A stretch of DNA of 64,000 nt from an uncultured Pseudobdellovibrionaceae bacterium (GCA_964384335.1 CAYLKN010000001.1:38496-102495); one strand, 5' to 3'; positions 1 through 64,000 are shown, counted from the first letter of the stretch. Notes: generated by a model from the sequence alone, not told the origin. A program made the numbers and translations.

Positions 1-1
1 G

Positions 2-685
2 CTTACGGCAAACGCCCAGAAACGCCTTGAGATTATGGAGACGCTTGATAATCTTGGAGCCGGGTTCCAGCTTGCAAGTCATGATATGGATATCAGGGGT
101 GCCGGTAATGTACTTGGTGAAGAGCAGTCGGGGCACATTAAGGAAGTTGGTATTGAGCTTTACCAGCAAATGCTGGAAGATGCCGTGGCGGCGGCAAGGG
201 AGGGCAGGGGCCTTGAACATGCCGAAACACAAAGCGAGGCATGGTCACCGCATATTAATCTCGGCAACTCCGTGCTGATACCGGAAGAGTATATTGAGGA
301 TCTGAACATTCGCATGAGTCTTTACAGGCGCCTTGGCGATCTTAAGACAAAAGAGCATATTGAGGACTTTGCGGCGGAACTTATTGACCGTTTTGGTGAA
401 TATCCGCCGGAAGTTGATAACCTGATGCGTATTGTTGAAATAAAGCAGCTATGTTTAAAAGTCGGTATTGATAAAGTAGAGGCCGGACCGAAAGGCATAA
501 TTATAGGGTTTTTTAAGGATAATCCGCCAAATCTGCAGGGACTGGTGGAGTGGATGGCAAAACGTCAGGGGACTGTTACCCTGAGGGCCGATCAGAAACT
601 GGCCATCGTCAGGCACTGGGAAAAACCCATGCAGAGGGTAAGGGGAGTTCATTCCCTGATTCGTGAATTGGCTGAATTACAATAG
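2..685 (+). CDS. mfd: Transcription-repair coupling factor Mfd, C-terminal fragment (5' end lies outside the window)
   Basis: The frame is open from base 2. It reads ...KRLEIMETLDNLGAGFQLASHDMDIRGAGNVLGEEQSGHIKEVG..., which is helicase motif VI plus the C-terminal D7 region typical of Mfd. Confidence 0.85.
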   Translation, partial: LTANAQKRLEIMETLDNLGAGFQLASHDMDIRGAGNVLGEEQSGHIKEVGIELYQQMLEDAVAAAREGRGLEHAETQSEAWSPHINLGNSVLIPEEYIEDLNIRMSLYRRLGDLKTKEHIEDFAAELIDRFGEYPPEVDNLMRIVEIKQLCLKVGIDKVEAGPKGIIIGFFKDNPPNLQGLVEWMAKRQGTVTLRADQKLAIVRHWEKPMQRVRGVHSLIRELAELQ

Positions 686-693
686 AAATTATT

Positions 694-1863
694 ATGACTT
701 ATATAATTACACAGAAAGACTTAAACACATACTGCAGGGAAGCGGCAGGGCAAAAAACACTTTTTCTGGATACGGAGTTTGTAAGGGACAAAACGTATTA
801 TCCCCAGCTCTGCCTGATACAGATTTCAACGGAAAATCAGGATGCGGTCGCAATTGATCCGATAACAACCGATCTTGACTGGACGCCTTTATATGATCTT
901 CTTGCCCTTGAGAGCCTTACCAAGGTTTTTCATGCGGGGCGTCAGGACATCGAAATTATTTATAATTTGACAGGACAGGTTCCGAAGCCTGTTTTCGATA
1001 CCCAAATTGCGGCCATGGTCTGCGGATACGGGGAATCCGTTGCGTACCTTACGCTTGCCGCCGATATTTGCGGCGTTAAAATCGATAAAACAAGCCAATT
1101 CATGGACTGGTCACATCGGCCATTAACGGATAGTCAAATTCAGTATGCCCTGAATGACGTTGTTTATCTTCGTGATATCTATGCAAAGCTTGTGGAGCTT
1201 ATGCGGGCGGATGGGCGTGAAGAATGGATAAGAGAAGAGATGGAGGCTTTGACCGATGAAAAGAATTACGTGATCGACCCTGAAAACAAGTGGCAGCGTC
1301 TAAAATTGAAGGTTCAGAAACCGCATAATCTGCAGGCCGCCAGATTACTATGCGCGTGGAGGGAGAGGGAGGCGCAAAAACGTGATGTTCCCAAAACAAG
1401 GGTTCTCAGAGATGAGATTATTGTTCAGATTGCAACGCACCTGCCTAAAGGGGAAAAAGACTTAAGCAAGATACGTGGTTTTCCTTTACAAAGTAAATAT
1501 CTGGTCCGAACAGTCATAGATCTGTCGGAGGAAGCCAGAAAAACGCCGCCCCAGGAATGCCCGAAGGTCGAACCCCGTATTTCGCTTGACAATGATGACA
1601 AGGCAACTTTTGAAATGCTTAAAATGTTACTTCGGATACAGTCATCTGAATACAATGTTGCGCCGCGCCTGATTGCATCCACCGAGGATCTGGAAATTCT
1701 GTCGCGGCCGGAAGGCACCGAAAACAAGGTTGATGTTCCGGCCCTGATGGGTTGGCGCAACAATATTTTCGGCCGGTATGTTAAGGCGCTTAAAGAAGGT
1801 TCCCTGGGGCTTTATCTGCAAAATGGAGCACTTGCAAAAAAAGAAATCAAGGAAACAGGCTGA
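694..1863 (+). CDS. rnd: Ribonuclease D (DEDDy 3'-5' exonuclease plus HRDC domain)
   Basis: 389 aa. It has FLDTEFVR (ExoI), VFHAGRQDIE (ExoII) and QYALNDVVYL (ExoIII, DEDDy) motifs, and the length fits RNase D. Confidence 0.85.
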   Translation: MTYIITQKDLNTYCREAAGQKTLFLDTEFVRDKTYYPQLCLIQISTENQDAVAIDPITTDLDWTPLYDLLALESLTKVFHAGRQDIEIIYNLTGQVPKPVFDTQIAAMVCGYGESVAYLTLAADICGVKIDKTSQFMDWSHRPLTDSQIQYALNDVVYLRDIYAKLVELMRADGREEWIREEMEALTDEKNYVIDPENKWQRLKLKVQKPHNLQAARLLCAWREREAQKRDVPKTRVLRDEIIVQIATHLPKGEKDLSKIRGFPLQSKYLVRTVIDLSEEARKTPPQECPKVEPRISLDNDDKATFEMLKMLLRIQSSEYNVAPRLIASTEDLEILSRPEGTENKVDVPALMGWRNNIFGRYVKALKEGSLGLYLQNGALAKKEIKETG

Positions 1864-1905
1864 TTTGCCCTTTGGCAAAACTATATTTTCAATTAAAATA
1901 AAAAT

Positions 1906-2403
1906 ATGACCAAAATTCTTTATACAATAAGGCATGCCCAGGCTGAAAACGGCGCAGATATAAAAGATTTTGACCGCAAACTTACCTCTGACGGGGAGCA
2001 GCAGGCCCGTGATCTTGGAAAACACATGACTGAGAAATCCTATAATCCCGGAGTGTTTCTTGTCTCATCCGCTGCGCGGACACAGGGAACTTTTTTCTGT
2101 CTTGGAATAGGTGAACAGCAGATTGTTAAGGAAAATTTCTATGACGGCACGGCGGGAGATTATCTGGAAGAAATAAAAACCATCGCCGACGATAAGGATG
2201 AAGCGGCTGTAATCGGTCATAACCCCAGTATTAGCGACCTTACCCGTTTTCTTGTTGAAAAGGGCGCAGATGAGGCGCGCCTCATGATAATGAGCGGATT
2301 TAAAAAAGGAATGATGGTTGCGGTGAAATTTGATACCGACCACTGGGCCGAAATTGGCGCGGTTAAAGGGAACGCATTTGATGTTTTTGTACCGCAGGAA
2401 TAA
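1906..2403 (+). CDS. Histidine phosphatase family protein, SixA-like
   Basis: 165 aa. It has an N-terminal LYTIRHAQA (RHG-type) motif and a second GHNPSISDL motif, as in SixA phosphohistidine phosphatases. Confidence 0.6.
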   Translation: MTKILYTIRHAQAENGADIKDFDRKLTSDGEQQARDLGKHMTEKSYNPGVFLVSSAARTQGTFFCLGIGEQQIVKENFYDGTAGDYLEEIKTIADDKDEAAVIGHNPSISDLTRFLVEKGADEARLMIMSGFKKGMMVAVKFDTDHWAEIGAVKGNAFDVFVPQE

Positions 2404-2439
2404 CTGAGACTATTCATTCATGCTTGCGGATTGTGTCAT

Positions 2440-3180
2440 TCAGTTTCCACTATAAATTTCCGGCCCTGAATTAGAACCAAAAGCATTTGTGTATCCGGTG
2501 TTAAGCAAAATCCGGCGCATGGTACTGATCGTCACGGGTTTTTTTTCTGATAAGGCAACCTTGTCCCCTTTCTCAACAAGATCATGAACTGCCGCAAAAG
2601 AACGTTCCATGCGCGGCAGAACGTATTTCATAACTGATTCGTCAATCATAATCTGCCTGTCCTGAAAAAGTTTGATCATAAGGGCTGCCAGGACGGAATC
2701 GTCCGGTTCCCGGATGGACGCAAGCGGTGCGGCACGCAGGCGCGAGGCCAGGTCGGGTATGGCAAAATCAGCCTGTTTCGGTGTCATGCGCATGGTCATC
2801 AGGCAGGCGCCCTGCTCCTCCTTCAACGCATTGAAAAGATGAAACAGTGTTTTTTCCGCATTCTCATCCCCGATCCATGGGTCAACCGGATCGAGAACAA
2901 GATATTTTCCGTTTTCCGCAATGATGTTTGTGGCGCTCTGCTCGGCAAGATTTTCGGTATTGACTTTTTTTGCGCCGGAACGTGATTGCCAAACTGCGGC
3001 AAGATGTGTTTTTCCGCATGCGGCCGCCCCCTGTAAAATAAGAACAGGTGCGCCCCATTCCGGCCATCTGTCAATCAGGGCCACGGCCATATGATTGCAG
3101 GGTGCGACAAAAAAATCCTCCCTGCCCATTGCAGGACGGTGCCTTAGGTCAAGCGGCATTTGCCGCGCATGCTCCGTCAT
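2440..3180 (-). CDS. hdaA: DnaA regulatory inactivator HdaA (DnaA-related AAA+ protein)
   Basis: 246 aa. It has a Walker A-like GAAACGKTHLAAVW and DnaA domain III-like size, and it lies next to perM/purM as hda does in other proteobacteria. Confidence 0.75.
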   Translation of the reverse strand: MTEHARQMPLDLRHRPAMGREDFFVAPCNHMAVALIDRWPEWGAPVLILQGAAACGKTHLAAVWQSRSGAKKVNTENLAEQSATNIIAENGKYLVLDPVDPWIGDENAEKTLFHLFNALKEEQGACLMTMRMTPKQADFAIPDLASRLRAAPLASIREPDDSVLAALMIKLFQDRQIMIDESVMKYVLPRMERSFAAVHDLVEKGDKVALSEKKPVTISTMRRILLNTGYTNAFGSNSGPEIYSGN

Positions 3181-3205
3181 TGTGGTTTTCCCGGTTTCGT
3201 TAATC

Positions 3206-4285
3206 TTACTGCTGCTGGGTGCTATAATAGCTGCTTTGCTTGTACTGCGAAAGGGCGAACCCGGTTAAGACGCTTATTATTGCCGCAACGGGAACGGATA
3301 ACAGCATTCCTGTAATACCGAAAACGGCACCGCCGGCCATAAGGGAAAATAAAATCCATAAGGGATGCAGGCCAACCTTGTCTCCGATAATCTTTGGCGT
3401 GAGAACATTGCCTTCGACAAACTGACCAATGGCGAATATACCCGCAATCAATAACGTGAAAAGGATGTCGTATGTCTGGAACCATGCGACTATGGCACCC
3501 GCCAGCATTCCGGACAGTGACCCGATAAGCGGAATAATGGAAAGAATTCCTGCGCCAAGCCCCAGTAAAAGCGCGAATTCAAGTCCTGCCAGCTTTAATG
3601 CCACGGTATAAACAATAGCCAGTATCAGGGCGATGATAAGTTGGCCGCGGATAAACCCTGAAATCTTTGTGTCGATCGACTGAACAAGGCCACTTACGGT
3701 TTCATATTGATTACGGGGTATTACGGATTTAAACCACTTCAGAATTCTTGGCCATTCCATCATCATAAAAAACGTTACAAAAGGGGTTATCACGATCAGG
3801 GAAATAAAGTTTACGAGGATAAAACCCCCGCTGACAAATTCCTTCAAGACGGTTTGGGTGAATTGTATGATATTACCAGATGTGTTCTGTAATGCCTGTT
3901 TCAGGAAATCTCCGTTTGAGTCCTGCATATTATCCTGCAAAATCCGTCGCACAGGTTCGGCCGCATTCAGAATTTCCTTAACGTAAGCCGGTACCTTGTT
4001 TGCAAATGTAATCAGGTCATCAATAACAAGTGGGATTAACATGACAAACGCACCCGCAAGAGACAAAACAAAGGCCAGTGTGAGCAGAACGGAAGCCGCA
4101 ATCCTGTTCAGGTGTATTTTTTCAAGAGCCTTTACAACAGGATTCAGGATATATGCGATAATCGCACCCAGAATAAAGGGTGTCAGAATGCTTTGGAAAA
4201 GCCATATAAATCCGGTAATCAGAAGCGCGCTGACTATCCAGAATCCAAATCTGCGTGCGATTGTAAGTGTTTCTTTTTCAGACAT
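3206..4285 (-). CDS. AI-2E family (PerM/YhhT-like) transporter
   Basis: 359 aa with about 8 predicted TM helices. The C-terminal half carries the conserved GDKVGLHPLWILFSL...GMLLSVP motif typical of the family. Confidence 0.8.
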   Translation of the reverse strand: MSEKETLTIARRFGFWIVSALLITGFIWLFQSILTPFILGAIIAYILNPVVKALEKIHLNRIAASVLLTLAFVLSLAGAFVMLIPLVIDDLITFANKVPAYVKEILNAAEPVRRILQDNMQDSNGDFLKQALQNTSGNIIQFTQTVLKEFVSGGFILVNFISLIVITPFVTFFMMMEWPRILKWFKSVIPRNQYETVSGLVQSIDTKISGFIRGQLIIALILAIVYTVALKLAGLEFALLLGLGAGILSIIPLIGSLSGMLAGAIVAWFQTYDILFTLLIAGIFAIGQFVEGNVLTPKIIGDKVGLHPLWILFSLMAGGAVFGITGMLLSVPVAAIISVLTGFALSQYKQSSYYSTQQQ

Positions 4286-4293
4286 TTGCTGTT

Positions 4294-5499
4294 CTACCTG
4301 TTAAACGACCGGAAACGTTCCAGATAAAGCTCGTACACAAGCGGCACGTTATTGATGTTTCCGGAGATATTTCCCTGATTGCCGGCGTTATCAAAACCGG
4401 TCATATTCATCCGTGGCTGACTGAGAATTATGTTTTCTTGTGCCAGGGCGAGGCGTAGACGCCTTTCGCTTCCCTGAAAGGAGAGTTTCACAAGGGCGAA
4501 GTCCGGGTTTATGGATCTGTACTCAATTCCCGTAACACCTTGCACGCTTTCTATTGCCTGTTTTGTTGTAAGCCATTGTTCAAGGCTTCTGTAATACACG
4601 TTGACGAGGAGGTGATTTTTTTCATCCGGTCTGACAACGGTCTGATTTTTCCAGTACTGCTGGAGAACTTCATAGACCGCCTTGACACCTTTCTGCAGGA
4701 GAGAGTCGAGTGTTTCTGCAGGTGCTGGTTCCACGGCAAGCCGCGTCACAAATTCCGGCTCGGGTCTGTCCGTCCGGTATATGAAGATAACCAGCGGATA
4801 TTCGGCAGTGCTTGTCGGTGGAAGGCTGTTTTCACCAGGCATGGCGGCGATAGCTAAAATCGCCTCTCCTGCGCCGTAACGATTAACAAGCAAGTCAAGT
4901 GCCGGTTTCTCGTAATTCAAAGGCTGCTGATCGTTCAGGCTTTGAATATCCTCTAAATCACCAATCGGAGTGATAACCGGGACGAGGCCCCCTTGTTGAT
5001 CGGTCTCTCTCCAGGCCGAAAGCCATGGATTAAAACGGTCCCACAACAGAATCTGGTTTTCAGTCTGGTAATACGGTAAAACCAGTATGGGTTTGCTTGC
5101 GACATCTGTATATTGTAAACCGGTTCTTTCAAGATAGTTACGTATCGCGTCCTCTTTAAAACGAAAAGTGAAGCTGGCTTTATATCTCACGGATGAGAGC
5201 TGCTCCCGGTTTATTTCAAAGTTGCGAATGAGGTTCTGCAATACCTGAGGTTCGGGAACCGCAATATTTTCGCCTGAAGCATTGGGCAAAAGTTTGCCCG
5301 CAAGCCTGACAAAGGCCTCTTCCTGTGCCAGGATGAAGGCTTTGTCTCTGGCTTCGGCGGCGCTTTCCGCCGTGACGTCAACGTCAATGTCCCGCACTGT
5401 GAAAACATGGTTTTCCTGCGCAAGGGCCTGCGGGCTTGCTGCTGCAATAAAAAGGCAAATAATCAGAGATATGTTTAAAATACGGAAAAATACTGTCAC
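4294..5499 (-). CDS. Secreted protein, DUF2066-like (call rests on position and size)
   Basis: The ORF is open to 5727, but that extension would overlap the purM start. A GTG at 5499 yields a signal peptide (VTVFFRILNISLIICLFIAAASPQALA|QE). Its position between purM and perM/hda matches DUF2066 genes in other proteobacteria, as far as I recall. Confidence 0.5.
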   Translation of the reverse strand: MTVFFRILNISLIICLFIAAASPQALAQENHVFTVRDIDVDVTAESAAEARDKAFILAQEEAFVRLAGKLLPNASGENIAVPEPQVLQNLIRNFEINREQLSSVRYKASFTFRFKEDAIRNYLERTGLQYTDVASKPILVLPYYQTENQILLWDRFNPWLSAWRETDQQGGLVPVITPIGDLEDIQSLNDQQPLNYEKPALDLLVNRYGAGEAILAIAAMPGENSLPPTSTAEYPLVIFIYRTDRPEPEFVTRLAVEPAPAETLDSLLQKGVKAVYEVLQQYWKNQTVVRPDEKNHLLVNVYYRSLEQWLTTKQAIESVQGVTGIEYRSINPDFALVKLSFQGSERRLRLALAQENIILSQPRMNMTGFDNAGNQGNISGNINNVPLVYELYLERFRSFNR

Positions 5500-5562
5500 G
5501 ATAAAAACCCGTTGTTTGAAATCTGCAATTTCTTTATAACGGGCATTGTAAGGAGATGCAAA

Positions 5563-6666
5563 GTGAAACACACAGCCTATAAAGCTTCCGGTGTCGATAT
5601 CAAAGCGGCGGACCGTCTGATCAGCAAAATAAAAGGCCCGATATCCAGTACGAAAAATAAAGCGGTCCTTGATAACATGTCCGGGTTTGGATGTTTTTTT
5701 GAACTTAATGCAATAAAAAAATATCAAAATCCGGTTCTTGTGTCCTCCAACGATGGTGTCGGAACGAAGTTAAAAATCGCTATAGATATCGGAAAGCATG
5801 ATACTGTCGGTCTGGACTGTGTGGCAATGTGTGTTAATGATATCGTAGTTCAGGGTGCGGAGCCTCTTTTCTTTCTTGATTATTTTGCCAGCGGGCGGCT
5901 CGATGTCGATATTGCCGAAACTGTTATTTCCGGGGTGGCCGTCGGGTGTAAAGAGGCGGGCTGCGCTTTGATCGGCGGTGAAACGGCCGAGATGCCCGGA
6001 CTTTATGCCGACGGTGATTACGATCTGGCAGGTTTTACAGTCGGCGGAATTGAAAAAGACCGTATAATAGACGGCGGCAAAGTCGTGGCCGGGGACGTCG
6101 TTCTTGGTATTGCGTCCGGCGGGCTGCACTCAAACGGGTTCTCGCTTGTCCGCAGGATTGTAGAAAGTAATTCTCAGTTTTCTTATTTAAAAGAAACGGA
6201 TTTTTCCGAAGGAGAAACTTTAGGGGCGTATCTTTTGAAACCGACGCGTATTTATGTCCGTTCGGTTCTTGAAATGCTTGAGGATTTGTCAAATCAGAAT
6301 GTTTACGAAAACATGCATGGCATGGCCCATATTACGGGCGGTGGTATTGGTGGAAACCTGAACCGGATTATTCCTGACGGATTGTATGCCGAAATTGATG
6401 CGGAGAAGTGGACGATGCATCCTGTTTTCAGCTGGCTTGCAAGACACGGAAAGTTAACCGCCGGGGATATTCTTACAACCTTTAATTGCGGATTGGGATT
6501 AATCGCCGTCTGTGACGGTGCAATTGCCGATCAAGTACAGAAAGCTCTGGAGAAAAAGGGCGAAACAGTATTTAATATTGGCCATGTCCGGGAAGGAAAG
6601 CCCGCAGAAAATGGATTGAATGAGAAAGTGAAAATTCTTAATATAAACACATTAAACATTACCTAG
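5563..6666 (+). CDS. purM: Phosphoribosylformylglycinamidine cyclo-ligase (AIR synthetase)
   Basis: It reads YKASGVDIKAADRL...GFGCFF...SNDGVGTKL...GGETAEMPG, which are PurM hallmarks. The start is assigned to GTG 5563, 7 nt after AGGAG at 5551-5555. The track ORF begins at 5512. Confidence 0.9.
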   Translation: MKHTAYKASGVDIKAADRLISKIKGPISSTKNKAVLDNMSGFGCFFELNAIKKYQNPVLVSSNDGVGTKLKIAIDIGKHDTVGLDCVAMCVNDIVVQGAEPLFFLDYFASGRLDVDIAETVISGVAVGCKEAGCALIGGETAEMPGLYADGDYDLAGFTVGGIEKDRIIDGGKVVAGDVVLGIASGGLHSNGFSLVRRIVESNSQFSYLKETDFSEGETLGAYLLKPTRIYVRSVLEMLEDLSNQNVYENMHGMAHITGGGIGGNLNRIIPDGLYAEIDAEKWTMHPVFSWLARHGKLTAGDILTTFNCGLGLIAVCDGAIADQVQKALEKKGETVFNIGHVREGKPAENGLNEKVKILNINTLNIT

Positions 6667-6680
6667 GCTTCATTAAACAA

Positions 6681-6845
6681 ATGGGAACACCGTCAGAAAA
6701 TCCAGACAAATCCGATATCCCTCCGGAGCAGATTAAGCAAGCGAATCATACGTGGCAAAGTTTCATTCGCATGACGAAATGGGCGGTTATTGTTATCTGT
6801 GCTGGCGTTTTTTTGATTGGTCTTATGTTTGCGGATATTTTTTGA
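6681..6845 (+). CDS. Small membrane protein resembling bacterial aa3-type cytochrome c oxidase subunit IV (COX4_pro_2-like)
   Basis: This 54-aa ORF is below the track cutoff: MGTPSENPDKSDIPPEQIKQANHTWQSFIRMTKWAVIVICAGVFLIGLMFADIF. It has a polar N-terminus, an H-x-x-T-W-x-x-F motif and a single TM helix, as in alphaproteobacterial CoxIV. Confidence 0.4.
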   Translation: MGTPSENPDKSDIPPEQIKQANHTWQSFIRMTKWAVIVICAGVFLIGLMFADIF

Positions 6846-7017
6846 GTATTCTTCAATCTGTTTCATTTCTGTCTAAAAAAGTTTTAAAAATTTGTTTAGG
6901 GGTGCGGATTTATAATAATATGATAATATTATAGAGTTGAATTCTCTCCGAATGGTTACGCAAATCATCAGCATGAACAAATTGTCCAAATATACGACTC
7001 CTTAAATAGGTTCCAAA

Positions 7018-8712
7018 ATGAGTATTATAAGCATACCTGGTCTGGGTTTTGGTAAGAGTATCCTTCTGATAAATGATGATGAGCTCCACTTTTACAATGT
7101 CAGAGGGGGAATGGTTAACTATGTCAGGAGTATTCAGTGGGAAGAAAGTAATTTTATCGTTCAGGCAACGTCGATTATCCGTGATGAATGTGGCAACAAC
7201 CCGATAATTATACTGGATGATTCAAGTGAGCAGTTCTATCGGCGGGAAGCCATACCGAATATCGGCAGCGTTATGGATCGCGGGAATTTGGTTAAAAGAA
7301 AGCTCAATGTCGCCTTTCCAAACTATGATATTAAAGCAAGCCTGAAGTTGAAGGACAAATCCGTCTCTACAAAAGGGGACAAGGCAGTTGAAAATAAACC
7401 GGGCAAAACAACCAAATATCTTTTTGCCGCCATACCCGAAACCGATAAAACCCGTCTTGTTTATGAAATTGCGCGCCAGCTGACCGTTCCTGTCCAGTCA
7501 TATTTGCTTGTTCCGGTGGAAGCATCGACCATGATCAGGCTCTTGTCTAAAAAGATTTTTGGGTCGGGCAAAAACAAATCTCTCTGGACGATTTTTATAG
7601 GGCAGAACCAGAACGGTGGCTTGAGGCAGATCGTTACAAAGAACGGTGAACTTGCAATGACCCGTTTGACGCCGGTTGTGGATTCGTCGGCTGAGCCTGA
7701 TTTATGGGCAAATGAGGTTATGCAGGAATTCAAGGCAACACTGAAATATCTTGCGCGTTTTGATTATAATCCTGATGACGGGCTTGATGTTATTACAATC
7801 TGCAATCCGGAAACCGGTGAGTGCCTTGACGATCTAATAGACATACCCTGTAATTTCCGTTCACTGACCGTGGCGCAGGCCGCAGATATCATCAACGTAA
7901 AAATACATCCGGTGGACACAAAACATTATGTGGATCGGCTCCATGCCGGATGGGTGGCGCGAAAGCCTTCCATTACAATGGATATGAAGCCGAAAGAACT
8001 TGATGTTATTTCAAAGCCCCGGAAGGTTGCATCACTGATCTCACTTGCATTGGTAATCAGCCTTATCTATTTCGGCTACACTTTTATGGGGGCATCGGGA
8101 TCACTGATGAAAAAGCAGACGGAACTGCGCAATCTCCAACAGACACAGAACAGGCTTGATGCCGAGCTTGAAGATGAAATCGCAAAAATGAACAACCTTG
8201 GTTTTGACGTCAAGCTTATCAGGGCTGCCACCAGTACCTATAATGCCTATCAGGGCAGGGGGATAGAGTCTGTCGATTATATTCAGCGCATAGATACCGC
8301 ACTTGATAATCAGATAACATTAAAATTTATTTCTATGGATGTTGTGAAAACAAGTGTTTTTGAAGATGGATTCAGGGCGCTTTTAGGCAACGAAAGCGGT
8401 GAGGCCATAAGAATAAGATTGGGTATGCTTTTCCCCGGAGCCACAGATCCGGAAGACGGGAATGAGGAAGTTGACGATATTTCAAGACGTCTTAAGGATG
8501 AGTTTCCAAACCACAGGGTGCGGGTTACAAAATACCTCAAGGATATGACATTTGATTCTGAATTTACGGGTGAAGCCGGGCTTTCAGCCAGGGAAGAGCA
8601 ACAGGTTCAGGATTTCAGCGCAGAAATCGAAGTGGTTGGCAATATCAGCAGTGTTGATATGGATGTCTCTGAAAACAACTCGGGGCAAAATTCACGTCGC
8701 AACAATCGCTAG
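7018..8712 (+). CDS. Hypothetical bitopic membrane protein (large cytoplasmic domain, one TM helix, coiled coil, periplasmic domain)
   Basis: 564 aa. There is a single hydrophobic helix at about aa 337-359 (VASLISLALVISLIYFGYTFMGA), followed by a heptad-like segment (KKQTELRNLQQTQNRLDAELEDEIAKMNNL). I recognised no family. Confidence 0.6.
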   Translation: MSIISIPGLGFGKSILLINDDELHFYNVRGGMVNYVRSIQWEESNFIVQATSIIRDECGNNPIIILDDSSEQFYRREAIPNIGSVMDRGNLVKRKLNVAFPNYDIKASLKLKDKSVSTKGDKAVENKPGKTTKYLFAAIPETDKTRLVYEIARQLTVPVQSYLLVPVEASTMIRLLSKKIFGSGKNKSLWTIFIGQNQNGGLRQIVTKNGELAMTRLTPVVDSSAEPDLWANEVMQEFKATLKYLARFDYNPDDGLDVITICNPETGECLDDLIDIPCNFRSLTVAQAADIINVKIHPVDTKHYVDRLHAGWVARKPSITMDMKPKELDVISKPRKVASLISLALVISLIYFGYTFMGASGSLMKKQTELRNLQQTQNRLDAELEDEIAKMNNLGFDVKLIRAATSTYNAYQGRGIESVDYIQRIDTALDNQITLKFISMDVVKTSVFEDGFRALLGNESGEAIRIRLGMLFPGATDPEDGNEEVDDISRRLKDEFPNHRVRVTKYLKDMTFDSEFTGEAGLSAREEQQVQDFSAEIEVVGNISSVDMDVSENNSGQNSRRNNR

Positions 8713-8790
8713 CCATTTATTTCTGAGAATTTTTTCAAACGTACGGTTATTCTGGTTCTCAATTCAAAAGTTTTCTAAACTACACCAAGC

Positions 8791-11157
8791 ATGACACATT
8801 TTTTTCCTGCATATTTCCGGCAATTTGCGCTCAGGGTCTTTGTAAACACCAGTGCGATGTTGATTCTCCTGCTTGGCTTGTTTTTCCTGGTTTCCCTGCT
8901 GTCCTACAATCACAAAGACCTTTCGCTGAATACGTTTTATGTAAGCGATGAGCAGGCTGAGCCCGTTTCACCCGGGAATTTTGCAGGTTTTACAGGGGCG
9001 GCTGTCTCTGATGTCGCGATGCAGGGGATAGGGCCAGCGGCCATAATCCCCGCATTTGTAATGGTCTTTTGGGGCATCACTGTTTTTCGCAAAAAAATTC
9101 TGCCGCACTGGAAACTGCGCCTAGCATTTCTTGTGATTTCCACACTGGCCGCTTCAATATCACTGGCGAGACTTCCTGTGTCCGGTTTTATGGAAGACTG
9201 GCTGGTGACTCCTTATGCGGGCGGTGTTGCCGGAACACTAATGCTCAATACTTTTGCCGGATTTTTCCAGGGTGCTCTAAGCGGGTGGGAATATACTGTT
9301 ATTGCGGTTTTAAGCGGCGTTGTATCACTGGTGAGTTTGTTTTTTGCAATACCTGTCAGAAAATCAATGCTTTCCGGACTGTCGTCGGCGATTGAAAAAT
9401 TTATAGATCTGATTCTCAAGGTATTTGATCACATCGTTTCCATGTTTAAACGTGTTTCTTCGGGCAGGAAGGCTTACCAAAAATCAGATCAGGACGCCGC
9501 AAAAGAACACAGTGAGTTAAAAACAAAGAAAGTCATTTCAGACATACCTGAACCTGAAAAATCAAAGGCTCAGGAATCCGGAAACAAAAGACAGAGGTCT
9601 TTGAAGCTTGAGCCGGGTTTTGACTGGGAGCTGCCGCCACCGGATCTGCTTCAGGAACCTCCGGCAGAGGTCAAAAAAGCCATGCCTGACGAAGACTCAT
9701 TCCGTAAAAATGCGTCTTTGCTGCAAAGTGTACTGGAAGATTTTAATGTTTTTGGCCAGATCGTAAAAATTCATCCCGGGCCGGTTGTTACGCTTTACGA
9801 ATTCGAGCCTGCACCGGGCACAAAAACATCCCGTGTTGTCAGTCTGAGTGATGATATCGCACGTTCCATGGCCGCCGTTTCCGTAAGGGTGGCCGTAATT
9901 CCGGGACGCAACGTGATAGGTATCGAGCTTCCGAATAAAACAAGGCTTACCGTATTTTTAAGAGAACTTATCGAAGCCAAAGATTACATTAAATCGACCG
10001 CAAAGCTGCCTCTCATCCTTGGCAAGGACATAGGCGGGCATCCTGTTGTTGCCGACCTTTCACGCATGCCGCATCTGCTTGTGGCAGGAACGACGGGGTC
10101 GGGAAAGTCAGTTGCAATCAATACAATGATTCTTTCTCTTCTTTACCGCATGCCCCCGGAAAAATGCCGTCTTTTGATGATTGACCCCAAAATGCTGGAG
10201 CTTTCCGTTTACGAAGATATACCGCATTTGCTTTCCCCGGTTGTAACCGATCCCGGGAAAGCGGTTGTGGCATTGAAATGGGTGGTACAGGAAATGGAAA
10301 ACCGCTACAGGTCCATGTCCAAACTGGGTGTGCGTAATATTGAGGGATATAACAACCGTCTCTGTGAAGCCAAAAGAAAAGGCGAAGTCCTGATGCGGAA
10401 GGTGCAGACCGGATTTGATCCGGATACAGGAAAACCAATATTCGAAGAACATCCGCTTGATCTTACAGAGCTTCCTTATATTGTTGTGGTGGTTGATGAA
10501 TTCGCCGATCTTATGCTTGTCGCCGGCAAGGACATTGAAAACGCCGTACAGCGCCTGGCCCAGATGGCCAGAGCCGCAGGCATTCACCTGATCATGGCAA
10601 CACAAAGGCCATCGGTCGATGTTATTACCGGTGTGGTTAAAGCCAATTTCCCGACCCGTATCAGCTTTCAGGTTACATCGAAAATAGACAGCCGTACGAT
10701 CCTTGGCGAGTCAGGGGCCGAACAGCTTTTGGGTATGGGGGACATGCTTCATATGGCCCCCGGTGGACGCATTAAGCGTGTTCACGGGCCGTTTGTCGAG
10801 GACGGGGAAGTCGAAAAAGTATCTTCGTTCCTGAAACAGCAGGGGGAACCTTCCTACCTTGATGATATTACGGAAGAAACGGGTGACTTTGGTGATAATG
10901 AAGTTCTGGCCGCGATGTTTGGAGGATCCAATTCCACGGGTAAAAGCGGCGGGGAATATGATGCACTTTATGATCAGGCAGTTGCAATTATCGCCAGGGA
11001 GCGTAAAGCGTCAACAAGCTTTATTCAGCGTCATTTACATATCGGTTATAACAGAGCCGCGCGGATAATCGAAAAAATGGAAAAAGAAGGTGTGATTTCT
11101 CATGCAAATCATGCAGGCAAGCGGGAAGTTTTAATTGGGGACTTTTCAGACGCCTGA
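8791..11157 (+). CDS. ftsK: DNA translocase FtsK
   Basis: 788 aa with N-terminal TM helices, a P/E/K-rich linker, a motor with Walker A GTTGSGKSVAINTMI and Walker B VVVVDEFADLM, and a C-terminal gamma winged-helix (ASTSFIQRHLHIGYNRAARIIEKME). Confidence 0.95.
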   Translation: MTHFFPAYFRQFALRVFVNTSAMLILLLGLFFLVSLLSYNHKDLSLNTFYVSDEQAEPVSPGNFAGFTGAAVSDVAMQGIGPAAIIPAFVMVFWGITVFRKKILPHWKLRLAFLVISTLAASISLARLPVSGFMEDWLVTPYAGGVAGTLMLNTFAGFFQGALSGWEYTVIAVLSGVVSLVSLFFAIPVRKSMLSGLSSAIEKFIDLILKVFDHIVSMFKRVSSGRKAYQKSDQDAAKEHSELKTKKVISDIPEPEKSKAQESGNKRQRSLKLEPGFDWELPPPDLLQEPPAEVKKAMPDEDSFRKNASLLQSVLEDFNVFGQIVKIHPGPVVTLYEFEPAPGTKTSRVVSLSDDIARSMAAVSVRVAVIPGRNVIGIELPNKTRLTVFLRELIEAKDYIKSTAKLPLILGKDIGGHPVVADLSRMPHLLVAGTTGSGKSVAINTMILSLLYRMPPEKCRLLMIDPKMLELSVYEDIPHLLSPVVTDPGKAVVALKWVVQEMENRYRSMSKLGVRNIEGYNNRLCEAKRKGEVLMRKVQTGFDPDTGKPIFEEHPLDLTELPYIVVVVDEFADLMLVAGKDIENAVQRLAQMARAAGIHLIMATQRPSVDVITGVVKANFPTRISFQVTSKIDSRTILGESGAEQLLGMGDMLHMAPGGRIKRVHGPFVEDGEVEKVSSFLKQQGEPSYLDDITEETGDFGDNEVLAAMFGGSNSTGKSGGEYDALYDQAVAIIARERKASTSFIQRHLHIGYNRAARIIEKMEKEGVISHANHAGKREVLIGDFSDA

Positions 11158-11199
11158 GAACACTCTATCTATTATCCGGTAAACGAGAGTTATTTTATT

Positions 11200-11880
11200 A
11201 TGATATCATCAAAATGTTTTAAAAGTATTTCTGTGCGCTATACTCCCGTGTTCCCAGGAATAGTCTTTATCGCGCTGCTGGTGTTTTGTATTTCCCTGAT
11301 CACACCTGGCAACCGCGTTGAAGCCTCCGCGCCCGGCGATACAGACTTTCTTGAAAAGGCGGAAAGCTATCTGAATGCCCTGCGAAAAGTACAGGCCCCG
11401 TTCATCATGATTACTCCGGAGGGTGGCAGTGTGACAGGCACTTTTTATCTTAAAAAGCCAGGAAAACTAAGGTTTGAGTATGACGATCCCATCAAAGATT
11501 TTATTGTTGCAGATGGAACCTTCATCTACTTTTACGATGCCGAGCTTGGATCCCAGTCCCACGCATTAATCGGGCAAACCCTTGCGGACTTTGTTGTAAG
11601 GGATAACATTGACTTGTCGGAAGATGTGAAAATCGTCGATGTAATCAATGAAAGTAATAAATCGTATATTATTCTGACACAGGAAGAGGATCCGGCGGCG
11701 GGGGCCCTCACACTCGAATTTTCAAAAGAGCCTTTTCGTCTTAAAAGCTGGGAAGTTCTGGATTCGGCAGGGAATATTACGAAGGTAAGGCTGGGCAGGA
11801 TAAGGACGGATGTTACCCTGGAAAACGATTTGTTTTACTACAGTGATCCGCAATCCGATCAGTTTCAGTATAATGAGTAA
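11200..11880 (+). CDS. lolA: Outer-membrane lipoprotein carrier protein LolA-like
   Basis: 226 aa with a signal peptide and a GTFYLKKPGKLRFEYDDP...VADGTFIYFYD pattern. It shows the conserved ftsK-lolA adjacency. Confidence 0.7.
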   Translation: MISSKCFKSISVRYTPVFPGIVFIALLVFCISLITPGNRVEASAPGDTDFLEKAESYLNALRKVQAPFIMITPEGGSVTGTFYLKKPGKLRFEYDDPIKDFIVADGTFIYFYDAELGSQSHALIGQTLADFVVRDNIDLSEDVKIVDVINESNKSYIILTQEEDPAAGALTLEFSKEPFRLKSWEVLDSAGNITKVRLGRIRTDVTLENDLFYYSDPQSDQFQYNE

Positions 11881-11913
11881 ATTATTTCTAAACGAGCCAG
11901 TTCCGAAAAAAGA

Positions 11914-12669
11914 ATGCGCTATCCCTACAAGTCAGAAGTCATAAGTGTTAATAAACTTTCAAATCAGTATGCAGTCCTGAAAATACAAAAACCTGAAAAC
12001 ACTGCGTTTTTATACGAGGCCGGGCAATATCTGCATCTGTGTATCGCCGGTTTCGAACCGCGCCCTTTTTCCATTGCAAACGGAAACACAAGCCGTTATC
12101 TGGAATTTCATATTGAAAATCGTTCGGGCGGTACGGGGGAATACGTCTTTGAAAAATTAAAACCGGGTGACATTATCGGCTTTGACGGACCCCATGGGAA
12201 TGCTGTCTACCGTAGCAATTGCGAACTGCCTGTAATCGGTATTGGCGGCGGTACAGGCATTGCGCCTCTGAAGGCTATTGTGGATGAATATATCGCAAAA
12301 TCCGGCGAACAGAGATTCAGCCTCTATCACGGTTCGGTTTATGATGACGGTTTGTACATGCACGATTACTTTCGAAAACTGGCCAGGGATAAGAATACAT
12401 TTGCATACAAAGGCGTATATGAGGAGCAAAGGGTAAAAGCAGATCCCGTCTGTGAGAATATGGTCAAAGGAAGAGTGGACCAGGCGGTTCTAAAAGATTG
12501 TCCTGATCTTTCAGGGTACAGGATCTATATTTTCGGATCGAAAGGGATGGTAAAGGGGATAGTCCAAATCTTTATGGCGCACGGAATGAACCCCGACTGT
12601 CTTCATACAGACTGTCCTTTAAATGAGCTTGAAACTGAGCTAAAGGTTCAGTCAAAATATGCCACATGA
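11914..12669 (+). CDS. FNR-family FAD/NAD(P)-binding oxidoreductase (Fre-like flavin reductase)
   Basis: 251 aa. RPFSIAN matches the RxYS FAD-binding motif and IGGGTGIAPL matches the NAD(P)H-binding motif. Confidence 0.7.
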   Translation: MRYPYKSEVISVNKLSNQYAVLKIQKPENTAFLYEAGQYLHLCIAGFEPRPFSIANGNTSRYLEFHIENRSGGTGEYVFEKLKPGDIIGFDGPHGNAVYRSNCELPVIGIGGGTGIAPLKAIVDEYIAKSGEQRFSLYHGSVYDDGLYMHDYFRKLARDKNTFAYKGVYEEQRVKADPVCENMVKGRVDQAVLKDCPDLSGYRIYIFGSKGMVKGIVQIFMAHGMNPDCLHTDCPLNELETELKVQSKYAT

Positions 12670-13253
12670 TTATCGACCGCTTTATTAAATCGCTTTCCGC
12701 ATTGCCGGGTCTGGGTTCACGTTCTGCGCGGCGTATCGCCATTCATCTTCTCACACACAAGGATGAGAAGATGCTCCCGTTAATCGCCATGATGAAGGAT
12801 GTGGCCGACAGGATAGAAAAATGTACGGTCTGCGGCAATCTTGATGCGTCCGACCCCTGTCATATTTGCGCAGATACAGGTAGAGACAGCACAACCCTTT
12901 GCGTTGTTGCCAATGTCTCGGACCTGTGGGCGATGGAGCGCACACGGGGATTTAAAGGGCATTACCATGTTCTTGGCGGCCTTTTGTCCGCCCTCGACGG
13001 GATAGGTCCGGACAAGCTTTCAATCGATAAACTGATCAGGCGTGTAGATGACAATAATTTTGAAGAGGTTATTCTGGCCTTGAATGCAACGGTTGATGGC
13101 CAATCCACGACCCATTACATCAGTGAATGCCTGGCCCATTATCCGGGGAAACTTACAAAACTGGCGCATGGCATGCCGATAGGCGGGGAACTGGATTATC
13201 TCGACGAAGGAACCATCACAACGGCCATGCGCGCCAGAGGCGTTATAACGTAA
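12666..13253 (+). CDS. recR: Recombination protein RecR
   Basis: 195 aa with a helix-hairpin-helix (LPGLGSRSARRIAIHLL), a C4 zinc finger (CTVCGNLDASDPCHIC) and a Toprim domain. Its start overlaps the upstream stop (ATGA). Confidence 0.92.
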   Translation: MIIDRFIKSLSALPGLGSRSARRIAIHLLTHKDEKMLPLIAMMKDVADRIEKCTVCGNLDASDPCHICADTGRDSTTLCVVANVSDLWAMERTRGFKGHYHVLGGLLSALDGIGPDKLSIDKLIRRVDDNNFEEVILALNATVDGQSTTHYISECLAHYPGKLTKLAHGMPIGGELDYLDEGTITTAMRARGVIT

Positions 13254-13265
13254 GCGGGTGGGTTC

Positions 13266-13601
13266 TTATTCTTTTTCAGAAATGTAAAGCGTGCAGTCCT
13301 GTTCGGCCCTGATAACGGCCAGACGTGTAAAATGGCCGGTCGATTTCTCGCCAATGGCAACATCGTAATATGTAAAACCGGGGAAATAATGATCCTGGTC
13401 AGTTGCCTCGATGCCATCGGTGCCAAATTTAATATAAACCGGCCCGGTGGCATAAAGACTGATTACTTTTGTTTCATCATCAAAAGGGGCCGTGTTCTGA
13501 ACTGAGTTTTGGGTAACGTTTATGGTGTGAGAGCCGCCTGTCTTAAAGCGCAGGGCAGGGATGGGATTATTATTGAAGTCGGTGGGAAGAGATGTCGGCA
13601 T
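13266..13601 (-). CDS. Hypothetical small soluble protein (111 aa)
   Basis: A strong RBS (AAGGAG, reverse complement of 13609-13614) lies 7 nt upstream of the ATG. The protein looks beta-rich and has no TM helix or signal peptide. I recognised no family. Confidence 0.6.
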   Translation of the reverse strand: MPTSLPTDFNNNPIPALRFKTGGSHTINVTQNSVQNTAPFDDETKVISLYATGPVYIKFGTDGIEATDQDHYFPGFTYYDVAIGEKSTGHFTRLAVIRAEQDCTLYISEKE

Positions 13602-13726
13602 TTTTTTCTCCTTGTATCTTTAAAAGAGTTGAATTGGTTTGGCACTGAAATCCATCAGTGTATAACAGACACAGTTGTAGGAATATATACCTAATTTACA
13701 GCGGAATTTTGTATATGTCAATTGGT

Positions 13727-14545
13727 TTAAACGGCGAAAAGATGATATTTTTTACGCCAGTGTTTTAAAACATAGATCCAGCAGGTAATTGATGCCCCCC
13801 ATCCTGTTGCCATGACTGGCAGGGCGAAAATTGAGGAAGTCACGGCAAAACTGCTTAAAACAACCATTAATGTAATGAGGAAGCCGTACAGTGCGAACTT
13901 ATCTCCCCGTTTAAAAGCGTAATGGATAAATGAAAGGAAAGATGGCAGCAGAGTTAGAATGATTATAAAGGTCAAGACTTTAATATCCGCAGGGGAAGAA
14001 TCATTTATGCGCCCGGTAATCATGTTTCCAGACTCCATAAGCGTCCTTATGCCGAATAAAGAAAGGGTGAATAAATATGCACCAATATAAAACTGAAAAA
14101 TCCTCTTTATGTTTTTTACAGAGCCCGAAAAACTGATTAGTAACCATAAATTGATTAACAGAAAAACGGCAAGTGCATAAGATGCTGAAAAATCAGCAGA
14201 ATTTAAAAACAACAGATATGAATAAAAACTGAAACCAAGGAAGGTTGCGCCGATGGATGTGGTAAGAGCCGGTGTCAGATGCACAAGATTTCTGGGCTGG
14301 ACGATTGCCTTTCTATCTCTTGAGGCCGCCCGTTCAAGCAGTCCCGGAAGTGTATAGAGCATTGCGGAAGACCTTGAAGGTGATCTCAACTCCGTCATTC
14401 CAGGAAAAAGCAGTTCCAGAAAACGCCATATCCCGATCAGTACAAGAAAGGGAATAGCCCCATACCAGACAAAACTGTCAGGTAACAGACCGGCAAAGCC
14501 TAAAATAACCAGGGTTGTTATACCAATATATCCGTAAATTATCAT
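13727..14545 (-). CDS. Hypothetical polytopic membrane protein (272 aa, about 8 TM helices)
   Basis: It shows continuous hydrophobic-segment periodicity. I recognised no family. Confidence 0.55.
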   Translation of the reverse strand: MIIYGYIGITTLVILGFAGLLPDSFVWYGAIPFLVLIGIWRFLELLFPGMTELRSPSRSSAMLYTLPGLLERAASRDRKAIVQPRNLVHLTPALTTSIGATFLGFSFYSYLLFLNSADFSASYALAVFLLINLWLLISFSGSVKNIKRIFQFYIGAYLFTLSLFGIRTLMESGNMITGRINDSSPADIKVLTFIIILTLLPSFLSFIHYAFKRGDKFALYGFLITLMVVLSSFAVTSSIFALPVMATGWGASITCWIYVLKHWRKKYHLFAV

Positions 14546-14664
14546 TGGCCAATTATAACTGTAAGATTATTATGTTTATACGCACTCTTCAGGGAGTTAC
14601 AAACCACTATTTTAATCTTAAGCAACATATGTGCCGTTAAAAATATTCTCATTTAAAGGGAATA

Positions 14665-16959
14665 TTATTTTGCGTATTCTTTTTTCTTTATGCCACGCGT
14701 TTTATTGTCATCATTGTAGACAAAAACTATTTCTCCGTCTTTGTAATCAACGGTGACAATTCCGCCGTTTGTCAACTTGCCGAAAAGCATTTCCTCGGCC
14801 AGCGGCTTCTTGATTTCCTTCTGTATGATACGTGAAAGCGGGCGTGCCCCCATTGCCGGGTCATAACCCTGTTCCGCGAGATGCTCTTTTGCGGCATGGG
14901 TAAGCTCGATAGTGACGTTGCGGTCTGAAAGTTGTGCTTCAAGCTGATAAATAAATTTTTCGACAACGCGGATGACGGTTTCACTGTTTAACGGTTTGAA
15001 CGGAATAATAGCATCCAGACGGTTTCGGAATTCAGGACTGAAAAGCTGGTTAATCGCTTCCGTGTCCTCGTCTGTTCTGGTTTCCCGTTCAAAGCCAATG
15101 GGCGCCTTGGCCATTTGCGCGGCACCGGCATTGGTCGTCATGATAAGAATTACGTTCCTGAAATCGATACTTTTACCGTTGTTATCCGTCAGTTTGCCGT
15201 AATCCATAATCTGGAGAAGGATATTGAAAAGATCCGGATGCGCCTTTTCAATCTCATCCATAAGGACGACGGAGTGCGGATTATGATCGACTTTGTCGGT
15301 AAGCAGTCCACCCTGTTCAAAGCCGACATAGCCGGGGGGAGTCCCGATAAGCCTGGAAACCGAATGGCGTTCCATATATTCGGACATATCAAAACGCATT
15401 AATTCGACACCCAGTGTTTTTGAAAGCTGCTTGGCGACCTCGGTTTTACCCACACCCGTCGGTCCGGAAAACAGATAACATCCTATTGGTTTTTCATGCT
15501 CCCTTAACCCGGCGCGTGCGAGTTTGATGGAATCGGCCAACGTCTCAATGGCTTCATCCTGGTCAAAGACCATGGTTTTAAGATCCCTCACAAGATTGCG
15601 CAGAACTTCTTTATCGTTCCGGGATACAGATTTAGTCGGTATTCTGGCCATTGCCGCAATGACGTTCTCGATGTCCTTAACATTGATCGTCTTTTTACGC
15701 TTTGAAGGCGGGAGCAAAGCCTGGGCGGCCCCGACCTCATCAATTATATCAATGGCTTTATCAGGAAGTTTGCGGTTGCCGATGTATTTCTGTGAAAGTT
15801 CAACGGCATTTTTAAGTGCATCCTGGGTATAGCGCACGCCGTGATATTTTTCGTAGTGCGGTTTAAGACCTTTCAGAATCTTAATGGTGTCTTCAACCGA
15901 AGGCTCATGAATATCAATTTTCTGAAAACGTCTGACAAGTGCGCGGTCCTTCTCAAAATAATTTCTGTATTCTTTATATGTCGTTGATCCAACACAACGC
16001 AGATTACCCGAAGCCAGAGACGGCTTAAGCAGGTTGGATGCATCCATGGCGCCACCGGATGTTGCCCCGGCCCCGATAATTGTATGAATTTCATCAATAA
16101 AAAGTATGGCTCCGTCAATATTCTCGATTTCGGAGAGAACGGCCTTGATCCTTTCCTCAAAATCACCGCGGTAACGCGTTCCGGCAAGAAGGGCACCCAT
16201 ATCCAGGGCAAATATCTGGGCATCATGCAGAACTTCGGGCACTTCCTTGTTAACGATTTTTTGGGCCAGTCCTTCGGCGATTGCCGTTTTGCCGACACCG
16301 GGATCACCGACATAAAGCGGGTTGTTTTTGGAACGGCGGCAAAGTATCTGGATTGTGCGCTGTACTTCCTTTTCCCGGCCGATAAGAGGATCAATTTTTC
16401 CGTTTCTGGCTTTTTCGTTAAGGTTATTACAGTAAGCGTCAAGCGTTTCCTGACCGGTTTTTATTGTTTTATCCTCTCCGTCCGTTTCAGTGCCGCGCGG
16501 TGTCTTCGTGGTGTCAGAAGCTTTTGGAACTTTGGCTATTCCGTGGGATATGTAATTTACAGCGTCGAACCGGGTCATATCCTGTTCCTGAAGGAAGTAT
16601 ACGGCGTGGCTTTCCCTCTCGGAAAAAAGAGCCACCAGGACATTCGCGCCTGTCACTTCATCCCGGCTGGATGACTGTACGTGTATTGCAGCACGTTGCA
16701 GAACGCGTTGAAAAGCGGTTGTTGGTTTGGCCTCGTCCACATTCGCATTTATAAGATAGGACAGCTCGTTATCAAGGTAATGGGAAAGCTGGTCTTTAAG
16801 ATCCTGTAAAGAGATACCGCAGGAACGAAGCACGGCCATGGCTTCCTGGTCGTCGGCAAGAGCAAAGAGCAAATGCTCAAGCGTGGCGTATTCATGGCTG
16901 CGCTCATTCGCGGCTGCCAGTGCTTTATGGAGTGTCTGTTCTAAATTTCTTGAAAGCAC
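14665..16959 (-). CDS. clpA: ATP-dependent Clp protease ATP-binding subunit ClpA
   Basis: 764 aa with an N-terminal Clp repeat domain and two AAA+ modules ([13 protein letters not shown] and [13 protein letters not shown]). It lies directly downstream of clpS. Confidence 0.95.
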
Positions 16960-16965
16960 GTCTTG

Positions 16966-17415
16966 TTACTCCTTTTCCATCGTACACTGCAATGGCTGTT
17001 CGTTTGCCCTTGCGAAATCCATGACCCGCGTTACTTTCGTTTCCGCCACTTCATAGGTATAAATACCACAAACACCTACCCCGCGTCGATGTACGTGCAG
17101 CATTATATCAGTTGCTTCCTGTCTGTTTTTGTTAAAAAATCTCTCCAATACATGTACAACAAAATCCATCGATGTGTAGTCGTCGTTAAGCAACAGGACT
17201 TTATACATCGAAGGTTTTTTGGTCTTGGGCCGTGTTTTTAGAAGGACGGAAGAATGCTTTTCAGGAGTATCACCGTCATCCGGATCGTTATCCTGGTTCT
17301 TGGATGAATCAAACGGGATCAGGCCTTTGCCCGCGTAAGTATGCACTGATTTTCCAAAAAGCTCTGAATTGGTTGCTTTCAAGAGTTCCGACATAGAAAA
17401 AAATCTGTGCCCCAT
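16966..17415 (-). CDS. clpS: ATP-dependent Clp protease adaptor ClpS (with an N-terminal extension)
   Basis: The core reads [24 protein letters not shown]...[28 protein letters not shown], which is canonical ClpS. The start could also be the second ATG at 17394. Confidence 0.85.
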
Positions 17416-17530
17416 TATTTTTCCGTTTTTTTATACAATCAAATTTAAGAAGATATATATACCAATATATCACATTTCGTTAAATATTTGACTACTATAC
17501 AAGGAATTTTGTGTTAGAAAAATTAATTTA

Positions 17531-17554
17531 AAGGCCGCCCTTAAAGGCGGCCTT
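17531..17554 (-). terminator. Rho-independent terminator candidate downstream of the phasin-domain gene
   Basis: It has a perfect 9-bp GC-rich stem (AAGGCCGCC / GGCGGCCTT) and a 6-nt loop. On the minus strand an A/T-rich tract with a short T run follows. Confidence 0.55.
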
Positions 17555-17595
17555 CTTATGATAAATCTGGATCTTAAACTGATAAAGTTAAAGAT

Positions 17596-18483
17596 TTAGG
17601 AAGCCAGGTTTGAAGTCTTTTTAATTGTTTTTGTGAAGTGAGTATTCATCGGCTCAAAACAATCGGAACACATTTTTACAGAAAGTTCTGAAAGCTTTGT
17701 GATACCGGACATCATGTCATCGAATGACTGATGGGCAATTGAATATTGTGCTTCAGAAAACTCATTAATGGTATTGCATTTCATTAAACTTTTTAAAGAG
17801 TTTGCATTTTTCTCTGCCGCATCCTGGCATATGTTTGTTAAGGTTTTAAGGTAATCCTCAACACCTTTCATCATCGTGCTGCCGGTTTGCATGATGGCTT
17901 CGGAGCCTTCCTTGAGATTAGACATGGATTCCTGGGAAATTTTGTCGAATTGTGTATTGTTGGCATTCATAATACTCTCCATTGTTTGAGTTGTGTTTTC
18001 GAAAGCTTTCGTGTCGAAAGCAGGTGAGGGCAGTCCAAAAAACTGTGAAGTGTTCCATACACTTTGATTTGCAGGCCTTGAGGACCCCGCTGATCTCGCT
18101 TTTGGAGCTGTTTTCGCTGCTGTTTGTACAGTTTTAGCTCTGGAGGGCCTGTTTTTTGAGCCCGCTGGTTTTTTCACCTTTCTGGAAGCTGCAGATTTCT
18201 GGCTTTTAGAAGGTGAGGCTTTCTTCGCAGCAGAGGAAGACTTTGTCTGAGTTTTACTCGTACCTGCGGAAGAGGATTTTGCTGATCCGGAAGTTGAGGG
18301 CCCGGAAGTTGTGGCCTTTGCGGGTTGGCTCGTGCCAGCTTGCGACTGAGGCGCATCTTGCTGCTTAGTGCTGACAACCTGCAATGTGTTTGCCTTGGCT
18401 GTACTGGTTCCGGGTTGACCAGTGTTTGATGGTTTCTGGTTGTTTTTGGCTTCTGAAGAAGGGCCTTGCGCTTTATCTGCCAT
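17596..18483 (-). CDS. Phasin-domain protein with a long basic S/A/K/P/T-rich N-terminal tail
   Basis: 295 aa. Roughly aa 1-140 are low-complexity and basic (…AKKASPSKSQKSAASRKVKKPAGSKNRPSRAKTVQTAAKTAPKARS…). The C-terminal ~150 aa are helical and phasin-like, comparable to the 152-aa phasin at 31208. Confidence 0.65.
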   Translation of the reverse strand: MADKAQGPSSEAKNNQKPSNTGQPGTSTAKANTLQVVSTKQQDAPQSQAGTSQPAKATTSGPSTSGSAKSSSAGTSKTQTKSSSAAKKASPSKSQKSAASRKVKKPAGSKNRPSRAKTVQTAAKTAPKARSAGSSRPANQSVWNTSQFFGLPSPAFDTKAFENTTQTMESIMNANNTQFDKISQESMSNLKEGSEAIMQTGSTMMKGVEDYLKTLTNICQDAAEKNANSLKSLMKCNTINEFSEAQYSIAHQSFDDMMSGITKLSELSVKMCSDCFEPMNTHFTKTIKKTSNLAS

Positions 18484-18757
18484 GATTTTTCCTTTTCTAG
18501 AATACGCTTAATTTTAATGTATTTTTAACATGATATTTTGCAATGCACAATAATATTTTGCTCACTTTATTCATTGCATTTATCAACTGGAGTAAGATAA
18601 CAAAAACCTGTGGAAACTTAAATATATTCTTAACCAATCGTAAGTAATATAATAGTTTTGAACAGTGGTGTTTAACATGAATAGACATAGTCATAAATTC
18701 GATTTATACTTTATGTGTGATAATGCATTGCTTTAATTCTAAAGGTTTTCAGCAAAT

Positions 18758-20464
18758 ATGAAGGGTCAGAAAATTAAATCTCTTATGGCGGATATTTCAA
18801 AAAAATATGTAAGATTTATTCTAAACCTCGCTGTTATTATAGGCGGCATTGCAACTTTGTATGTAGTGTCTGCTCAACCTGCACATGCAGACAATAAATA
18901 CGCCGCCATCGTTGTGGATGCCGGAACAGACAGGGTTCTGTTTTCGAGAAACGCTGATAAATCCCTTCATCCCGCCTCGCTTACGAAAGTGATGACTCTG
19001 ATGCTTGTTTTTGATCAGTTGAGTGAGGGGGCGCTTTCCTACGGTGACAGGATTAAAATTTCTCACCGCGCGGCCAGTATGGTTCCAAGCAAGCTTGGCT
19101 TGAAACCCGGTGAAACGATAAGTGTGAAGAATGCGATCTATGCCCTCGTAACAAAATCCGCGAACGATATTGCCGTTGCTCTTGCCGAACATATCGAAGG
19201 ATCGGAGAGCGCGTTTGCCTATAAAATGACACGCAAGGCACGCAGCATTGGAATGAACAGCACACGCTTTATGAATGCGTCTGGCCTTCATAATCGCAAA
19301 CAGGTAAGCACAGCCCGCGATATGGCCAATATGGCAAAATACCTTATTAACAATTATCCTGAATATTATCATTTCTTTTCAACACAGCTGTTTCAGTATG
19401 ATGGCCGCAAGTACCGCAATCACAATCGTCTTCTAGGAAGATATCCCGGGGTGGACGGACTGAAAACGGGATATATAAGCGCTTCGGGTTTCAATCTTAT
19501 TTCAACTTCCGTCAGACAGAACCAGCGCCTTATTGGCGTCGTTTTTGGCGGGCGTTCCTCAAGAACGCGGGATGCGCATATGGTTGATATCCTTGACAAT
19601 TCTTTTGACAGGCTCCGGCATTTGAGGATGGCCCAGGCACGTGTGCCCGTACCTGATGCCAAGCCGGTAACGTCTTCGTTTGCAGTTGCTTCATCTGGAG
19701 TGTCAGCATCATCCGGGAATGAAAAAGACTTGCAGGACTTTATACTGCCTCCAATGAAGCCGGTTTACATGCAACTGGCATCATTTGATGAAGGGAATGA
19801 CGGTGTAGGAAGCAGAGAAGGTGGAATGACTGTTGCCTCCGCAGGGTCGTCAATACCGGTTTCTCATCTTGAGATGCTTTCAAGATCGCTGGGAGAAGGC
19901 AATTTTAATGAGATCATAGGGCAGGGCGATTTTGACCCCGTTGCCATGAAGCGTATTGAAACAGGTTTAATTGCCCTTTCTGTTCATACCGGCCAGGAAA
20001 GGCATAAGGCTATGTTTTTAAATCTGCTTGGAAACAATATCAGGGATGATATTGTAGAGGCCGGAAAAAACTTTTTCAGTGGGTTTATGAGTACGTATTT
20101 CTCCGATGGCGTCAAAAGAAGCGTAGATGGAAAGCCACTTCCGCCCAGATTCCCCGACATCCGACTGGCTAACCTGCACACGTCAGAAGTTAATGCAGAC
20201 GGCAACATTGATGTTAATACGCCGGCCCCTAAGGTATCAATCGAGATTGGACGTTCATTCAGTCGTGACGCAATTGACCGTTTGTTAAAGCAATCTATCG
20301 AACGGCTCGATGCTGATAACAGGGGAAAATTTATGGATGCCGTTGTTGTTCCTGTTAGAAACAATGACAGAATAGTGTTTCACGCCAGAATAAAGAACCT
20401 GAGTAATGAAGACGCACGTCAGGCATGCACAATGCTGGAAAATTGCCAGGTTATTCATAACTAG
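18758..20464 (+). CDS. D-alanyl-D-alanine carboxypeptidase (S11 / PBP5 family) with a long linker and a C-terminal SPOR-like domain
   Basis: It has SxxK (ASLTK), SxN (SAND) and KTG (KTGYI) motifs in the N-terminal ~290 aa. The last ~75 aa (…IVFHARIKNLSNEDARQACTMLENCQVI) fit a SPOR-like pattern. Confidence 0.8.
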   Translation: MKGQKIKSLMADISKKYVRFILNLAVIIGGIATLYVVSAQPAHADNKYAAIVVDAGTDRVLFSRNADKSLHPASLTKVMTLMLVFDQLSEGALSYGDRIKISHRAASMVPSKLGLKPGETISVKNAIYALVTKSANDIAVALAEHIEGSESAFAYKMTRKARSIGMNSTRFMNASGLHNRKQVSTARDMANMAKYLINNYPEYYHFFSTQLFQYDGRKYRNHNRLLGRYPGVDGLKTGYISASGFNLISTSVRQNQRLIGVVFGGRSSRTRDAHMVDILDNSFDRLRHLRMAQARVPVPDAKPVTSSFAVASSGVSASSGNEKDLQDFILPPMKPVYMQLASFDEGNDGVGSREGGMTVASAGSSIPVSHLEMLSRSLGEGNFNEIIGQGDFDPVAMKRIETGLIALSVHTGQERHKAMFLNLLGNNIRDDIVEAGKNFFSGFMSTYFSDGVKRSVDGKPLPPRFPDIRLANLHTSEVNADGNIDVNTPAPKVSIEIGRSFSRDAIDRLLKQSIERLDADNRGKFMDAVVVPVRNNDRIVFHARIKNLSNEDARQACTMLENCQVIHN

Positions 20465-20548
20465 GGCTTGTGGAATTTAAGTCAATACCGGAAGAATATA
20501 TGCCAGTTACTGAAACAAACCGCCTGCCATCATCCTTTAAAGAGAATA

Positions 20549-21142
20549 TCAGGAAGCTTTTTTCTGCTTATCTTCCACCGATTTAAGTTCCTTCTGAAGC
20601 TCCGCAATCTGTTTTTCCAGCTCAGTTTTCTTTTGCTTCAGGGCTTCCGCGCTGTTTTCGTCGGAATACAACATTGAAAACGGTGAAAATGTTTTCAAGG
20701 CTCTTTCAAACATTTCAAGATTACGTCGGTTCAGTTCCTCAACTGTGGATACAGGGAACATACCTTCTATTGATTTGTTTATATGTTTGCGGAAACTTTC
20801 CTGGTTTGAAGCAAAGCTGTCAATTGCATGCTCAAGGTAATTTGGAAGGATGCCGTTGAAATTATCGTCGTAATAGCCGATCAGACGCCGCAGAAAACCA
20901 ACAGGAAGCATGTTTTGCCCTCTTGATTCCTGATCTACAATAATCTGCGTCAGCACCGACCTTGTCAGGTCCTCTCCGCTTTTTGCATCGTAAACGATAA
21001 AGTCATGCCCTTCTTTTACCATTTCATAAAGGTCATCCAGGGTCACATAACTGCTTCGACTTGTATCGTAAAGCCGCCTGTTCGCATATTTTTTAACGAC
21101 TATGGGCTCCTCATTTTTTTGCTTTCTCGCGGTGGTGGCCAT
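20549..21142 (-). CDS. phaR: Polyhydroxyalkanoate synthesis repressor PhaR
   Basis: The N-terminus reads IVVKKYANRRLYDTSRSSYVTLDDLYEMV, the hallmark of the PhaR N-terminal domain. It is divergent from phaCAB. Confidence 0.88.
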   Translation of the reverse strand: MATTARKQKNEEPIVVKKYANRRLYDTSRSSYVTLDDLYEMVKEGHDFIVYDAKSGEDLTRSVLTQIIVDQESRGQNMLPVGFLRRLIGYYDDNFNGILPNYLEHAIDSFASNQESFRKHINKSIEGMFPVSTVEELNRRNLEMFERALKTFSPFSMLYSDENSAEALKQKKTELEKQIAELQKELKSVEDKQKKAS

Positions 21143-21241
21143 AATGTACCTCTCTAATTTGTAAATGTGAAAGCTCGTGTTGCAATTAGGGTAGATTAAA
21201 TATTTAATAGAGTGTTCTCAGATAAGTGGTGAATAGTCAAG

Positions 21242-22393
21242 ATGAATAACGCAACGGAAAGGCAGGCGCAGCATAAAATTTACAGATCTGCCCCTAAATC
21301 TCTTGCTTTTCATATGTCTTATTACAGTCATTGTACTGCCTCGCATGCTGCAAACAAAAAGCCGCAAAATTTCCGAAAAATGTTTGAAGGTATACGCCAT
21401 TACCAATGCCACCCGTATACAAGACAGATCAGCCCTCTTGAAAGCGTTTACAAAAAAGGGGAGATGCAGGTTCTTAAAGCGCCGGGTAATGGCCGCTCCG
21501 GTTCAGGAGATACGTATCCTGTTCCTGTTCTTTTTATTCCTTCCTTAATCAACCCTTCGACCATTATGGATCTTCATCCGCGGCGATCATTGCTGCGGTG
21601 GTTTGCAGATAATAAATTCGGAAGTTACCTTGTTGACTGGGGATGTCCTCAGAACGACGGAAATCTGTATTCACTAAATGACATTATTGTCGAACGCCTG
21701 ATCCCCGCAATCGAAGAAGTTTTAAGAATACATAATTCTGACAGGATACATCTTGCCGGATACTGTATGGGCGGTCTTCTTTCTATTGCGGCTTCAGACT
21801 TACTGCGGGGCAAGGTTGCTTCTCTGCAGCTGTTATCATCTCCGTGGAATTTTTGGATAAATCATGATCATTTATCCCGGATTGTAATCGGGAACCTTGA
21901 CTTCCTGAAGACCAGCCTTGCGCAAATGGCATCTGTACCATCTATTTATATACAATCTTTGTTTGCGTTTATCGATCCGTATTCATTGGTGAACCGGTTT
22001 TCGGATTTCGTAGAAATGAAAGTTGACAGCTTTGGTGCGGAGTTGTTTATCGCCGCAGAGGAATGGGCAAACGGCGGCGTTAATCTCCCGGCAGAACTTG
22101 CTCTGGATTGTCTTGAAAAAATGTATGAGAAAAATTTGCCATGTAGCGGAAAATGGTATGTGGGCGATCAGAATATCAATCTGCAAAATCTTAATGATTT
22201 GCCTGTGCAGATTATTCATCCTTCAAAGGATAAAGTTGTGCCTTTAGAGTCAACAAAAGAACTTTGTAAGCATCTGCACAATGTAAATATCTTGAAACCG
22301 CAAACCGGTCATGTTGGTATCATATGTGGTCGAAATGCAATCAGAGACATATGGACCCCGATGATTGAGTTTGCAATCAGAAACACGAGTTAA
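21242..22393 (+). CDS. phaC: Short (class III/IV-like) PHA synthase PhaC, alpha/beta hydrolase fold
   Basis: It carries the PHA-synthase lipase-box variant G-x-C-x-G-G (LAGYCMGGLL). It has a VDWGCP segment comparable to IDWGYP in class III synthases. It heads the phaA-phaB cluster. The start codon is uncertain. Confidence 0.65.
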   Translation: MNNATERQAQHKIYRSAPKSLAFHMSYYSHCTASHAANKKPQNFRKMFEGIRHYQCHPYTRQISPLESVYKKGEMQVLKAPGNGRSGSGDTYPVPVLFIPSLINPSTIMDLHPRRSLLRWFADNKFGSYLVDWGCPQNDGNLYSLNDIIVERLIPAIEEVLRIHNSDRIHLAGYCMGGLLSIAASDLLRGKVASLQLLSSPWNFWINHDHLSRIVIGNLDFLKTSLAQMASVPSIYIQSLFAFIDPYSLVNRFSDFVEMKVDSFGAELFIAAEEWANGGVNLPAELALDCLEKMYEKNLPCSGKWYVGDQNINLQNLNDLPVQIIHPSKDKVVPLESTKELCKHLHNVNILKPQTGHVGIICGRNAIRDIWTPMIEFAIRNTS

Positions 22394-22459
22394 AGTTCAG
22401 CATTTGTTCAATGTCTATACATTCAGTTTTTTAATCAGAGGAAAGAAAGGATTTAAATT

Positions 22460-23671
22460 ATGAATACACATGATCCGGTCGTCATCGTCAGCGCCAGAAG
22501 AACAGCAATCGCATCGTTTAACGGTGCATTAAGTTCATTGCCGGCAAGCGAGCTTGGAAAAACCGTTATCGCAAGTGCATTAAACGAGTCCGGTGTCAAT
22601 ACAGATGATGTGGATGAGGTGATTATGGGCCAGGTCCTGACTGCGGCAACAGGACAGAACCCGGCCAGACAGGCCGCAATAAATGCCGGGATTGCAAAGG
22701 AAAAAACGGCGTATTGCATTAATCAGGTTTGCGGGTCGGGCCTGCGTTCGGTCATTCTGGGGGCCCAGTCTATACTGGGCGGGGATTGTAAGATTATCCT
22801 GGCCGGCGGACAGGAAAATATGAGCCTTGCCCCTCATGCTATCAATATGCGGCAGGGGTATAAAATGGGGCCGGCAAAAATGCAGGATACTATGATTGTG
22901 GACGGCTTGTGGGATGCATTCAACGATTATCATATGGGCATCACTGCTGAAAACATCGCACAACAATACCAGATCACACGGGATGACCAGGATGCTTTTG
23001 CCGCCAATTCACAGCAGAAAGCGGAGAAGGCGATTGAGGAAGGACGGTTTAAGGCCGAGATCGTACCCATTACAGTTAAAATGAAAAAAGAGGAAATTAC
23101 CTTTGATCAGGATGAATTTCCAAGAAAAGGTGTGACTGCTGAAAGTCTTGCCAAATTAAAACCGGCATTTAAACCCGATGGAACGGTAACTGCCGGGAAC
23201 GCCTCCGGTTTGAACGATGGTGCGGCGATCACTCTTCTCATGCGCGCCAGTGAGGCAAACAAAAGGGGACTCAAACCGTTTGCCAGAATCCGCTCGTGGG
23301 CAACGGCAGGTGTTGATCCTGCGGTTATGGGTACAGGACCAATCCCCGCATCCCGGAAGGCAATTGAAAAGGCCGGGTGGTCAGAAAAGGATATTGATCT
23401 TGTGGAATCAAACGAAGCCTTTGCCGCACAGTCATGCGCGGTTATAAAAGAGCTGGGGCTGGATACCTCGCGGGTAAACGTCAATGGCGGAGCCATTGCC
23501 CTCGGCCATCCGATCGGTGCATCCGGCACGCGTGTTCTTGTTACCCTTCTGCATGAGATGGCAAGGCGGAACGTGCAAAAAGGCCTTGCCACTTTATGCA
23601 TTGGCGGCGGCATGGGCATAGCCATTTGTGTTGAACGGGACGATACAATGGAATGGGTCGAAGTGGCCTGA
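22460..23671 (+). CDS. phaA: Acetyl-CoA C-acetyltransferase (beta-ketothiolase)
   Basis: 403 aa with thiolase motifs: [10 protein letters not shown] (active-site Cys), [15 protein letters not shown] and CIGGGMG. Confidence 0.9.
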
Positions 23672-23707
23672 TCTGTAACGCGTAAATGAAAATAAGGAAG
23701 CGGTAAT

Positions 23708-24436
23708 ATGAAACAGAAATATCTGGCAATTGTAACCGGCGGGACCAGAGGTATAGGTCTGGCCATAACAAAATCTTTGCGTGATATGGAATGCGATGTA
23801 ATTGCGTTCTATCAGGGGAATGAAGAGGCTGCGAAGAAATGCCGGCAAGAAACGAAAGCAAAAACGCTTAAAGTGAATATCACTAATTTTGAAGCCTGTC
23901 ATAAGGCGGTTGAAGAGATAAAGGAAAAACACGGCCAGATTCATATCCTGGTTAACAATGCCGGCATTACGCGTGATGGCACACTGCACAAAATGTCTCA
24001 GGAGAACTGGAACGAGGTTATCGATACAAACCTCAATTCATGCTTTAACATGTGCAGGGCCGTTATCCCCGATATGCGCGAACACCGCTATGGCAGGATT
24101 ATCAATATCAGCTCCATAAACGGGGAAAAAGGACAGTTTGGTCAAACAAACTATGCGGCGGCAAAGGCAGGAATGCTTGGTTTTACAAAAGCTTTGGCGC
24201 TTGAATCCGCATCAAGGGGCATTACAGTAAATGCAATATGCCCAGGCTATATTGAAACGGAAATGACTTCTGCGATGAGTTCTGAAGTTCTTGAAACTAT
24301 TATTCGTCAAATTCCCGCTGGACGTATGGGAAAACCCGAAGAAATCGGTGAGATGGTGGCTTATCTGGCGTCTAAAAACGCTGGGTTTATCAACGGGGCT
24401 GCTTTCGATATCAATGGCGGGCAGTATATGCGCTAA
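23708..24436 (+). CDS. phaB: Acetoacetyl-CoA reductase (SDR family)
   Basis: 242 aa with TGGTRGIG, NNAG and YAAAKAG (YxxxK) motifs. It lies directly after phaA. Confidence 0.88.
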   Translation: MKQKYLAIVTGGTRGIGLAITKSLRDMECDVIAFYQGNEEAAKKCRQETKAKTLKVNITNFEACHKAVEEIKEKHGQIHILVNNAGITRDGTLHKMSQENWNEVIDTNLNSCFNMCRAVIPDMREHRYGRIINISSINGEKGQFGQTNYAAAKAGMLGFTKALALESASRGITVNAICPGYIETEMTSAMSSEVLETIIRQIPAGRMGKPEEIGEMVAYLASKNAGFINGAAFDINGGQYMR

Positions 24437-24508
24437 AACGTCCTTGTTGTCGGGGTGTGATACCTTGTTTCATTTTCTAATGATTGCCATCATCCCACAA
24501 AAAAGCGT

Positions 24509-24721
24509 TTAGTTATCAATGTATTTGCTGCTTTCCTTCCGGAAGGCGGGCCTTGAAACTCTGGGGCCTTCATGGTTTGCCTGACGTCCGATATTTCCAA
24601 AAATATCGCCGTAAACACCTTTGTCAGCGTGTTTTGACTGTCTGTCTTTCTGTGCGGAGCGCATTCCCATGCCATTTGATGGTACATCTGTCACGCCCGT
24701 TCCACGATAACTCGAACGCAT
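24509..24721 (-). CDS. Small hydrophilic protein (70 aa), function unknown
   Basis: A perfect AGGAGG (reverse complement of 24727-24732) lies 5 nt upstream of the ATG. The protein is charged with no hydrophobic segment. Two alternative overlapping ORFs lack an RBS. Confidence 0.45.
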   Translation of the reverse strand: MRSSYRGTGVTDVPSNGMGMRSAQKDRQSKHADKGVYGDIFGNIGRQANHEGPRVSRPAFRKESSKYIDN

Positions 24722-24784
24722 AATATCCTCCTGATAAATTATTAACTCTATCAGTATACAGGAATGATGAATTAAATTAAAATT

Positions 24785-26587
24785 TTATGAAAAGACTATC
24801 TTTTTCTCGCTGTTCATGTTTAGAAAACCATTGGTCTGCATGGACCATAGGTGTGCGTAAAGCCCTCCCGTTTTTATAAGATTTTCATGGTCGCCATCTT
24901 CCGCAATAATACCATTATCGAAAACCAGTATCCGGTCCAGATGTGAAATTGTTGAAAGGCGGTGTGCGATTGCAATGACGGTCTTATTTTTCATGATCCG
25001 GACCAGTGCATCCTGAATAGCCGTTTCGCTTTCGCTGTCCAGGGACGATGTTGCCTCGTCAAGAATAAGAATGGGGGCATCTTTTAAAATGGCGCGGGCG
25101 ATTGCTATTCTCTGTCTCTGGCCGCCTGAAAGCTTCACGCCTCTTTCCCCGACAACCGTTTGATAGCCGAGAGGGAGATCTTCTATAAAATCATGGGCGT
25201 TGGCAGTTCGTGCCGCCGCCTCGATTTCCTCATCCGTTGCATCAAGCCGGCCATATCGTATATTTTCGGTAACCGAGCGGTGGAAAAGCGGGGACTCCTG
25301 AGGAATTACGGCAATGTTTTTCCGCAGGCTTTCCTGTTTAACCCGGGCAATATCCTGACCGTCTATAAAAACGGCGCCTTTTTCAACATCATAAAATCGT
25401 AGTAAAAGGTTAACGAACGTACTTTTACCGGCCCCTGAACGGCCAACCAGCCCAACTTTCTGCTTTGCAGGAATATAAACGCTGAAGTTCTTAAAGACCT
25501 TGTTTTCCGCATAATTAAAATTTATTTCCCGAAATTCGATGTTGGCATTTTGAACAATCAGATCGGACGCACCAGGCGCATCAGAAAGTCCGTGCGCTTC
25601 TGAAGTAATGGAAAGGGCGTCTTTAACGGAACCTGTCTCTTCAATAAACTGTAAAATACCCATTCCCATCATCCATGCCATAGGCAGCATGGAAAACGTA
25701 ACACCCATAATTGTTGCAATATCGCCAACTGTAATCCAGCCGATATGCCATGTGTAAACACATAAGGCCATCATGCCTGTCATCAGCATGACCAGACACA
25801 GCCGGCGGTAGTTCTCAACCTGTACAATGGATAAAATAAGTTTTGAAGATGCCTTTTTCTCGTTGTGCGAGATATTATCATGGGTTTCGGTTTCATGGCT
25901 TTCACGTCCAAAACTTTTAACCGCATGACTGTTTGTAAAGGAATCGACTATACATCCTGTCGTTCCGGCTCTTTTATCCGAATAGGTTTTTGATCGCCGC
26001 GCAATTTTTTTTGCCCTGAAAACAACGGGCAGAATAACAGATAACGCGAATATCAATAAAACGAATGAGAATACAGGCGATGAAAATGACAAGACGATTG
26101 CTGATACTGTAATAACAACAAGAGGTAAAAATATCTGAAAGCGGATAACATCGTGAAGCCGAACAGTGCTTTCACCGAGTTCAGTAATCTTACGTGTCAG
26201 CGATCCTGAAAGATTATCCGCAAGATAGGCATGGCTGTGCCCGAGAGCGTAGTTGAAAAATTCGGAGCGGATTTTTGCCCTTAGCCAGGGTTTCCACTTT
26301 ATAATTATATATGCCGTCCATATATGGACAGCTTCTGCCAGGAAAAGAAAACCGCCCATAAAGGCAATTAATGCTGTTATTTCCGAATAAATCTGATCTT
26401 TTAAGGCGCTTGATGAAATCAGGGTGGTTTTATCGATAACCATACCCACGATAAGGTAGGCAATCGGCATTCGGGAAAAATGAAGTATGTCCTGAGCTAT
26501 AAAAAGTTTCCAGGTCTTTGGCGATTGACGGTAAACATACCGAAAATATTCCAAAAGGGTTGTCGGAAGGCCATAATTGAAAGACAT
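24785..26587 (-). CDS. ABC transporter, fused permease/ATPase (type B exporter, MsbA-like)
   Basis: 600 aa with a 6-TM N-terminal domain, Walker A GRSGAGKST, the signature LSGGQRQR and Walker B ILILDEATS. Confidence 0.88.
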   Translation of the reverse strand: MSFNYGLPTTLLEYFRYVYRQSPKTWKLFIAQDILHFSRMPIAYLIVGMVIDKTTLISSSALKDQIYSEITALIAFMGGFLFLAEAVHIWTAYIIIKWKPWLRAKIRSEFFNYALGHSHAYLADNLSGSLTRKITELGESTVRLHDVIRFQIFLPLVVITVSAIVLSFSSPVFSFVLLIFALSVILPVVFRAKKIARRSKTYSDKRAGTTGCIVDSFTNSHAVKSFGRESHETETHDNISHNEKKASSKLILSIVQVENYRRLCLVMLMTGMMALCVYTWHIGWITVGDIATIMGVTFSMLPMAWMMGMGILQFIEETGSVKDALSITSEAHGLSDAPGASDLIVQNANIEFREINFNYAENKVFKNFSVYIPAKQKVGLVGRSGAGKSTFVNLLLRFYDVEKGAVFIDGQDIARVKQESLRKNIAVIPQESPLFHRSVTENIRYGRLDATDEEIEAAARTANAHDFIEDLPLGYQTVVGERGVKLSGGQRQRIAIARAILKDAPILILDEATSSLDSESETAIQDALVRIMKNKTVIAIAHRLSTISHLDRILVFDNGIIAEDGDHENLIKTGGLYAHLWSMQTNGFLNMNSEKKIVFS

Positions 26588-26669
26588 TACTTCATATTAG
26601 TAAATTTTGTCCCGAAGGGATATATGTTATAATCTTTGTGTAAGAATAATTAGAATTAAGACTTAAATT

Positions 26670-27212
26670 ATGTACGGAAATTTTAAAAGAATTATCCGTT
26701 CCGTTGTTTTAGGACTGGTCATATTTGCCCTGCCGTTTGCTGCTAAATACGGATATGCGCAGAATTATGATCCTTATAACCGCCTTGATGCGGAAGATCT
26801 TTTTGATAATCCAGAACTCTTTAATGAACAGGGTCAGGGTAACCTTACTGTTGAGGGGACTAATCCTGCTTTGTTGCAAAACGTACAGGAAAACCCAGCC
26901 GGGGCAGATGATGGTTTTTTTACGCCGCCTCCGCAACTTCAGGATCCGTCCTTGACGGTTGAACAGTTGCCGGAAAATGCCTTGGGGCAACAACAGCCCG
27001 GCCTGCCCACCACTGGAGAGCAGGAGAGTAATCCGTTTCAGCCGTTGGGCATACAATCTCCACAAGTATACTGGCCGTCGGGCGTTCCTCCTCTCAGGGC
27101 TTACACAGAACTAAATCAGGGACCTTTAAAGCTTGAGTCTGATAAAGACAGGGCCGCCAGAGAAATGCCGGGTGTTCCAGGCAGCGGCAAAGCTGAAAAC
27201 TTTCTTAAGTAA
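26670..27212 (+). CDS. Secreted P/Q/E-rich low-complexity protein
   Basis: 180 aa with a signal peptide (…VIFALPFAAKYGYA|QN). The remainder looks disordered and proline/glutamine rich. Confidence 0.5.
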   Translation: MYGNFKRIIRSVVLGLVIFALPFAAKYGYAQNYDPYNRLDAEDLFDNPELFNEQGQGNLTVEGTNPALLQNVQENPAGADDGFFTPPPQLQDPSLTVEQLPENALGQQQPGLPTTGEQESNPFQPLGIQSPQVYWPSGVPPLRAYTELNQGPLKLESDKDRAAREMPGVPGSGKAENFLK

Positions 27213-27226
27213 ATTTAACAATATTT

Positions 27227-28459
27227 TTGTGTGCAAGTTTAAGTTTTTCAATCAAATCTTTGCACAATATTAACCGCATTCATTATGCTTGGAAGTGTGT
27301 GGTTAAAAGTGATTCTAAAGTGACGATTCAGTCTTTATCAAAAGTAAATACATACCGGACCATTTTTCTATCCGACTGGCATATGGGGGCCAGAACATTT
27401 AACGGTTTTGATCTTCTTGAATTTCTTAAAACCCACGAATCGGAAAAACTTTATCTTGTGGGGGATATCATTGATGGCTGGAAACTCGAGCACAGATGGT
27501 TCTGGCCGGAAATTTATAACAGCATTATTGATGAACTAGTTCGTAAACGATACGAAGGTACTGAGATCATTTTTCTTCCCGGTAACCACGATGAAAAGCT
27601 GCGTAATGTTTTAAGCCCTGCACGGACAGAATTTGCCAACCGTTTCGGGATGACAATCAAAGATCTGGCTTATCATACCACCGCCGGAAAACAACAACTC
27701 CAAATCATGCACGGCGATTATCTTGACCGGAAGATAATTCGTGGTGCTTTGTCTCGGTGGAGTGATGCCTTTTACGAGAACATACTTGATATGTTAGGAG
27801 CGCACGGAAAGCCATATATTAAGGTAAAAGGGAAAATGAAGCGGTTTTCTCTGGCGAAAGCCGTAAACGGTCCGGGGCACTGGGCCCTTTATCTTATTAA
27901 TAATTTTGAAGCGGCAATCAGGAAAATTCTGGATGAAAAAAAACTGGGCGGAATTATCTGCGGTCACACTCATATTCCAACTCTCAAAAAGATTGGCAAT
28001 GGAATTTATGCCAATACCGGACACTGGCTGCGGGGACAGGGGGCAGCGGTGGTTGAAGAATATGACGGGACGTTAAAGCTGATTAAAACAACTGTTGGCG
28101 ATGACCAAAATCTGTTTTCCTTTGAAACCTTTAATTTTCAGGGAGTACTGGAAAAGGCGCAACGTGCGGTCAAAATACTGCCTGATGCAATAAAATATCG
28201 TCCCGAAACAGAAAAGATTGTAAATATGATCCGGAATACGTGGGTGCCGAAAGACAACAGAGGGCGCAAAAAACCAGTTGAATGGATTGAGGTTGAACAC
28301 GGCGACTATGTAACCGTTCATGCCTTAAGCGGACTACTCGCTACGAAGATACGCCTGAAGTCCGATAAAAGCAGGGAAAGGATGGTTGACAGTAAAAATC
28401 GGGATATCTTTGAGATAAGAACTATACCGGCCTTTATCGGTGAAACCCCGGCGGAATGA
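27227..28459 (+). CDS. Calcineurin-like metallophosphoesterase, LpxH-family-like, with a ~115-aa C-terminal extension
   Basis: It has FLSDWHMG, LVGDIIDGW, GNHDE and GHTH motifs in LpxH order. The start is uncertain (GTG 27227, 27299 or 27320). Confidence 0.65.
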   Translation: MCASLSFSIKSLHNINRIHYAWKCVVKSDSKVTIQSLSKVNTYRTIFLSDWHMGARTFNGFDLLEFLKTHESEKLYLVGDIIDGWKLEHRWFWPEIYNSIIDELVRKRYEGTEIIFLPGNHDEKLRNVLSPARTEFANRFGMTIKDLAYHTTAGKQQLQIMHGDYLDRKIIRGALSRWSDAFYENILDMLGAHGKPYIKVKGKMKRFSLAKAVNGPGHWALYLINNFEAAIRKILDEKKLGGIICGHTHIPTLKKIGNGIYANTGHWLRGQGAAVVEEYDGTLKLIKTTVGDDQNLFSFETFNFQGVLEKAQRAVKILPDAIKYRPETEKIVNMIRNTWVPKDNRGRKKPVEWIEVEHGDYVTVHALSGLLATKIRLKSDKSRERMVDSKNRDIFEIRTIPAFIGETPAE

Positions 28460-29338
28460 GTCTGCAAAAATGTGGATGTTATCCTCCAGCTTTTTAATAA
28501 CACCACCTGCAAGATAAACTCCGCCAAAGGCGTTAGCGGTTAATGCAAGATTTCCGGAAACCCGTCCCAGTGTTCTAAACATAAAATGCATTGTTTCAAC
28601 ACATATCGGACAGCTGTTCTCAATTGCCTTTTGGGATATCTCACTTGCCGGCAAACGTCCCGCACTGTTGTGATTTTCGTTTTCTTTATACCTTGCGATC
28701 GCTTTATGAAGTGTTTCAAGCCCCGGGCCGGAGCAAAGCGTTTCGGCATCACAAAATTCTTTTTCCTCTTTTACAAGGTTCACGATATCAAATTCTTCTT
28801 TTGAATTAATCGGGATATCGACATGTCCACCTTCGCCCGCTATCGCAAGATATGTTAAGCCGCTGACAGATGAAACGGGTTTTAATATTGCAGTGCCCAG
28901 ACCTGTTCCGGGGCCAATGACTACGAGAGGGTATGAGGGGTTTTTTTCCTTTCTTTTGTTATTTTCCGCGTCCAGGGACTTAATGCTGCTTTCATCCATT
29001 TCCGGGATAGCCAAGGCAAGAGCTTCAAAATCATTCAGGCAATGCAATCTTTCCAGTGAAAGGCTGTCTTTTAATGCTTTTTGTGAGAAGTTCCAATGGT
29101 TGTTGATAACATCAATCTCATCGCTTTTTACAGGACCGGCAACGCAAAAAACTGCGGTTTCCGGTCTTGTTTTTTGATCAATACTGTCCAGGTATTGCCG
29201 TATTGCCGCGGCGGGATCGTTATAATCCCTGCATTCATAAACGGACTCTTTGGAAAAACGGAGGCCATCTGAAACTGCAAATCTTGCATAGGTGCCGCCT
29301 ATATCTCCAAGCAGGTATTTATTTTTGTTTTCGAGCAT
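28334..29338 (-). CDS. glk: Glucokinase
   Basis: 334 aa. LLGDIGGTYARFAV is the glucokinase N-terminal ATP motif, and the protein shows full-length ROK-less Glk-type organisation. Confidence 0.88.
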   Translation of the reverse strand: MLENKNKYLLGDIGGTYARFAVSDGLRFSKESVYECRDYNDPAAAIRQYLDSIDQKTRPETAVFCVAGPVKSDEIDVINNHWNFSQKALKDSLSLERLHCLNDFEALALAIPEMDESSIKSLDAENNKRKEKNPSYPLVVIGPGTGLGTAILKPVSSVSGLTYLAIAGEGGHVDIPINSKEEFDIVNLVKEEKEFCDAETLCSGPGLETLHKAIARYKENENHNSAGRLPASEISQKAIENSCPICVETMHFMFRTLGRVSGNLALTANAFGGVYLAGGVIKKLEDNIHIFADSFRRGFTDKGRYSSYLKDIPIFTVNHPFPAFIGLQAYLRSE

Positions 29339-29475
29339 TACGCATTATTATTACGAAATTGTAAATGTTCAAGGATGTTGTGGAACAAAATGACGAAACT
29401 TCCGATCCTTATGTGAACAGAAATAAAGATAATCTAAAATACATTACATAAGGTTTTATTTTCGGGAGCACAAAA

Positions 29476-29841
29476 ATGGCAAAGATAATGGTTGTGGAAG
29501 ATGACGAGATGATGTGCCGTTTTCTGACGGCTGCATTGCTTAAGGCAGGACACGATGTTACGTCATGCACGAGTGGGGAAGAGGCAATGGAGATACTCAG
29601 GACAGAAAATACATACGAACTTCTGCTGGCAGATATTGCGATGTCGGGAATCGACGGTATCGCATTGGCAAAGGAAGCTGTTAATGCAGCGTATGGAGTG
29701 CAGGTTATGTTTATTGCAGGGTTTGCCGCTATGGCGATGCACGTTCCGAATAAACCGAAAGAAAAGTATGCGAATGTTTTATCGCGTCCTTTTCACCTTA
29801 ATCGTATTGTTGAGAACGTTGATCGGCTTCTGGCGGCATAG
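29476..29841 (+). CDS. cpdR: Single-domain response regulator, CpdR-like
   Basis: 121 aa of receiver domain only. It has IMVVEDD…LLLADIAMSGIDGI…VMFIAGFAA…LSRPFHL, which closely matches the pattern of alphaproteobacterial CpdR. Confidence 0.75.
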   Translation: MAKIMVVEDDEMMCRFLTAALLKAGHDVTSCTSGEEAMEILRTENTYELLLADIAMSGIDGIALAKEAVNAAYGVQVMFIAGFAAMAMHVPNKPKEKYANVLSRPFHLNRIVENVDRLLAA

Positions 29842-29845
29842 GTGA

Positions 29846-30424
29846 TTAAGGATAAAGAAGGCTTTTTTTCCATCTCCCTTTTTGCAGAGTGTATAACTCT
29901 CGCTTATGGAGACGGAATTCTCCTTCCTGCCAGAATTCAATTTTGTCCGGTTTTAAAAGAAACCCTGACCAGTGCGGGGGCCTGGGAATATCTTCCAGTT
30001 TTTTAAATCTGTCCTCATGCTCCTTAACTTCTTCTGCGAGTGTTTCGATGCTTTCCAGGGCTTCTGACTGCTGTGAAACCCAGGCGCCGATTTTGCTGCC
30101 TCTGGGGCGCCCTTTAAAATAGGCATCTGCTTGCGCATCTGGAACCTGCTCTGTAAAGCCTTCAATTCTTACCTGGCGTTCCTGTGTTTTCCAGTGCAGG
30201 CAGAGCGAGGCGGCGCTGTTGTTTTTGAGTTGCCTGCCTTTAGCACTGGTCAGATTTGTGTAAAAGACAAAACCCTCATCCGGTACTTCCTTGATAAGGA
30301 TAATGCGGCCATGGGGCCTCATGTTTTCGTCAACAGTGCAAAGAGTTGCAGCATTGGCATAGCTGGGCTCTGTTTTGTCTGCTTCTGAAAGCCATTCACG
30401 AAACTGGGCAACCGGTGTGTACAT
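29846..30424 (-). CDS. pdxH: Pyridoxamine 5'-phosphate oxidase
   Basis: 192 aa with RIILIKEV…GFVFYTN…S.KG and a C-terminal IEFWQEG..RLH.R..Y…W....L.P pattern. Confidence 0.88.
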   Translation of the reverse strand: MYTPVAQFREWLSEADKTEPSYANAATLCTVDENMRPHGRIILIKEVPDEGFVFYTNLTSAKGRQLKNNSAASLCLHWKTQERQVRIEGFTEQVPDAQADAYFKGRPRGSKIGAWVSQQSEALESIETLAEEVKEHEDRFKKLEDIPRPPHWSGFLLKPDKIEFWQEGEFRLHKRELYTLQKGRWKKSLLYP

Positions 30425-30525
30425 AATCGCAAAATAATTTATTTTATCAATACGTTTTGAATTTTTCCGAGGATTATACTATTTCAAATATATTATACAA
30501 AAAACAGTAAGAACGAGGTTCAAAA

Positions 30526-31005
30526 ATGAATAATAGAAATTTCATAGTGTTTTTTAGCGCTGCAGTCCTGATTCTCACGGGTTGTGAGGCGGCAAGACAG
30601 GGAAATGAGAAAGAGGTTATCGGAACCGGCGCGGGCGCGGTAATCGGAGGCTTACTTGGATCCCAGGTTGGTGGTGGTTCGGGTCGTTTATGGGCGACAG
30701 GCGCAGGGGTTCTTATCGGCTCTTTGGCAGGAAGCGAGATAGGCAGATCACTTGACAGGGCTGACAGAGCCTATGCGATGCAGGCAAGTCGTCAGGCGCA
30801 AAGCGCACCGATTGGAGAAACCATAAGCTGGAGCAATCCTGAAAGCGGGCACAGCGGAAGCGTAACGCCGGTTCGCGAAGGAAGCACTCAAAGCGGGGAT
30901 TATTGCCGGGAATTCTACCAGACGGTTACGATCGGCGGACGCCAGGAAGATGCATATGGTACCGCCTGTCAAAATCCGGACGGGACGTGGCGTATTGTAA
31001 ACTGA
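30526..31005 (+). CDS. Lipoprotein homologous to the Rickettsia 17-kDa surface antigen (glycine-zipper plus C-terminal domain)
   Basis: It has a lipobox (LILTG|C) and a glycine zipper (GAVIGGLLGSQVGGGSG…GVLIGSLAGSEIG). The C-terminus, SWSNPESGHSGSVTPV…GDYCREFYQTVTIGGRQEDAYGTACQNPDGTWRIVN, mirrors the rickettsial 17-kDa antigen tail. Confidence 0.8.
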   Translation: MNNRNFIVFFSAAVLILTGCEAARQGNEKEVIGTGAGAVIGGLLGSQVGGGSGRLWATGAGVLIGSLAGSEIGRSLDRADRAYAMQASRQAQSAPIGETISWSNPESGHSGSVTPVREGSTQSGDYCREFYQTVTIGGRQEDAYGTACQNPDGTWRIVN

Positions 31006-31207
31006 TACATTTTTTTTGTTGCACCATAGGGAGAGATAATTTATTGTGCAAGGCAGCATGCATTATTGCGTATAATTTTTATTTCAATAATGTGAAAGAA
31101 AGGTAATGCTCATCAGTGGCATCGTAAAACAATATGTCTTTTGTTGACATACCTTTCACTTAAGAATAGACAGTTTTTATAACCCTTAAGTCTTTAGGAG
31201 GACAAAC

Positions 31208-31666
31208 ATGCCACAACAAAACACAACAAATGCATTCTGGAATAATGATTTTCTTAAATCCATGTCAGGCTTCTCAAGCTTCCCCATGGATACCAAATCT
31301 GTTGTTGATTCCGCCCGCAAAAATACGCAGGCCATGAATGATGCCATGAAACTATGCGGCGAAAACTCCCAGGCATTTATGAAACGCTGTACTGAAATTA
31401 TGTCTCAACTGGTCGAGGATCAATCTGCGCTTGCAAAAGAAATTATGAGTGAAGGCAGTCCTGAACAAAAAATTGCGAAACAGGCCGAAATGATGCGTAA
31501 AAATTATGAGAGGTCGGTTACAAATCTGCGTGAACTCTCTGATATGCTTAATAAATCCAACATTGAAGCCAGCGATCTTATTAATAAAAGAGTAACTGCA
31601 AGTTTCAGTGAAATTAAATCAATGCTTGAAAACGCAACGTCTGCTCAGAATAAAAAGTCAGCTTAA
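31208..31666 (+). CDS. phaP: Phasin family protein (PHA granule-associated)
   Basis: 152 aa and all-helical, with phasin-like composition. An AGGAGG RBS lies upstream and a strong terminator follows. Confidence 0.7.
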   Translation: MPQQNTTNAFWNNDFLKSMSGFSSFPMDTKSVVDSARKNTQAMNDAMKLCGENSQAFMKRCTEIMSQLVEDQSALAKEIMSEGSPEQKIAKQAEMMRKNYERSVTNLRELSDMLNKSNIEASDLINKRVTASFSEIKSMLENATSAQNKKSA

Positions 31667-31692
31667 CTGATTATAACAGGTAATAATGTAAA

Positions 31693-31720
31693 CAAACCGC
31701 CCTGAGGCGGTTTGTTTTTT
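31693..31720 (+). terminator. Rho-independent terminator after the phasin gene
   Basis: It has a perfect 9-bp stem (CAAACCGCC / GGCGGTTTG), a 4-nt loop (CTGA) and then TTTTTT. Confidence 0.75.
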
Positions 31721-31733
31721 ATTGGAGTTTAAC

Positions 31734-32072
31734 ATGCACAAAATATCTTACGACGAATTTGAAAAAGTGGATGTCCGTGTCGGCACAATAATCCAAATTA
31801 ATGATTTTCCGGAGGCAAGAAAGCCGGCCTATAAACTTGAAATTGATTTCGGGGATGAAATTGGTATAAAAAAATCTTCCGCGCAGATTACACAGCACTA
31901 TACAAAAGAGGAATTAAAAGGGCGTCAAATTCTTGCCGTTGTCAACTTCCCGCCCAAACAGATCGGTCCTTTTGTATCCGAAGTCCTTACACTTGGAGTT
32001 GATGGAGAGGACGGGAATGTCGTTCTGATTGGGCCTTCTAAACAAGTTATGAACGGCGTAAGGCTGTATTAA
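31734..32072 (+). CDS. csaA: tRNA-binding (EMAP/CsaA-type OB-fold) protein
   Basis: It reads F.KVDVRVGTI…FPEARKPAYKLEIDFG…KSSAQIT…GRQILAVVNFPPKQIG, typical of CsaA/YgjH. The ATG at 31734 is preceded by GGAG. The track ORF starts at TTG 31722. Confidence 0.8.
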   Translation: MHKISYDEFEKVDVRVGTIIQINDFPEARKPAYKLEIDFGDEIGIKKSSAQITQHYTKEELKGRQILAVVNFPPKQIGPFVSEVLTLGVDGEDGNVVLIGPSKQVMNGVRLY

Positions 32073-32148
32073 AAAGTATCTTTTACAGATTCAATACCGG
32101 CCCTTCCAGACATGTTTGAAAGAGCCGGAATTGTGAATTTGTTAAAGG

Positions 32149-34233
32149 TTACTGAAACATGCTTCTGTTGCCGTCCCAGAAACTGTCCCCTTCGGTAAAC
32201 CAGCTTTCCTGAGGATCATTAGGATTATATGGCACGTCGGAGTGATTAAACCAGATGTCCGAAACCTGTCCGACCGTTCCGTCTGCATATGTGAATGTCG
32301 AGCGGTGGCTTTCCCACTGGCCGTTAATGACGTTATCCACATACTCGGCGGTCAGATTGATCTCAGAGATATTCATCTGCATCAGGGACGACAGTTCATT
32401 TCCATCGGATATTCCGTCGCCGTTCTTGTCCTGCCAGAGCTGAAGATTACCAAACATATTATCATCCATGCTGATAAGTCCGTCCTGGTTGCTGTCAAGC
32501 TCAGCCAGATGGCTGAAGCCTTCAAGATGACCGCCAACATTTCCAAAAAGTTCGGTGGCATCGTTAATCATGCCGTCATTATTGCGATCAAAAACCAGAA
32601 GGGCATCATCAGGAGCAACCCAGGCCGTGAAATCTTCCGCATCTTTCATATCGACATCAAAGAACGCGTCCGACTGTGACAGATTGACCAGTTCGATACC
32701 GTCGCCGTCAAGGTCGAATACCAGCGGATCACCATCACCACCATCACCACCACCATCGCCACCATCGCCACCATCACCACTATTCGCAACTTGGCATGAG
32801 CTTAATGGTGGTGGGAACGTGTTGCAGACCTGCAGATCAACCGGATAGCATCCGTGCTCAACCCAGGCATGGGCCTGCATCCATTCTGCGCCGGTTGAAT
32901 GAAGCATAATTCTGTCATCGATAACAGTCGGCAGCAGATTGTCCGCAAGGTCGTTGTCTTCCACCAAATTCCAGTTTTCTCCGTCAGAGGCCAGAATAAC
33001 CGTTTCGGTCTGCTCAGAAAGTTCGGCCAGAGTTTCCGTTCCGACTTCGACTGTGACCGTTCCGTTTGAACTGTCCGTCTTTCTTACGAAGAAGAAATTA
33101 TCCTGATTTACAAAAGCCGAGGGCAGCTCGACAGTTGTATCCTGTCCTCCCGTGTTAACAACGATAAAGTTGCTGTCCATATCGGCATCGTAAGTAATGC
33201 CGTCTTTTGCACTCACATGATAATGTGTCGGGTAATCCATACGCGTCAGGACAAGTTCCCCGGAAAGATCGGGATTGCTCGTCGCTTCGCTGAGAACCAC
33301 TCTTTCACCTGTGGCCCCATCTGGTACAGGAAGCATGATCGTGGTTGCATCAAAGGAGGTGATGAATGCGTAAAACGGATTTTCGAAGCTTGTAATTGAA
33401 ACTTCCGATCCAAGGTTTTTTGCATTGTGCATCTGCCATGACGAACCTTCAGGAGGCATACCTTCGTGAATGTCTATAAACCCTGTAAAGTCGCTGTAGT
33501 CGCCCGGAGGGCCGGAGGGCATCATGACATCCTTTTCAGGGTGAAAGCTGCCGTCTGTTCTTTCGATCCATCGCAGTCTGTCGGGGTTTGATATGTTCCC
33601 AAGTCTCGTATATTCAAAATATCCCTGAGAAGTGTCCGATGAATTTGAATTGGCCAGTATTTTGAACATATCGTCTCCGGTGTTGCCGGAAATTTCCGAG
33701 CCGCCGGCGGAGTCAATGGTACAGTGGCCTTTAGCCGAGCCTGACGTGCATTCTGATCTTGCATTCAGGGTAATATCCGTTGGATCAAGCGGGTTGGCTG
33801 CAACGCTATCGCATTGATTGCTGTATGCCTGCCAGCATTGACCCTGGAGTGATCCTTCAACAAGTTCCCAACCTCCGTTTGCGTTGGGATATGAACATCT
33901 GAATGTTGCAACCGCATTTCCGCCCTGCGGTCCTCTGTATTCCAGAGAGATAGTGGAGCCGAAACGGGAATATCCTATTGCTGCAGGTGAATCTGCAAAG
34001 ACATTGCGCACATCTTCCGAATTTCCAAGATTCAGTGTAATACGGCCCATAATCGTATTGCCGGATGTTCTTCCCTCATCCCATTGGGCCTGAGCGGCTC
34101 TTTCAGAATATATAAACGGGGATATGGTGACCAGACCCGTCATGAGGCTGAGCGTGAGCCCTTTATATAATAGGTGATCTTTAAGTTCCCGTTTCAAGGT
34201 TCTCTCCTTTTCATTAATCCTTATTTTCATCAT
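32149..34233 (-). CDS. Large secreted protein with a Cys-rich N-terminal region, a (G/D)-repeat linker and C-terminal EF-hand-like calcium-binding loops
   Basis: It has a signal peptide ending AAQA|Q and the linker SGDGGDGGDGGGDGGDGD. The loops follow: PLVFDLDGDGIEL, DRNNDGMIND, DSNQDGLISMDD and DKNGDGISDGNE. The start is ambiguous (ATG 34233/34230, or TTG 34197 six nt after AAGGAG). Confidence 0.7.
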   Translation of the reverse strand: MMKIRINEKERTLKRELKDHLLYKGLTLSLMTGLVTISPFIYSERAAQAQWDEGRTSGNTIMGRITLNLGNSEDVRNVFADSPAAIGYSRFGSTISLEYRGPQGGNAVATFRCSYPNANGGWELVEGSLQGQCWQAYSNQCDSVAANPLDPTDITLNARSECTSGSAKGHCTIDSAGGSEISGNTGDDMFKILANSNSSDTSQGYFEYTRLGNISNPDRLRWIERTDGSFHPEKDVMMPSGPPGDYSDFTGFIDIHEGMPPEGSSWQMHNAKNLGSEVSITSFENPFYAFITSFDATTIMLPVPDGATGERVVLSEATSNPDLSGELVLTRMDYPTHYHVSAKDGITYDADMDSNFIVVNTGGQDTTVELPSAFVNQDNFFFVRKTDSSNGTVTVEVGTETLAELSEQTETVILASDGENWNLVEDNDLADNLLPTVIDDRIMLHSTGAEWMQAHAWVEHGCYPVDLQVCNTFPPPLSSCQVANSGDGGDGGDGGGDGGDGDPLVFDLDGDGIELVNLSQSDAFFDVDMKDAEDFTAWVAPDDALLVFDRNNDGMINDATELFGNVGGHLEGFSHLAELDSNQDGLISMDDNMFGNLQLWQDKNGDGISDGNELSSLMQMNISEINLTAEYVDNVINGQWESHRSTFTYADGTVGQVSDIWFNHSDVPYNPNDPQESWFTEGDSFWDGNRSMFQ
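32731..32782 (-). repeat. Imperfect GGT/GAT trinucleotide tract encoding the (G/D) linker
   Basis: The plus strand reads caccatcaccaccatcaccaccaccatcgccaccatcgccaccatcaccact. This is in-frame inside the CDS. Confidence 0.8.
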
Positions 34234-34377
34234 ACCTGATTTTGAAAATCTGATGCAAAATTTCAATATAATTTTACATATATTATTAGTTTTGCACGAA
34301 AGTATTAATAGAAAGTAAATAAAAATAAGTTTTCATAAAATTTTAGAAGTTTTCTGTATTTTTATTCATTCCGGATT

Positions 34378-35454
34378 TTATTCCGGATTGCAATCGCCTG
34401 GTATGCTTTCGTTACAGTAAAAAAAGACCGGAGCCTGGACCTGGTTTGTTGCGTTTACATCTCTGAGTGCATTAACATTTCTTAATGCATTAACATTTGC
34501 ATCCGAATTGACATTGCGTTCAGCACGGAGATTACCGCCGCCAACATGCAGTCTTGCACTGGGATCGGGCTGAACGACACCTACGCCCACACTGCTTTGA
34601 GGCCCGCTGCCTGGATTGCTGTCAAATTCCCGGAAAGAGATGTTTAGCTCTCCGGCTTCGTCAGTCATAAGCCAGGATGTTCCTTCACGCCTCACAAGTG
34701 TGTAAGAGACGACATCATCGAAATGATTGGCATCCAGACCGGATACCTTTTCTGAATAATCTCCATCCATAAACGTCGTTGCCTGGGCATCGCCAACAGT
34801 CAATATTTTAAAATCACAATTTTCGCGATCCAGCGCAGCCCCTTCGCTGCAAGCCATGGATGTTTCCCTCCCATAGCGGGATGTGGCACCTTTTCCGTCC
34901 GCGCCATGACTAACTATCACAAAATTGTAATCGTTCCCGATTTCTGTTCCGTCCGTATCAATAATCCTGATCTGACCGGCATTGTCGTCATATGTGCTGC
35001 TATCCGTTAATGCGGCTGTAACCGCATAGGTCAGTTTGTTGTCATGCGGGTCGTTACCGATATGAAATGGAAGTTTAAGAGTACTTACCGGTATTGCACC
35101 AATTATTACCGGTTGACCGGTCGGACCGCTTCCGTGGCCTGCTTTTGAATAAATTCCAGGCGAGCTGGTGTCGCAGGCGCTGCCAATCTTTAATCCCACA
35201 CCGTAATTTAAATCACCCGGCGCCAAAGAGGGGTCCGCAGGACATGGGAATTCTCCATTAACCCTTATATAATTCGCGATCGCCAGATGAACTTTATCAA
35301 ATATGCGCTCCTGCTCCACCCTTATCTGTGTTTTGCGGTAGAGATTATAGGCCTTGGCAAAGCCGGCAAGAATAAGGCCGAGAATCATGATAACCACCGC
35401 AAGCTCAATCAGAGTGAACCCGTTTTCTGAATTTTTTTTCCTAAATATTTTCAT
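34378..35454 (-). CDS. Oversized GspG-like pseudopilin / type IV pilin-like protein, paralogue 1 (358 aa)
   Basis: Its prepilin signal is MKIFRKKNSENG|FTLIELAVVIMILGLILAG, with Glu at +5. It has a GspG-like AIANYIRVNGEFPCP segment, a VIVSHGADGKG motif, a C-terminal hexad repeat and a CNESIPGDC loop. Confidence 0.75.
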   Translation of the reverse strand: MKIFRKKNSENGFTLIELAVVIMILGLILAGFAKAYNLYRKTQIRVEQERIFDKVHLAIANYIRVNGEFPCPADPSLAPGDLNYGVGLKIGSACDTSSPGIYSKAGHGSGPTGQPVIIGAIPVSTLKLPFHIGNDPHDNKLTYAVTAALTDSSTYDDNAGQIRIIDTDGTEIGNDYNFVIVSHGADGKGATSRYGRETSMACSEGAALDRENCDFKILTVGDAQATTFMDGDYSEKVSGLDANHFDDVVSYTLVRREGTSWLMTDEAGELNISFREFDSNPGSGPQSSVGVGVVQPDPSARLHVGGGNLRAERNVNSDANVNALRNVNALRDVNATNQVQAPVFFYCNESIPGDCNPE

Positions 35455-35487
35455 TGTCTTTTTTCTCTTTTTTCATGCTCATTCATG

Positions 35488-36537
35488 TTACGGAGCGCCT
35501 ACAGTTGCAAGAAAACGAAAATTTGTGGCATTTACCTGTCTTTCCGCAGTTACATTCCGGTTGGCGTTAACATTTTCTCCGGCGGTTACATCTTCGTCTG
35601 CATTAACGTCTGTTTCAGCCAGAATCTGTCCGCCAACATGAAGTTTTGCGGTGGGCGAGCCGGTTCCTATCCCGACATTTGTGTCCATGTTGCGATTTGA
35701 AATGTTCAAATCTCCCCCGCTTGTCGTTACGAACCAGAGGCCGCTTTCTTTTCTTGCAAGTGTATAGGAGATGAGATCATCAAAATGGCTGGGTTCATTA
35801 CCTGTTGCCAGTTCCGCATATTCACCGTCCATGAATGTGATGGCGCCCTGATAGGATACGGTCGGAAGTTTATAATTGCAGTTCTCCAGATCAAGGGCTG
35901 ATCCATCACAAGATCTGGCATTTTCAACACCCGCCCTTGTGGTTGATCCTTTGCCGTCCGGTCCGTGACTGATAATTACAAAACCGTAGTCGTTGTCTAT
36001 CTCGTTACCCGTGCCATCCACGATTCTAATTCTCCCTGCATTTCCGTCAAAACTCGCATCATCTGTGAGTATTTCCGTTACTGCATAGGTCAGCTGATTG
36101 TCATAGGCATCAGTCATAAAATGAAAAGGCAGATTTAATGCGCTGACCGGCAAAGCCCCGATCACAACACGGGATCCCGGAGTACCATTATCAAAACCGT
36201 AAATGCCGCTTACGCTGTCATCACATGTTGTCTCATCAACGGATTGTAACTCGTTTCCAAAATTTATATCTCCGGATCGTAAGGACGCATCCGCAGGGCA
36301 TGGATAAAAACCGTTCACACGAAGATAATCGGCAAGGGCGGCATGAACCGTTTTAAAAATATGCTCCTGCTCCGCCTGGACTTTATGTTTTTTGTAGAGA
36401 TCAAAAGCTTTTACAAAACCTGCAAGAATAAAACCGAAAATTATCATGACAATGGCAAGTTCCACAAAAGTGAAACCGCGCTCACGGCTTTTATCTGTTT
36501 CTTTCTTTCGCTCCATCTTCATTTTCAAAATCTTCAT
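35488..36537 (-). CDS. Oversized GspG-like pseudopilin / type IV pilin-like protein, paralogue 2 (349 aa)
   Basis: Its prepilin signal is …KSRERG|FTFVELAIVMIIFGFILAG. It has ALADYLRVNGFYPCP, VIISHGPDGKG and a C-terminal hexad repeat. It is collinear with paralogue 1. Confidence 0.75.
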   Translation of the reverse strand: MKILKMKMERKKETDKSRERGFTFVELAIVMIIFGFILAGFVKAFDLYKKHKVQAEQEHIFKTVHAALADYLRVNGFYPCPADASLRSGDINFGNELQSVDETTCDDSVSGIYGFDNGTPGSRVVIGALPVSALNLPFHFMTDAYDNQLTYAVTEILTDDASFDGNAGRIRIVDGTGNEIDNDYGFVIISHGPDGKGSTTRAGVENARSCDGSALDLENCNYKLPTVSYQGAITFMDGEYAELATGNEPSHFDDLISYTLARKESGLWFVTTSGGDLNISNRNMDTNVGIGTGSPTAKLHVGGQILAETDVNADEDVTAGENVNANRNVTAERQVNATNFRFLATVGAP

Positions 36538-36578
36538 AATAGTCTCACTTTATTTCCATACTGTATAACTAACCGCAC

Positions 36579-37814
36579 TCACGGGCATGCCGGATTGGAA
36601 GAGTTGTTATAGCAAAATTTAGGTGCGATTACGGACTGTCCGGCCCTTACATCCTGATTTGCCCTTACATCCTGACTTGCGTTGACGTTGTTGTTCGCAC
36701 GGATATCATCACCGGCCCTAATATCTTCGCCGACCCTTACTCTGTCTTCAGGATCAAAAGCATTCTGACGTACGCCTATGGCCAGTCTTGCGTTCGCATT
36801 GAATATAAGATTGTTAACAGTGCCCGAAGCCGGTGCGTATTGCCATGTCTGGTCCTCACGAATGTATCCATATAATGAAAATTCTGTTCTGTCGTCGTAA
36901 TGACCGTTTGCATCCGCACTGGCCAGATCCGTAAATGGCATGCTTCTGAATTCGGCGTCATCGTCACAGTTTTCAAAGTCAAGTGCACTCGCGCCCGTGC
37001 ACGGAATACGGGTTCCGTTTTTGGCATATCCGCCTTTCCTGTCACGGCCGTGCGAAACAAGCACATAATGAACAGGCTCCGCCGTTGCATCAAAGCCGTT
37101 TTCGTCCACAACGGTTATGGCACCTGAATCGAGCGCGTCCGCAATTTCCTCAAAATTTTCGGGTACTGGTGCAAGACCGGCGGTGATTGTATCGAGCGCG
37201 GTTGAATTCTGGGTTACTGCGTAAGTGAATTTGCTGCCGTACACATCGACAGTATGATTGCTGTTCAGACATTTGTACCGATCGGGAAGGGAGACGGATG
37301 TGTTCTCGTTTGCGCCTGTTTCTTTTAAAACCTGGCTTGCATCATTAAGAAAATTCTGGATCGTTTCCTGTGTGTTGTCGGCCCATCCGTCAAACTGTCC
37401 GTCACCGCAGCCGAGAGTCTCATTAATATCCTTGAACGGTACTGTGCCGATCAGAACATTTTCTCCTCCCACACCTGCGGTTACTGTTAAATTAAGGCCG
37501 TCACAAATCCCGGATGCCGGATTGTAATCTCCTTCTCCAAAGTTTGTGTCCCCTTCCTGGAGCCTCGGGTCGGAAGGGCATGGATAAAAGCCGCGCACTC
37601 TGTAAAACTCCGCTATCCCTTCCTGTATTCTGTCTGTCCGCTGGTTCATAAGATAGCCGCTTACAAGAGTTTCAACTTTAAACATATGCGCCATGGCCGC
37701 TGTAAATATCCCAAGAATGATAATAACAACGGCAAGTTCGAGAAGAGTAAAGCCGGCTTCTTTGGCGGGTGATCCGTTCATTTCAACTTTATTTCCATAC
37801 CAGAATTTCAACAT
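36579..37814 (-). CDS. Oversized GspG-like pseudopilin / type IV pilin-like protein, paralogue 3 (411 aa)
   Basis: Its prepilin signal is …SPAKEAG|FTLLELAVVIIILGIFTAA, and an alternative ATG at 37781 gives a 10-aa leader. It has GIAEFYRVRGFYPCP, VLVSHGRDRKG, a C-terminal hexad repeat and a CYNNSSNPAC loop. Confidence 0.75.
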   Translation of the reverse strand: MLKFWYGNKVEMNGSPAKEAGFTLLELAVVIIILGIFTAAMAHMFKVETLVSGYLMNQRTDRIQEGIAEFYRVRGFYPCPSDPRLQEGDTNFGEGDYNPASGICDGLNLTVTAGVGGENVLIGTVPFKDINETLGCGDGQFDGWADNTQETIQNFLNDASQVLKETGANENTSVSLPDRYKCLNSNHTVDVYGSKFTYAVTQNSTALDTITAGLAPVPENFEEIADALDSGAITVVDENGFDATAEPVHYVLVSHGRDRKGGYAKNGTRIPCTGASALDFENCDDDAEFRSMPFTDLASADANGHYDDRTEFSLYGYIREDQTWQYAPASGTVNNLIFNANARLAIGVRQNAFDPEDRVRVGEDIRAGDDIRANNNVNASQDVRANQDVRAGQSVIAPKFCYNNSSNPACP

Positions 37815-37970
37815 ATACTTTCACATACCTCATATTGGGAAAATATAATTAATTTTCCGTAAACGCCTTATAAATTTAATAAATTATAGCATTGAAGACA
37901 GCAGTATTGAAAATTTTTGAATTACAGTGGAAGTTCATATATAAGTTCAGATCGACAAAAGAAAGATACC

Positions 37971-38777
37971 ATGGCAATTGACGTTTTTGAAAATGCGGGG
38001 AAAGGCATAAATGCAGTTTGGGATAACAGATCTGTTTTATTAAAGCTCGCGCTCATCCCCGTGTTGATAAAAATAGGCTGTCACGTGCTTATTTACATTA
38101 CACAGTTTCAGGATGAATTGTTATGGCAGGGAATTATAAGAATCCCGGATTTTGTTACAGAAGGCTGGCTTTTATGTATTCTGATATATCTTCTGTCTGC
38201 GGACGGTAATGATGCGCCTGACTCCGCTAAAAATGCGTTTAAGTCAATAAAAACAAACACAAAAGCAATTCAAGCCGGCGTTATCGCTTACGTACTGATC
38301 CAGTTGCTTGTGATCGGGTACAATGCGCTTTTGTTCGAGAATTTTGGGGAATATATGCGTGCAGGTCACGAAAATGAGATTGAAGAAGATGCCCAGGTCG
38401 GACCTGCACAGATTGCCCTTATGCTGTTCGCGTTTCTTGTTGTTATCGCCTTTTTCAAGTATCTGTGGCTTTACATTCCAATTGCCAGGGGATGGGGTCT
38501 GAGCGGGACGCTTCGTATGCTTGGCGGTAATGGTCTTTCGTTAAGATTCCTTTTTTTATGGGCACTGTGTATTGTTCCTGTTACGGTCATTTTTATCGGT
38601 GTTGTCGGTCTTATACTTGAAAATTCCGGAGGTGATCTTAGTTCTGCGCCTAAAGGCGTCAGTTTTGTGGTTTTGATTTTTCAATCCTTATACGAAACCA
38701 TAACGGCCCTGATTTTAACGTCCGCTTTCTTTTTCGCATTTCAAAGTCTCGATATGAAAGCGCGGGGTATAAACTGA
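37971..38777 (+). CDS. Hypothetical polytopic membrane protein
   Basis: It has about 6 hydrophobic helices. I prefer the ATG at 37971 over the TTG at 37917. I recognised no family. Confidence 0.5.
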   Translation: MAIDVFENAGKGINAVWDNRSVLLKLALIPVLIKIGCHVLIYITQFQDELLWQGIIRIPDFVTEGWLLCILIYLLSADGNDAPDSAKNAFKSIKTNTKAIQAGVIAYVLIQLLVIGYNALLFENFGEYMRAGHENEIEEDAQVGPAQIALMLFAFLVVIAFFKYLWLYIPIARGWGLSGTLRMLGGNGLSLRFLFLWALCIVPVTVIFIGVVGLILENSGGDLSSAPKGVSFVVLIFQSLYETITALILTSAFFFAFQSLDMKARGIN

Positions 38778-38793
38778 TTGTAAAAGGTAATAT

Positions 38794-39465
38794 ATGAGTC
38801 AGGATCCCAGAATTGAAACTGTCGAGAAAATCATGCCGAAGAGTGGGCATGTGTCTAAAATTGTTGTTTTTCTGCATGGTCTGGGTGCAGACGGAAAAGA
38901 TCTTATTGATATAGGTGCACATTGGCGGGACAGCCTTGATAACACGCTTTTCCTGTCCCCGGATGCTCCGTTTCCATGCGATATGGCACCTTACGGCCGT
39001 CAGTGGTTTTCCCTTCAGAACCGGAGCATCGAGACTATAAACGAAGGTGTGCGCAGTTCTGCCCCGGCATTAAACGTATTTCTTGATTCGTGTTTGAAAG
39101 AACATGGTCTGGATGCTGCTGATATGGCGGTTGTCGGCTTTTCACAAGGAACCATGATGGCGCTTTATTCACTTCCCCGGAGATTAAAGGCCTGTGCAGG
39201 TATTTTGGGCTATTCAGGTTTGCTTCCCAATGAGGCGGTTTTTGAAAAGGAATGTATTTCCAGGCCGCCGGTTGTTTTGGTTCACGGTAGAAACGACCAG
39301 GTTGTGCCGTATTTAGGAACAGAAAAAGCCTTCAGCGTTCTGAAAGCAAACAGTTTCGAAGTAAAAAAACATATACTGCCCGGTCTTGAACACGGTATTA
39401 ATCCTGAAGGGCTTGAGATCGGCAAGGACTTTCTGAGAACCCGCCTTGGTATACAGCAGCTTTGA
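38794..39465 (+). CDS. Phospholipase/carboxylesterase family alpha/beta hydrolase
   Basis: 223 aa with VVFLHGLGADGKDL, the nucleophile elbow GFSQGTMMAL and, late in the sequence, HG..D.VVP and EHGI. Confidence 0.8.
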   Translation: MSQDPRIETVEKIMPKSGHVSKIVVFLHGLGADGKDLIDIGAHWRDSLDNTLFLSPDAPFPCDMAPYGRQWFSLQNRSIETINEGVRSSAPALNVFLDSCLKEHGLDAADMAVVGFSQGTMMALYSLPRRLKACAGILGYSGLLPNEAVFEKECISRPPVVLVHGRNDQVVPYLGTEKAFSVLKANSFEVKKHILPGLEHGINPEGLEIGKDFLRTRLGIQQL

Positions 39466-39541
39466 TATTTAGCCTAAGGGCGCAATCAAAACGTCTGTTC
39501 CTAAAACCGGGGCAAAACTCGTAAATTTAAAGCCCCTGATT

Positions 39542-39569
39542 TTGAAAATCGGCATTTTTGAGGTATACT
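39542..39569 (+). promoter_or_regulatory. Sigma70-like promoter candidate upstream of the HNH gene
   Basis: TTGAAA-N16-TATACT lies about 80 nt upstream of the ATG at 39648. This is sequence pattern only. Confidence 0.3.
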
Positions 39570-39647
39570 GTGTATATGAACAGGGCCTTTACAAACGACT
39601 TGTTTTTCCATCTTTTAACGGCCCTCCCACCGTGAGGAGACTGTCTT

Positions 39648-40220
39648 ATGCTTGAATATTCCCGCCCTCTGGAGCAATGTCCAGCCCTTGTATTGAATGC
39701 GGACTTCAGACCTTTAAGCTACTTCCCGTTATCCCTTTGGTCGTGGCAGGATGCCATAAAGGCGATATTTAGAGATTCGGTTACGGTTATATCGGAGTAT
39801 GAACGTGTTGTTCGTTCACCAAGCTGGGTAATAAAGCTGCCCAGTGTTATAGCATTAAAAGACTACATACCGAACAACAGAGCCCCCGCATTTACGCGTT
39901 TTAATGTTTTTTTGAGAGATCAATGGGTTTGTCAGTATTGCGGTGACCAGTTCAAAACACCGGATCTGACTTTCGATCATGTGATTCCAAAAAGCAAAGG
40001 GGGGCGCACCACCTGGGAAAATATTGTTACGGCCTGCCAGGGCTGTAATACCTTAAAAGGAAACAAGGAGCCCGAAGTTTGCGGGATGCATCCCAGGACA
40101 AGGCCATACAGGCCCAGTATTCATCAGCTCCAAAGTAATGGCAGAAGTTTCCCCCCCAATTTTTTACATCAAAGCTGGGGGGATTTTTTATACTGGGACA
40201 CAGAATTGCAGGAATATTAA
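39648..40220 (+). CDS. HNH endonuclease family protein
   Basis: 190 aa. It reads CQYCGDQF…LTFDHVIPKSKGGRTTWENIVTACQGCNTLKGNK, an HNH motif with flanking Cys pairs. Confidence 0.85.
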   Translation: MLEYSRPLEQCPALVLNADFRPLSYFPLSLWSWQDAIKAIFRDSVTVISEYERVVRSPSWVIKLPSVIALKDYIPNNRAPAFTRFNVFLRDQWVCQYCGDQFKTPDLTFDHVIPKSKGGRTTWENIVTACQGCNTLKGNKEPEVCGMHPRTRPYRPSIHQLQSNGRSFPPNFLHQSWGDFLYWDTELQEY

Positions 40221-40260
40221 TTTCCCGCATCTGTTTTAAATCCCAAGGCTATATTTATGA

Positions 40261-41142
40261 TTACTGGCTTTCGCCGCCTGCTGGCATAATGTCTTGAAGC
40301 CGAATGTTAAGATTGTGTTTTCCTGCCGCTACAATCTCCATTGTTTCGGTGTCGTTCCCCAAAATCGCAAAGCCGTCGAGCGGAACCTGACCTCCGAATC
40401 CTGGCCTTTTGTTACCTGACTGCATAAGATCTTCCGGAACAAATTCCTCAATATCAATAACGAATGATCCATCGGAATTTTTGAAGGCGTCCGTTATATC
40501 TGCGGCGAACTCAACAACATTTGTCAATGTCCTTTTTTTAGGGCCATTGAATTCATAAGTTTTGTATCCAATTAACTTTAGTTCCATGGTTTCTGTATTC
40601 AGGGCGTTATCGGCAATCGTGATATTGAAAACAGGTTTAGTGTCCCGTCTTTCAATTCGAACAGGCGATATTCTGGTTTCATTTTCAAGTTTTGCAAACG
40701 TGCCAAGAACTTCATCCTGCTTATAACCGGCCACATCAACCGTCCCGTTGATTACGGCCTGCGGGGTATAGGTTTCGCCTCTGCTGATACGCATTGCATA
40801 GTTTAATTGCCTTTCTGAACAGAATTCGAGTGCAAAACCTTTGCTGTCCATGCCGTAGTAATCAACATGGCAAGAAAGGGCAAGGATATCTCTTTTATCC
40901 TGATTAATCTTCTGAATAACCCTGTCTGCTTTTGGACAAAATGTGCAGTCTGTCGAGGTAAAAAGCTCGATAACCTTAATTTCCGTTTCCATTTGATCGA
41001 TTCTGATATGTTCAAATGAAATTGGTTCATCAAAACCATGTGAAAACCCTGGCATAATGGATATTGTAAGAAATACCAGCAAACATAAAAATCTGGGGAT
41101 GTTTAACAAAACATTAATCTCGTTAATGGTAGACTTAATCAT
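40261..41142 (-). CDS. DUF1223-like thioredoxin-fold secreted protein with a C-terminal extension
   Basis: It has a signal peptide, then VIELFTSTDCTFCPKADR…LALSCHVDYY…YTPQAVINGT, which matches the DUF1223 pattern (ELFTSQGCSSCPPAD…HVDYW…). Confidence 0.7.
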   Translation of the reverse strand: MIKSTINEINVLLNIPRFLCLLVFLTISIMPGFSHGFDEPISFEHIRIDQMETEIKVIELFTSTDCTFCPKADRVIQKINQDKRDILALSCHVDYYGMDSKGFALEFCSERQLNYAMRISRGETYTPQAVINGTVDVAGYKQDEVLGTFAKLENETRISPVRIERRDTKPVFNITIADNALNTETMELKLIGYKTYEFNGPKKRTLTNVVEFAADITDAFKNSDGSFVIDIEEFVPEDLMQSGNKRPGFGGQVPLDGFAILGNDTETMEIVAAGKHNLNIRLQDIMPAGGESQ

Positions 41143-41689
41143 GGCCGTGAAACGTATTTTAAAAATTAGACTAAAATTTATTTCTAATGTGTTATATTAC
41201 ATAACACCTGTAATTCTCGCAAGTTTTCTTGTTATCTGTCTGTATGGTACATCATATGCAACTATTATTCCGCAGAAAAATGGAGCCGATGCAGAATCTT
41301 CCCAAAGCTCTTCGGAAAGTTCAGTGGAAGAGGATGACAAAACGAATACGCATGATGGTCTGGGCGTGATCGAGTATCATTTACAGGCGATTAAAAACAA
41401 ATATGAATCTCAGCTTTGGCAGACATTGACACTCCGAAAGCAAAAAGAATATGCCTCTCCCTCAAGTTACTGGAGATATGTACAAAATGAGTATAAGCCG
41501 CTGAAAAGGCATATATCCTTCAGTCTTCTGGGAATCGAAACACAAGGAGATAATCAGATTTATAAAATTATGATATTTGGCAGAGACGGGAAATCAACAC
41601 TAGCCATTTTCAGGCTTAAGGTCAGCCATGACGGCCTTTGGAAGATAGATGACCTAAAAATTATTGGGGGCGAGGAAACCCCGATTTAA
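41141..41689 (+). CDS. Hypothetical membrane-anchored or secreted protein with an acidic Ser-rich linker and a small C-terminal alpha+beta domain
   Basis: The ATG at 41141 gives MAVKRILKIRLKFISNVLYYITPVILASFLVICLYGTSYA… as a signal/anchor. The C-terminus (…IMIFGRDGKSTLAIFRLKVSHDGLWKIDDLKII) looks NTF2-like, but I am not confident of that. Confidence 0.5.
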   Translation: MAVKRILKIRLKFISNVLYYITPVILASFLVICLYGTSYATIIPQKNGADAESSQSSSESSVEEDDKTNTHDGLGVIEYHLQAIKNKYESQLWQTLTLRKQKEYASPSSYWRYVQNEYKPLKRHISFSLLGIETQGDNQIYKIMIFGRDGKSTLAIFRLKVSHDGLWKIDDLKIIGGEETPI

Positions 41690-41781
41690 TTCTTAATACC
41701 CATTTCGCTTATTAAAATATTAACCTTGACGCACTATCTATTTAATGTGGAAGTTATCGGCATAATTTAGACAAGGTTTCA

Positions 41782-44700
41782 ATGCGTTTATTTTTCTCAG
41801 TATTGTTATTCAGTGTTTCATTTTTTGTATTGTCTGTTCCGGGCTTTATTGCGGGCCAGGGTCAAATTTCATTTGCGCAGTCATTTCCCGAATTCACTGT
41901 AACGCTCAATTCACGCGAACGTGCCTACAGTATTGTGGACAAGGCTCATTATATTAAAGACAATGACAAAACTCTGTCACTTGAGGATGCACGTAACATC
42001 TTTTTTGAAAAAAGACGTTATGAACTGCCAGGCAAAGGCCTGATAAAAACGCTTGAGAACAATTCAACTTACTGGCTTTTAGTGAATATTGAAAACAGAA
42101 CGTCTCATGAAGAATGGATTTTGGATTTCGGTGATGTTTTCAAAGGACGAAACGGTAGTTTCAAAGATATAAAAATATACGATGCAAATTCGGGTGCAAT
42201 ACAATTTGATCTCAATGAAAACAAAGACCAAACTTTGCTTGAGGGAATTTCTTTCAGTATCCCCCCTGGTGAGGACAAGCTTGCGGCGTTAAAAATTTCA
42301 TCCCAGGGTTTTTTTCCGGTAATTCATAATTTAACCGTTCTGGCCCCAAACAACTATATTACAGAACAATCCGCCAAGTTTACCTTTGCTAATCTGGTGA
42401 TGTTTCTGCTTGCGTTACTGTTTTTTGTCTATCTGTATTGCTTTTTGATAACTAAAAATCAGGCCCATCTTTATTTTGCCGGATATTTCATTTTTGCTTT
42501 ATTTTCCCTGATTTTTTATGAGGCTGTCTTTTCTTTGCCGGACTGGCTATCAACTGCTTTATCTCCAATCCTTCTATCCGGGCTCGCGATTTGCGCATTG
42601 GGGTATCATAAGGAAAACTATGAAAATGTTCTTGGGCTTAGAATTGGCCAACTGTTAATTCATACGCTGGCCGGATCTTTTGTAATTCTTGCAATTGCCT
42701 CATTTATAACCGGATTTGGAATATTTTTTATTCCCGCCTTTTTCCATGTTCTCCTTCTTGCACTGCTTGTGTTCAATGCCGTGCTGGCCTTTACTGACCA
42801 TAATCGGGCCCGAGAAAGTAACTACGTCGAAACTGCGGGATGGTTGGCGGCGTTTGCCGGCTATTTTCTGACCGCAGGTGCAAGTTATGGCGTTCTGCCT
42901 TTTTCTCCGGGCTTCCTTCTGCCTGCATTCTGGATTGGCGTTATCATTCAGGGATTGCTTAACATTGCGGACCACAGAAATCTTTTCAGTATGGGAGATG
43001 AAGACGCTTTATCGAGAGGTAAAAAACAGATTCTCCCGATGCAGGAGCAGCTTGAGGCTTTGATACAGGAAAAGGAAAATACGGAATATAAAAGACTTCT
43101 CCGTGTAGTGGATAGGGAGCGAAAAATGATGGCGCGCCTGCGGGAACGTGAAGTCGAGCAGACGGAAGAAATGAGAGCGGCAAAGGAAGCCGCTGATGAG
43201 GCTAACCGCTCCAAATCCGCCTTTCTTGCTGTTATAAGCCATGAAATACGGACACCGATGACGGGTATTATGGGCATGGTTAAGCTTCTGCAGGACAGTA
43301 AGTTAACGAAAGAACAACATGAATATGCTGCAACAATCGAGGAATCGGGCGATGCAATGCTTTCTTTGTTAAACGACCTTCTTGATTTTGAAAAAATTGA
43401 GAGCGGCAAGATTGAACTTGAACTTATTGATTTTGACTTGCACCGCCTTATACAAAGCATCGTAACTCTGATGAGAGGCCATGCCTCTATCAAATCCAAT
43501 ACAATCAAGGCGGATTTAGATGAAAGTGTTCCGCGATACGTTAAGGGTGATCCGAAAAGACTTAAGCAGGTTCTTTTGAATTTATCCGGGAATGCCATTA
43601 AATTTACGGAGAACGGCAGTATCAGGATACAAGTCAAAAGTCTGGATGAAGATAAGGACGAAACAAAAGATATGCACAGTCTTTATTTTTCAGTAGAAGA
43701 TACAGGCATTGGTATATCGAAAGACGCCCAGTCAAATCTTTTCAATCCTTTCACTCAGGCTGATCCGAGTATTTCCAGAAAATATGGAGGTACAGGTCTG
43801 GGTCTTGCAATATCCCAGAGACTTATCCAGGCAATGGGCGGATATATTGCGGTTAACAGTACTGAGAGGGAAGGAAGTACGTTTTTCTTTACAATCAGCC
43901 TGCCCAGGGGCAGAAGCGAGCAGGTTGAAATCCTGGAAACGGAAGATGACGGACAGGGGGACAGAGAAGGTATTCCCCTTAAAATTCTTGTGGTTGACGA
44001 TAACAGGATCAATCAGAAAGTGATGATAGGCCTTCTTGAGCGCGTCGGGCATTCCGTGGTGGCCATAGGAACCGCTGTTGAAGCTTTGCAGAAGGTTGAG
44101 CAGGAGATCTGGGATGTTGTCCTCATGGATATTGAATTGCCGAATATGAGAGGGGATGAAGTTGCGAAACGCATAATTGCCAATAAAAATCCGGATGTTT
44201 CTGACACGCCAATAATTGCACTGACCGGAAACGTGGATGATGAGGATGCAAAATCATACAGGGAAGCAGGCATGATTGATGTAATCGGCAAACCCGCAAA
44301 GCCTGAGACGTTAAACAGGGTGCTCTCTAAAATCCAGCCAAGGTCCGGAAAATTCCAGGAGTCTGAAAGACCAGGAAATAACATGAAAGGTAAAACGGGA
44401 GCAAAAATGGGGAATTCTCTGGTTTCTTCTTCCGACTTGCGAGAAGAAACACTCGTTGTTGGCGACGACGGTGAAATGCGGCACACGGCATATAAACTAA
44501 CGGAAAACGATGACGATAAGTCTTTTGCAAAAATTAATGAAGCCTTTGATCTGGAAGATGACGAAGACTCTGACACCGATCAGCAACAGCCAAAACGTCA
44601 GACTGATGAAAACAGGGCTGCGGATGATGGAGAAGGGATGAGCGCGGAAGAAATCTTCAATGTTGAAATGCTTCAGAGCCTCAAGGATTACATGGATAAA

Positions 44701-44988
44701 GACCAGCTTTACGAGCTTCTGGATGGGCTTTGGGACAAAAATGCGGAAATCATGGATCGTCTTGATTCTGCCCTCGAAAGCAGGGATTTTGCGGACATTA
44801 AGAAGGCTGGCCATGAATTAAAGGGGATGGCCGGAAATTTTGGCCTTTCCCAGATACAGGACATGGCCGATAAACTTGAAAGATATGCCGCGCAAGAACA
44901 TATTGACGAGCTGACCAGACTTATTGCCAATCTGCCGCAGGCAAACAGAACTGTAAAAGAAAAAATTGACCAGTGGGTTGTTGATTGA
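41782..44988 (+). CDS. Hybrid sensor histidine kinase/response regulator with a 7TMR-DISM-type sensor, REC and Hpt domains
   Basis: 1068 aa with a signal peptide, a periplasmic domain, 7 TM helices and a coiled coil. It has an H-box (SHEIRTPMTG), N/G boxes (NLSGNAIKFT, GTGLGLAIS), a REC domain (ILVVDDN…LMDIELPNM) and a C-terminal Hpt (GHELKGMAGNFG). Confidence 0.9.
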   Translation: MRLFFSVLLFSVSFFVLSVPGFIAGQGQISFAQSFPEFTVTLNSRERAYSIVDKAHYIKDNDKTLSLEDARNIFFEKRRYELPGKGLIKTLENNSTYWLLVNIENRTSHEEWILDFGDVFKGRNGSFKDIKIYDANSGAIQFDLNENKDQTLLEGISFSIPPGEDKLAALKISSQGFFPVIHNLTVLAPNNYITEQSAKFTFANLVMFLLALLFFVYLYCFLITKNQAHLYFAGYFIFALFSLIFYEAVFSLPDWLSTALSPILLSGLAICALGYHKENYENVLGLRIGQLLIHTLAGSFVILAIASFITGFGIFFIPAFFHVLLLALLVFNAVLAFTDHNRARESNYVETAGWLAAFAGYFLTAGASYGVLPFSPGFLLPAFWIGVIIQGLLNIADHRNLFSMGDEDALSRGKKQILPMQEQLEALIQEKENTEYKRLLRVVDRERKMMARLREREVEQTEEMRAAKEAADEANRSKSAFLAVISHEIRTPMTGIMGMVKLLQDSKLTKEQHEYAATIEESGDAMLSLLNDLLDFEKIESGKIELELIDFDLHRLIQSIVTLMRGHASIKSNTIKADLDESVPRYVKGDPKRLKQVLLNLSGNAIKFTENGSIRIQVKSLDEDKDETKDMHSLYFSVEDTGIGISKDAQSNLFNPFTQADPSISRKYGGTGLGLAISQRLIQAMGGYIAVNSTEREGSTFFFTISLPRGRSEQVEILETEDDGQGDREGIPLKILVVDDNRINQKVMIGLLERVGHSVVAIGTAVEALQKVEQEIWDVVLMDIELPNMRGDEVAKRIIANKNPDVSDTPIIALTGNVDDEDAKSYREAGMIDVIGKPAKPETLNRVLSKIQPRSGKFQESERPGNNMKGKTGAKMGNSLVSSSDLREETLVVGDDGEMRHTAYKLTENDDDKSFAKINEAFDLEDDEDSDTDQQQPKRQTDENRAADDGEGMSAEEIFNVEMLQSLKDYMDKDQLYELLDGLWDKNAEIMDRLDSALESRDFADIKKAGHELKGMAGNFGLSQIQDMADKLERYAAQEHIDELTRLIANLPQANRTVKEKIDQWVVD

Positions 44989-45000
44989 TTTACTTGCCGT

Positions 45001-45519
45001 ATGGTTATGCAGGCAAGAGGTTCGTCCCGTATTATTCTCAAAGAAACGGTTGTTAGTAAGCAGGGCTGCGCGCAATTTGCCCGTAAATGCGTGGCGGAGC
45101 TTGTAAAAGGGGATATCGTTTGCCTGCATGGTACTCTGGGCGCGGGCAAAACATTTATAGCCAGAGAGATGATCAGAGCGATTACCGGGGATGACCTGGC
45201 CGAAGTTCCAAGTCCGACCTATACACTTGCCCAAACCTATGATTCTCAGGATTTTCGAATATGGCATTTTGACTTCTACCGTCTGGAAGATGCTGAAGAA
45301 ATATATGAAATCGGATGGGATGAGGCGATATCCGGCAATCTTGTCCTGATAGAATGGCCTGAAAAAGCTGAGAATTTAATTCCCGCCTACGCAAAGCATC
45401 TTTATATTGAGTTTGATAAGGCCGATGAGGAGACAGAAAAAAATTTACAGGAAAATGAGACAAGACATCTTATACTGACGGATACAACCAGGGACTTGGA
45501 AAAAGCGCGAAAACCATGA
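45001..45519 (+). CDS. tsaE: tRNA t6A37 biosynthesis ATPase TsaE
   Basis: It reads LHGTLGAGKTFIAREMIRAI…VPSPTYTLAQTY…HFDFYRL, the YjeE/TsaE hallmarks. Confidence 0.85.
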   Translation: MVMQARGSSRIILKETVVSKQGCAQFARKCVAELVKGDIVCLHGTLGAGKTFIAREMIRAITGDDLAEVPSPTYTLAQTYDSQDFRIWHFDFYRLEDAEEIYEIGWDEAISGNLVLIEWPEKAENLIPAYAKHLYIEFDKADEETEKNLQENETRHLILTDTTRDLEKARKP

Positions 45520-46262
45520 AACATGAAAAAGCGGCAGTAAAACAGGCCATAATACTGTGTGCCGGCTATGGCCGCAGAATGGCACCTTTGACTGACAAAA
45601 TGCCAAAGCCGCTTGTCAGTGTTGCGGGCCGTCCAATTCTCGACTACATCCTTGATGGACTGCGTAAAGAGGGAATTGAAAAAATAGTAATGAACACGCA
45701 TTATCATGCGCATCAAATCAAAGATTATGTATCGGGAATTACGGATTCGAAAGCGCCCGAAATTATCATCTCGCATGAAGAAAAACTTCTGAACACCGGG
45801 GGCGGCATTTTGAAAGCCCTGACATATCTGGATGATGATACAGTCTTTGTATTAAGCGGTGATTCCATATGGCATGACAATTACGGTACAACTCTTTTGA
45901 GAAAGATGGAATCAGTCTGGGATCCTCAGAAAATGGATTGCCTGATTGCGCTCCAGAAAACTGACAGGGTAAGAGTTGGAAAAGCAGTCGGGGACTATAA
46001 TATTGACGAAAATGGCAAATGCATAAGAAGTCCTGATAAAACGGGAGACTGTATGTTTACCGGTATACGCATTCTTCACCGCCGATTATTTCCAGAGTGT
46101 ATCCCTGAACAGCCGTTTTCTTTTCTTGATCTGATGGATAAAGCTGAGGGCGGCGGCCGCCTGCACGGTATAATAAACAGTGCGGGTGACTGGTATCATC
46201 TTTCCACACCTGCTGATATCTGTACACTTTCGAACTTGATGCTTGGACGGGTACCGGCCTGA
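45516..46262 (+). CDS. Nucleotidyltransferase family protein (MurU-like sugar-1-phosphate nucleotidyltransferase)
   Basis: It has an AIILCAGYGRRMAPLTDKMPKPLV N-terminal motif. Its position between tsaE and addB matches many alphaproteobacteria. Confidence 0.7.
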   Translation: MKHEKAAVKQAIILCAGYGRRMAPLTDKMPKPLVSVAGRPILDYILDGLRKEGIEKIVMNTHYHAHQIKDYVSGITDSKAPEIIISHEEKLLNTGGGILKALTYLDDDTVFVLSGDSIWHDNYGTTLLRKMESVWDPQKMDCLIALQKTDRVRVGKAVGDYNIDENGKCIRSPDKTGDCMFTGIRILHRRLFPECIPEQPFSFLDLMDKAEGGGRLHGIINSAGDWYHLSTPADICTLSNLMLGRVPA

Positions 46263-46270
46263 ATAGTTTT

Positions 46271-49200
46271 ATGCAGAAAATAGGAAAAAAACCTTCCCTT
46301 TACACAATACCCCCGGGCTATCCTTTCCTGACCTCTCTTGCGAAAGGATTGCTGGAGGAGACGGTGGGCAAAACGGAAGAACTAGGACAATATCTGGTTT
46401 TTTTACCAACGCGCAGGGCGTGCCGGGAGCTGCAGACTGAACTTCTGCGCCTTACGGACGGCAAACCGCTTATTCTTCCCGGAATTCAGCCTTTGGGCGA
46501 TATTGATGCCGATGAGCTGTTTTTTCTGGACGGCAGTGCAGGCGAAACTATTGCAAGGATTCCCCCGCCAATACCGCGAATGAAGCGATTATTCCTTTTA
46601 TCGCGTCTTGTCAGTGCCTTGCCCGGTTATGGTGCGGATCAGATTCAGGCCATGAAACTGGCTGATGCCCTGGGCCGCTTTATTGATCATGTCCATGCCG
46701 AAGGTCTGGATCTTAAAAATCTGGAAACAATCGTATCTGAAGAATTTGCGGAACACTGGCAGATATCACTTGATTATCTGTCTGTACTGGGTAAGGCGTG
46801 GCCGGAGATACTGGCTGAAAACGGTTTTATTGATCCTGCGGATTACAGAAACCGGATATTGAATGCCGCCTCGGGGGCGTTCGAAAATTCACCGCCTTCA
46901 GGGCCTGTAATAGCGGCTGGTTCGACCGGATCGCTGCCGGCTACACGGAACTTTTTAAAGACAATTTCCAGAATGAGCGACGGGCGGGTTATTCTTCCCG
47001 GGCTCAATCAGTATTGCAGTGAGACAATCTGGGAAAATATTGACGAGCTGCATCCGCAATACGCCCTTAAAAATCTTGTTAACACATTGGAAACGGACCG
47101 GAGTGAAATTGAAATCTGGCCGTTTCTGACGGTTCCCGAGGCAGGTTTAAGCCAGCCAGGCCTGACGCGCAAAATAATCGAAACCCGGCAAATGCTTGCC
47201 TCTTGCTTCATGTGCCCGGCGGATACACTCGCCGTCCGGCAAGAAGATAATGGATATGACTCAAGGATTTCAGGAAATAATCTTGAAAAGGCACTTGAAG
47301 ATCTGACCTATTGCGCCTGCATGTCTGAGGAGGAGGAGGCAAAAGTGATTGCACTTATTCTCAGGGAAACCCTTGAAACGCCTCACAAAACTGCGGCTGT
47401 TGTTACACCCGACAGGAAAATTGCCAGGAGAATAATGGCGCAGTGTCTGCGCTGGGGCATTACTATTGAAGACAGTGCGGGGTGCGCCCTTTCACATACA
47501 CGTACAGGTCAGTTTCTGAAAACGGTTATGGACTGTGTGCTGGACAGGTTTTCGCCTTTAACTCTCCTGGCACTTTTAAAACATGAATTCTGCAATCCCG
47601 GAACGGAACCGGAAACGTACAGGCATGTTGTCGGAAATCTTGATTATTATCTGCGGGGATTGAGGCCAGCCGACGGGATTCAGGGTGTTCGTGACAGAAT
47701 ACGCGAAAAGGAAAAAGATCATGACTACGATAAGGCGATATTTTCAGGTATTTACACTTTGCTTGATAAGCTTGAAGAGGCCTTCAGGCCGCTTGCGAAC
47801 ATCTCAGGCAAAGGTGAGGCTCGTTTCTCAGACTGGATCAGCGCGCATCTGGAAGTTTGTGAAACATTGTCATCCTCATACAAAAGATTATGGGGCGATG
47901 ATGAAGGGGAGGCAGCCGCCGGATTTTTTGCGGCCCTTTCAGAAAACTCCGGTTTGACGAAAGAAATGAATGGTCATGCCTATCGTGTGCTTCTTGATCA
48001 TCTCATGAACGATGTTGTCGTACGGCCAAAATTCGGCATGCATCCCAGACTTAAGATATACGGCCAGCTTGAGGCGCGCCTTCTGCATGCGGATGTGCTT
48101 GTCCTTGCAGGACTTAATGAAGGACAGTGGCCGGAAAATCCGGCGGCTGATCCATGGATGTCTCGGCCTATGCGAAAAGCATTTGGTATGACGTTGCAGG
48201 ACATAGGTATCGGCCAGTCGGCACACGATTTTGTGGAGTATTTCTGTGCGCCTCGGGTTATTTTGACCCGTTCGGAAAAAAATGAGGGAATTCCGACCGT
48301 TCCTTCGCGGTGGATACAGCGTCTGAGCATGACCTTGAAAGCTTTTGTCACTGAAGGCAAGGCGAGTAAGGAGCAGGGCTCTGAAGAGTTTGGTCTGGGG
48401 CCGGGGTTTTACATTGAATACGCAAGATCGCTGGATTGCCACCGATCTCCGATTCAGGCCTGGCCAAGACCTTCTCCCCGCCCGCCTGTAAACAAAAGGC
48501 CACGCAGATTGTCGGCAACGAAAATTGAAACATGGATGCGCGACCCTTATGCCCTTTATGCGGAGAAGATTTTGCGCCTTGCAAAGCTCGATCCGCCAGA
48601 CAAGGAACCGGGCGCACTTGAAAAAGGCGTATGGATCCATGATATTCTGGAACGGTTTGTAACGGCGTATCCTGATCAAATGCCAGATAATGCGGCCGAT
48701 ATTCTTTTATCCTATGGCTGGGAATTGCTTGGCGACATGCGTACGGACAAAACGGTTGCGGGATACTGGTGGCCAAGATTTGAAAATATTACACACTGGT
48801 TTGTCCGTAATGAACTGGACAGGCGACAACAATACAGATCCGCAGTAATCGAGGAAAAAGGAAGTACGATTCTGGATGGTCCTGCAGGACCTTTTGAACT
48901 TACCGCAAAGGCGGACAGGATTGACAGATCAATCAGGAACGGTCTGACCCTTATAGATTACAAAACCGGACAGCCGCCCACAAAGAAAGACGTGATAAGA
49001 GGAATTGCGCCGCAGCTCGGAATTGAGGCGTTGATTTTAAAACAAGGGGGGTTTGAAAATTGTGGGGCAGGAGGGGAGATTGAATCTCTTGAGTACTGGG
49101 TCCTGAAAGGGCGCGCGCCGGCAGCGGAGGTTACGGAGATAAATCCGGGAAAAGATAAAACTCTTGATGATTTTGTTTGTTCGGTCGAGGAAGGAATAAC

Positions 49201-49348
49201 AAATCTGGTCAGTGTTTTTGACGATCCGGAAACACCTTATCTGAGTTTGCCCGATCCGGGTGTTGAACCGCCCGATGAATGGCAGGATTACGCGCATCTT
49301 GCACGCGTCAGAGAATGGAAGGTTATGGTCGGAAATGACGAAGGTTGA
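46271..49348 (+). CDS. addB: Double-strand break repair protein AddB (alphaproteobacterial type)
   Basis: 1025 aa, immediately upstream of and overlapping addA. It has a C-terminal PD-(D/E)xK nuclease pattern (ADRIDRS…LIDYKTG). Confidence 0.85.
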   Translation: MQKIGKKPSLYTIPPGYPFLTSLAKGLLEETVGKTEELGQYLVFLPTRRACRELQTELLRLTDGKPLILPGIQPLGDIDADELFFLDGSAGETIARIPPPIPRMKRLFLLSRLVSALPGYGADQIQAMKLADALGRFIDHVHAEGLDLKNLETIVSEEFAEHWQISLDYLSVLGKAWPEILAENGFIDPADYRNRILNAASGAFENSPPSGPVIAAGSTGSLPATRNFLKTISRMSDGRVILPGLNQYCSETIWENIDELHPQYALKNLVNTLETDRSEIEIWPFLTVPEAGLSQPGLTRKIIETRQMLASCFMCPADTLAVRQEDNGYDSRISGNNLEKALEDLTYCACMSEEEEAKVIALILRETLETPHKTAAVVTPDRKIARRIMAQCLRWGITIEDSAGCALSHTRTGQFLKTVMDCVLDRFSPLTLLALLKHEFCNPGTEPETYRHVVGNLDYYLRGLRPADGIQGVRDRIREKEKDHDYDKAIFSGIYTLLDKLEEAFRPLANISGKGEARFSDWISAHLEVCETLSSSYKRLWGDDEGEAAAGFFAALSENSGLTKEMNGHAYRVLLDHLMNDVVVRPKFGMHPRLKIYGQLEARLLHADVLVLAGLNEGQWPENPAADPWMSRPMRKAFGMTLQDIGIGQSAHDFVEYFCAPRVILTRSEKNEGIPTVPSRWIQRLSMTLKAFVTEGKASKEQGSEEFGLGPGFYIEYARSLDCHRSPIQAWPRPSPRPPVNKRPRRLSATKIETWMRDPYALYAEKILRLAKLDPPDKEPGALEKGVWIHDILERFVTAYPDQMPDNAADILLSYGWELLGDMRTDKTVAGYWWPRFENITHWFVRNELDRRQQYRSAVIEEKGSTILDGPAGPFELTAKADRIDRSIRNGLTLIDYKTGQPPTKKDVIRGIAPQLGIEALILKQGGFENCGAGGEIESLEYWVLKGRAPAAEVTEINPGKDKTLDDFVCSVEEGITNLVSVFDDPETPYLSLPDPGVEPPDEWQDYAHLARVREWKVMVGNDEG

Positions 49349-52300
49349 GAAAACGGTAACGGACCATAACCGTGACTTCACGGTTTCTGAATATAACGAT
49401 CCGAATGTCAGCCAGGCGGAGGCCAGTCATCCAGGCCGGTCCGTGTGGGTGGCCGCTTCCGCAGGTACCGGTAAAACGAAAGTCCTGACCGACAGGGTTT
49501 TAAGGCTTCTTCTTCCGGATAAGGCAAACGGACGCATGTATGGGACGCCTCCGCATAAAATATTGTGTCTGACATTTACGAATGCGGCCGCCACGGAAAT
49601 GAAAATCAGAATACAGGACCGTCTGGGTGAATGGGCGGCCATATCCGATACTAAACTGACCGATAAGCTTTTCAAACTGACCGGCGCAAATCCGTGCCAG
49701 GATATGCTGAATACCGCCAGAACACTGTTCGCGCGCGTGCTTGATGCACCGGACGGCATGAAAATCATGACCATTCATGCGTTTTGCCAATCCGTTCTGG
49801 GACGGTTTCCTCTTGAGGCGGGAATAAGTCCGTCCTTTGAAATTATGGATGAGGGCGATTCCTCGGGAATGATTGAAGCTGCACTTGACGATCTCGTAAC
49901 ACTGCCTAACGAAAACAGTCTGGATGAAAACAGCCCGGATGAGGTGAACCGCGCGGTATATCGTGCATTCCGGAATCTGGCGCGAAACTTTGACAAAAAC
50001 AGGATTACAAAATCCGTTAAGACTTTAATGTCCGAAAGAGGGAAGCTGGAACGATTTTTCAGGTTTAATAAGACTGATGAGAGTATAAAAGCAGCAGTTT
50101 GCAAGATTTCTGAAGTTCCCGTGGAGGATCTTGACCGGGATTTGTATGCAGTATTTATCGATGATCTTTTAAAGGAAAGTGAACGGCTTTGGGATTTATG
50201 TCGCACACTTCAGAAATCATCAAAAAGTAATATAGACCTGGGGATCGCTCTTCAGAACTGGTTAGAGCAGGATTTTGAGGATTCGGGAGCGGGATACAGG
50301 GCAATTCAGTCCGTTTTTACATCCTATAAAGGGGAAAAACCAAAAAAGCCAAAAACTTCAATCAGTAAAGCTAATCCCGACTATGATGATTACTGGCTTG
50401 AAACCGCAGGTAAATTTTTAAGATTTGAGGAGTACAGGGCCGGGGTTGAAAGCGCAAAAACTACCGCGGATCTTTTGCTTGTATCATCATATGTTCTTGA
50501 TGCATATCAAGACCGAAAGACCGCTGAAGGCCGTCTGGATTATGACGATATGATTCTAAAAACCCGTGACTTGCTCGCAGGTCAGGTGATTCAGGCAGGG
50601 GACGGCCACTTCATCCCCAATACGCCTTCATGGGTGCTTTATAAACTCGATGGCGGGATAGATCACATTCTCGTGGACGAGGCACAGGATACAAACCCCG
50701 AACAATGGGAGATTATAGGCGCACTGACAAATGAGTTTTTTTCAGGGGCCGGAAGCAGGGACAACATTCTCAGAACCCTGTTCACAGTCGGCGATGAAAA
50801 ACAGTCAATATACAGCTTTCAAAGGGCGGATCCTGCTGAATTCAAAAACCGCTTTGACCATTATGCCGGGATTTCGCATGAGGCGGGTATCGATTTCAGA
50901 CGCGTTAAACTGAATATCTCCTTTCGTTCCACCATACCGGTGCTTAACCTTGTTGACTCTGTTTTTTCCGATCCGGAAATTTCGGAAGGGCTGCGCCTGC
51001 TACCTGATGAAGTGATTGAACACAGGAGTCATCGTTACCAGCACGCAGGCGAAGTAAGCCTATGGCCCCTGATTACCGGAAAAAAGGATAAAGAGGATCA
51101 GTTTTGGCGTGTTCCGGACAGCGTGAAAGAGGTTCAGGATGCAAGTGTCCAGCTGGCGCAGGCCATTGCCGGAAATGTACGCGAGTGGCTGGATAACAAG
51201 GTGCATTTGGAATCCAGGGGGCGTGAGATCAGACCTGGTGATATTATGGTTCTGATGCGCACGCGTTCACCGTTCGTCCATACGCTGATGAAAATCTTTA
51301 AACAGAACAATATTCCTGTAAGCGGTATGGACAGAATGAAGCTGGGTGAGGAAATTGCCGTGCAGGATTTGCTTGTATGCGCGGAGTTTTCTTTCCTTCC
51401 AGGGGATGATCTGGCTTTGGCGACATTTCTAAAATCTCCGCTGATCGGCGTGTCGGAAGAAGAATTGTATGATCTGGCTGCAGGACGCGGCGGGACACTT
51501 TGGGAATCCGTGCGGAAAAATGCATCGGAAAACATAACCGCCTATCTGGATAGTCTGATTAGAACGGTGGCATCGTCAAGACCTTATGATTTTTTTTCGT
51601 CTCTTCTTGTCCGGCCATGTCCTGCGGATCCCGGCGGTTCTGGGATGCGCGCCCTGAAAAGCAGGCTTGGCGGGGATGTGGGGGAAATCCTGGAGGAGTT
51701 TTTAAGCTTCTGTCTGGAGAATGAAAGAAAGGAAAATGTGTCAGTGCATGAGTTTATCCATGAATTTCGAAGGAATCAGAAGGAAATTAAAAGAGAGCCG
51801 CGTGCAAATCCTGATGAAGTTCAGATTATGACAGTGCACGGGGCAAAAGGACTTCAGGCACCCATTGTTTTCCTTCCCGACACAATTCGGTCACCGCAGG
51901 AGAAAGGCAAAAAAAATCCGGATATTCTCTGGGTTCATGCGGATCAGGCTGCATATCCCATATGGGCGCCGGGTAAGAGTTATCAGGGAAAAGTATTTAA
52001 AGAAATACTGGAGGAAAAGAAAACGAGACAGGAAGAGGAGTACAGACGTCTTTTATACGTTGCAATGACACGGGCGGAAGACAGGCTTATCGTTTGCGGT
52101 TACTGCAGACAGTCAAGCAGCGGTTTTGACTGGTATGATATCGTCCGGCGCGGTTTTGAAAGGCTGGATGGTACAACGACAGCCAACCTTCCGTTTTTTC
52201 CGCCCGATGATGACAATGCTCCGCACCAGGCTCTCGTCTACAGATCGTACCAGACAGCACAACCGGACAGGCAGTCTGAAACGACGCCCGGGGAACGTGA

Positions 52301-52907
52301 GAGAATACCATTGCCGGATTGGATATGGGCAAAGCCGGAGAAGGAGCCGTCACCGTCCAGGCCTTTGTCACCCTCCCGTTCCGAGACACAGACCCCACCA
52401 TCTGCGGGCCCGCTTGACTTTGTTGACGATGCCCGCCGGTTTGAGCGCGGGCGCCTGACTCACAGGCTTTTGCAGTTTCTTCCGGGCTGCCCGCACGATC
52501 AGAGAGTGGAAAAGGGAAGAGAGTTCATCAAAATGCAATCTTCGCTTGGTAATGATAAAATCGGTGACGAGATTTTGCAGGAAACGCTTAAAATAATCGA
52601 TCATCATGAATACGCCCCTATATTTGGTCCGGGCTCTCAAGCCGAGGTTCCTGTTACTGGACTTTTAAAAAATAATACTCCTGTTGTTGGTCAGATTGAC
52701 AGGCTGGTTGTCGGTGAAGAAAAAATAATGATTATCGATTACAAAACAAACCGTCCGCCGCCACAAAACGCAGAGGAAATACCTCCCGCCTATGTGGAAC
52801 AGATGCGGAAATATAAAGCACTGCTTACACATATCTATCCGGATCGTGAAGTGAAATGCGCCCTTATCTGGACTTTAGGCCCGGTCTTAATGCCGGTTGA
52901 CGTTTAA
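49335..52907 (+). CDS. addA: Double-strand break repair helicase-nuclease AddA
   Basis: It has UvrD-type motifs (AASAGTGKTKVLTDR, VDEAQDTNPEQW, SFRS, VMTVHGAKGLQAP) and a C-terminal nuclease (GQIDRLVV…IIDYKTN). The ATG at 49335 overlaps the addB stop by 14 nt. The track ORF starts at 49260. Confidence 0.9.
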   Translation: MTKVEKTVTDHNRDFTVSEYNDPNVSQAEASHPGRSVWVAASAGTGKTKVLTDRVLRLLLPDKANGRMYGTPPHKILCLTFTNAAATEMKIRIQDRLGEWAAISDTKLTDKLFKLTGANPCQDMLNTARTLFARVLDAPDGMKIMTIHAFCQSVLGRFPLEAGISPSFEIMDEGDSSGMIEAALDDLVTLPNENSLDENSPDEVNRAVYRAFRNLARNFDKNRITKSVKTLMSERGKLERFFRFNKTDESIKAAVCKISEVPVEDLDRDLYAVFIDDLLKESERLWDLCRTLQKSSKSNIDLGIALQNWLEQDFEDSGAGYRAIQSVFTSYKGEKPKKPKTSISKANPDYDDYWLETAGKFLRFEEYRAGVESAKTTADLLLVSSYVLDAYQDRKTAEGRLDYDDMILKTRDLLAGQVIQAGDGHFIPNTPSWVLYKLDGGIDHILVDEAQDTNPEQWEIIGALTNEFFSGAGSRDNILRTLFTVGDEKQSIYSFQRADPAEFKNRFDHYAGISHEAGIDFRRVKLNISFRSTIPVLNLVDSVFSDPEISEGLRLLPDEVIEHRSHRYQHAGEVSLWPLITGKKDKEDQFWRVPDSVKEVQDASVQLAQAIAGNVREWLDNKVHLESRGREIRPGDIMVLMRTRSPFVHTLMKIFKQNNIPVSGMDRMKLGEEIAVQDLLVCAEFSFLPGDDLALATFLKSPLIGVSEEELYDLAAGRGGTLWESVRKNASENITAYLDSLIRTVASSRPYDFFSSLLVRPCPADPGGSGMRALKSRLGGDVGEILEEFLSFCLENERKENVSVHEFIHEFRRNQKEIKREPRANPDEVQIMTVHGAKGLQAPIVFLPDTIRSPQEKGKKNPDILWVHADQAAYPIWAPGKSYQGKVFKEILEEKKTRQEEEYRRLLYVAMTRAEDRLIVCGYCRQSSSGFDWYDIVRRGFERLDGTTTANLPFFPPDDDNAPHQALVYRSYQTAQPDRQSETTPGERERIPLPDWIWAKPEKEPSPSRPLSPSRSETQTPPSAGPLDFVDDARRFERGRLTHRLLQFLPGCPHDQRVEKGREFIKMQSSLGNDKIGDEILQETLKIIDHHEYAPIFGPGSQAEVPVTGLLKNNTPVVGQIDRLVVGEEKIMIIDYKTNRPPPQNAEEIPPAYVEQMRKYKALLTHIYPDREVKCALIWTLGPVLMPVDV

Positions 52908-52975
52908 ACGGCCTTTGTATGTAATACATTGAAACTTTTAACAAAGTGACATGCATAAACATAAAGAAAATAGTC

Positions 52976-53914
52976 ATGTTTGACGGTCGGCAAAGCAGAA
53001 AATTCGAAGATCCCTTCATAACGGCCGAGGGGAAACCAAGGGCGTACATCCGTCCGGACGAACTGGAAACTCTTTGGTTTAACACAGGTACATTGTGCAA
53101 TATTGAATGCAAAAACTGCTACATCGAATCCTCACCGCGCAATGATCGGCTTGTTTATATAACCTTTGAGGAGGTTTGCGCTTTTCTTGATGAAATCCGG
53201 GAGTTTGATTTAAAAACCCGGCAAATCGGACTGACAGGAGGGGAGCCGTTTATGAACCGTGATATCATCAAAATTATATCGGAGTCACTGGAAAGAGGCT
53301 TTGAAACTCTTGTTCTGACCAATGCGATGCGGCCCATGATGCGTTTTCAGGATGAACTGATTCGATTGAAAAACACATATGGTGACAAACTTGTGATGCG
53401 TGTATCTGTTGATCATTACAGACCGGAACTGCATGAGGATGAGCGTGGTCCAAAAACGTGGGAGCCGATGTTAAAAGGCCTTAAATGGTTGTCTGACAAC
53501 AATTTTACGATGGATATTGCGGGGCGCACGCGCTGGAATGAGGATGAGAAGGATCTCAGAAAAGGCTATGCTGCTTTTTTTAAAGAACATGCCATTGATC
53601 TGGATGCGGATGATACCCGAAAACTGGTCTTGTTTCCTGAAATGGAAGAAAAGGCGGATGTGCCCGAGATTACAACTGACTGCTGGAATATTCTTGGCAT
53701 TACTCCGCAATCCATTATGTGCTCGAATTCCCGAATGGTAATCAAGCGTAAAGGGGATTACAGGCCGTCGGTGCAGGCTTGTACGCTTTTGCCGTATGAA
53801 AAGGAATTTGAATTGGGCCGCAGCCTTAAAGAAAGTTTAAAGGACGTTTACCTCAATCATCCCCATTGTTCAAAATTCTGCGTTCTGGGTGGCGGCTCAT
53901 GCACTAAAGCCTGA
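52976..53914 (+). CDS. Radical SAM protein with a Cys-rich C-terminus
   Basis: It has CNIECKNCY (CxxxCxxC) near the N-terminus, a GGEPF motif and a C-terminal HCSKFCVLGGGSC. The start is either ATG 52976 or GTG 52946. Confidence 0.75.
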   Translation: MFDGRQSRKFEDPFITAEGKPRAYIRPDELETLWFNTGTLCNIECKNCYIESSPRNDRLVYITFEEVCAFLDEIREFDLKTRQIGLTGGEPFMNRDIIKIISESLERGFETLVLTNAMRPMMRFQDELIRLKNTYGDKLVMRVSVDHYRPELHEDERGPKTWEPMLKGLKWLSDNNFTMDIAGRTRWNEDEKDLRKGYAAFFKEHAIDLDADDTRKLVLFPEMEEKADVPEITTDCWNILGITPQSIMCSNSRMVIKRKGDYRPSVQACTLLPYEKEFELGRSLKESLKDVYLNHPHCSKFCVLGGGSCTKA

Positions 53915-53930
53915 ACCGGCGAATTCAGGT

Positions 53931-55031
53931 TCAATTGGTTTTAAGAGCAGGGTCCTGTTTCAGATCTGCGTAAAGGCTTCGCATTTCCTGTGTCTGCATG
54001 TCATCATGTCCGTAAAAATCCTCAAAACGTGTTATGGCAGATTGCAGGATTTCAGAAGCCGCACCTTTCATGCCTTTATCCGCGTAAATCTGTGCAATTT
54101 CTTTTTGAAGAAATCCAATCGCCCTGTCATGCGGTTCACTTGTCTGGCTTCTGATCCCCAGGGCTTTTTGATAATGTTGCAATGCTTTATCGTTGTTAAA
54201 AGATAAACGCTCAATCATACCAAGCTTTGTATACAGTTTTACAAGTGCAGGATTTTCGTCGGCCGCAAGCTCTTCATACCGTCTGATAAGCATTTCAATA
54301 AGGTTTGCAGCACTTTCAATATTTTTCTGTTTAAATGCTTTTAAGGCTCTCTGATGCATAACCGAAAGCTCAAAGCGTCTCAGAAAATCAATATCTTCAT
54401 ATCTTTCGGGTTCACCTTCTGAAAGCACTGCTGCCGACCCTTCACCGCCTGGTGATATTGCCGCACGAATCATTGAAAGTTTTTCGAGTTTAACGGAAGC
54501 CTCCTGAAAGTGTACGGATTCCCGATTATTCACTTCATCTTTTGCCATGGCGTAATACTGCGATGCTTTTGCGTATAATCCACTCCTTTCATAAGTCTTT
54601 CCCAGACTGATATAAGTCGCCGCAAGACGGTTTTTTGTACTTGCTTCCGAATAATTTCTGGCTGCTCTTAAAAGGATATGTTCAGCTTTTTTGTAAAGCC
54701 CTTCATTGTAATAAATATAGCCGATATCCTCGAATAAAGCCGCGTGTATAAACAAGCGCGCTTTTTCGTTGTCTTTTGCAGTTTCATGAACAAGTTTTTC
54801 CAGTGAGCTGACGGCCTCACGGTAGTTTTGTCCGGGTTCTTCCGGGGCATATTCTTTGTTTTTGTAAGCCGACAGGATATGAAGCCGTTTTATCTCAAGC
54901 GATTTTACAAATTCGGAGATTGTGCTGTTTGTTCCGGTATCTTTGGCAGCAGCTGTGCTCAGCACTGGCCCCTCGGCCACGCCGGCGTAAAGCCCAAAAC
55001 CGCATAATAGAATAAGCAGCATACGCAACAT
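53931..55031 (-). CDS. Secreted tetratricopeptide-repeat protein
   Basis: It has a signal peptide (MLRMLLILLCGFGLYAGVAEG) and repeated 34-aa units with A..YY/LG..Y...G.Y.KA patterns. The ATG at 55031 follows AAGGGG. Confidence 0.7.
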   Translation of the reverse strand: MLRMLLILLCGFGLYAGVAEGPVLSTAAAKDTGTNSTISEFVKSLEIKRLHILSAYKNKEYAPEEPGQNYREAVSSLEKLVHETAKDNEKARLFIHAALFEDIGYIYYNEGLYKKAEHILLRAARNYSEASTKNRLAATYISLGKTYERSGLYAKASQYYAMAKDEVNNRESVHFQEASVKLEKLSMIRAAISPGGEGSAAVLSEGEPERYEDIDFLRRFELSVMHQRALKAFKQKNIESAANLIEMLIRRYEELAADENPALVKLYTKLGMIERLSFNNDKALQHYQKALGIRSQTSEPHDRAIGFLQKEIAQIYADKGMKGAASEILQSAITRFEDFYGHDDMQTQEMRSLYADLKQDPALKTN

Positions 55032-55144
55032 GCACGCGCCCCTTTTAAACACGAAAATTATAACTATGATGGCAAGGTACAATCACGATGGAAGGTTTTC
55101 CAAATCTGTTTTCGGGATTTCCGGGTTTATCCAGAGGAAATTCC

Positions 55145-55507
55145 TTATCTGATAATCCTGCGTTCGCAGTTTCTCAGAGCCGGCACGCCTTCACGGGTCA
55201 GAACCGGGCTTTCTCCTTCATCGAGGTGCAGAGTATATGTTCCGTTGGTAAAGCGGTTTTTGTCCTTTTTATCCTGGAAAAGGGTGTAGGATTCTCCTTT
55301 AAACTGAATAACGGCAGTGTTGTCTTCGGAAACCGCATTTATAACAATCTGGCGTGAGTTTTCGCAAACATATGTGTCGGTCAGTATATAGCGCGCCTCC
55401 TGGATAGGTTGCGGGTCAATTTCGTCCATAACGTAATCATGGACTTTGCGGTATAAGGTGCAGCCATTTAACGTCAGTATCAGAATTATAAGAATTGAAA
55501 CTTTCAT
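55145..55507 (-). CDS. Small lipoprotein, possibly MliC-like
   Basis: The internal ATG at 55507 gives MKVSILIILILTLNG|C, a lipobox. The beta-rich remainder has one Cys (YVCENS) and a pattern reminiscent of lysozyme-inhibitor MliC domains, but this is weak. Confidence 0.45.
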   Translation of the reverse strand: MKVSILIILILTLNGCTLYRKVHDYVMDEIDPQPIQEARYILTDTYVCENSRQIVINAVSEDNTAVIQFKGESYTLFQDKKDKNRFTNGTYTLHLDEGESPVLTREGVPALRNCERRIIR

Positions 55508-55671
55508 TGTTTCTGTTTGCCCGAATTTATAATTACGGCTAAGCAATATCCGGGCCATGGTCATCAATCCCATGGCATCCAACTAAAATATTATTTTTTA
55601 GACATATCATCCAAAGCTTCATTCATGCCGGATTGCAAACCACGTCTGCATTGCGGAAATACACAAAAAAT

Positions 55672-56376
55672 TCAGGCTTCCTGGTCAAGATGCTGACCGG
55701 CGCCGTGTTTTTCACCGCCACTGTCTTTTGCAACACCTACACGGGCAGGGCGCAGAAGACGATCATGAAGCATATAGCCTGGCTCGATAACCTGGATAAT
55801 AGTCCCTGGTTTTTTGTCCGGGGCATCGGCTTCAAACATGACTTCGTGATAATTGGGGTCAAAAACCTCGCCATGGGGTTCCATTTTCTGAATGCCATGT
55901 TTTTCGAAAGTTTTCAGAAGATCCCGCTCCATTGCGCTAATGCCGCCAACAAGATTTTTCATGCGGTCATCCTGATTTCTTAATTCTTCCGGGATGGATT
56001 CGATGGCGCGCCGGAAATTATCGGCAAAATCGAGCAGGTCCTTTGCAAAAGACGAAACCGCATATTTCCCGGCATCGACACGCTCACGCTGTGTGCGTTT
56101 CCTTAAGTTTTCAGAATCCGCAAGTGTGCGCATGAGCTGGTCTTTGGCCTTTGCCAGTTCGTCTTCCAGTATTTTGACTTTATCGCCTTCGGGACTTGAA
56201 GCCGTTTTGGCGGCGCCATCATTTTGATTCCCCTTGGTTTGGGAGGTGTGTCCCGTATCCTGTCCGGGACTCTCGTCATGAAGATTAACAAAGTCTTCTG
56301 TTGTCGGATCATCATCATTTGTACGCCCGGCGTCGATTTCAGGCTCCGGCTTGTTTTCATTTGTCATGTCATTCAA
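55672..56376 (-). CDS. grpE: Nucleotide exchange factor GrpE
   Basis: It has an acidic N-terminus, a long coiled coil (LEDELAKAKDQLMRTLADSENLRKR) and a C-terminal beta domain (…VIEPGYMLHDRLLRPARVGV). Confidence 0.92.
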   Translation of the reverse strand: MNDMTNENKPEPEIDAGRTNDDDPTTEDFVNLHDESPGQDTGHTSQTKGNQNDGAAKTASSPEGDKVKILEDELAKAKDQLMRTLADSENLRKRTQRERVDAGKYAVSSFAKDLLDFADNFRRAIESIPEELRNQDDRMKNLVGGISAMERDLLKTFEKHGIQKMEPHGEVFDPNYHEVMFEADAPDKKPGTIIQVIEPGYMLHDRLLRPARVGVAKDSGGEKHGAGQHLDQEA

Positions 56377-56503
56377 CCCCTGTTATTCCAGATTTATTCA
56401 AATTACTGAAAACACAAATTAACAATTCCCTAGGCTTAATCAATAGGCAAGGTTCGACAATTTCCAGACCGGAGGCGATAGAAATGCCTTAACTGGAAAA
56501 AGA

Positions 56504-57325
56504 TCAGTCATGATGAGACGGCTTGCGAATATTGATGGCTATCGTTTCATACTTCGGAATATCCGGCAGTTTCCCCAGATCCTCGCCATCCGCAATTGCG
56601 ATTTCTGTTAACACGTTGCCTTCATCAGGAAGATCCGGCCAGTAACTGTCTCCCAAATCTACAAAATAAGCTTTTTCCCTGATATGTTCGGGAAGATTGA
56701 TCTGTGGTCTGTATTTTTCAAGCGGGATAAGATTATATTTTGCCGCCCATTTGGACAAACCGCGAAGGACTTCCGGGGTAAGAGGATCGATGATTTCGGC
56801 AACCACTGTCTTTTTCGGGTAAAACCAGAATTTTAGAGGGTCGCGGTGTTTATGAAATGCCGTATCGGGCACTATTTTTGTCGCTTTCAGAGTTTTGAAC
56901 TCTATGTAATCATCCGTGATCTCGACCAGATAGCGGTCATAGTTGTTCCCGTTTTGAAAACGGATAACATTTATATCGTAAGCCTCGAGTAAGCCGGCGT
57001 CGAGTTTGATAACATTTTCCGCACGCTGATGGCGGGATTCGCAGGATTTCCGGCTGTTGTCCCGGCCATAAAGGCTGTAGCCGCTGACGTTTATGTTAAG
57101 CGTGTTTTGCACGGCTTCCATACGGTAAAACGCATCCGATGTTTTTAAACAGGACAGATAAACTTTCGGCGCTTTAAGCCGGACGCCGAACTGTCTTTCA
57201 CTCAGATCATGCTGATGAACAAGGGCCAGGTAATACAGAATATCACCGGACTGCGCCCGCGCCGGATTGATAAAGGCAGGGCTTAACAAAAAAAATGCGA
57301 AAAACAAAAAGAAATATTTATGCAT
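56504..57325 (-). CDS. Hypothetical secreted protein (273 aa) located between hrcA and grpE
   Basis: It has a signal peptide (MHKYFFLFFAFFLLSPAFINPARA|Q). It lies 8 nt downstream of the hrcA stop. I recognised no family. Confidence 0.6.
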   Translation of the reverse strand: MHKYFFLFFAFFLLSPAFINPARAQSGDILYYLALVHQHDLSERQFGVRLKAPKVYLSCLKTSDAFYRMEAVQNTLNINVSGYSLYGRDNSRKSCESRHQRAENVIKLDAGLLEAYDINVIRFQNGNNYDRYLVEITDDYIEFKTLKATKIVPDTAFHKHRDPLKFWFYPKKTVVAEIIDPLTPEVLRGLSKWAAKYNLIPLEKYRPQINLPEHIREKAYFVDLGDSYWPDLPDEGNVLTEIAIADGEDLGKLPDIPKYETIAINIRKPSHHD

Positions 57326-57333
57326 TGTCTGAA

Positions 57334-58371
57334 TTATAACCTGTCCAGAAGTTTCTGCATAACTTTGGATGTGTGGTCCACGATTGGAATTATTCTTCCA
57401 TAGTTTATACGCATTGGACCAATAACCCCGATTGCGCCGACGATTTCATTGTTCAGTCTGTAAGGTGACAGTATTACGGACCATTCCGAACTGGAAAACA
57501 TGGCATTTTCCGATCCGATAAATATCTGAACGCCTTCGGCAGATCCGGCCGTATTCAGAAGCTCTGCGGCGACCTTCTGCTCCTCAAGCAGGCTCATAAG
57601 GGTGCGGGCCTTTTCAAGATCCTCGATGGCCTTGACATCTTCAAGCAGGCGCGAATGTCCTCGAATAACGATGTAGCTGGATTCCTTTTCTAAAGGGGCA
57701 ACCGCCAGACCTTTTTCAACAAGGGAAAAGGTAATCCTGTCCAGTTCGGCTTTTTTACTCTCCATATCTCTTTTTATCCGGACAAGCGCCTGCGGAAGGG
57801 TTTGATCACGTACCATTTCGTTGATGTAGTTTGCCGCCTGCACCAGTTCGGACTCGGTAATGGTCGGCGGACATTCCATGATACGGTTTTCGACAAGACC
57901 GTCTTTCATGACCAGAACAACCAGTATTCTGGAAGATTCCAGTCTTACAAACTGGATCGCTTTGACCGGCATCTCGGCTTTCGGGGCAATCACCAGTCCT
58001 GCGCATTGAGAAAGACCGGACATGATGTTACTGGCTTTGTCATATAAATCTTTCGGGGAATACCCGGCGGTCTGACATTCAAGCTCAATACGTTCCCTTT
58101 CCTCCTTGCTTAGGGAGCCAATCTCCATAAGGCCGTCAACATAAATCCTCAACCCCTGTTGTGTGGGCATGCGTCCGGCCGAAGTATGGGGCGCATATAA
58201 AAGCCCAAGCGCTTCAAGCTCGTGCATAATATTCCGGATGGATGCTGAGGACAGGGAAAAACCTAACTTTTCAGAAAGTGTTTTGGAGCCAACAGGCTCA
58301 CCAGATTCCATATAGGAATCGATAACCATTTGAAATATCCGGCGGGTTCTTTCATTCAGTTCAGGAATCAT
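57334..58371 (-). CDS. hrcA: Heat-inducible transcription repressor HrcA
   Basis: 345 aa with an N-terminal winged helix (LNERTRRIFQMVIDSYMESGEPVGSKTLSE) and a C-terminal …GAIGVIGPMRINYGRIIP. Confidence 0.92.
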   Translation of the reverse strand: MIPELNERTRRIFQMVIDSYMESGEPVGSKTLSEKLGFSLSSASIRNIMHELEALGLLYAPHTSAGRMPTQQGLRIYVDGLMEIGSLSKEERERIELECQTAGYSPKDLYDKASNIMSGLSQCAGLVIAPKAEMPVKAIQFVRLESSRILVVLVMKDGLVENRIMECPPTITESELVQAANYINEMVRDQTLPQALVRIKRDMESKKAELDRITFSLVEKGLAVAPLEKESSYIVIRGHSRLLEDVKAIEDLEKARTLMSLLEEQKVAAELLNTAGSAEGVQIFIGSENAMFSSSEWSVILSPYRLNNEIVGAIGVIGPMRINYGRIIPIVDHTSKVMQKLLDRL

Positions 58372-58503
58372 ACTTTACAATATAGAAAGATCTGCTGCAT
58401 TTAACAACACGAGATGGCTGAATTTCCGCTATTGCAAGCCTTGTTTCATGGTGTATGGTAAGGTAATATTCGACTTTTGAGAAAATCGGGTGGGAAAGGG
58501 CTT

Positions 58504-59253
58504 ATGGCTGAAGCAGCAAAAGATATACAGATAACTGACCGTCCCTCCGGACGCGGTAACGATATTATGAGGAATGTGGAGCTGGAGGTCGGTTTCGCAA
58601 AACATGCTGAAGGCTCATGCCTGGCAAAATTCGGTGATACCCACGTTTTATGTACGGCCAGCGTTATTGAGGGTGTCCCGTCCTGGATGAAAGGTACGGG
58701 GCGCGGATGGGTCACGGCTGAATACGGAATGCTGCCAAGATCAACCGCGCAGAGGATGGACAGGGAAGCTGCACGTGGGAAACAGTCCGGCCGAACGCAG
58801 GAAATACAGCGCCTGATCGGTCGTGCGCTGCGTTCCGTTGTCAGTCTTGATAAAATGGGGGAGCGCCAGGTCAGAATTGACTGTGATGTTATACAGGCCG
58901 ACGGTGGTACGCGCACAGCTTCCGTTACCGGGGCCTGTGTCGCCCTTGAATGTGCGTTCATGCATTTGCAGAAACACGGTATTATTCGTAGTAATCCTCT
59001 GAACGACACGGTCGCGGCGATTTCATGCGGCATTTACAACGGGATGCCTGTTCTGGATCTTGACTATGCGGAGGATTCAAACGCAGAAACCGACGCCAAT
59101 TTCGTTATAACCGGACGTGGGGGTCTGGTGGAGATTCAGGCGACTGCGGAACAGGATCCTTTCAGTGAAACGATGTTTACACAGTTACTGGAGCTTGCAA
59201 AGAAAGGATGTAAGGAACTGAAAGCCATTCAGGATAAAGCCCTTGAACGATAA
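58504..59253 (+). CDS. rph: Ribonuclease PH
   Basis: It reads [19 protein letters not shown]…GSCL..FGDT.VLC…[11 protein letters not shown]…R, and it is divergent from hrcA as in many alphaproteobacteria. I prefer the ATG at 58504 over the TTG at 58477. Confidence 0.9.
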
Positions 59254-59849
59254 TGGACATTGTTCTTGCAACGCATAACAACGACAAGGTTACGGAATTC
59301 CAGACATATCTTAATCCTTTTGGTGTAAGTCTGATATCTGCGAAAAGTCTGGATGTTCCAGAGCCTGAAGAAACCGGGAGGACGTTCCAGGAAAACGCAA
59401 TTCTCAAGGCCATAAATACATTTGATCATACCGGAAAGCCTGCACTTGCGGATGATAGCGGTTTAAGCGTGAAGGCAATCGGCGGCCAGCCCGGAATATA
59501 CTCCGCACGCTGGGCGGGACCGGATAAGGATTTTGGTATGGCTATGCGAAAAGTAAAAGATATGATGGGAAACTGCGAAAATAAAAGCGCAAGTTTTATT
59601 TGCGTCCTGGCCTATGCCGTCTCCAGCAGCAGGGTTTTTACCTATGAAGGCCGTGTAAAAGGGCGTATCGTATGGCCGCCAAGGGGGGATAAGGGATTTG
59701 GGTATGATCCTTTCTTTGTTCCTGACGAAGGGGATGGGCGGAGTTTTGGTGAAATGACGCTGGAAGAAAAAGGGAAATTCAGTCACCGGGCGCTTGCGAT
59801 AAGGCAGTTTTGTGATGATATCTTTTCTCAGAAAAAGGATTATGGATGA
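59253..59849 (+). CDS. rdgB: Non-canonical purine NTP pyrophosphatase (RdgB/HAM1 family)
   Basis: It reads IVLATHNNDKVTEF…EPEETG.TF.ENA..KA…ADDSGL…GFGYDP.F…SHRA. Its start overlaps the rph stop (TAATG). Confidence 0.88.
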   Translation: MDIVLATHNNDKVTEFQTYLNPFGVSLISAKSLDVPEPEETGRTFQENAILKAINTFDHTGKPALADDSGLSVKAIGGQPGIYSARWAGPDKDFGMAMRKVKDMMGNCENKSASFICVLAYAVSSSRVFTYEGRVKGRIVWPPRGDKGFGYDPFFVPDEGDGRSFGEMTLEEKGKFSHRALAIRQFCDDIFSQKKDYG

Positions 59850-59855
59850 TTGCCA

Positions 59856-61055
59856 ATGCAGCCTTTATCACTGTATTTTCACTGGCCGTATTGCCTTTCA
59901 AAATGTCCGTATTGTGATTTCAATTCCTTTGAGGCATCGGAATTTGATACTGAGCGTTGGCGTGTTTCCTATAACGCCGCAATACAGCATCATGCCGCCA
60001 ATTTAAAAAAGCAGTATATAACAAGTATTTTTTTCGGAGGCGGCACGCCCTCTCTTATGCCGCCCGCTTTGATTGAAGAGATAATTTCCTGCGTTTACAA
60101 GGCATGGCCCGTTTCTCCGGGTGTCGAGATTACGCTTGAGGCCAATCCGACAAGCGTTGAAGCGGAAAAGCTGAAGGGCTTCAGAGCCGCCGGCGTAAAT
60201 CGCCTTTCAATTGGCGTTCAGTCACTGGACAATAAGGCTCTTGCCTTTCTGGGACGCAGGCATTCTGCTGAAGAGGCAAAATCCGTTCTGAAACTTGCGG
60301 CGAAACTCTTTGACCGGTTCAGTTTCGATCTTATTTATGCAAGACCGGATCAGACACTGAAAACCTGGATTACCGAGCTAAAAGAGGCTCTTGATTATAC
60401 GAAAGGGCATATGTCGCTTTATCAACTTTCGATAGAACCGCAAACGCGGTTTTATACAGATTTTAAAAAGGGGATATTTCAAATGCCGGACCAGGATCTT
60501 TCGGCTGAATTTTATGAAACTACGCAGGATATAATGAGCAGATATGGCCTGCCGGCCTATGAAATTTCAAACTATGCATCTCCCGGGGAGGAAAGCAGGC
60601 ATAATATGACATACTGGCGGGGCGGTGCGTACTGCGGTATCGGACCCGGCGCGCACGGGCGTTTGTATATGAATGGTGCATGGGCTGCCCTCTCCGACCA
60701 CAAAGTGCCCGAAATCTGGCATCAGCTTGTTTCACAGCATGGAAACGGAGTTAATCGTCATTCTGTTTTAACCGGACATGAGAGGTTTGAAGAAATTGTC
60801 ATGATGGGTCTCAGGCTAACTGAAGGTGTAAATAAAAAGATACTTGAAAAAGAAACGCCTGATGCGCTTTCCCTGGATCAGCTTTATAAAAACGCACGTG
60901 TGCTTGAAAACGAAGGGTATGTTTTACTGGATAACCGGGTTCTGAAAGTCACTGAAACGGGTCGTCTTGTGTTGAACAGCATTCTGAATTTTCTGCTAAA
61001 CCGCTCTGTTACTGTGCACGGACACCATTCTGAGGCGCAGAAAGCATTTGCATAA
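59856..61055 (+). CDS. hemW: Radical SAM family heme chaperone HemW
   Basis: It reads LYFHWPYCLSKCPYCDFNS…FFGGGTPSL…, and the rph-rdgB-hemW order is conserved. Confidence 0.88.
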   Translation: MQPLSLYFHWPYCLSKCPYCDFNSFEASEFDTERWRVSYNAAIQHHAANLKKQYITSIFFGGGTPSLMPPALIEEIISCVYKAWPVSPGVEITLEANPTSVEAEKLKGFRAAGVNRLSIGVQSLDNKALAFLGRRHSAEEAKSVLKLAAKLFDRFSFDLIYARPDQTLKTWITELKEALDYTKGHMSLYQLSIEPQTRFYTDFKKGIFQMPDQDLSAEFYETTQDIMSRYGLPAYEISNYASPGEESRHNMTYWRGGAYCGIGPGAHGRLYMNGAWAALSDHKVPEIWHQLVSQHGNGVNRHSVLTGHERFEEIVMMGLRLTEGVNKKILEKETPDALSLDQLYKNARVLENEGYVLLDNRVLKVTETGRLVLNSILNFLLNRSVTVHGHHSEAQKAFA

Positions 61056-62628
61056 CGTTTTTAAGGTCTGAGCCGTTTAAAATAACGTTTCCTTCTTCAT
61101 TAACAGAAATTTCGTAGCGTCTGTCATTGTCACCGTCTTTCTTTCCAACAATCTGCAGCACTGTCAGAAATGCAAGGAGCCTTGCGGATGAAGCATTTGT
61201 ATTTTTATCTTCTTCCGTCTGAGTGCTTTGTATATCCCGGGTAATTTGCCCAACCATGGAATCCAGATTGCTGATGGTTAAGACTGCCTGTGCGGTTCCG
61301 CTGTATGCGGCGGATAAATTGGCTTGTGCCTTGCCATTAAAACGAATGCCGTAAAAATCATTGTCCAGGGATGCGTTTTGCACCAGCAGTTTTGAGCCTG
61401 CCTCGGCTAACATTTCTAAAAAGGGATTGGCTCTGTTTTCCTGCCCATCATTTTGATTTGCGCCTGTAAGCCTTTTGTAAATACTATGCAAGATTTTCTG
61501 GGCGGGATAATCTGTAACGATTATGTTCCATTCCGCATTCTCGGGTAAAAATTTTGATGCAGGACTTTTTTCATTTTTAATATTCAAGGCACTCAGGTTA
61601 CCGGAAAGTTTTACGACCGCTTTATCAGTTTTCAGGCTTCGGGCCTGCAACGATGCGGAAATACGGTTAAGGGAGATTTTATTGTTTTGAGCGGCCTTCG
61701 TATTTTGCAACGAATCCTGTAATCTCAGATCAACGTTGTTCAGGGCAAACTCGACACTGCCGAAATCCATTGCGAAAAACGGCGATTGCGTTGAAAGGCC
61801 CAGAATGCCAAATCCGGGAAGTACCGATGCCTCAACGGCAGCAAAATTTCCCGAGGATCGGGAAGTGGCATTTAATATTTCCTCGCGGGTTTCCTGTATT
61901 GACTTGAAAGATAAATCCCTGAGTTCTGACCTGAGATAGGCGCTGCCGATAGTATTCGTGATATCCCCGTTTCCCGAATACCGAATATCTTCAAATTTGT
62001 AGTGTGTCGTGCCATTCCATAATTCACTTTTCTCGTCCCTGTCAAAGTCAAGAAGAATGTCCGTTTCTTTAACGGTAATTGTTATATCATCCTGAAAATT
62101 CGTAAGTCTTACGTCACCCAAAGTCCCGTCCATCTTTATAAAATTTCCGGATGGAACATGTAAAATTCCGGCAAGTCGCTGCGAACCAATATCGAGTTCA
62201 TACTCCGTAATACCGGCTGCCGTTTTTTTGACAATCGGTCTGGGTATTGCCAGTGTCATTTTCCAGGCATCTTCATTTTCCGTAGGTACTGCGTTTGCGG
62301 CGATCATTCCGATATCAAGCCTTGAGCCGTTTGGGTAAACAAAGGCAACATGCGGAAATGTAATGGCATGATATTCCTGGGAAGGTTCGATGATAATATC
62401 GCCCTCCGTAATCATTCTTATTCCGGTTAAAGCGACCATTTTTTTGCGGTTTTCAAGGATTCCGGACAGGCTTTCTTTCAAATCCTGTGTTTTTAACCCA
62501 GTTTCAGCCTGTCCATTGCCGGAAAGGCAAAAAAAACAGAGACAGTGGACAGCCAGTAATACAAAGGCAAGTTTACAAAAAGAGAATTTCAATAAGAACG
62601 GCTTTTTTACAGGGATATTTACAGACAT
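61009..62628 (-). CDS. Hypothetical secreted or membrane-anchored protein (about 539 aa)
   Basis: The ATG at 62628 gives MSVNIPVKKPFLLKFSFCKLAFVLLAVHCLCFFCLSGNGQA, a signal/anchor. I recognised no family. Its 3' end overlaps hemW by 47 nt. Confidence 0.55.
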   Translation of the reverse strand: MSVNIPVKKPFLLKFSFCKLAFVLLAVHCLCFFCLSGNGQAETGLKTQDLKESLSGILENRKKMVALTGIRMITEGDIIIEPSQEYHAITFPHVAFVYPNGSRLDIGMIAANAVPTENEDAWKMTLAIPRPIVKKTAAGITEYELDIGSQRLAGILHVPSGNFIKMDGTLGDVRLTNFQDDITITVKETDILLDFDRDEKSELWNGTTHYKFEDIRYSGNGDITNTIGSAYLRSELRDLSFKSIQETREEILNATSRSSGNFAAVEASVLPGFGILGLSTQSPFFAMDFGSVEFALNNVDLRLQDSLQNTKAAQNNKISLNRISASLQARSLKTDKAVVKLSGNLSALNIKNEKSPASKFLPENAEWNIIVTDYPAQKILHSIYKRLTGANQNDGQENRANPFLEMLAEAGSKLLVQNASLDNDFYGIRFNGKAQANLSAAYSGTAQAVLTISNLDSMVGQITRDIQSTQTEEDKNTNASSARLLAFLTVLQIVGKKDGDNDRRYEISVNEEGNVILNGSDLKNVMQMLSAPQNGVRAQ

Positions 62629-62704
62629 AATTTCATAATATGATGGAATAAGTTTCACGCCGGTACACCTTATTGTTAAAATCAAATATCAGGATTGATT
62701 GTTC

Positions 62705-64000
62705 ATGACATTTACACCAAAAGCCATCCCGACGCAAAGCCGTATTGTAGCACTTTTAGGACCAACCAATACCGGAAAAACCTATCAGGCGATAAGGGAA
62801 ATGCTGAAATACGAGACTGGGATTATCGGTTTTCCACTTCGTCTGCTTGCGCGCGAAAATTATGACCGTATCGTTTCCGAAAAAGGGCCAGGCGCGGTTG
62901 CCCTTGTTACCGGTGAGGAAAAAATCGTTCCGGCAAACGCGCAATATTACATATGCACGGTTGAGTCGATGCCGATAGAAAAGGAGTTTGATTTTGTCGC
63001 GATTGACGAAATCCAGCTTTGCGCCGATCCGGAACGCGGTCATGTTTTTACGGATCGCCTTCTTCGCTTCAGAGGCTGTGAAATGACAATGTTTCTTGGC
63101 GCCGATACAATGAAGTCGGTTATTGCAAACCTTGTTTCCGGTGTTGAGTTCCGCAAAAGTCCGCGCTTATCCGAACTTGAATACAAAGGATATAAAAAGC
63201 TCACGCGTTTGCCCGCACGGACGGCAGTGGTCGCATTTTCAATCAATGACGTGTACGAGATGGCCGAGCTGATAAGGCGGCAGAGAGGTGGAACGGCTTT
63301 GGTTTTGGGGGCATTGAGTCCCCGCACCCGCAATGCTCAGGTTGATATGTATCAGAACGGGGAGGTTGATTTTCTGGTCGCCACGGATGCCATCGGTATG
63401 GGATTAAACATGGATATTCATCATATTGCCTTTGCGTCAACACGAAAGTATGACGGACGGCGGCGCCGTCCGCTCAAGACGGCCGAGATTGCCCAGATTG
63501 CGGGCAGGGCAGGGCGGTATAAACGCGATGGCACATTTGGCGTAACCGGTGATTTAAAGGAGCTTGATAATGAGACTGTCGATGCCGTCCAGACCCATGC
63601 CATGGGCGAGATTAAGGAAATTTACTGGCGGAACAGCCGTCTTGATTTCACTTCTGTTCTCTCCCTTCTGAAATCCCTGGAAAAAAGTGCGAACAGCGAT
63701 GTCCTGATCAAGGGTTACCCGTCTGACGATTATCTTGCCCTGAAAGCCTTAAGCCGTAACCCCGATATTCAGGACATGACGAAAAGCAAGGCGGCGACGC
63801 ATCTGCTTTGGGATGTGTGCCAGATACCTGATTTCAGAAAAACCCTGAAAGAAGAGCATCAGAAACTCTTAAAGGAACTGTTCGTGAAATTATCCGATGA
63901 TCTGCTGTCCGACGATTACATTGATACCAATCTGAAAAGGCTGAACTCGCTGTCCGGAAACGTCGATACTTTGATGAACCGCCTTGCGCATGTCCGGACC
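62705..64000 (+). CDS. Suv3-like ATP-dependent helicase, N-terminal part (runs off the window end; absent from the ORF track)
   Basis: The frame is open from ATG 62705 to base 64000 (432 codons). It has LLGPTNTGKTYQAI (Walker A), FVAIDEIQLCADPERGHVFT (DExQ) and ATDAIGMGLN…IAGRAGR. The listed minus-strand ORFs here are shadows. Confidence 0.75.
   Translation, partial: MTFTPKAIPTQSRIVALLGPTNTGKTYQAIREMLKYETGIIGFPLRLLARENYDRIVSEKGPGAVALVTGEEKIVPANAQYYICTVESMPIEKEFDFVAIDEIQLCADPERGHVFTDRLLRFRGCEMTMFLGADTMKSVIANLVSGVEFRKSPRLSELEYKGYKKLTRLPARTAVVAFSINDVYEMAELIRRQRGGTALVLGALSPRTRNAQVDMYQNGEVDFLVATDAIGMGLNMDIHHIAFASTRKYDGRRRRPLKTAEIAQIAGRAGRYKRDGTFGVTGDLKELDNETVDAVQTHAMGEIKEIYWRNSRLDFTSVLSLLKSLEKSANSDVLIKGYPSDDYLALKALSRNPDIQDMTKSKAATHLLWDVCQIPDFRKTLKEEHQKLLKELFVKLSDDLLSDDYIDTNLKRLNSLSGNVDTLMNRLAHVRT

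Follow-up and report, generated by a model that had tools for sequence, protein, structure and literature searches.

The locus under study raises the question of what three large prepilin-like genes, standing in tandem, contribute to an uncultured Pseudobdellovibrionaceae bacterium. They lie on the minus strand of the window (the whole stretch of DNA that was analysed, 64,000 nucleotides) and encode proteins of 411, 349 and 358 aa at 36579..37814, 35488..36537 and 34378..35454, respectively, with gaps of 41 and 33 nt, as originally predicted; we refer to them as types A, B and B'. The original prediction saw in them an orphan, expanded module of GspG-like pseudopilins, representing either a new fibre or adhesin type or a set of cargo-like substrates for a distant system. 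We find instead that they are members of a large pilin family for which there is no curated domain model; they are probably minor pilins of a retractile type IV pilus, forming with a fourth conserved gene a dispersed "tip cassette".

A pilin family with a distinctive core

The prepilin signal is real. All three proteins pass the cut-offs of the N_methyl profile PF07963 (27.2, 26.3 and 28.0 bits for the 411-, 349- and 358-aa proteins, against 21.2 in Pfam) and of TIGR02532 (17.7–24.0 against 16.3), and their leaders (...AKEAG/FTLLELAVV, ...SRERG/FTFVELAIV and ...NSENG/FTLIELAVV, respectively, the slash following the Gly at −1) each present a hydrophobic residue at +1, Glu at +5 and then a hydrophobic helix of ~20 residues. 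By this N-terminal motif and Glu+5 the triplet belongs to the type IV pilin/pseudopilin superfamily, and across all six frames of the window prepilin-type motifs occur in these three only. When the three are aligned, the other two share 54% and 35% identity with the 358-aa protein, and PCP.D, TYAVT, SHG.D.KG, ALD.ENC, H[FY]DD and four cysteines are invariant; the cysteines, which had been noticed from the start (C71, C94, C202 and C213 in 358-aa numbering), are invariant or nearly so across 45 family members. Not every block reported earlier is shared by the whole triplet, since G[AT][IL]PV..L.LPFH occurs in only two of the three proteins and the 411-aa protein has YVLVSHGRDRKG, departing from F[VI]..SHG.DGKG. 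The description as a tandem array of unusually large prepilin-type paralogues is supported, but the large insertions once thought to account for their size are found in the 411-aa protein alone, whose core domain holds two of them and is followed by a joint region and six hexapeptides; the other two owe their size to a ~200-aa core and a C-terminal extension.

This distinctive core, which spans residues ~60–262 of the 358-aa protein, is common to the triplet and to relatives of ~240 aa; the homology extends ~200 residues past the helix and follows the pattern PCPAD...TYAV...SHGxxGxG...ENC...FDD. Used alone as a query (residues 60–262), it retrieved 2,532 clusters at E≤1e-3, of which 595 remain at E≤1e-10, and an alpha1 helix with Glu+5 is conserved in hundreds of family members. 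Those of ~240 aa are found inside type IV filament operons of Beta- and Gammaproteobacteria, and enlarged ones form 2–3-gene arrays in Micavibrio-like Alphaproteobacteria. One operon member, FAM238 of Gallionella, is matched by the 358-aa protein at E=7.8e-19, by the 349-aa protein at E=8.7e-15 and by the third window protein at E=5e-5. The short relatives stop just beyond the FDD..W block, from which the window proteins run on for ~100 aa through a joint motif and hexapeptides. The AF2 model of the 358-aa protein (pLDDT >90 at residues 10–250) predicts a 52-residue helix (residues 15–66), then a beta-rich head and a disordered tail. A Foldseek search of the PDB returned nothing at E≤0.001, the best weak matches being pilins (E=0.4–9); by this search, the core domain has no significant structural neighbour and resembles no solved pilin head closely.

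A conserved four-gene cassette

Downstream of the triplet lies a conserved gene that had been overlooked (32149..34266, minus strand; 705 aa from a TTG start, 682 aa in the public record) and whose product is a candidate tip-associated adhesin. This protein has, as read from its sequence, a Sec-type signal, then a conserved N-domain of ~250 aa with GDDMF and MxPSGPPGD, a GDG-rich linker and DxDxDG calcium-binding-like repeats; residues 511–677 match phrog_3677 (E=1e-26), and the precomputed Pfam assignment is PF26745 "SPM". Homologues come next after the pilin array in both Micavibrio (E=4.7e-14) and locus L004 (E=7.7e-17), and in the alignment the N-domain is conserved and the C-terminal modules are swapped. 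The domain is found away from pilins as well (P0073). No PilY1 Pfam match was obtained at E≤1 for the four cassette proteins. The cassette comprises four conserved genes, one for a pilin of type A, two for pilins of type B and one for a large protein with a signal peptide, and includes no GspK-like gene. The window shares the order A-B-(B')-large secreted protein with Micavibrio and L004, the genes to either side being unrelated, and the 411-aa protein is orthologous to the product of gene 1 in the other cassettes (Micavibrio, 444 aa, E=5.6e-72; L004, 432 aa, E=9e-34).

In Micavibrio aeruginosavorus ARL-13 the orthologues of the cassette, GMV_901–904, are enriched in the attack phase, with attack/attachment expression indices of 41.6/18.3, 20.5/2.7, 26/2.7 and 29.5/4.1, followed by 61.7/3.8 for the adjacent GMV_905. 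The pilus machine of this strain is encoded elsewhere in the genome, at GMV_1534–1544, and includes a secretin, two PilT-like genes, a leader peptidase, T2SSF and T2SSE.

The triplet of the window likewise lies far from core assembly genes, as originally predicted: among nearly all of the window's ORFs of 120 aa or longer, Pfam scanning turned up neither T2SSE or T2SSF nor a secretin or prepilin peptidase. The broader claim that assembly machinery is missing holds for PilB, PilC, PilD and secretin genes but not for one assembly-gene homologue, located on the plus strand at 7018..8712, 26 kb from the cassette. Its 564-aa product, a candidate dispersed pilus-assembly component with no Pfam or NCBIfam match, resembles that of the gene directly after T2SSE-T2SSF in locus L025 (BLASTP E=1.2e-33) and the "M" family of beta-proteobacterial operons (hhalign probability 99.1%, E=1.5e-18, 431 columns), and its predicted layout (cytoplasmic domain, one TM helix, coiled coil, periplasmic domain) would make it a GspL/PilM-N-like candidate. 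Such operons, of the form T2SSE-T2SSF-M-N-O-GspK-like-FAM(~240 aa)-major pilin (FAM denoting the family with the core pattern given above), are common to ~35 Beta- and Gammaproteobacterial loci. Among the alphaproteobacterial loci, enlarged arrays come after a major-pilin-like gene in L006, L007 and L012, and in L012 and L025 they are near PilT/PilU (TIGR01420 at 417–470 bits against a cut-off of 319) and T2SSE/F. Because dispersed minor-pilin clusters are normal, because relatives have a full machine elsewhere or next door and because the window itself holds an assembly-gene homologue, to call the module an orphan is an overstatement.

We infer a sequence of events in which each triplet protein would insert into the inner membrane and be cut after the leader Gly by a PilD-type prepilin peptidase encoded elsewhere. 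The N-terminal helices would bundle the three paralogues into a complex that starts pilus assembly and remains at the tip, from which the C-terminal tails, resembling the trimeric beta-helix of fibre adhesins, would project. The fourth protein, once exported by Sec, would dock on this pilin complex via its conserved N-domain and display a variable binding module, here calcium-binding-like repeats, and the pilus could then attach to another cell or a surface, probably prey, before retracting.

C-terminal tails and the fibre motif

All three proteins carry a C-terminal array of six hexapeptides (xxDVxA) that does not figure in the original prediction. In the 411-aa protein it lies at 36612..36740 (minus strand) and reads GEDIRA GDDIRA NNNVNA SQDVRA NQDVRA GQSVIA, then PKFCY; by repeat register it is placed, also on the minus strand, at 35515..35643 in the 349-aa protein, together with the end of the joint, and at 34414..34551 in the 358-aa protein, which has a Cys-x-Cys tail. 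The DNA has 18-bp tandem repeats in the tails of the 411-aa protein (36643–36680 and 36703–36737) and the 358-aa protein (34457–34498). The joint motif that opens the tail (NVGIGTGSPTAKLHV in the 349-aa protein, degenerate in the 358-aa protein) matches the trimeric beta-helix domains of Bdellovibrio MAT fibre adhesins. Against the MAT fibre structure 8OND the joint scores E=3.5e-10 by the family profile and E=2.3e-5 by that of the subfamily; a window protein on its own gets no further than E~0.65–1.9, and the shared motif is short (~35 aa).

MAT, the mosaic adhesive trimer of Bdellovibrio bacteriovorus, is ~1000 aa long and has a conserved N-terminal anchor and many beta-helix domains; the paper describing it mentions neither pilins nor Micavibrio (PMC10769870). 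It has in common with the window proteins and their relatives NVGIGTxxPxxKLHVxG (also G-N-[VL]-G-[IL]-G-T..P...LHV), the opener of each trimeric beta-helix domain, as well as variable tips, an S74 chaperone at the end of some relatives, and expression tied to the predator attack phase. The window proteins differ in having a pilin N-terminus, a length of 349–411 aa and one motif, rather than a series, with six hexapeptides. By anchor domain, length and tip domain they do not qualify as MAT proteins; a Pfam scan found no Peptidase_S74 in them. Their relative in L018 has five such beta-helix modules and a Peptidase_S74 (tail-fibre chaperone domain). An adhesin or fibre role for the triplet, as originally put forward, is plausible. 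Since a motif of the tails recurs in the fibre adhesins of another predatory bacterium, we regard the locus as a variation on something known and not as a new kind of system.

Tail type is concordant among the paralogues within a cassette, and two paralogues of L004 have a near-identical 27-aa tail block in common. These observations, along with the six hexapeptides in each tail and the kinship to obligate trimers, are consistent with the three tails folding together at the pilus tip as a single triple beta-helix, heterotrimeric and similar to a tail fibre, an arrangement that we nevertheless consider doubtful. If it were true, the retractile pilus of Micavibrio-type bacteria would itself bear a MAT-like fibre adhesin, which would provide a mechanistic tie between MAT-type fibres and type IV pili and make prey range changeable by cassette swapping.

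Competing readings and known tip complexes

The likeness to GspG is not borne out beyond the prepilin signal and the alpha1 helix as far as the "YP" turn. TIGR01710, at 19.6, 19.3 and 16.3 bits, stays far under its cut-off of 88.85 and matches the helix portion only, and the Pfam T2SSG profile finds nothing at E≤1 in the three proteins. When the 45-sequence family profile is compared by hhalign with XcpT (approximate sequence), the probability is 97% but residues 6–71 only are covered; SHGxDGKG and the GspG calcium loop (SxGxDGxxGG...D) do not align, and the proposed correspondence is not supported. Foldseek returned no GspG structure among its matches. The triplet proteins are moreover 2.5–3 times larger than GspG, and Pfam scans found no gsp genes in the window, so there is no gspC–M operon context. 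One could still envision the three as T2SS pseudopilins, making up a periplasmic piston or its tip, with the product of the fourth gene as the secreted substrate: the ATPase and platform of the beta-proteobacterial operons find their best, if sub-threshold, scores with GspE/GspF models, the major pilins that go with them resemble GspG at the N-terminus, and the Micavibrio paper points out that, although a T2SS is predicted, its GspC, G, H and K are not annotated. We consider this improbable. Besides the missing T2SSG domain and the end of the GspG likeness at residue 71, PilT/PilU retraction ATPases, a feature of pili and not of T2SS, occur beside the cassettes of L012 and L025 and in the Micavibrio machine cluster, and extensions of up to 1,000 aa that are fibre-like, Cys-rich or S74-bearing would misfit a periplasmic pseudopilus.

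Glu+5 is kept in all three proteins, and the top subunit of canonical tips (GspK/PilX type) is without it, which, like the lack of a GspK-like gene in the cassette, counts against the tip reading. So do the shortness of the MAT-like motif, the disordered tail of the AF2 model, the core without a significant structural neighbour and the occurrence of the fourth-gene domain away from pilins. As Glu+5 is typical of subunits with neighbours above, the three could serve as alternative major subunits, or as part of the shaft, of a thick pilus whose pilins are large; large major pilins do exist (e.g., Myxococcus PilA, 208 aa), and Micavibrio expression of the cassette is moderate, above trace. There is little chance of such a role, however: the fixed A-B-B' order of diverged paralogues (35–54% identity) across genomes is what minor-pilin sets typically show, separate GspG-like pilins of 210–280 aa already fill the major-pilin position in related loci, GMV_1530, the pilin adjoining the Micavibrio machine, is expressed far above the cassette genes (196.5), and models of modular pilins show bulky C-terminal modules colliding with the packing of the shaft. 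Surface proteins, membrane-anchored or released, that are merely processed via the prepilin peptidase pathway and never become filament subunits would account for a window without adjacent machinery and for a core unlike any solved pilin head, but they would hardly conserve the alpha1 helix and Glu+5 over hundreds of family members or have short relatives between GspK-like and major pilin genes in filament operons, and we think them very improbable. The suggestion of cargo-like substrates is unlikely as well, because all three proteins have Glu+5 and a pilin-type helix and their short relatives belong to filament operons.

The tip cassette that we favour can be compared with three known arrangements. 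The Kil Tad pilus of Myxococcus xanthus has KilL/M/N "Tip" clusters with a predicted heterotrimeric tip and a role in prey contact (PMC12075869). Like the triplet as we read it, each Kil cluster has three enlarged minor-pilin genes with additional domains, and a genome carries several such clusters, in part at a distance from the machine, just as Micavibrio ARL-13 has several prepilin operons. The likeness is architectural, sequence kinship forming no part of the comparison; Tad (type IVc) has its own pilin type, whereas the window signal is the classical G/FTLIE, with relatives beside PilT/PilU and T2SSE/F, and a fourth, non-pilin gene belongs to the cassette. Minor-pilin tip complexes with an adhesin (GspH/I/J/K, FimU-PilVWX and PilIJK plus PilC/PilY1; PMC13533445, PMC7541494) resemble the cassette as we read it in that several minor pilins are followed by a large Sec-exported, calcium-binding, modular adhesin and in that the complex has genes separate from those of the motor, initiates assembly and remains at the tip. 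In contrast to these, the window subunits all have Glu5 and are three paralogues of one family rather than members of three distinct families. GspH was rejected (17–23 bits against a cut-off of 80, helix only), and the GspI/J/K profiles had no matches in the four cassette proteins.

Modular type IV pilins (Raynaud et al. 2021), such as PilB/PilC of Streptococcus sanguinis, and the trimeric tip pilins CofB/TcpB (PMC8179133) offer the third comparison. In modular pilins a C-terminal functional module, expected at the tip, is grafted onto an N-terminal pilin module, and the window proteins are built in this way, with the joint motif and hexapeptides as the added part. They differ in that their pilin module is a distinct ~250-aa domain without a database signature and that what they bear is a short fibre-like stub without a recognisable domain. 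The survey of modular pilins lists fusions to IPR030392 (PMC8179133). The relative in L018 has the same pilin-S74 architecture as these fusions. IPR030392 is, we presume, the S74 intramolecular-chaperone domain. CofB and TcpB trimerise at the tip, as a homotrimer of one gene product compared with three paralogues here.

The pilin array and its family

Three consecutive genes on the minus strand, recognised by ORF calling and separated by gaps of 41 and 33 nt, encode prepilin-like proteins: type A (411 aa, 36579-37814), type B (349 aa, 35488-36537) and type B' (358 aa, 34378-35454). The original prediction of a tandem of three proteins with prepilin signals was borne out, as all three exceed the curated cut-off of the Pfam N_methyl model (26.3-28.0 bits versus 21.2) as well as that of TIGR02532, have leaders in which Gly is followed by FT[LF][LVI]ELA with Glu at +5, and are collinear, the other two sharing 54% and 35% identity with the 358-aa protein. 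A scan of every frame found no further prepilin-type motif in any other ORF of the window. The predicted collinear blocks PCP.D, TYAVT, SHG.D.KG, ALD.ENC and H[FY]DD are indeed common to the three proteins, together with four cysteines, and are invariant or nearly so in a 45-sequence alignment of the family; the LPFH block, however, does not hold in one of them. Two genuine insertions interrupt the 411-aa protein, and each protein of the array ends in six xxDVxA hexapeptides followed by an aromatic F.[FY] motif, a feature absent from the prediction.

The label "GspG-like" did not survive analysis. The GspG and GspH models scored 16-23 bits against the array proteins (cut-offs, 80-89) and did so over the N-terminal helix only, Pfam T2SSG did not match them even at E<=1, and hhalign of a 45-member family profile with Pseudomonas aeruginosa XcpT aligned only residues 6-71. 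Because the alignment to GspG covers these residues alone, SHGxDGKG is not the GspG calcium loop. The AlphaFold model of the 358-aa protein has pLDDT >90 at residues 10-250, where a 52-residue helix is joined to a head rich in beta structure, and disorder sets in at residue 255; a Foldseek search of the PDB with this model returned nothing at E<=0.001, the best weak matches (E=0.4 and above) being type IV pilins. On the profile scores, Foldseek and hhalign, GspG identity was rejected.

With the 358-aa protein as query we recovered 71 clusters, mostly from alphaproteobacterial metagenome-assembled genomes (MAGs) and also from Micavibrio aeruginosavorus. The core domain alone (residues 60-262, leaving out the generic helix) retrieved 2,532 representative clusters at E<=1e-3 and 595 at E<=1e-10, with lengths from 225 to >1,500 aa. 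No Pfam or NCBIfam model covers the core domain of the array proteins, and this is therefore a large family lacking a curated domain model; at present only its 27-residue N-terminal motif is recognised, and the core merits a model of its own.

Filament machinery in relatives

Reference genomes were scanned for family loci with a three-sequence alignment as query, and the neighbouring genes were then analysed. About 35 loci from Beta- and Gammaproteobacteria (L013, L063, L068, L051 and ~30 others) share one conserved operon, in the order T2SSE, T2SSF, three genes that we label M, N and O, a gene with a GspK-like N-terminus, a ~240-aa family member and one or two GspG-like major pilins. Its ATPase is a T2SSE protein with an MshEN domain (MshE-type) and its platform a T2SSF protein by Pfam, both below every NCBIfam equivalog cut-off, those for GspE, PilB, GspF and PilC included, and no Pfam or NCBIfam model matches M, N, O or the GspK-like gene. 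This therefore appears to be a filament system without a curated name. The array proteins match the family member of Gallionella at E=8e-19, 9e-15 and 5e-5. This analysis thus connects a large uncurated pilin family with one particular kind of filament machine.

In Alphaproteobacteria the family members are enlarged and arrayed, and in three loci (L006, L007 and L012) a major-pilin-like gene is followed by three family genes. PilT/PilU genes of L012 and of a further locus, L025, pass TIGR01420 (417-470 bits versus a cut-off of 319), and L025 additionally has T2SSE, T2SSF and an M gene. Retraction ATPases near the arrays favour a retractile pilus over a secretion pseudopilus.

The array had been described as an orphan with no assembly machinery in the window. 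No ATPase, platform, secretin or peptidase came up in Pfam scans that covered essentially all window ORFs of 120 aa or more, so that much stands, but the window does encode one M-type homologue (564 aa, 7018-8712, plus strand), which sits by itself between the purM and ftsK genes and is matched by no Pfam or NCBIfam model. Its product matches that of the gene directly after T2SSE-T2SSF in L025 (BLASTP E=1.2e-33) and the M gene of the betaproteobacterial operons (hhalign probability 99.1%, E=1.5e-18, 431 columns). As read from its sequence, it would comprise a cytoplasmic domain, one transmembrane helix, a coiled coil and a periplasmic domain, a layout that resembles GspL or a PilM-PilN fusion. 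The term "orphan" also needs qualification. Although core assembly genes are absent from the window, M. aeruginosavorus ARL-13 encodes a full machine elsewhere in its genome (GMV_1534-1544: secretin, two PilT-like genes, type IV leader peptidase, T2SSF and T2SSE), and a distant machine is therefore the normal state of such cassettes. ARL-13 also has a highly expressed 247-aa prepilin, GMV_1530, and its genome paper describes dispersed pil genes, with three operons for eight prepilin-type proteins.

Pilin tails and a sequence link to Bdellovibrio fibres

In most family members the core domain is followed by a joint motif, NVGIGTxxPxxKLHVxGxIRA, and then by hexads, as in the window, or by a Cys-rich module of ~80 aa. 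We found the joint motif in 74 of 215 family proteins, with 80 occurrences versus 2 in shuffled sequences. The family profile matches 8OND at this motif (E=3.5e-10, three repeats), and 8OL4, 8OML, 8OJN and 8ON4 are also matched exactly there. All five are homotrimeric fibre adhesins of Bdellovibrio, the mosaic adhesive trimer (MAT) proteins, where each trimeric beta-helix domain starts with the motif (PMC10769870). Narrowing the profile to the eight closest sequences, of which the window supplies two, preserves the match to 8OND (E=2.3e-5), whereas a single window protein reaches only E~0.65-1.9 against the same targets; single-sequence searches of PDB sequences with the tails gave no meaningful matches, and in PHROGs the joint motif matched only weakly, to entries of unknown function (E=0.004-0.03). 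The analysis thus yields a sequence link between the cassette pilins and the trimeric fibre adhesins of Bdellovibrio. The MAT paper gives the surface anchor of these fibres as unknown and mentions neither pilins nor Micavibrio (PMC10769870). If the link is confirmed, two unrelated lineages of predators would use the same fibre module, differently anchored.

In a 1042-aa prepilin of an uncultured Micavibrio (L018, 6779-9907), the family core domain is followed by five ~130-aa modules, each opened by the joint motif, and then by SDARLKTNI and Peptidase_S74 (Pfam, 39.5 bits versus a cut-off of 22). In trimeric phage tail fibres, Peptidase_S74 serves as the intramolecular chaperone. With a coiled coil and a C-terminal hydrophobic helix in addition, this protein is in effect a complete tail-fibre-like adhesin fused to a pilin.

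Within one cassette the paralogues always have the same type of tail, hexads in the window, L001 and L004 and Cys-rich modules in L002, L006, L007 and L012. Two paralogues of L004 (8715-11068), whose overall identity is only ~30%, have a 27-aa block in their tails that is nearly the same in both, NLTVNDPGGTGNGNIDADGDIT versus NLTVSDPGGTGNGTIDADGDIT, a similarity suggestive of gene conversion or of pressure on the two to match. The hexad regions of the 358-aa and 411-aa genes also contain 18-bp tandem repeats in the DNA (34457-34498, 36643-36680 and 36703-36737; ~2 copies, 82-95% matches) within the sequence encoding the tails, suggesting recent duplication of the unit and possibly a variable repeat number.

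A four-gene cassette as candidate pilus tip

The array's unit includes a fourth gene (32149-34266, minus strand), overlooked in the original prediction. The first array gene (411 aa) has as its orthologues the first cassette genes of Micavibrio (444 aa, E=5.6e-72) and L004 (432 aa), the later array genes form a second orthologous group, and the gene after the array is homologous across all three (E=4.7e-14 and 7.7e-17). The cassettes are flanked by housekeeping genes that differ from genome to genome. A mobile or phage origin was rejected, the GC content being like that of the surroundings and the flanks alphaproteobacterial housekeeping genes. Promoter and terminator counts did not exceed those in shuffled sequence, so these scans speak neither for nor against co-transcription; tRNA and Rfam scans of the window gave no matches.

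The fourth protein, which by reading of its sequence has a putative Sec-type signal, combines a conserved N-terminal domain of ~250 aa (motifs GDDMF and MxPSGPPGD) with a C-terminal part that is specific to each genome. In the window this part carries DxDxDG calcium-type repeats (precomputed Pfam PF26745), whereas Micavibrio has a region with a DLSGS motif and L004 has Cys-rich repeats. The C-terminal region of the window protein also matches the phage family phrog_3677, annotated "protease" (E=1e-26). Its architecture may be likened to the constant docking domain with swapped outer modules reported for PilC/PilY1 and modular pilins. Homologue searches with the fourth protein, even with its N-terminal part alone, returned itself and one weak match, words from the calcium repeats dominating, and an AF2 model from a three-sequence alignment was unusable (mean pLDDT 31.8). 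Universal linkage of the fourth-gene domain to pilins was not upheld, as in one locus (P0073) it stands alone among toxin-antitoxin and integrase genes. A short-period repeat (32728-32780; periods 6, 9, 12, 15 and 21) encodes the GDGGDGGDGGGDGGDG linker that directly precedes the calcium-type repeats.

In ARL-13 the cassette corresponds, by gene length, to GMV_901-904, which adjoin RecQ, MutS and a large sensor kinase, as in L001; the neighbouring hypothetical gene GMV_905 has no counterpart there. Expression indices in the attack and attachment phases are 41.6 and 18.3 for GMV_901, 20.5 and 2.7 for GMV_902, 26 and 2.7 for GMV_903, 29.5 and 4.1 for GMV_904 and 61.7 and 3.8 for GMV_905, and in the attack phase most housekeeping genes have an index near zero. 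The only genome-scale study merely lists the cassette orthologues as "pili-related" (GMV0902 and GMV0903) and expressed in the attack phase.

We consider it fairly probable that these genes form a dispersed tip cassette of a retractile type IV pilus. The three paralogous minor pilins, once processed by a PilD-type peptidase, would bundle through their helices, prime assembly and stay at the tip with their fibre-like tails projecting outward; the Sec-exported fourth protein would dock on them and present a variable binding module. The evidence establishes the pilin identity, the family membership, the conservation of the cassette, the association of relatives with pilus machines, the attack-phase expression of the orthologues and the shared fibre motif; the tip location, the hetero-oligomer, the docking and the binding target are proposed by analogy with PilIJK plus PilY1 and the modular pilins of Streptococcus sanguinis (PMC8179133), and with CofB/TcpB trimers and the three-pilin Kil "Tip" clusters of Myxococcus (PMC12075869). 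Against this reading, all three array proteins retain Glu+5, the cassette has no GspK-like subunit and the match to MAT fibres is a short motif. That the three tails form one heterotrimeric fibre at the pilus tip is a further idea that we think unlikely.

Alternatively, one could envision the array as components of a T2SS pseudopilus, which is quite improbable given the PilT/PilU linkage and the very long extensions found in relatives. The array might instead supply alternative major or shaft subunits, a reading to which we give little credence, as the diverged paralogues keep a fixed order and separate major pilins exist. That these are processed surface proteins outside any filament seems very improbable. 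Precedents exist for minor-pilin operons that are dispersed, for modular pilins, for three-pilin tips in predators and for fusions of pilins to a domain that we presume to be S74. Such fusions are included in a database survey of modular pilins (PMC8179133). The core family without a curated model, the four-gene cassette and the sequence link to MAT proteins appear to be undescribed in the literature searched. For the question of how prey is recognised and held by epibiotic predators such as Micavibrio, the conserved cassette offers a concrete candidate for a prey-binding pilus tip; if this is confirmed, host range would naturally be determined by the variable tails and the variable fourth protein.

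Several minor observations concern the surroundings of the cassette. Its divergent neighbour is a 286-aa ORF (37917-38777, plus strand), predicted to be a multi-pass membrane protein, with no family match and no homologue among the loci compared. A carboxylesterase gene (38794-39465, plus strand) lies 1 kb upstream of the cassette; its product is 48% identical to the carboxylesterase that a Micavibrio MAG (L011) encodes 6 kb upstream of a family pilin, and the ARL-13 carboxylesterase gene GMV_1545 adjoins a pilus ATPase gene. This proximity to pilin genes may be a remnant of synteny or a coincidence.

The distribution of the family, RecR (55-56% identical to RecR of two cassette-bearing MAGs) and gene orders shared with ARL-13 suggest that the window organism is related to Micavibrio. 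Two such orders lie within 8791-13253 and 41782-52907: FtsK-LolA-FAD/NAD oxidoreductase-RecR, as in GMV_175-178, and sensor kinase-TsaE-nucleotidyltransferase-AddB-AddA, as in GMV_121-128. Because these orders are possibly widespread in Alphaproteobacteria, they are weak evidence for placement. The window also contains a polyhydroxybutyrate gene set (17596-24436 and 31208-31666) encoding two phasins, a PhaR-type regulator, a depolymerase-like hydrolase, a thiolase and an acetoacetyl-CoA reductase-type dehydrogenase. With such a set the organism stores carbon, a trait that could be relevant to the question of obligate predation.
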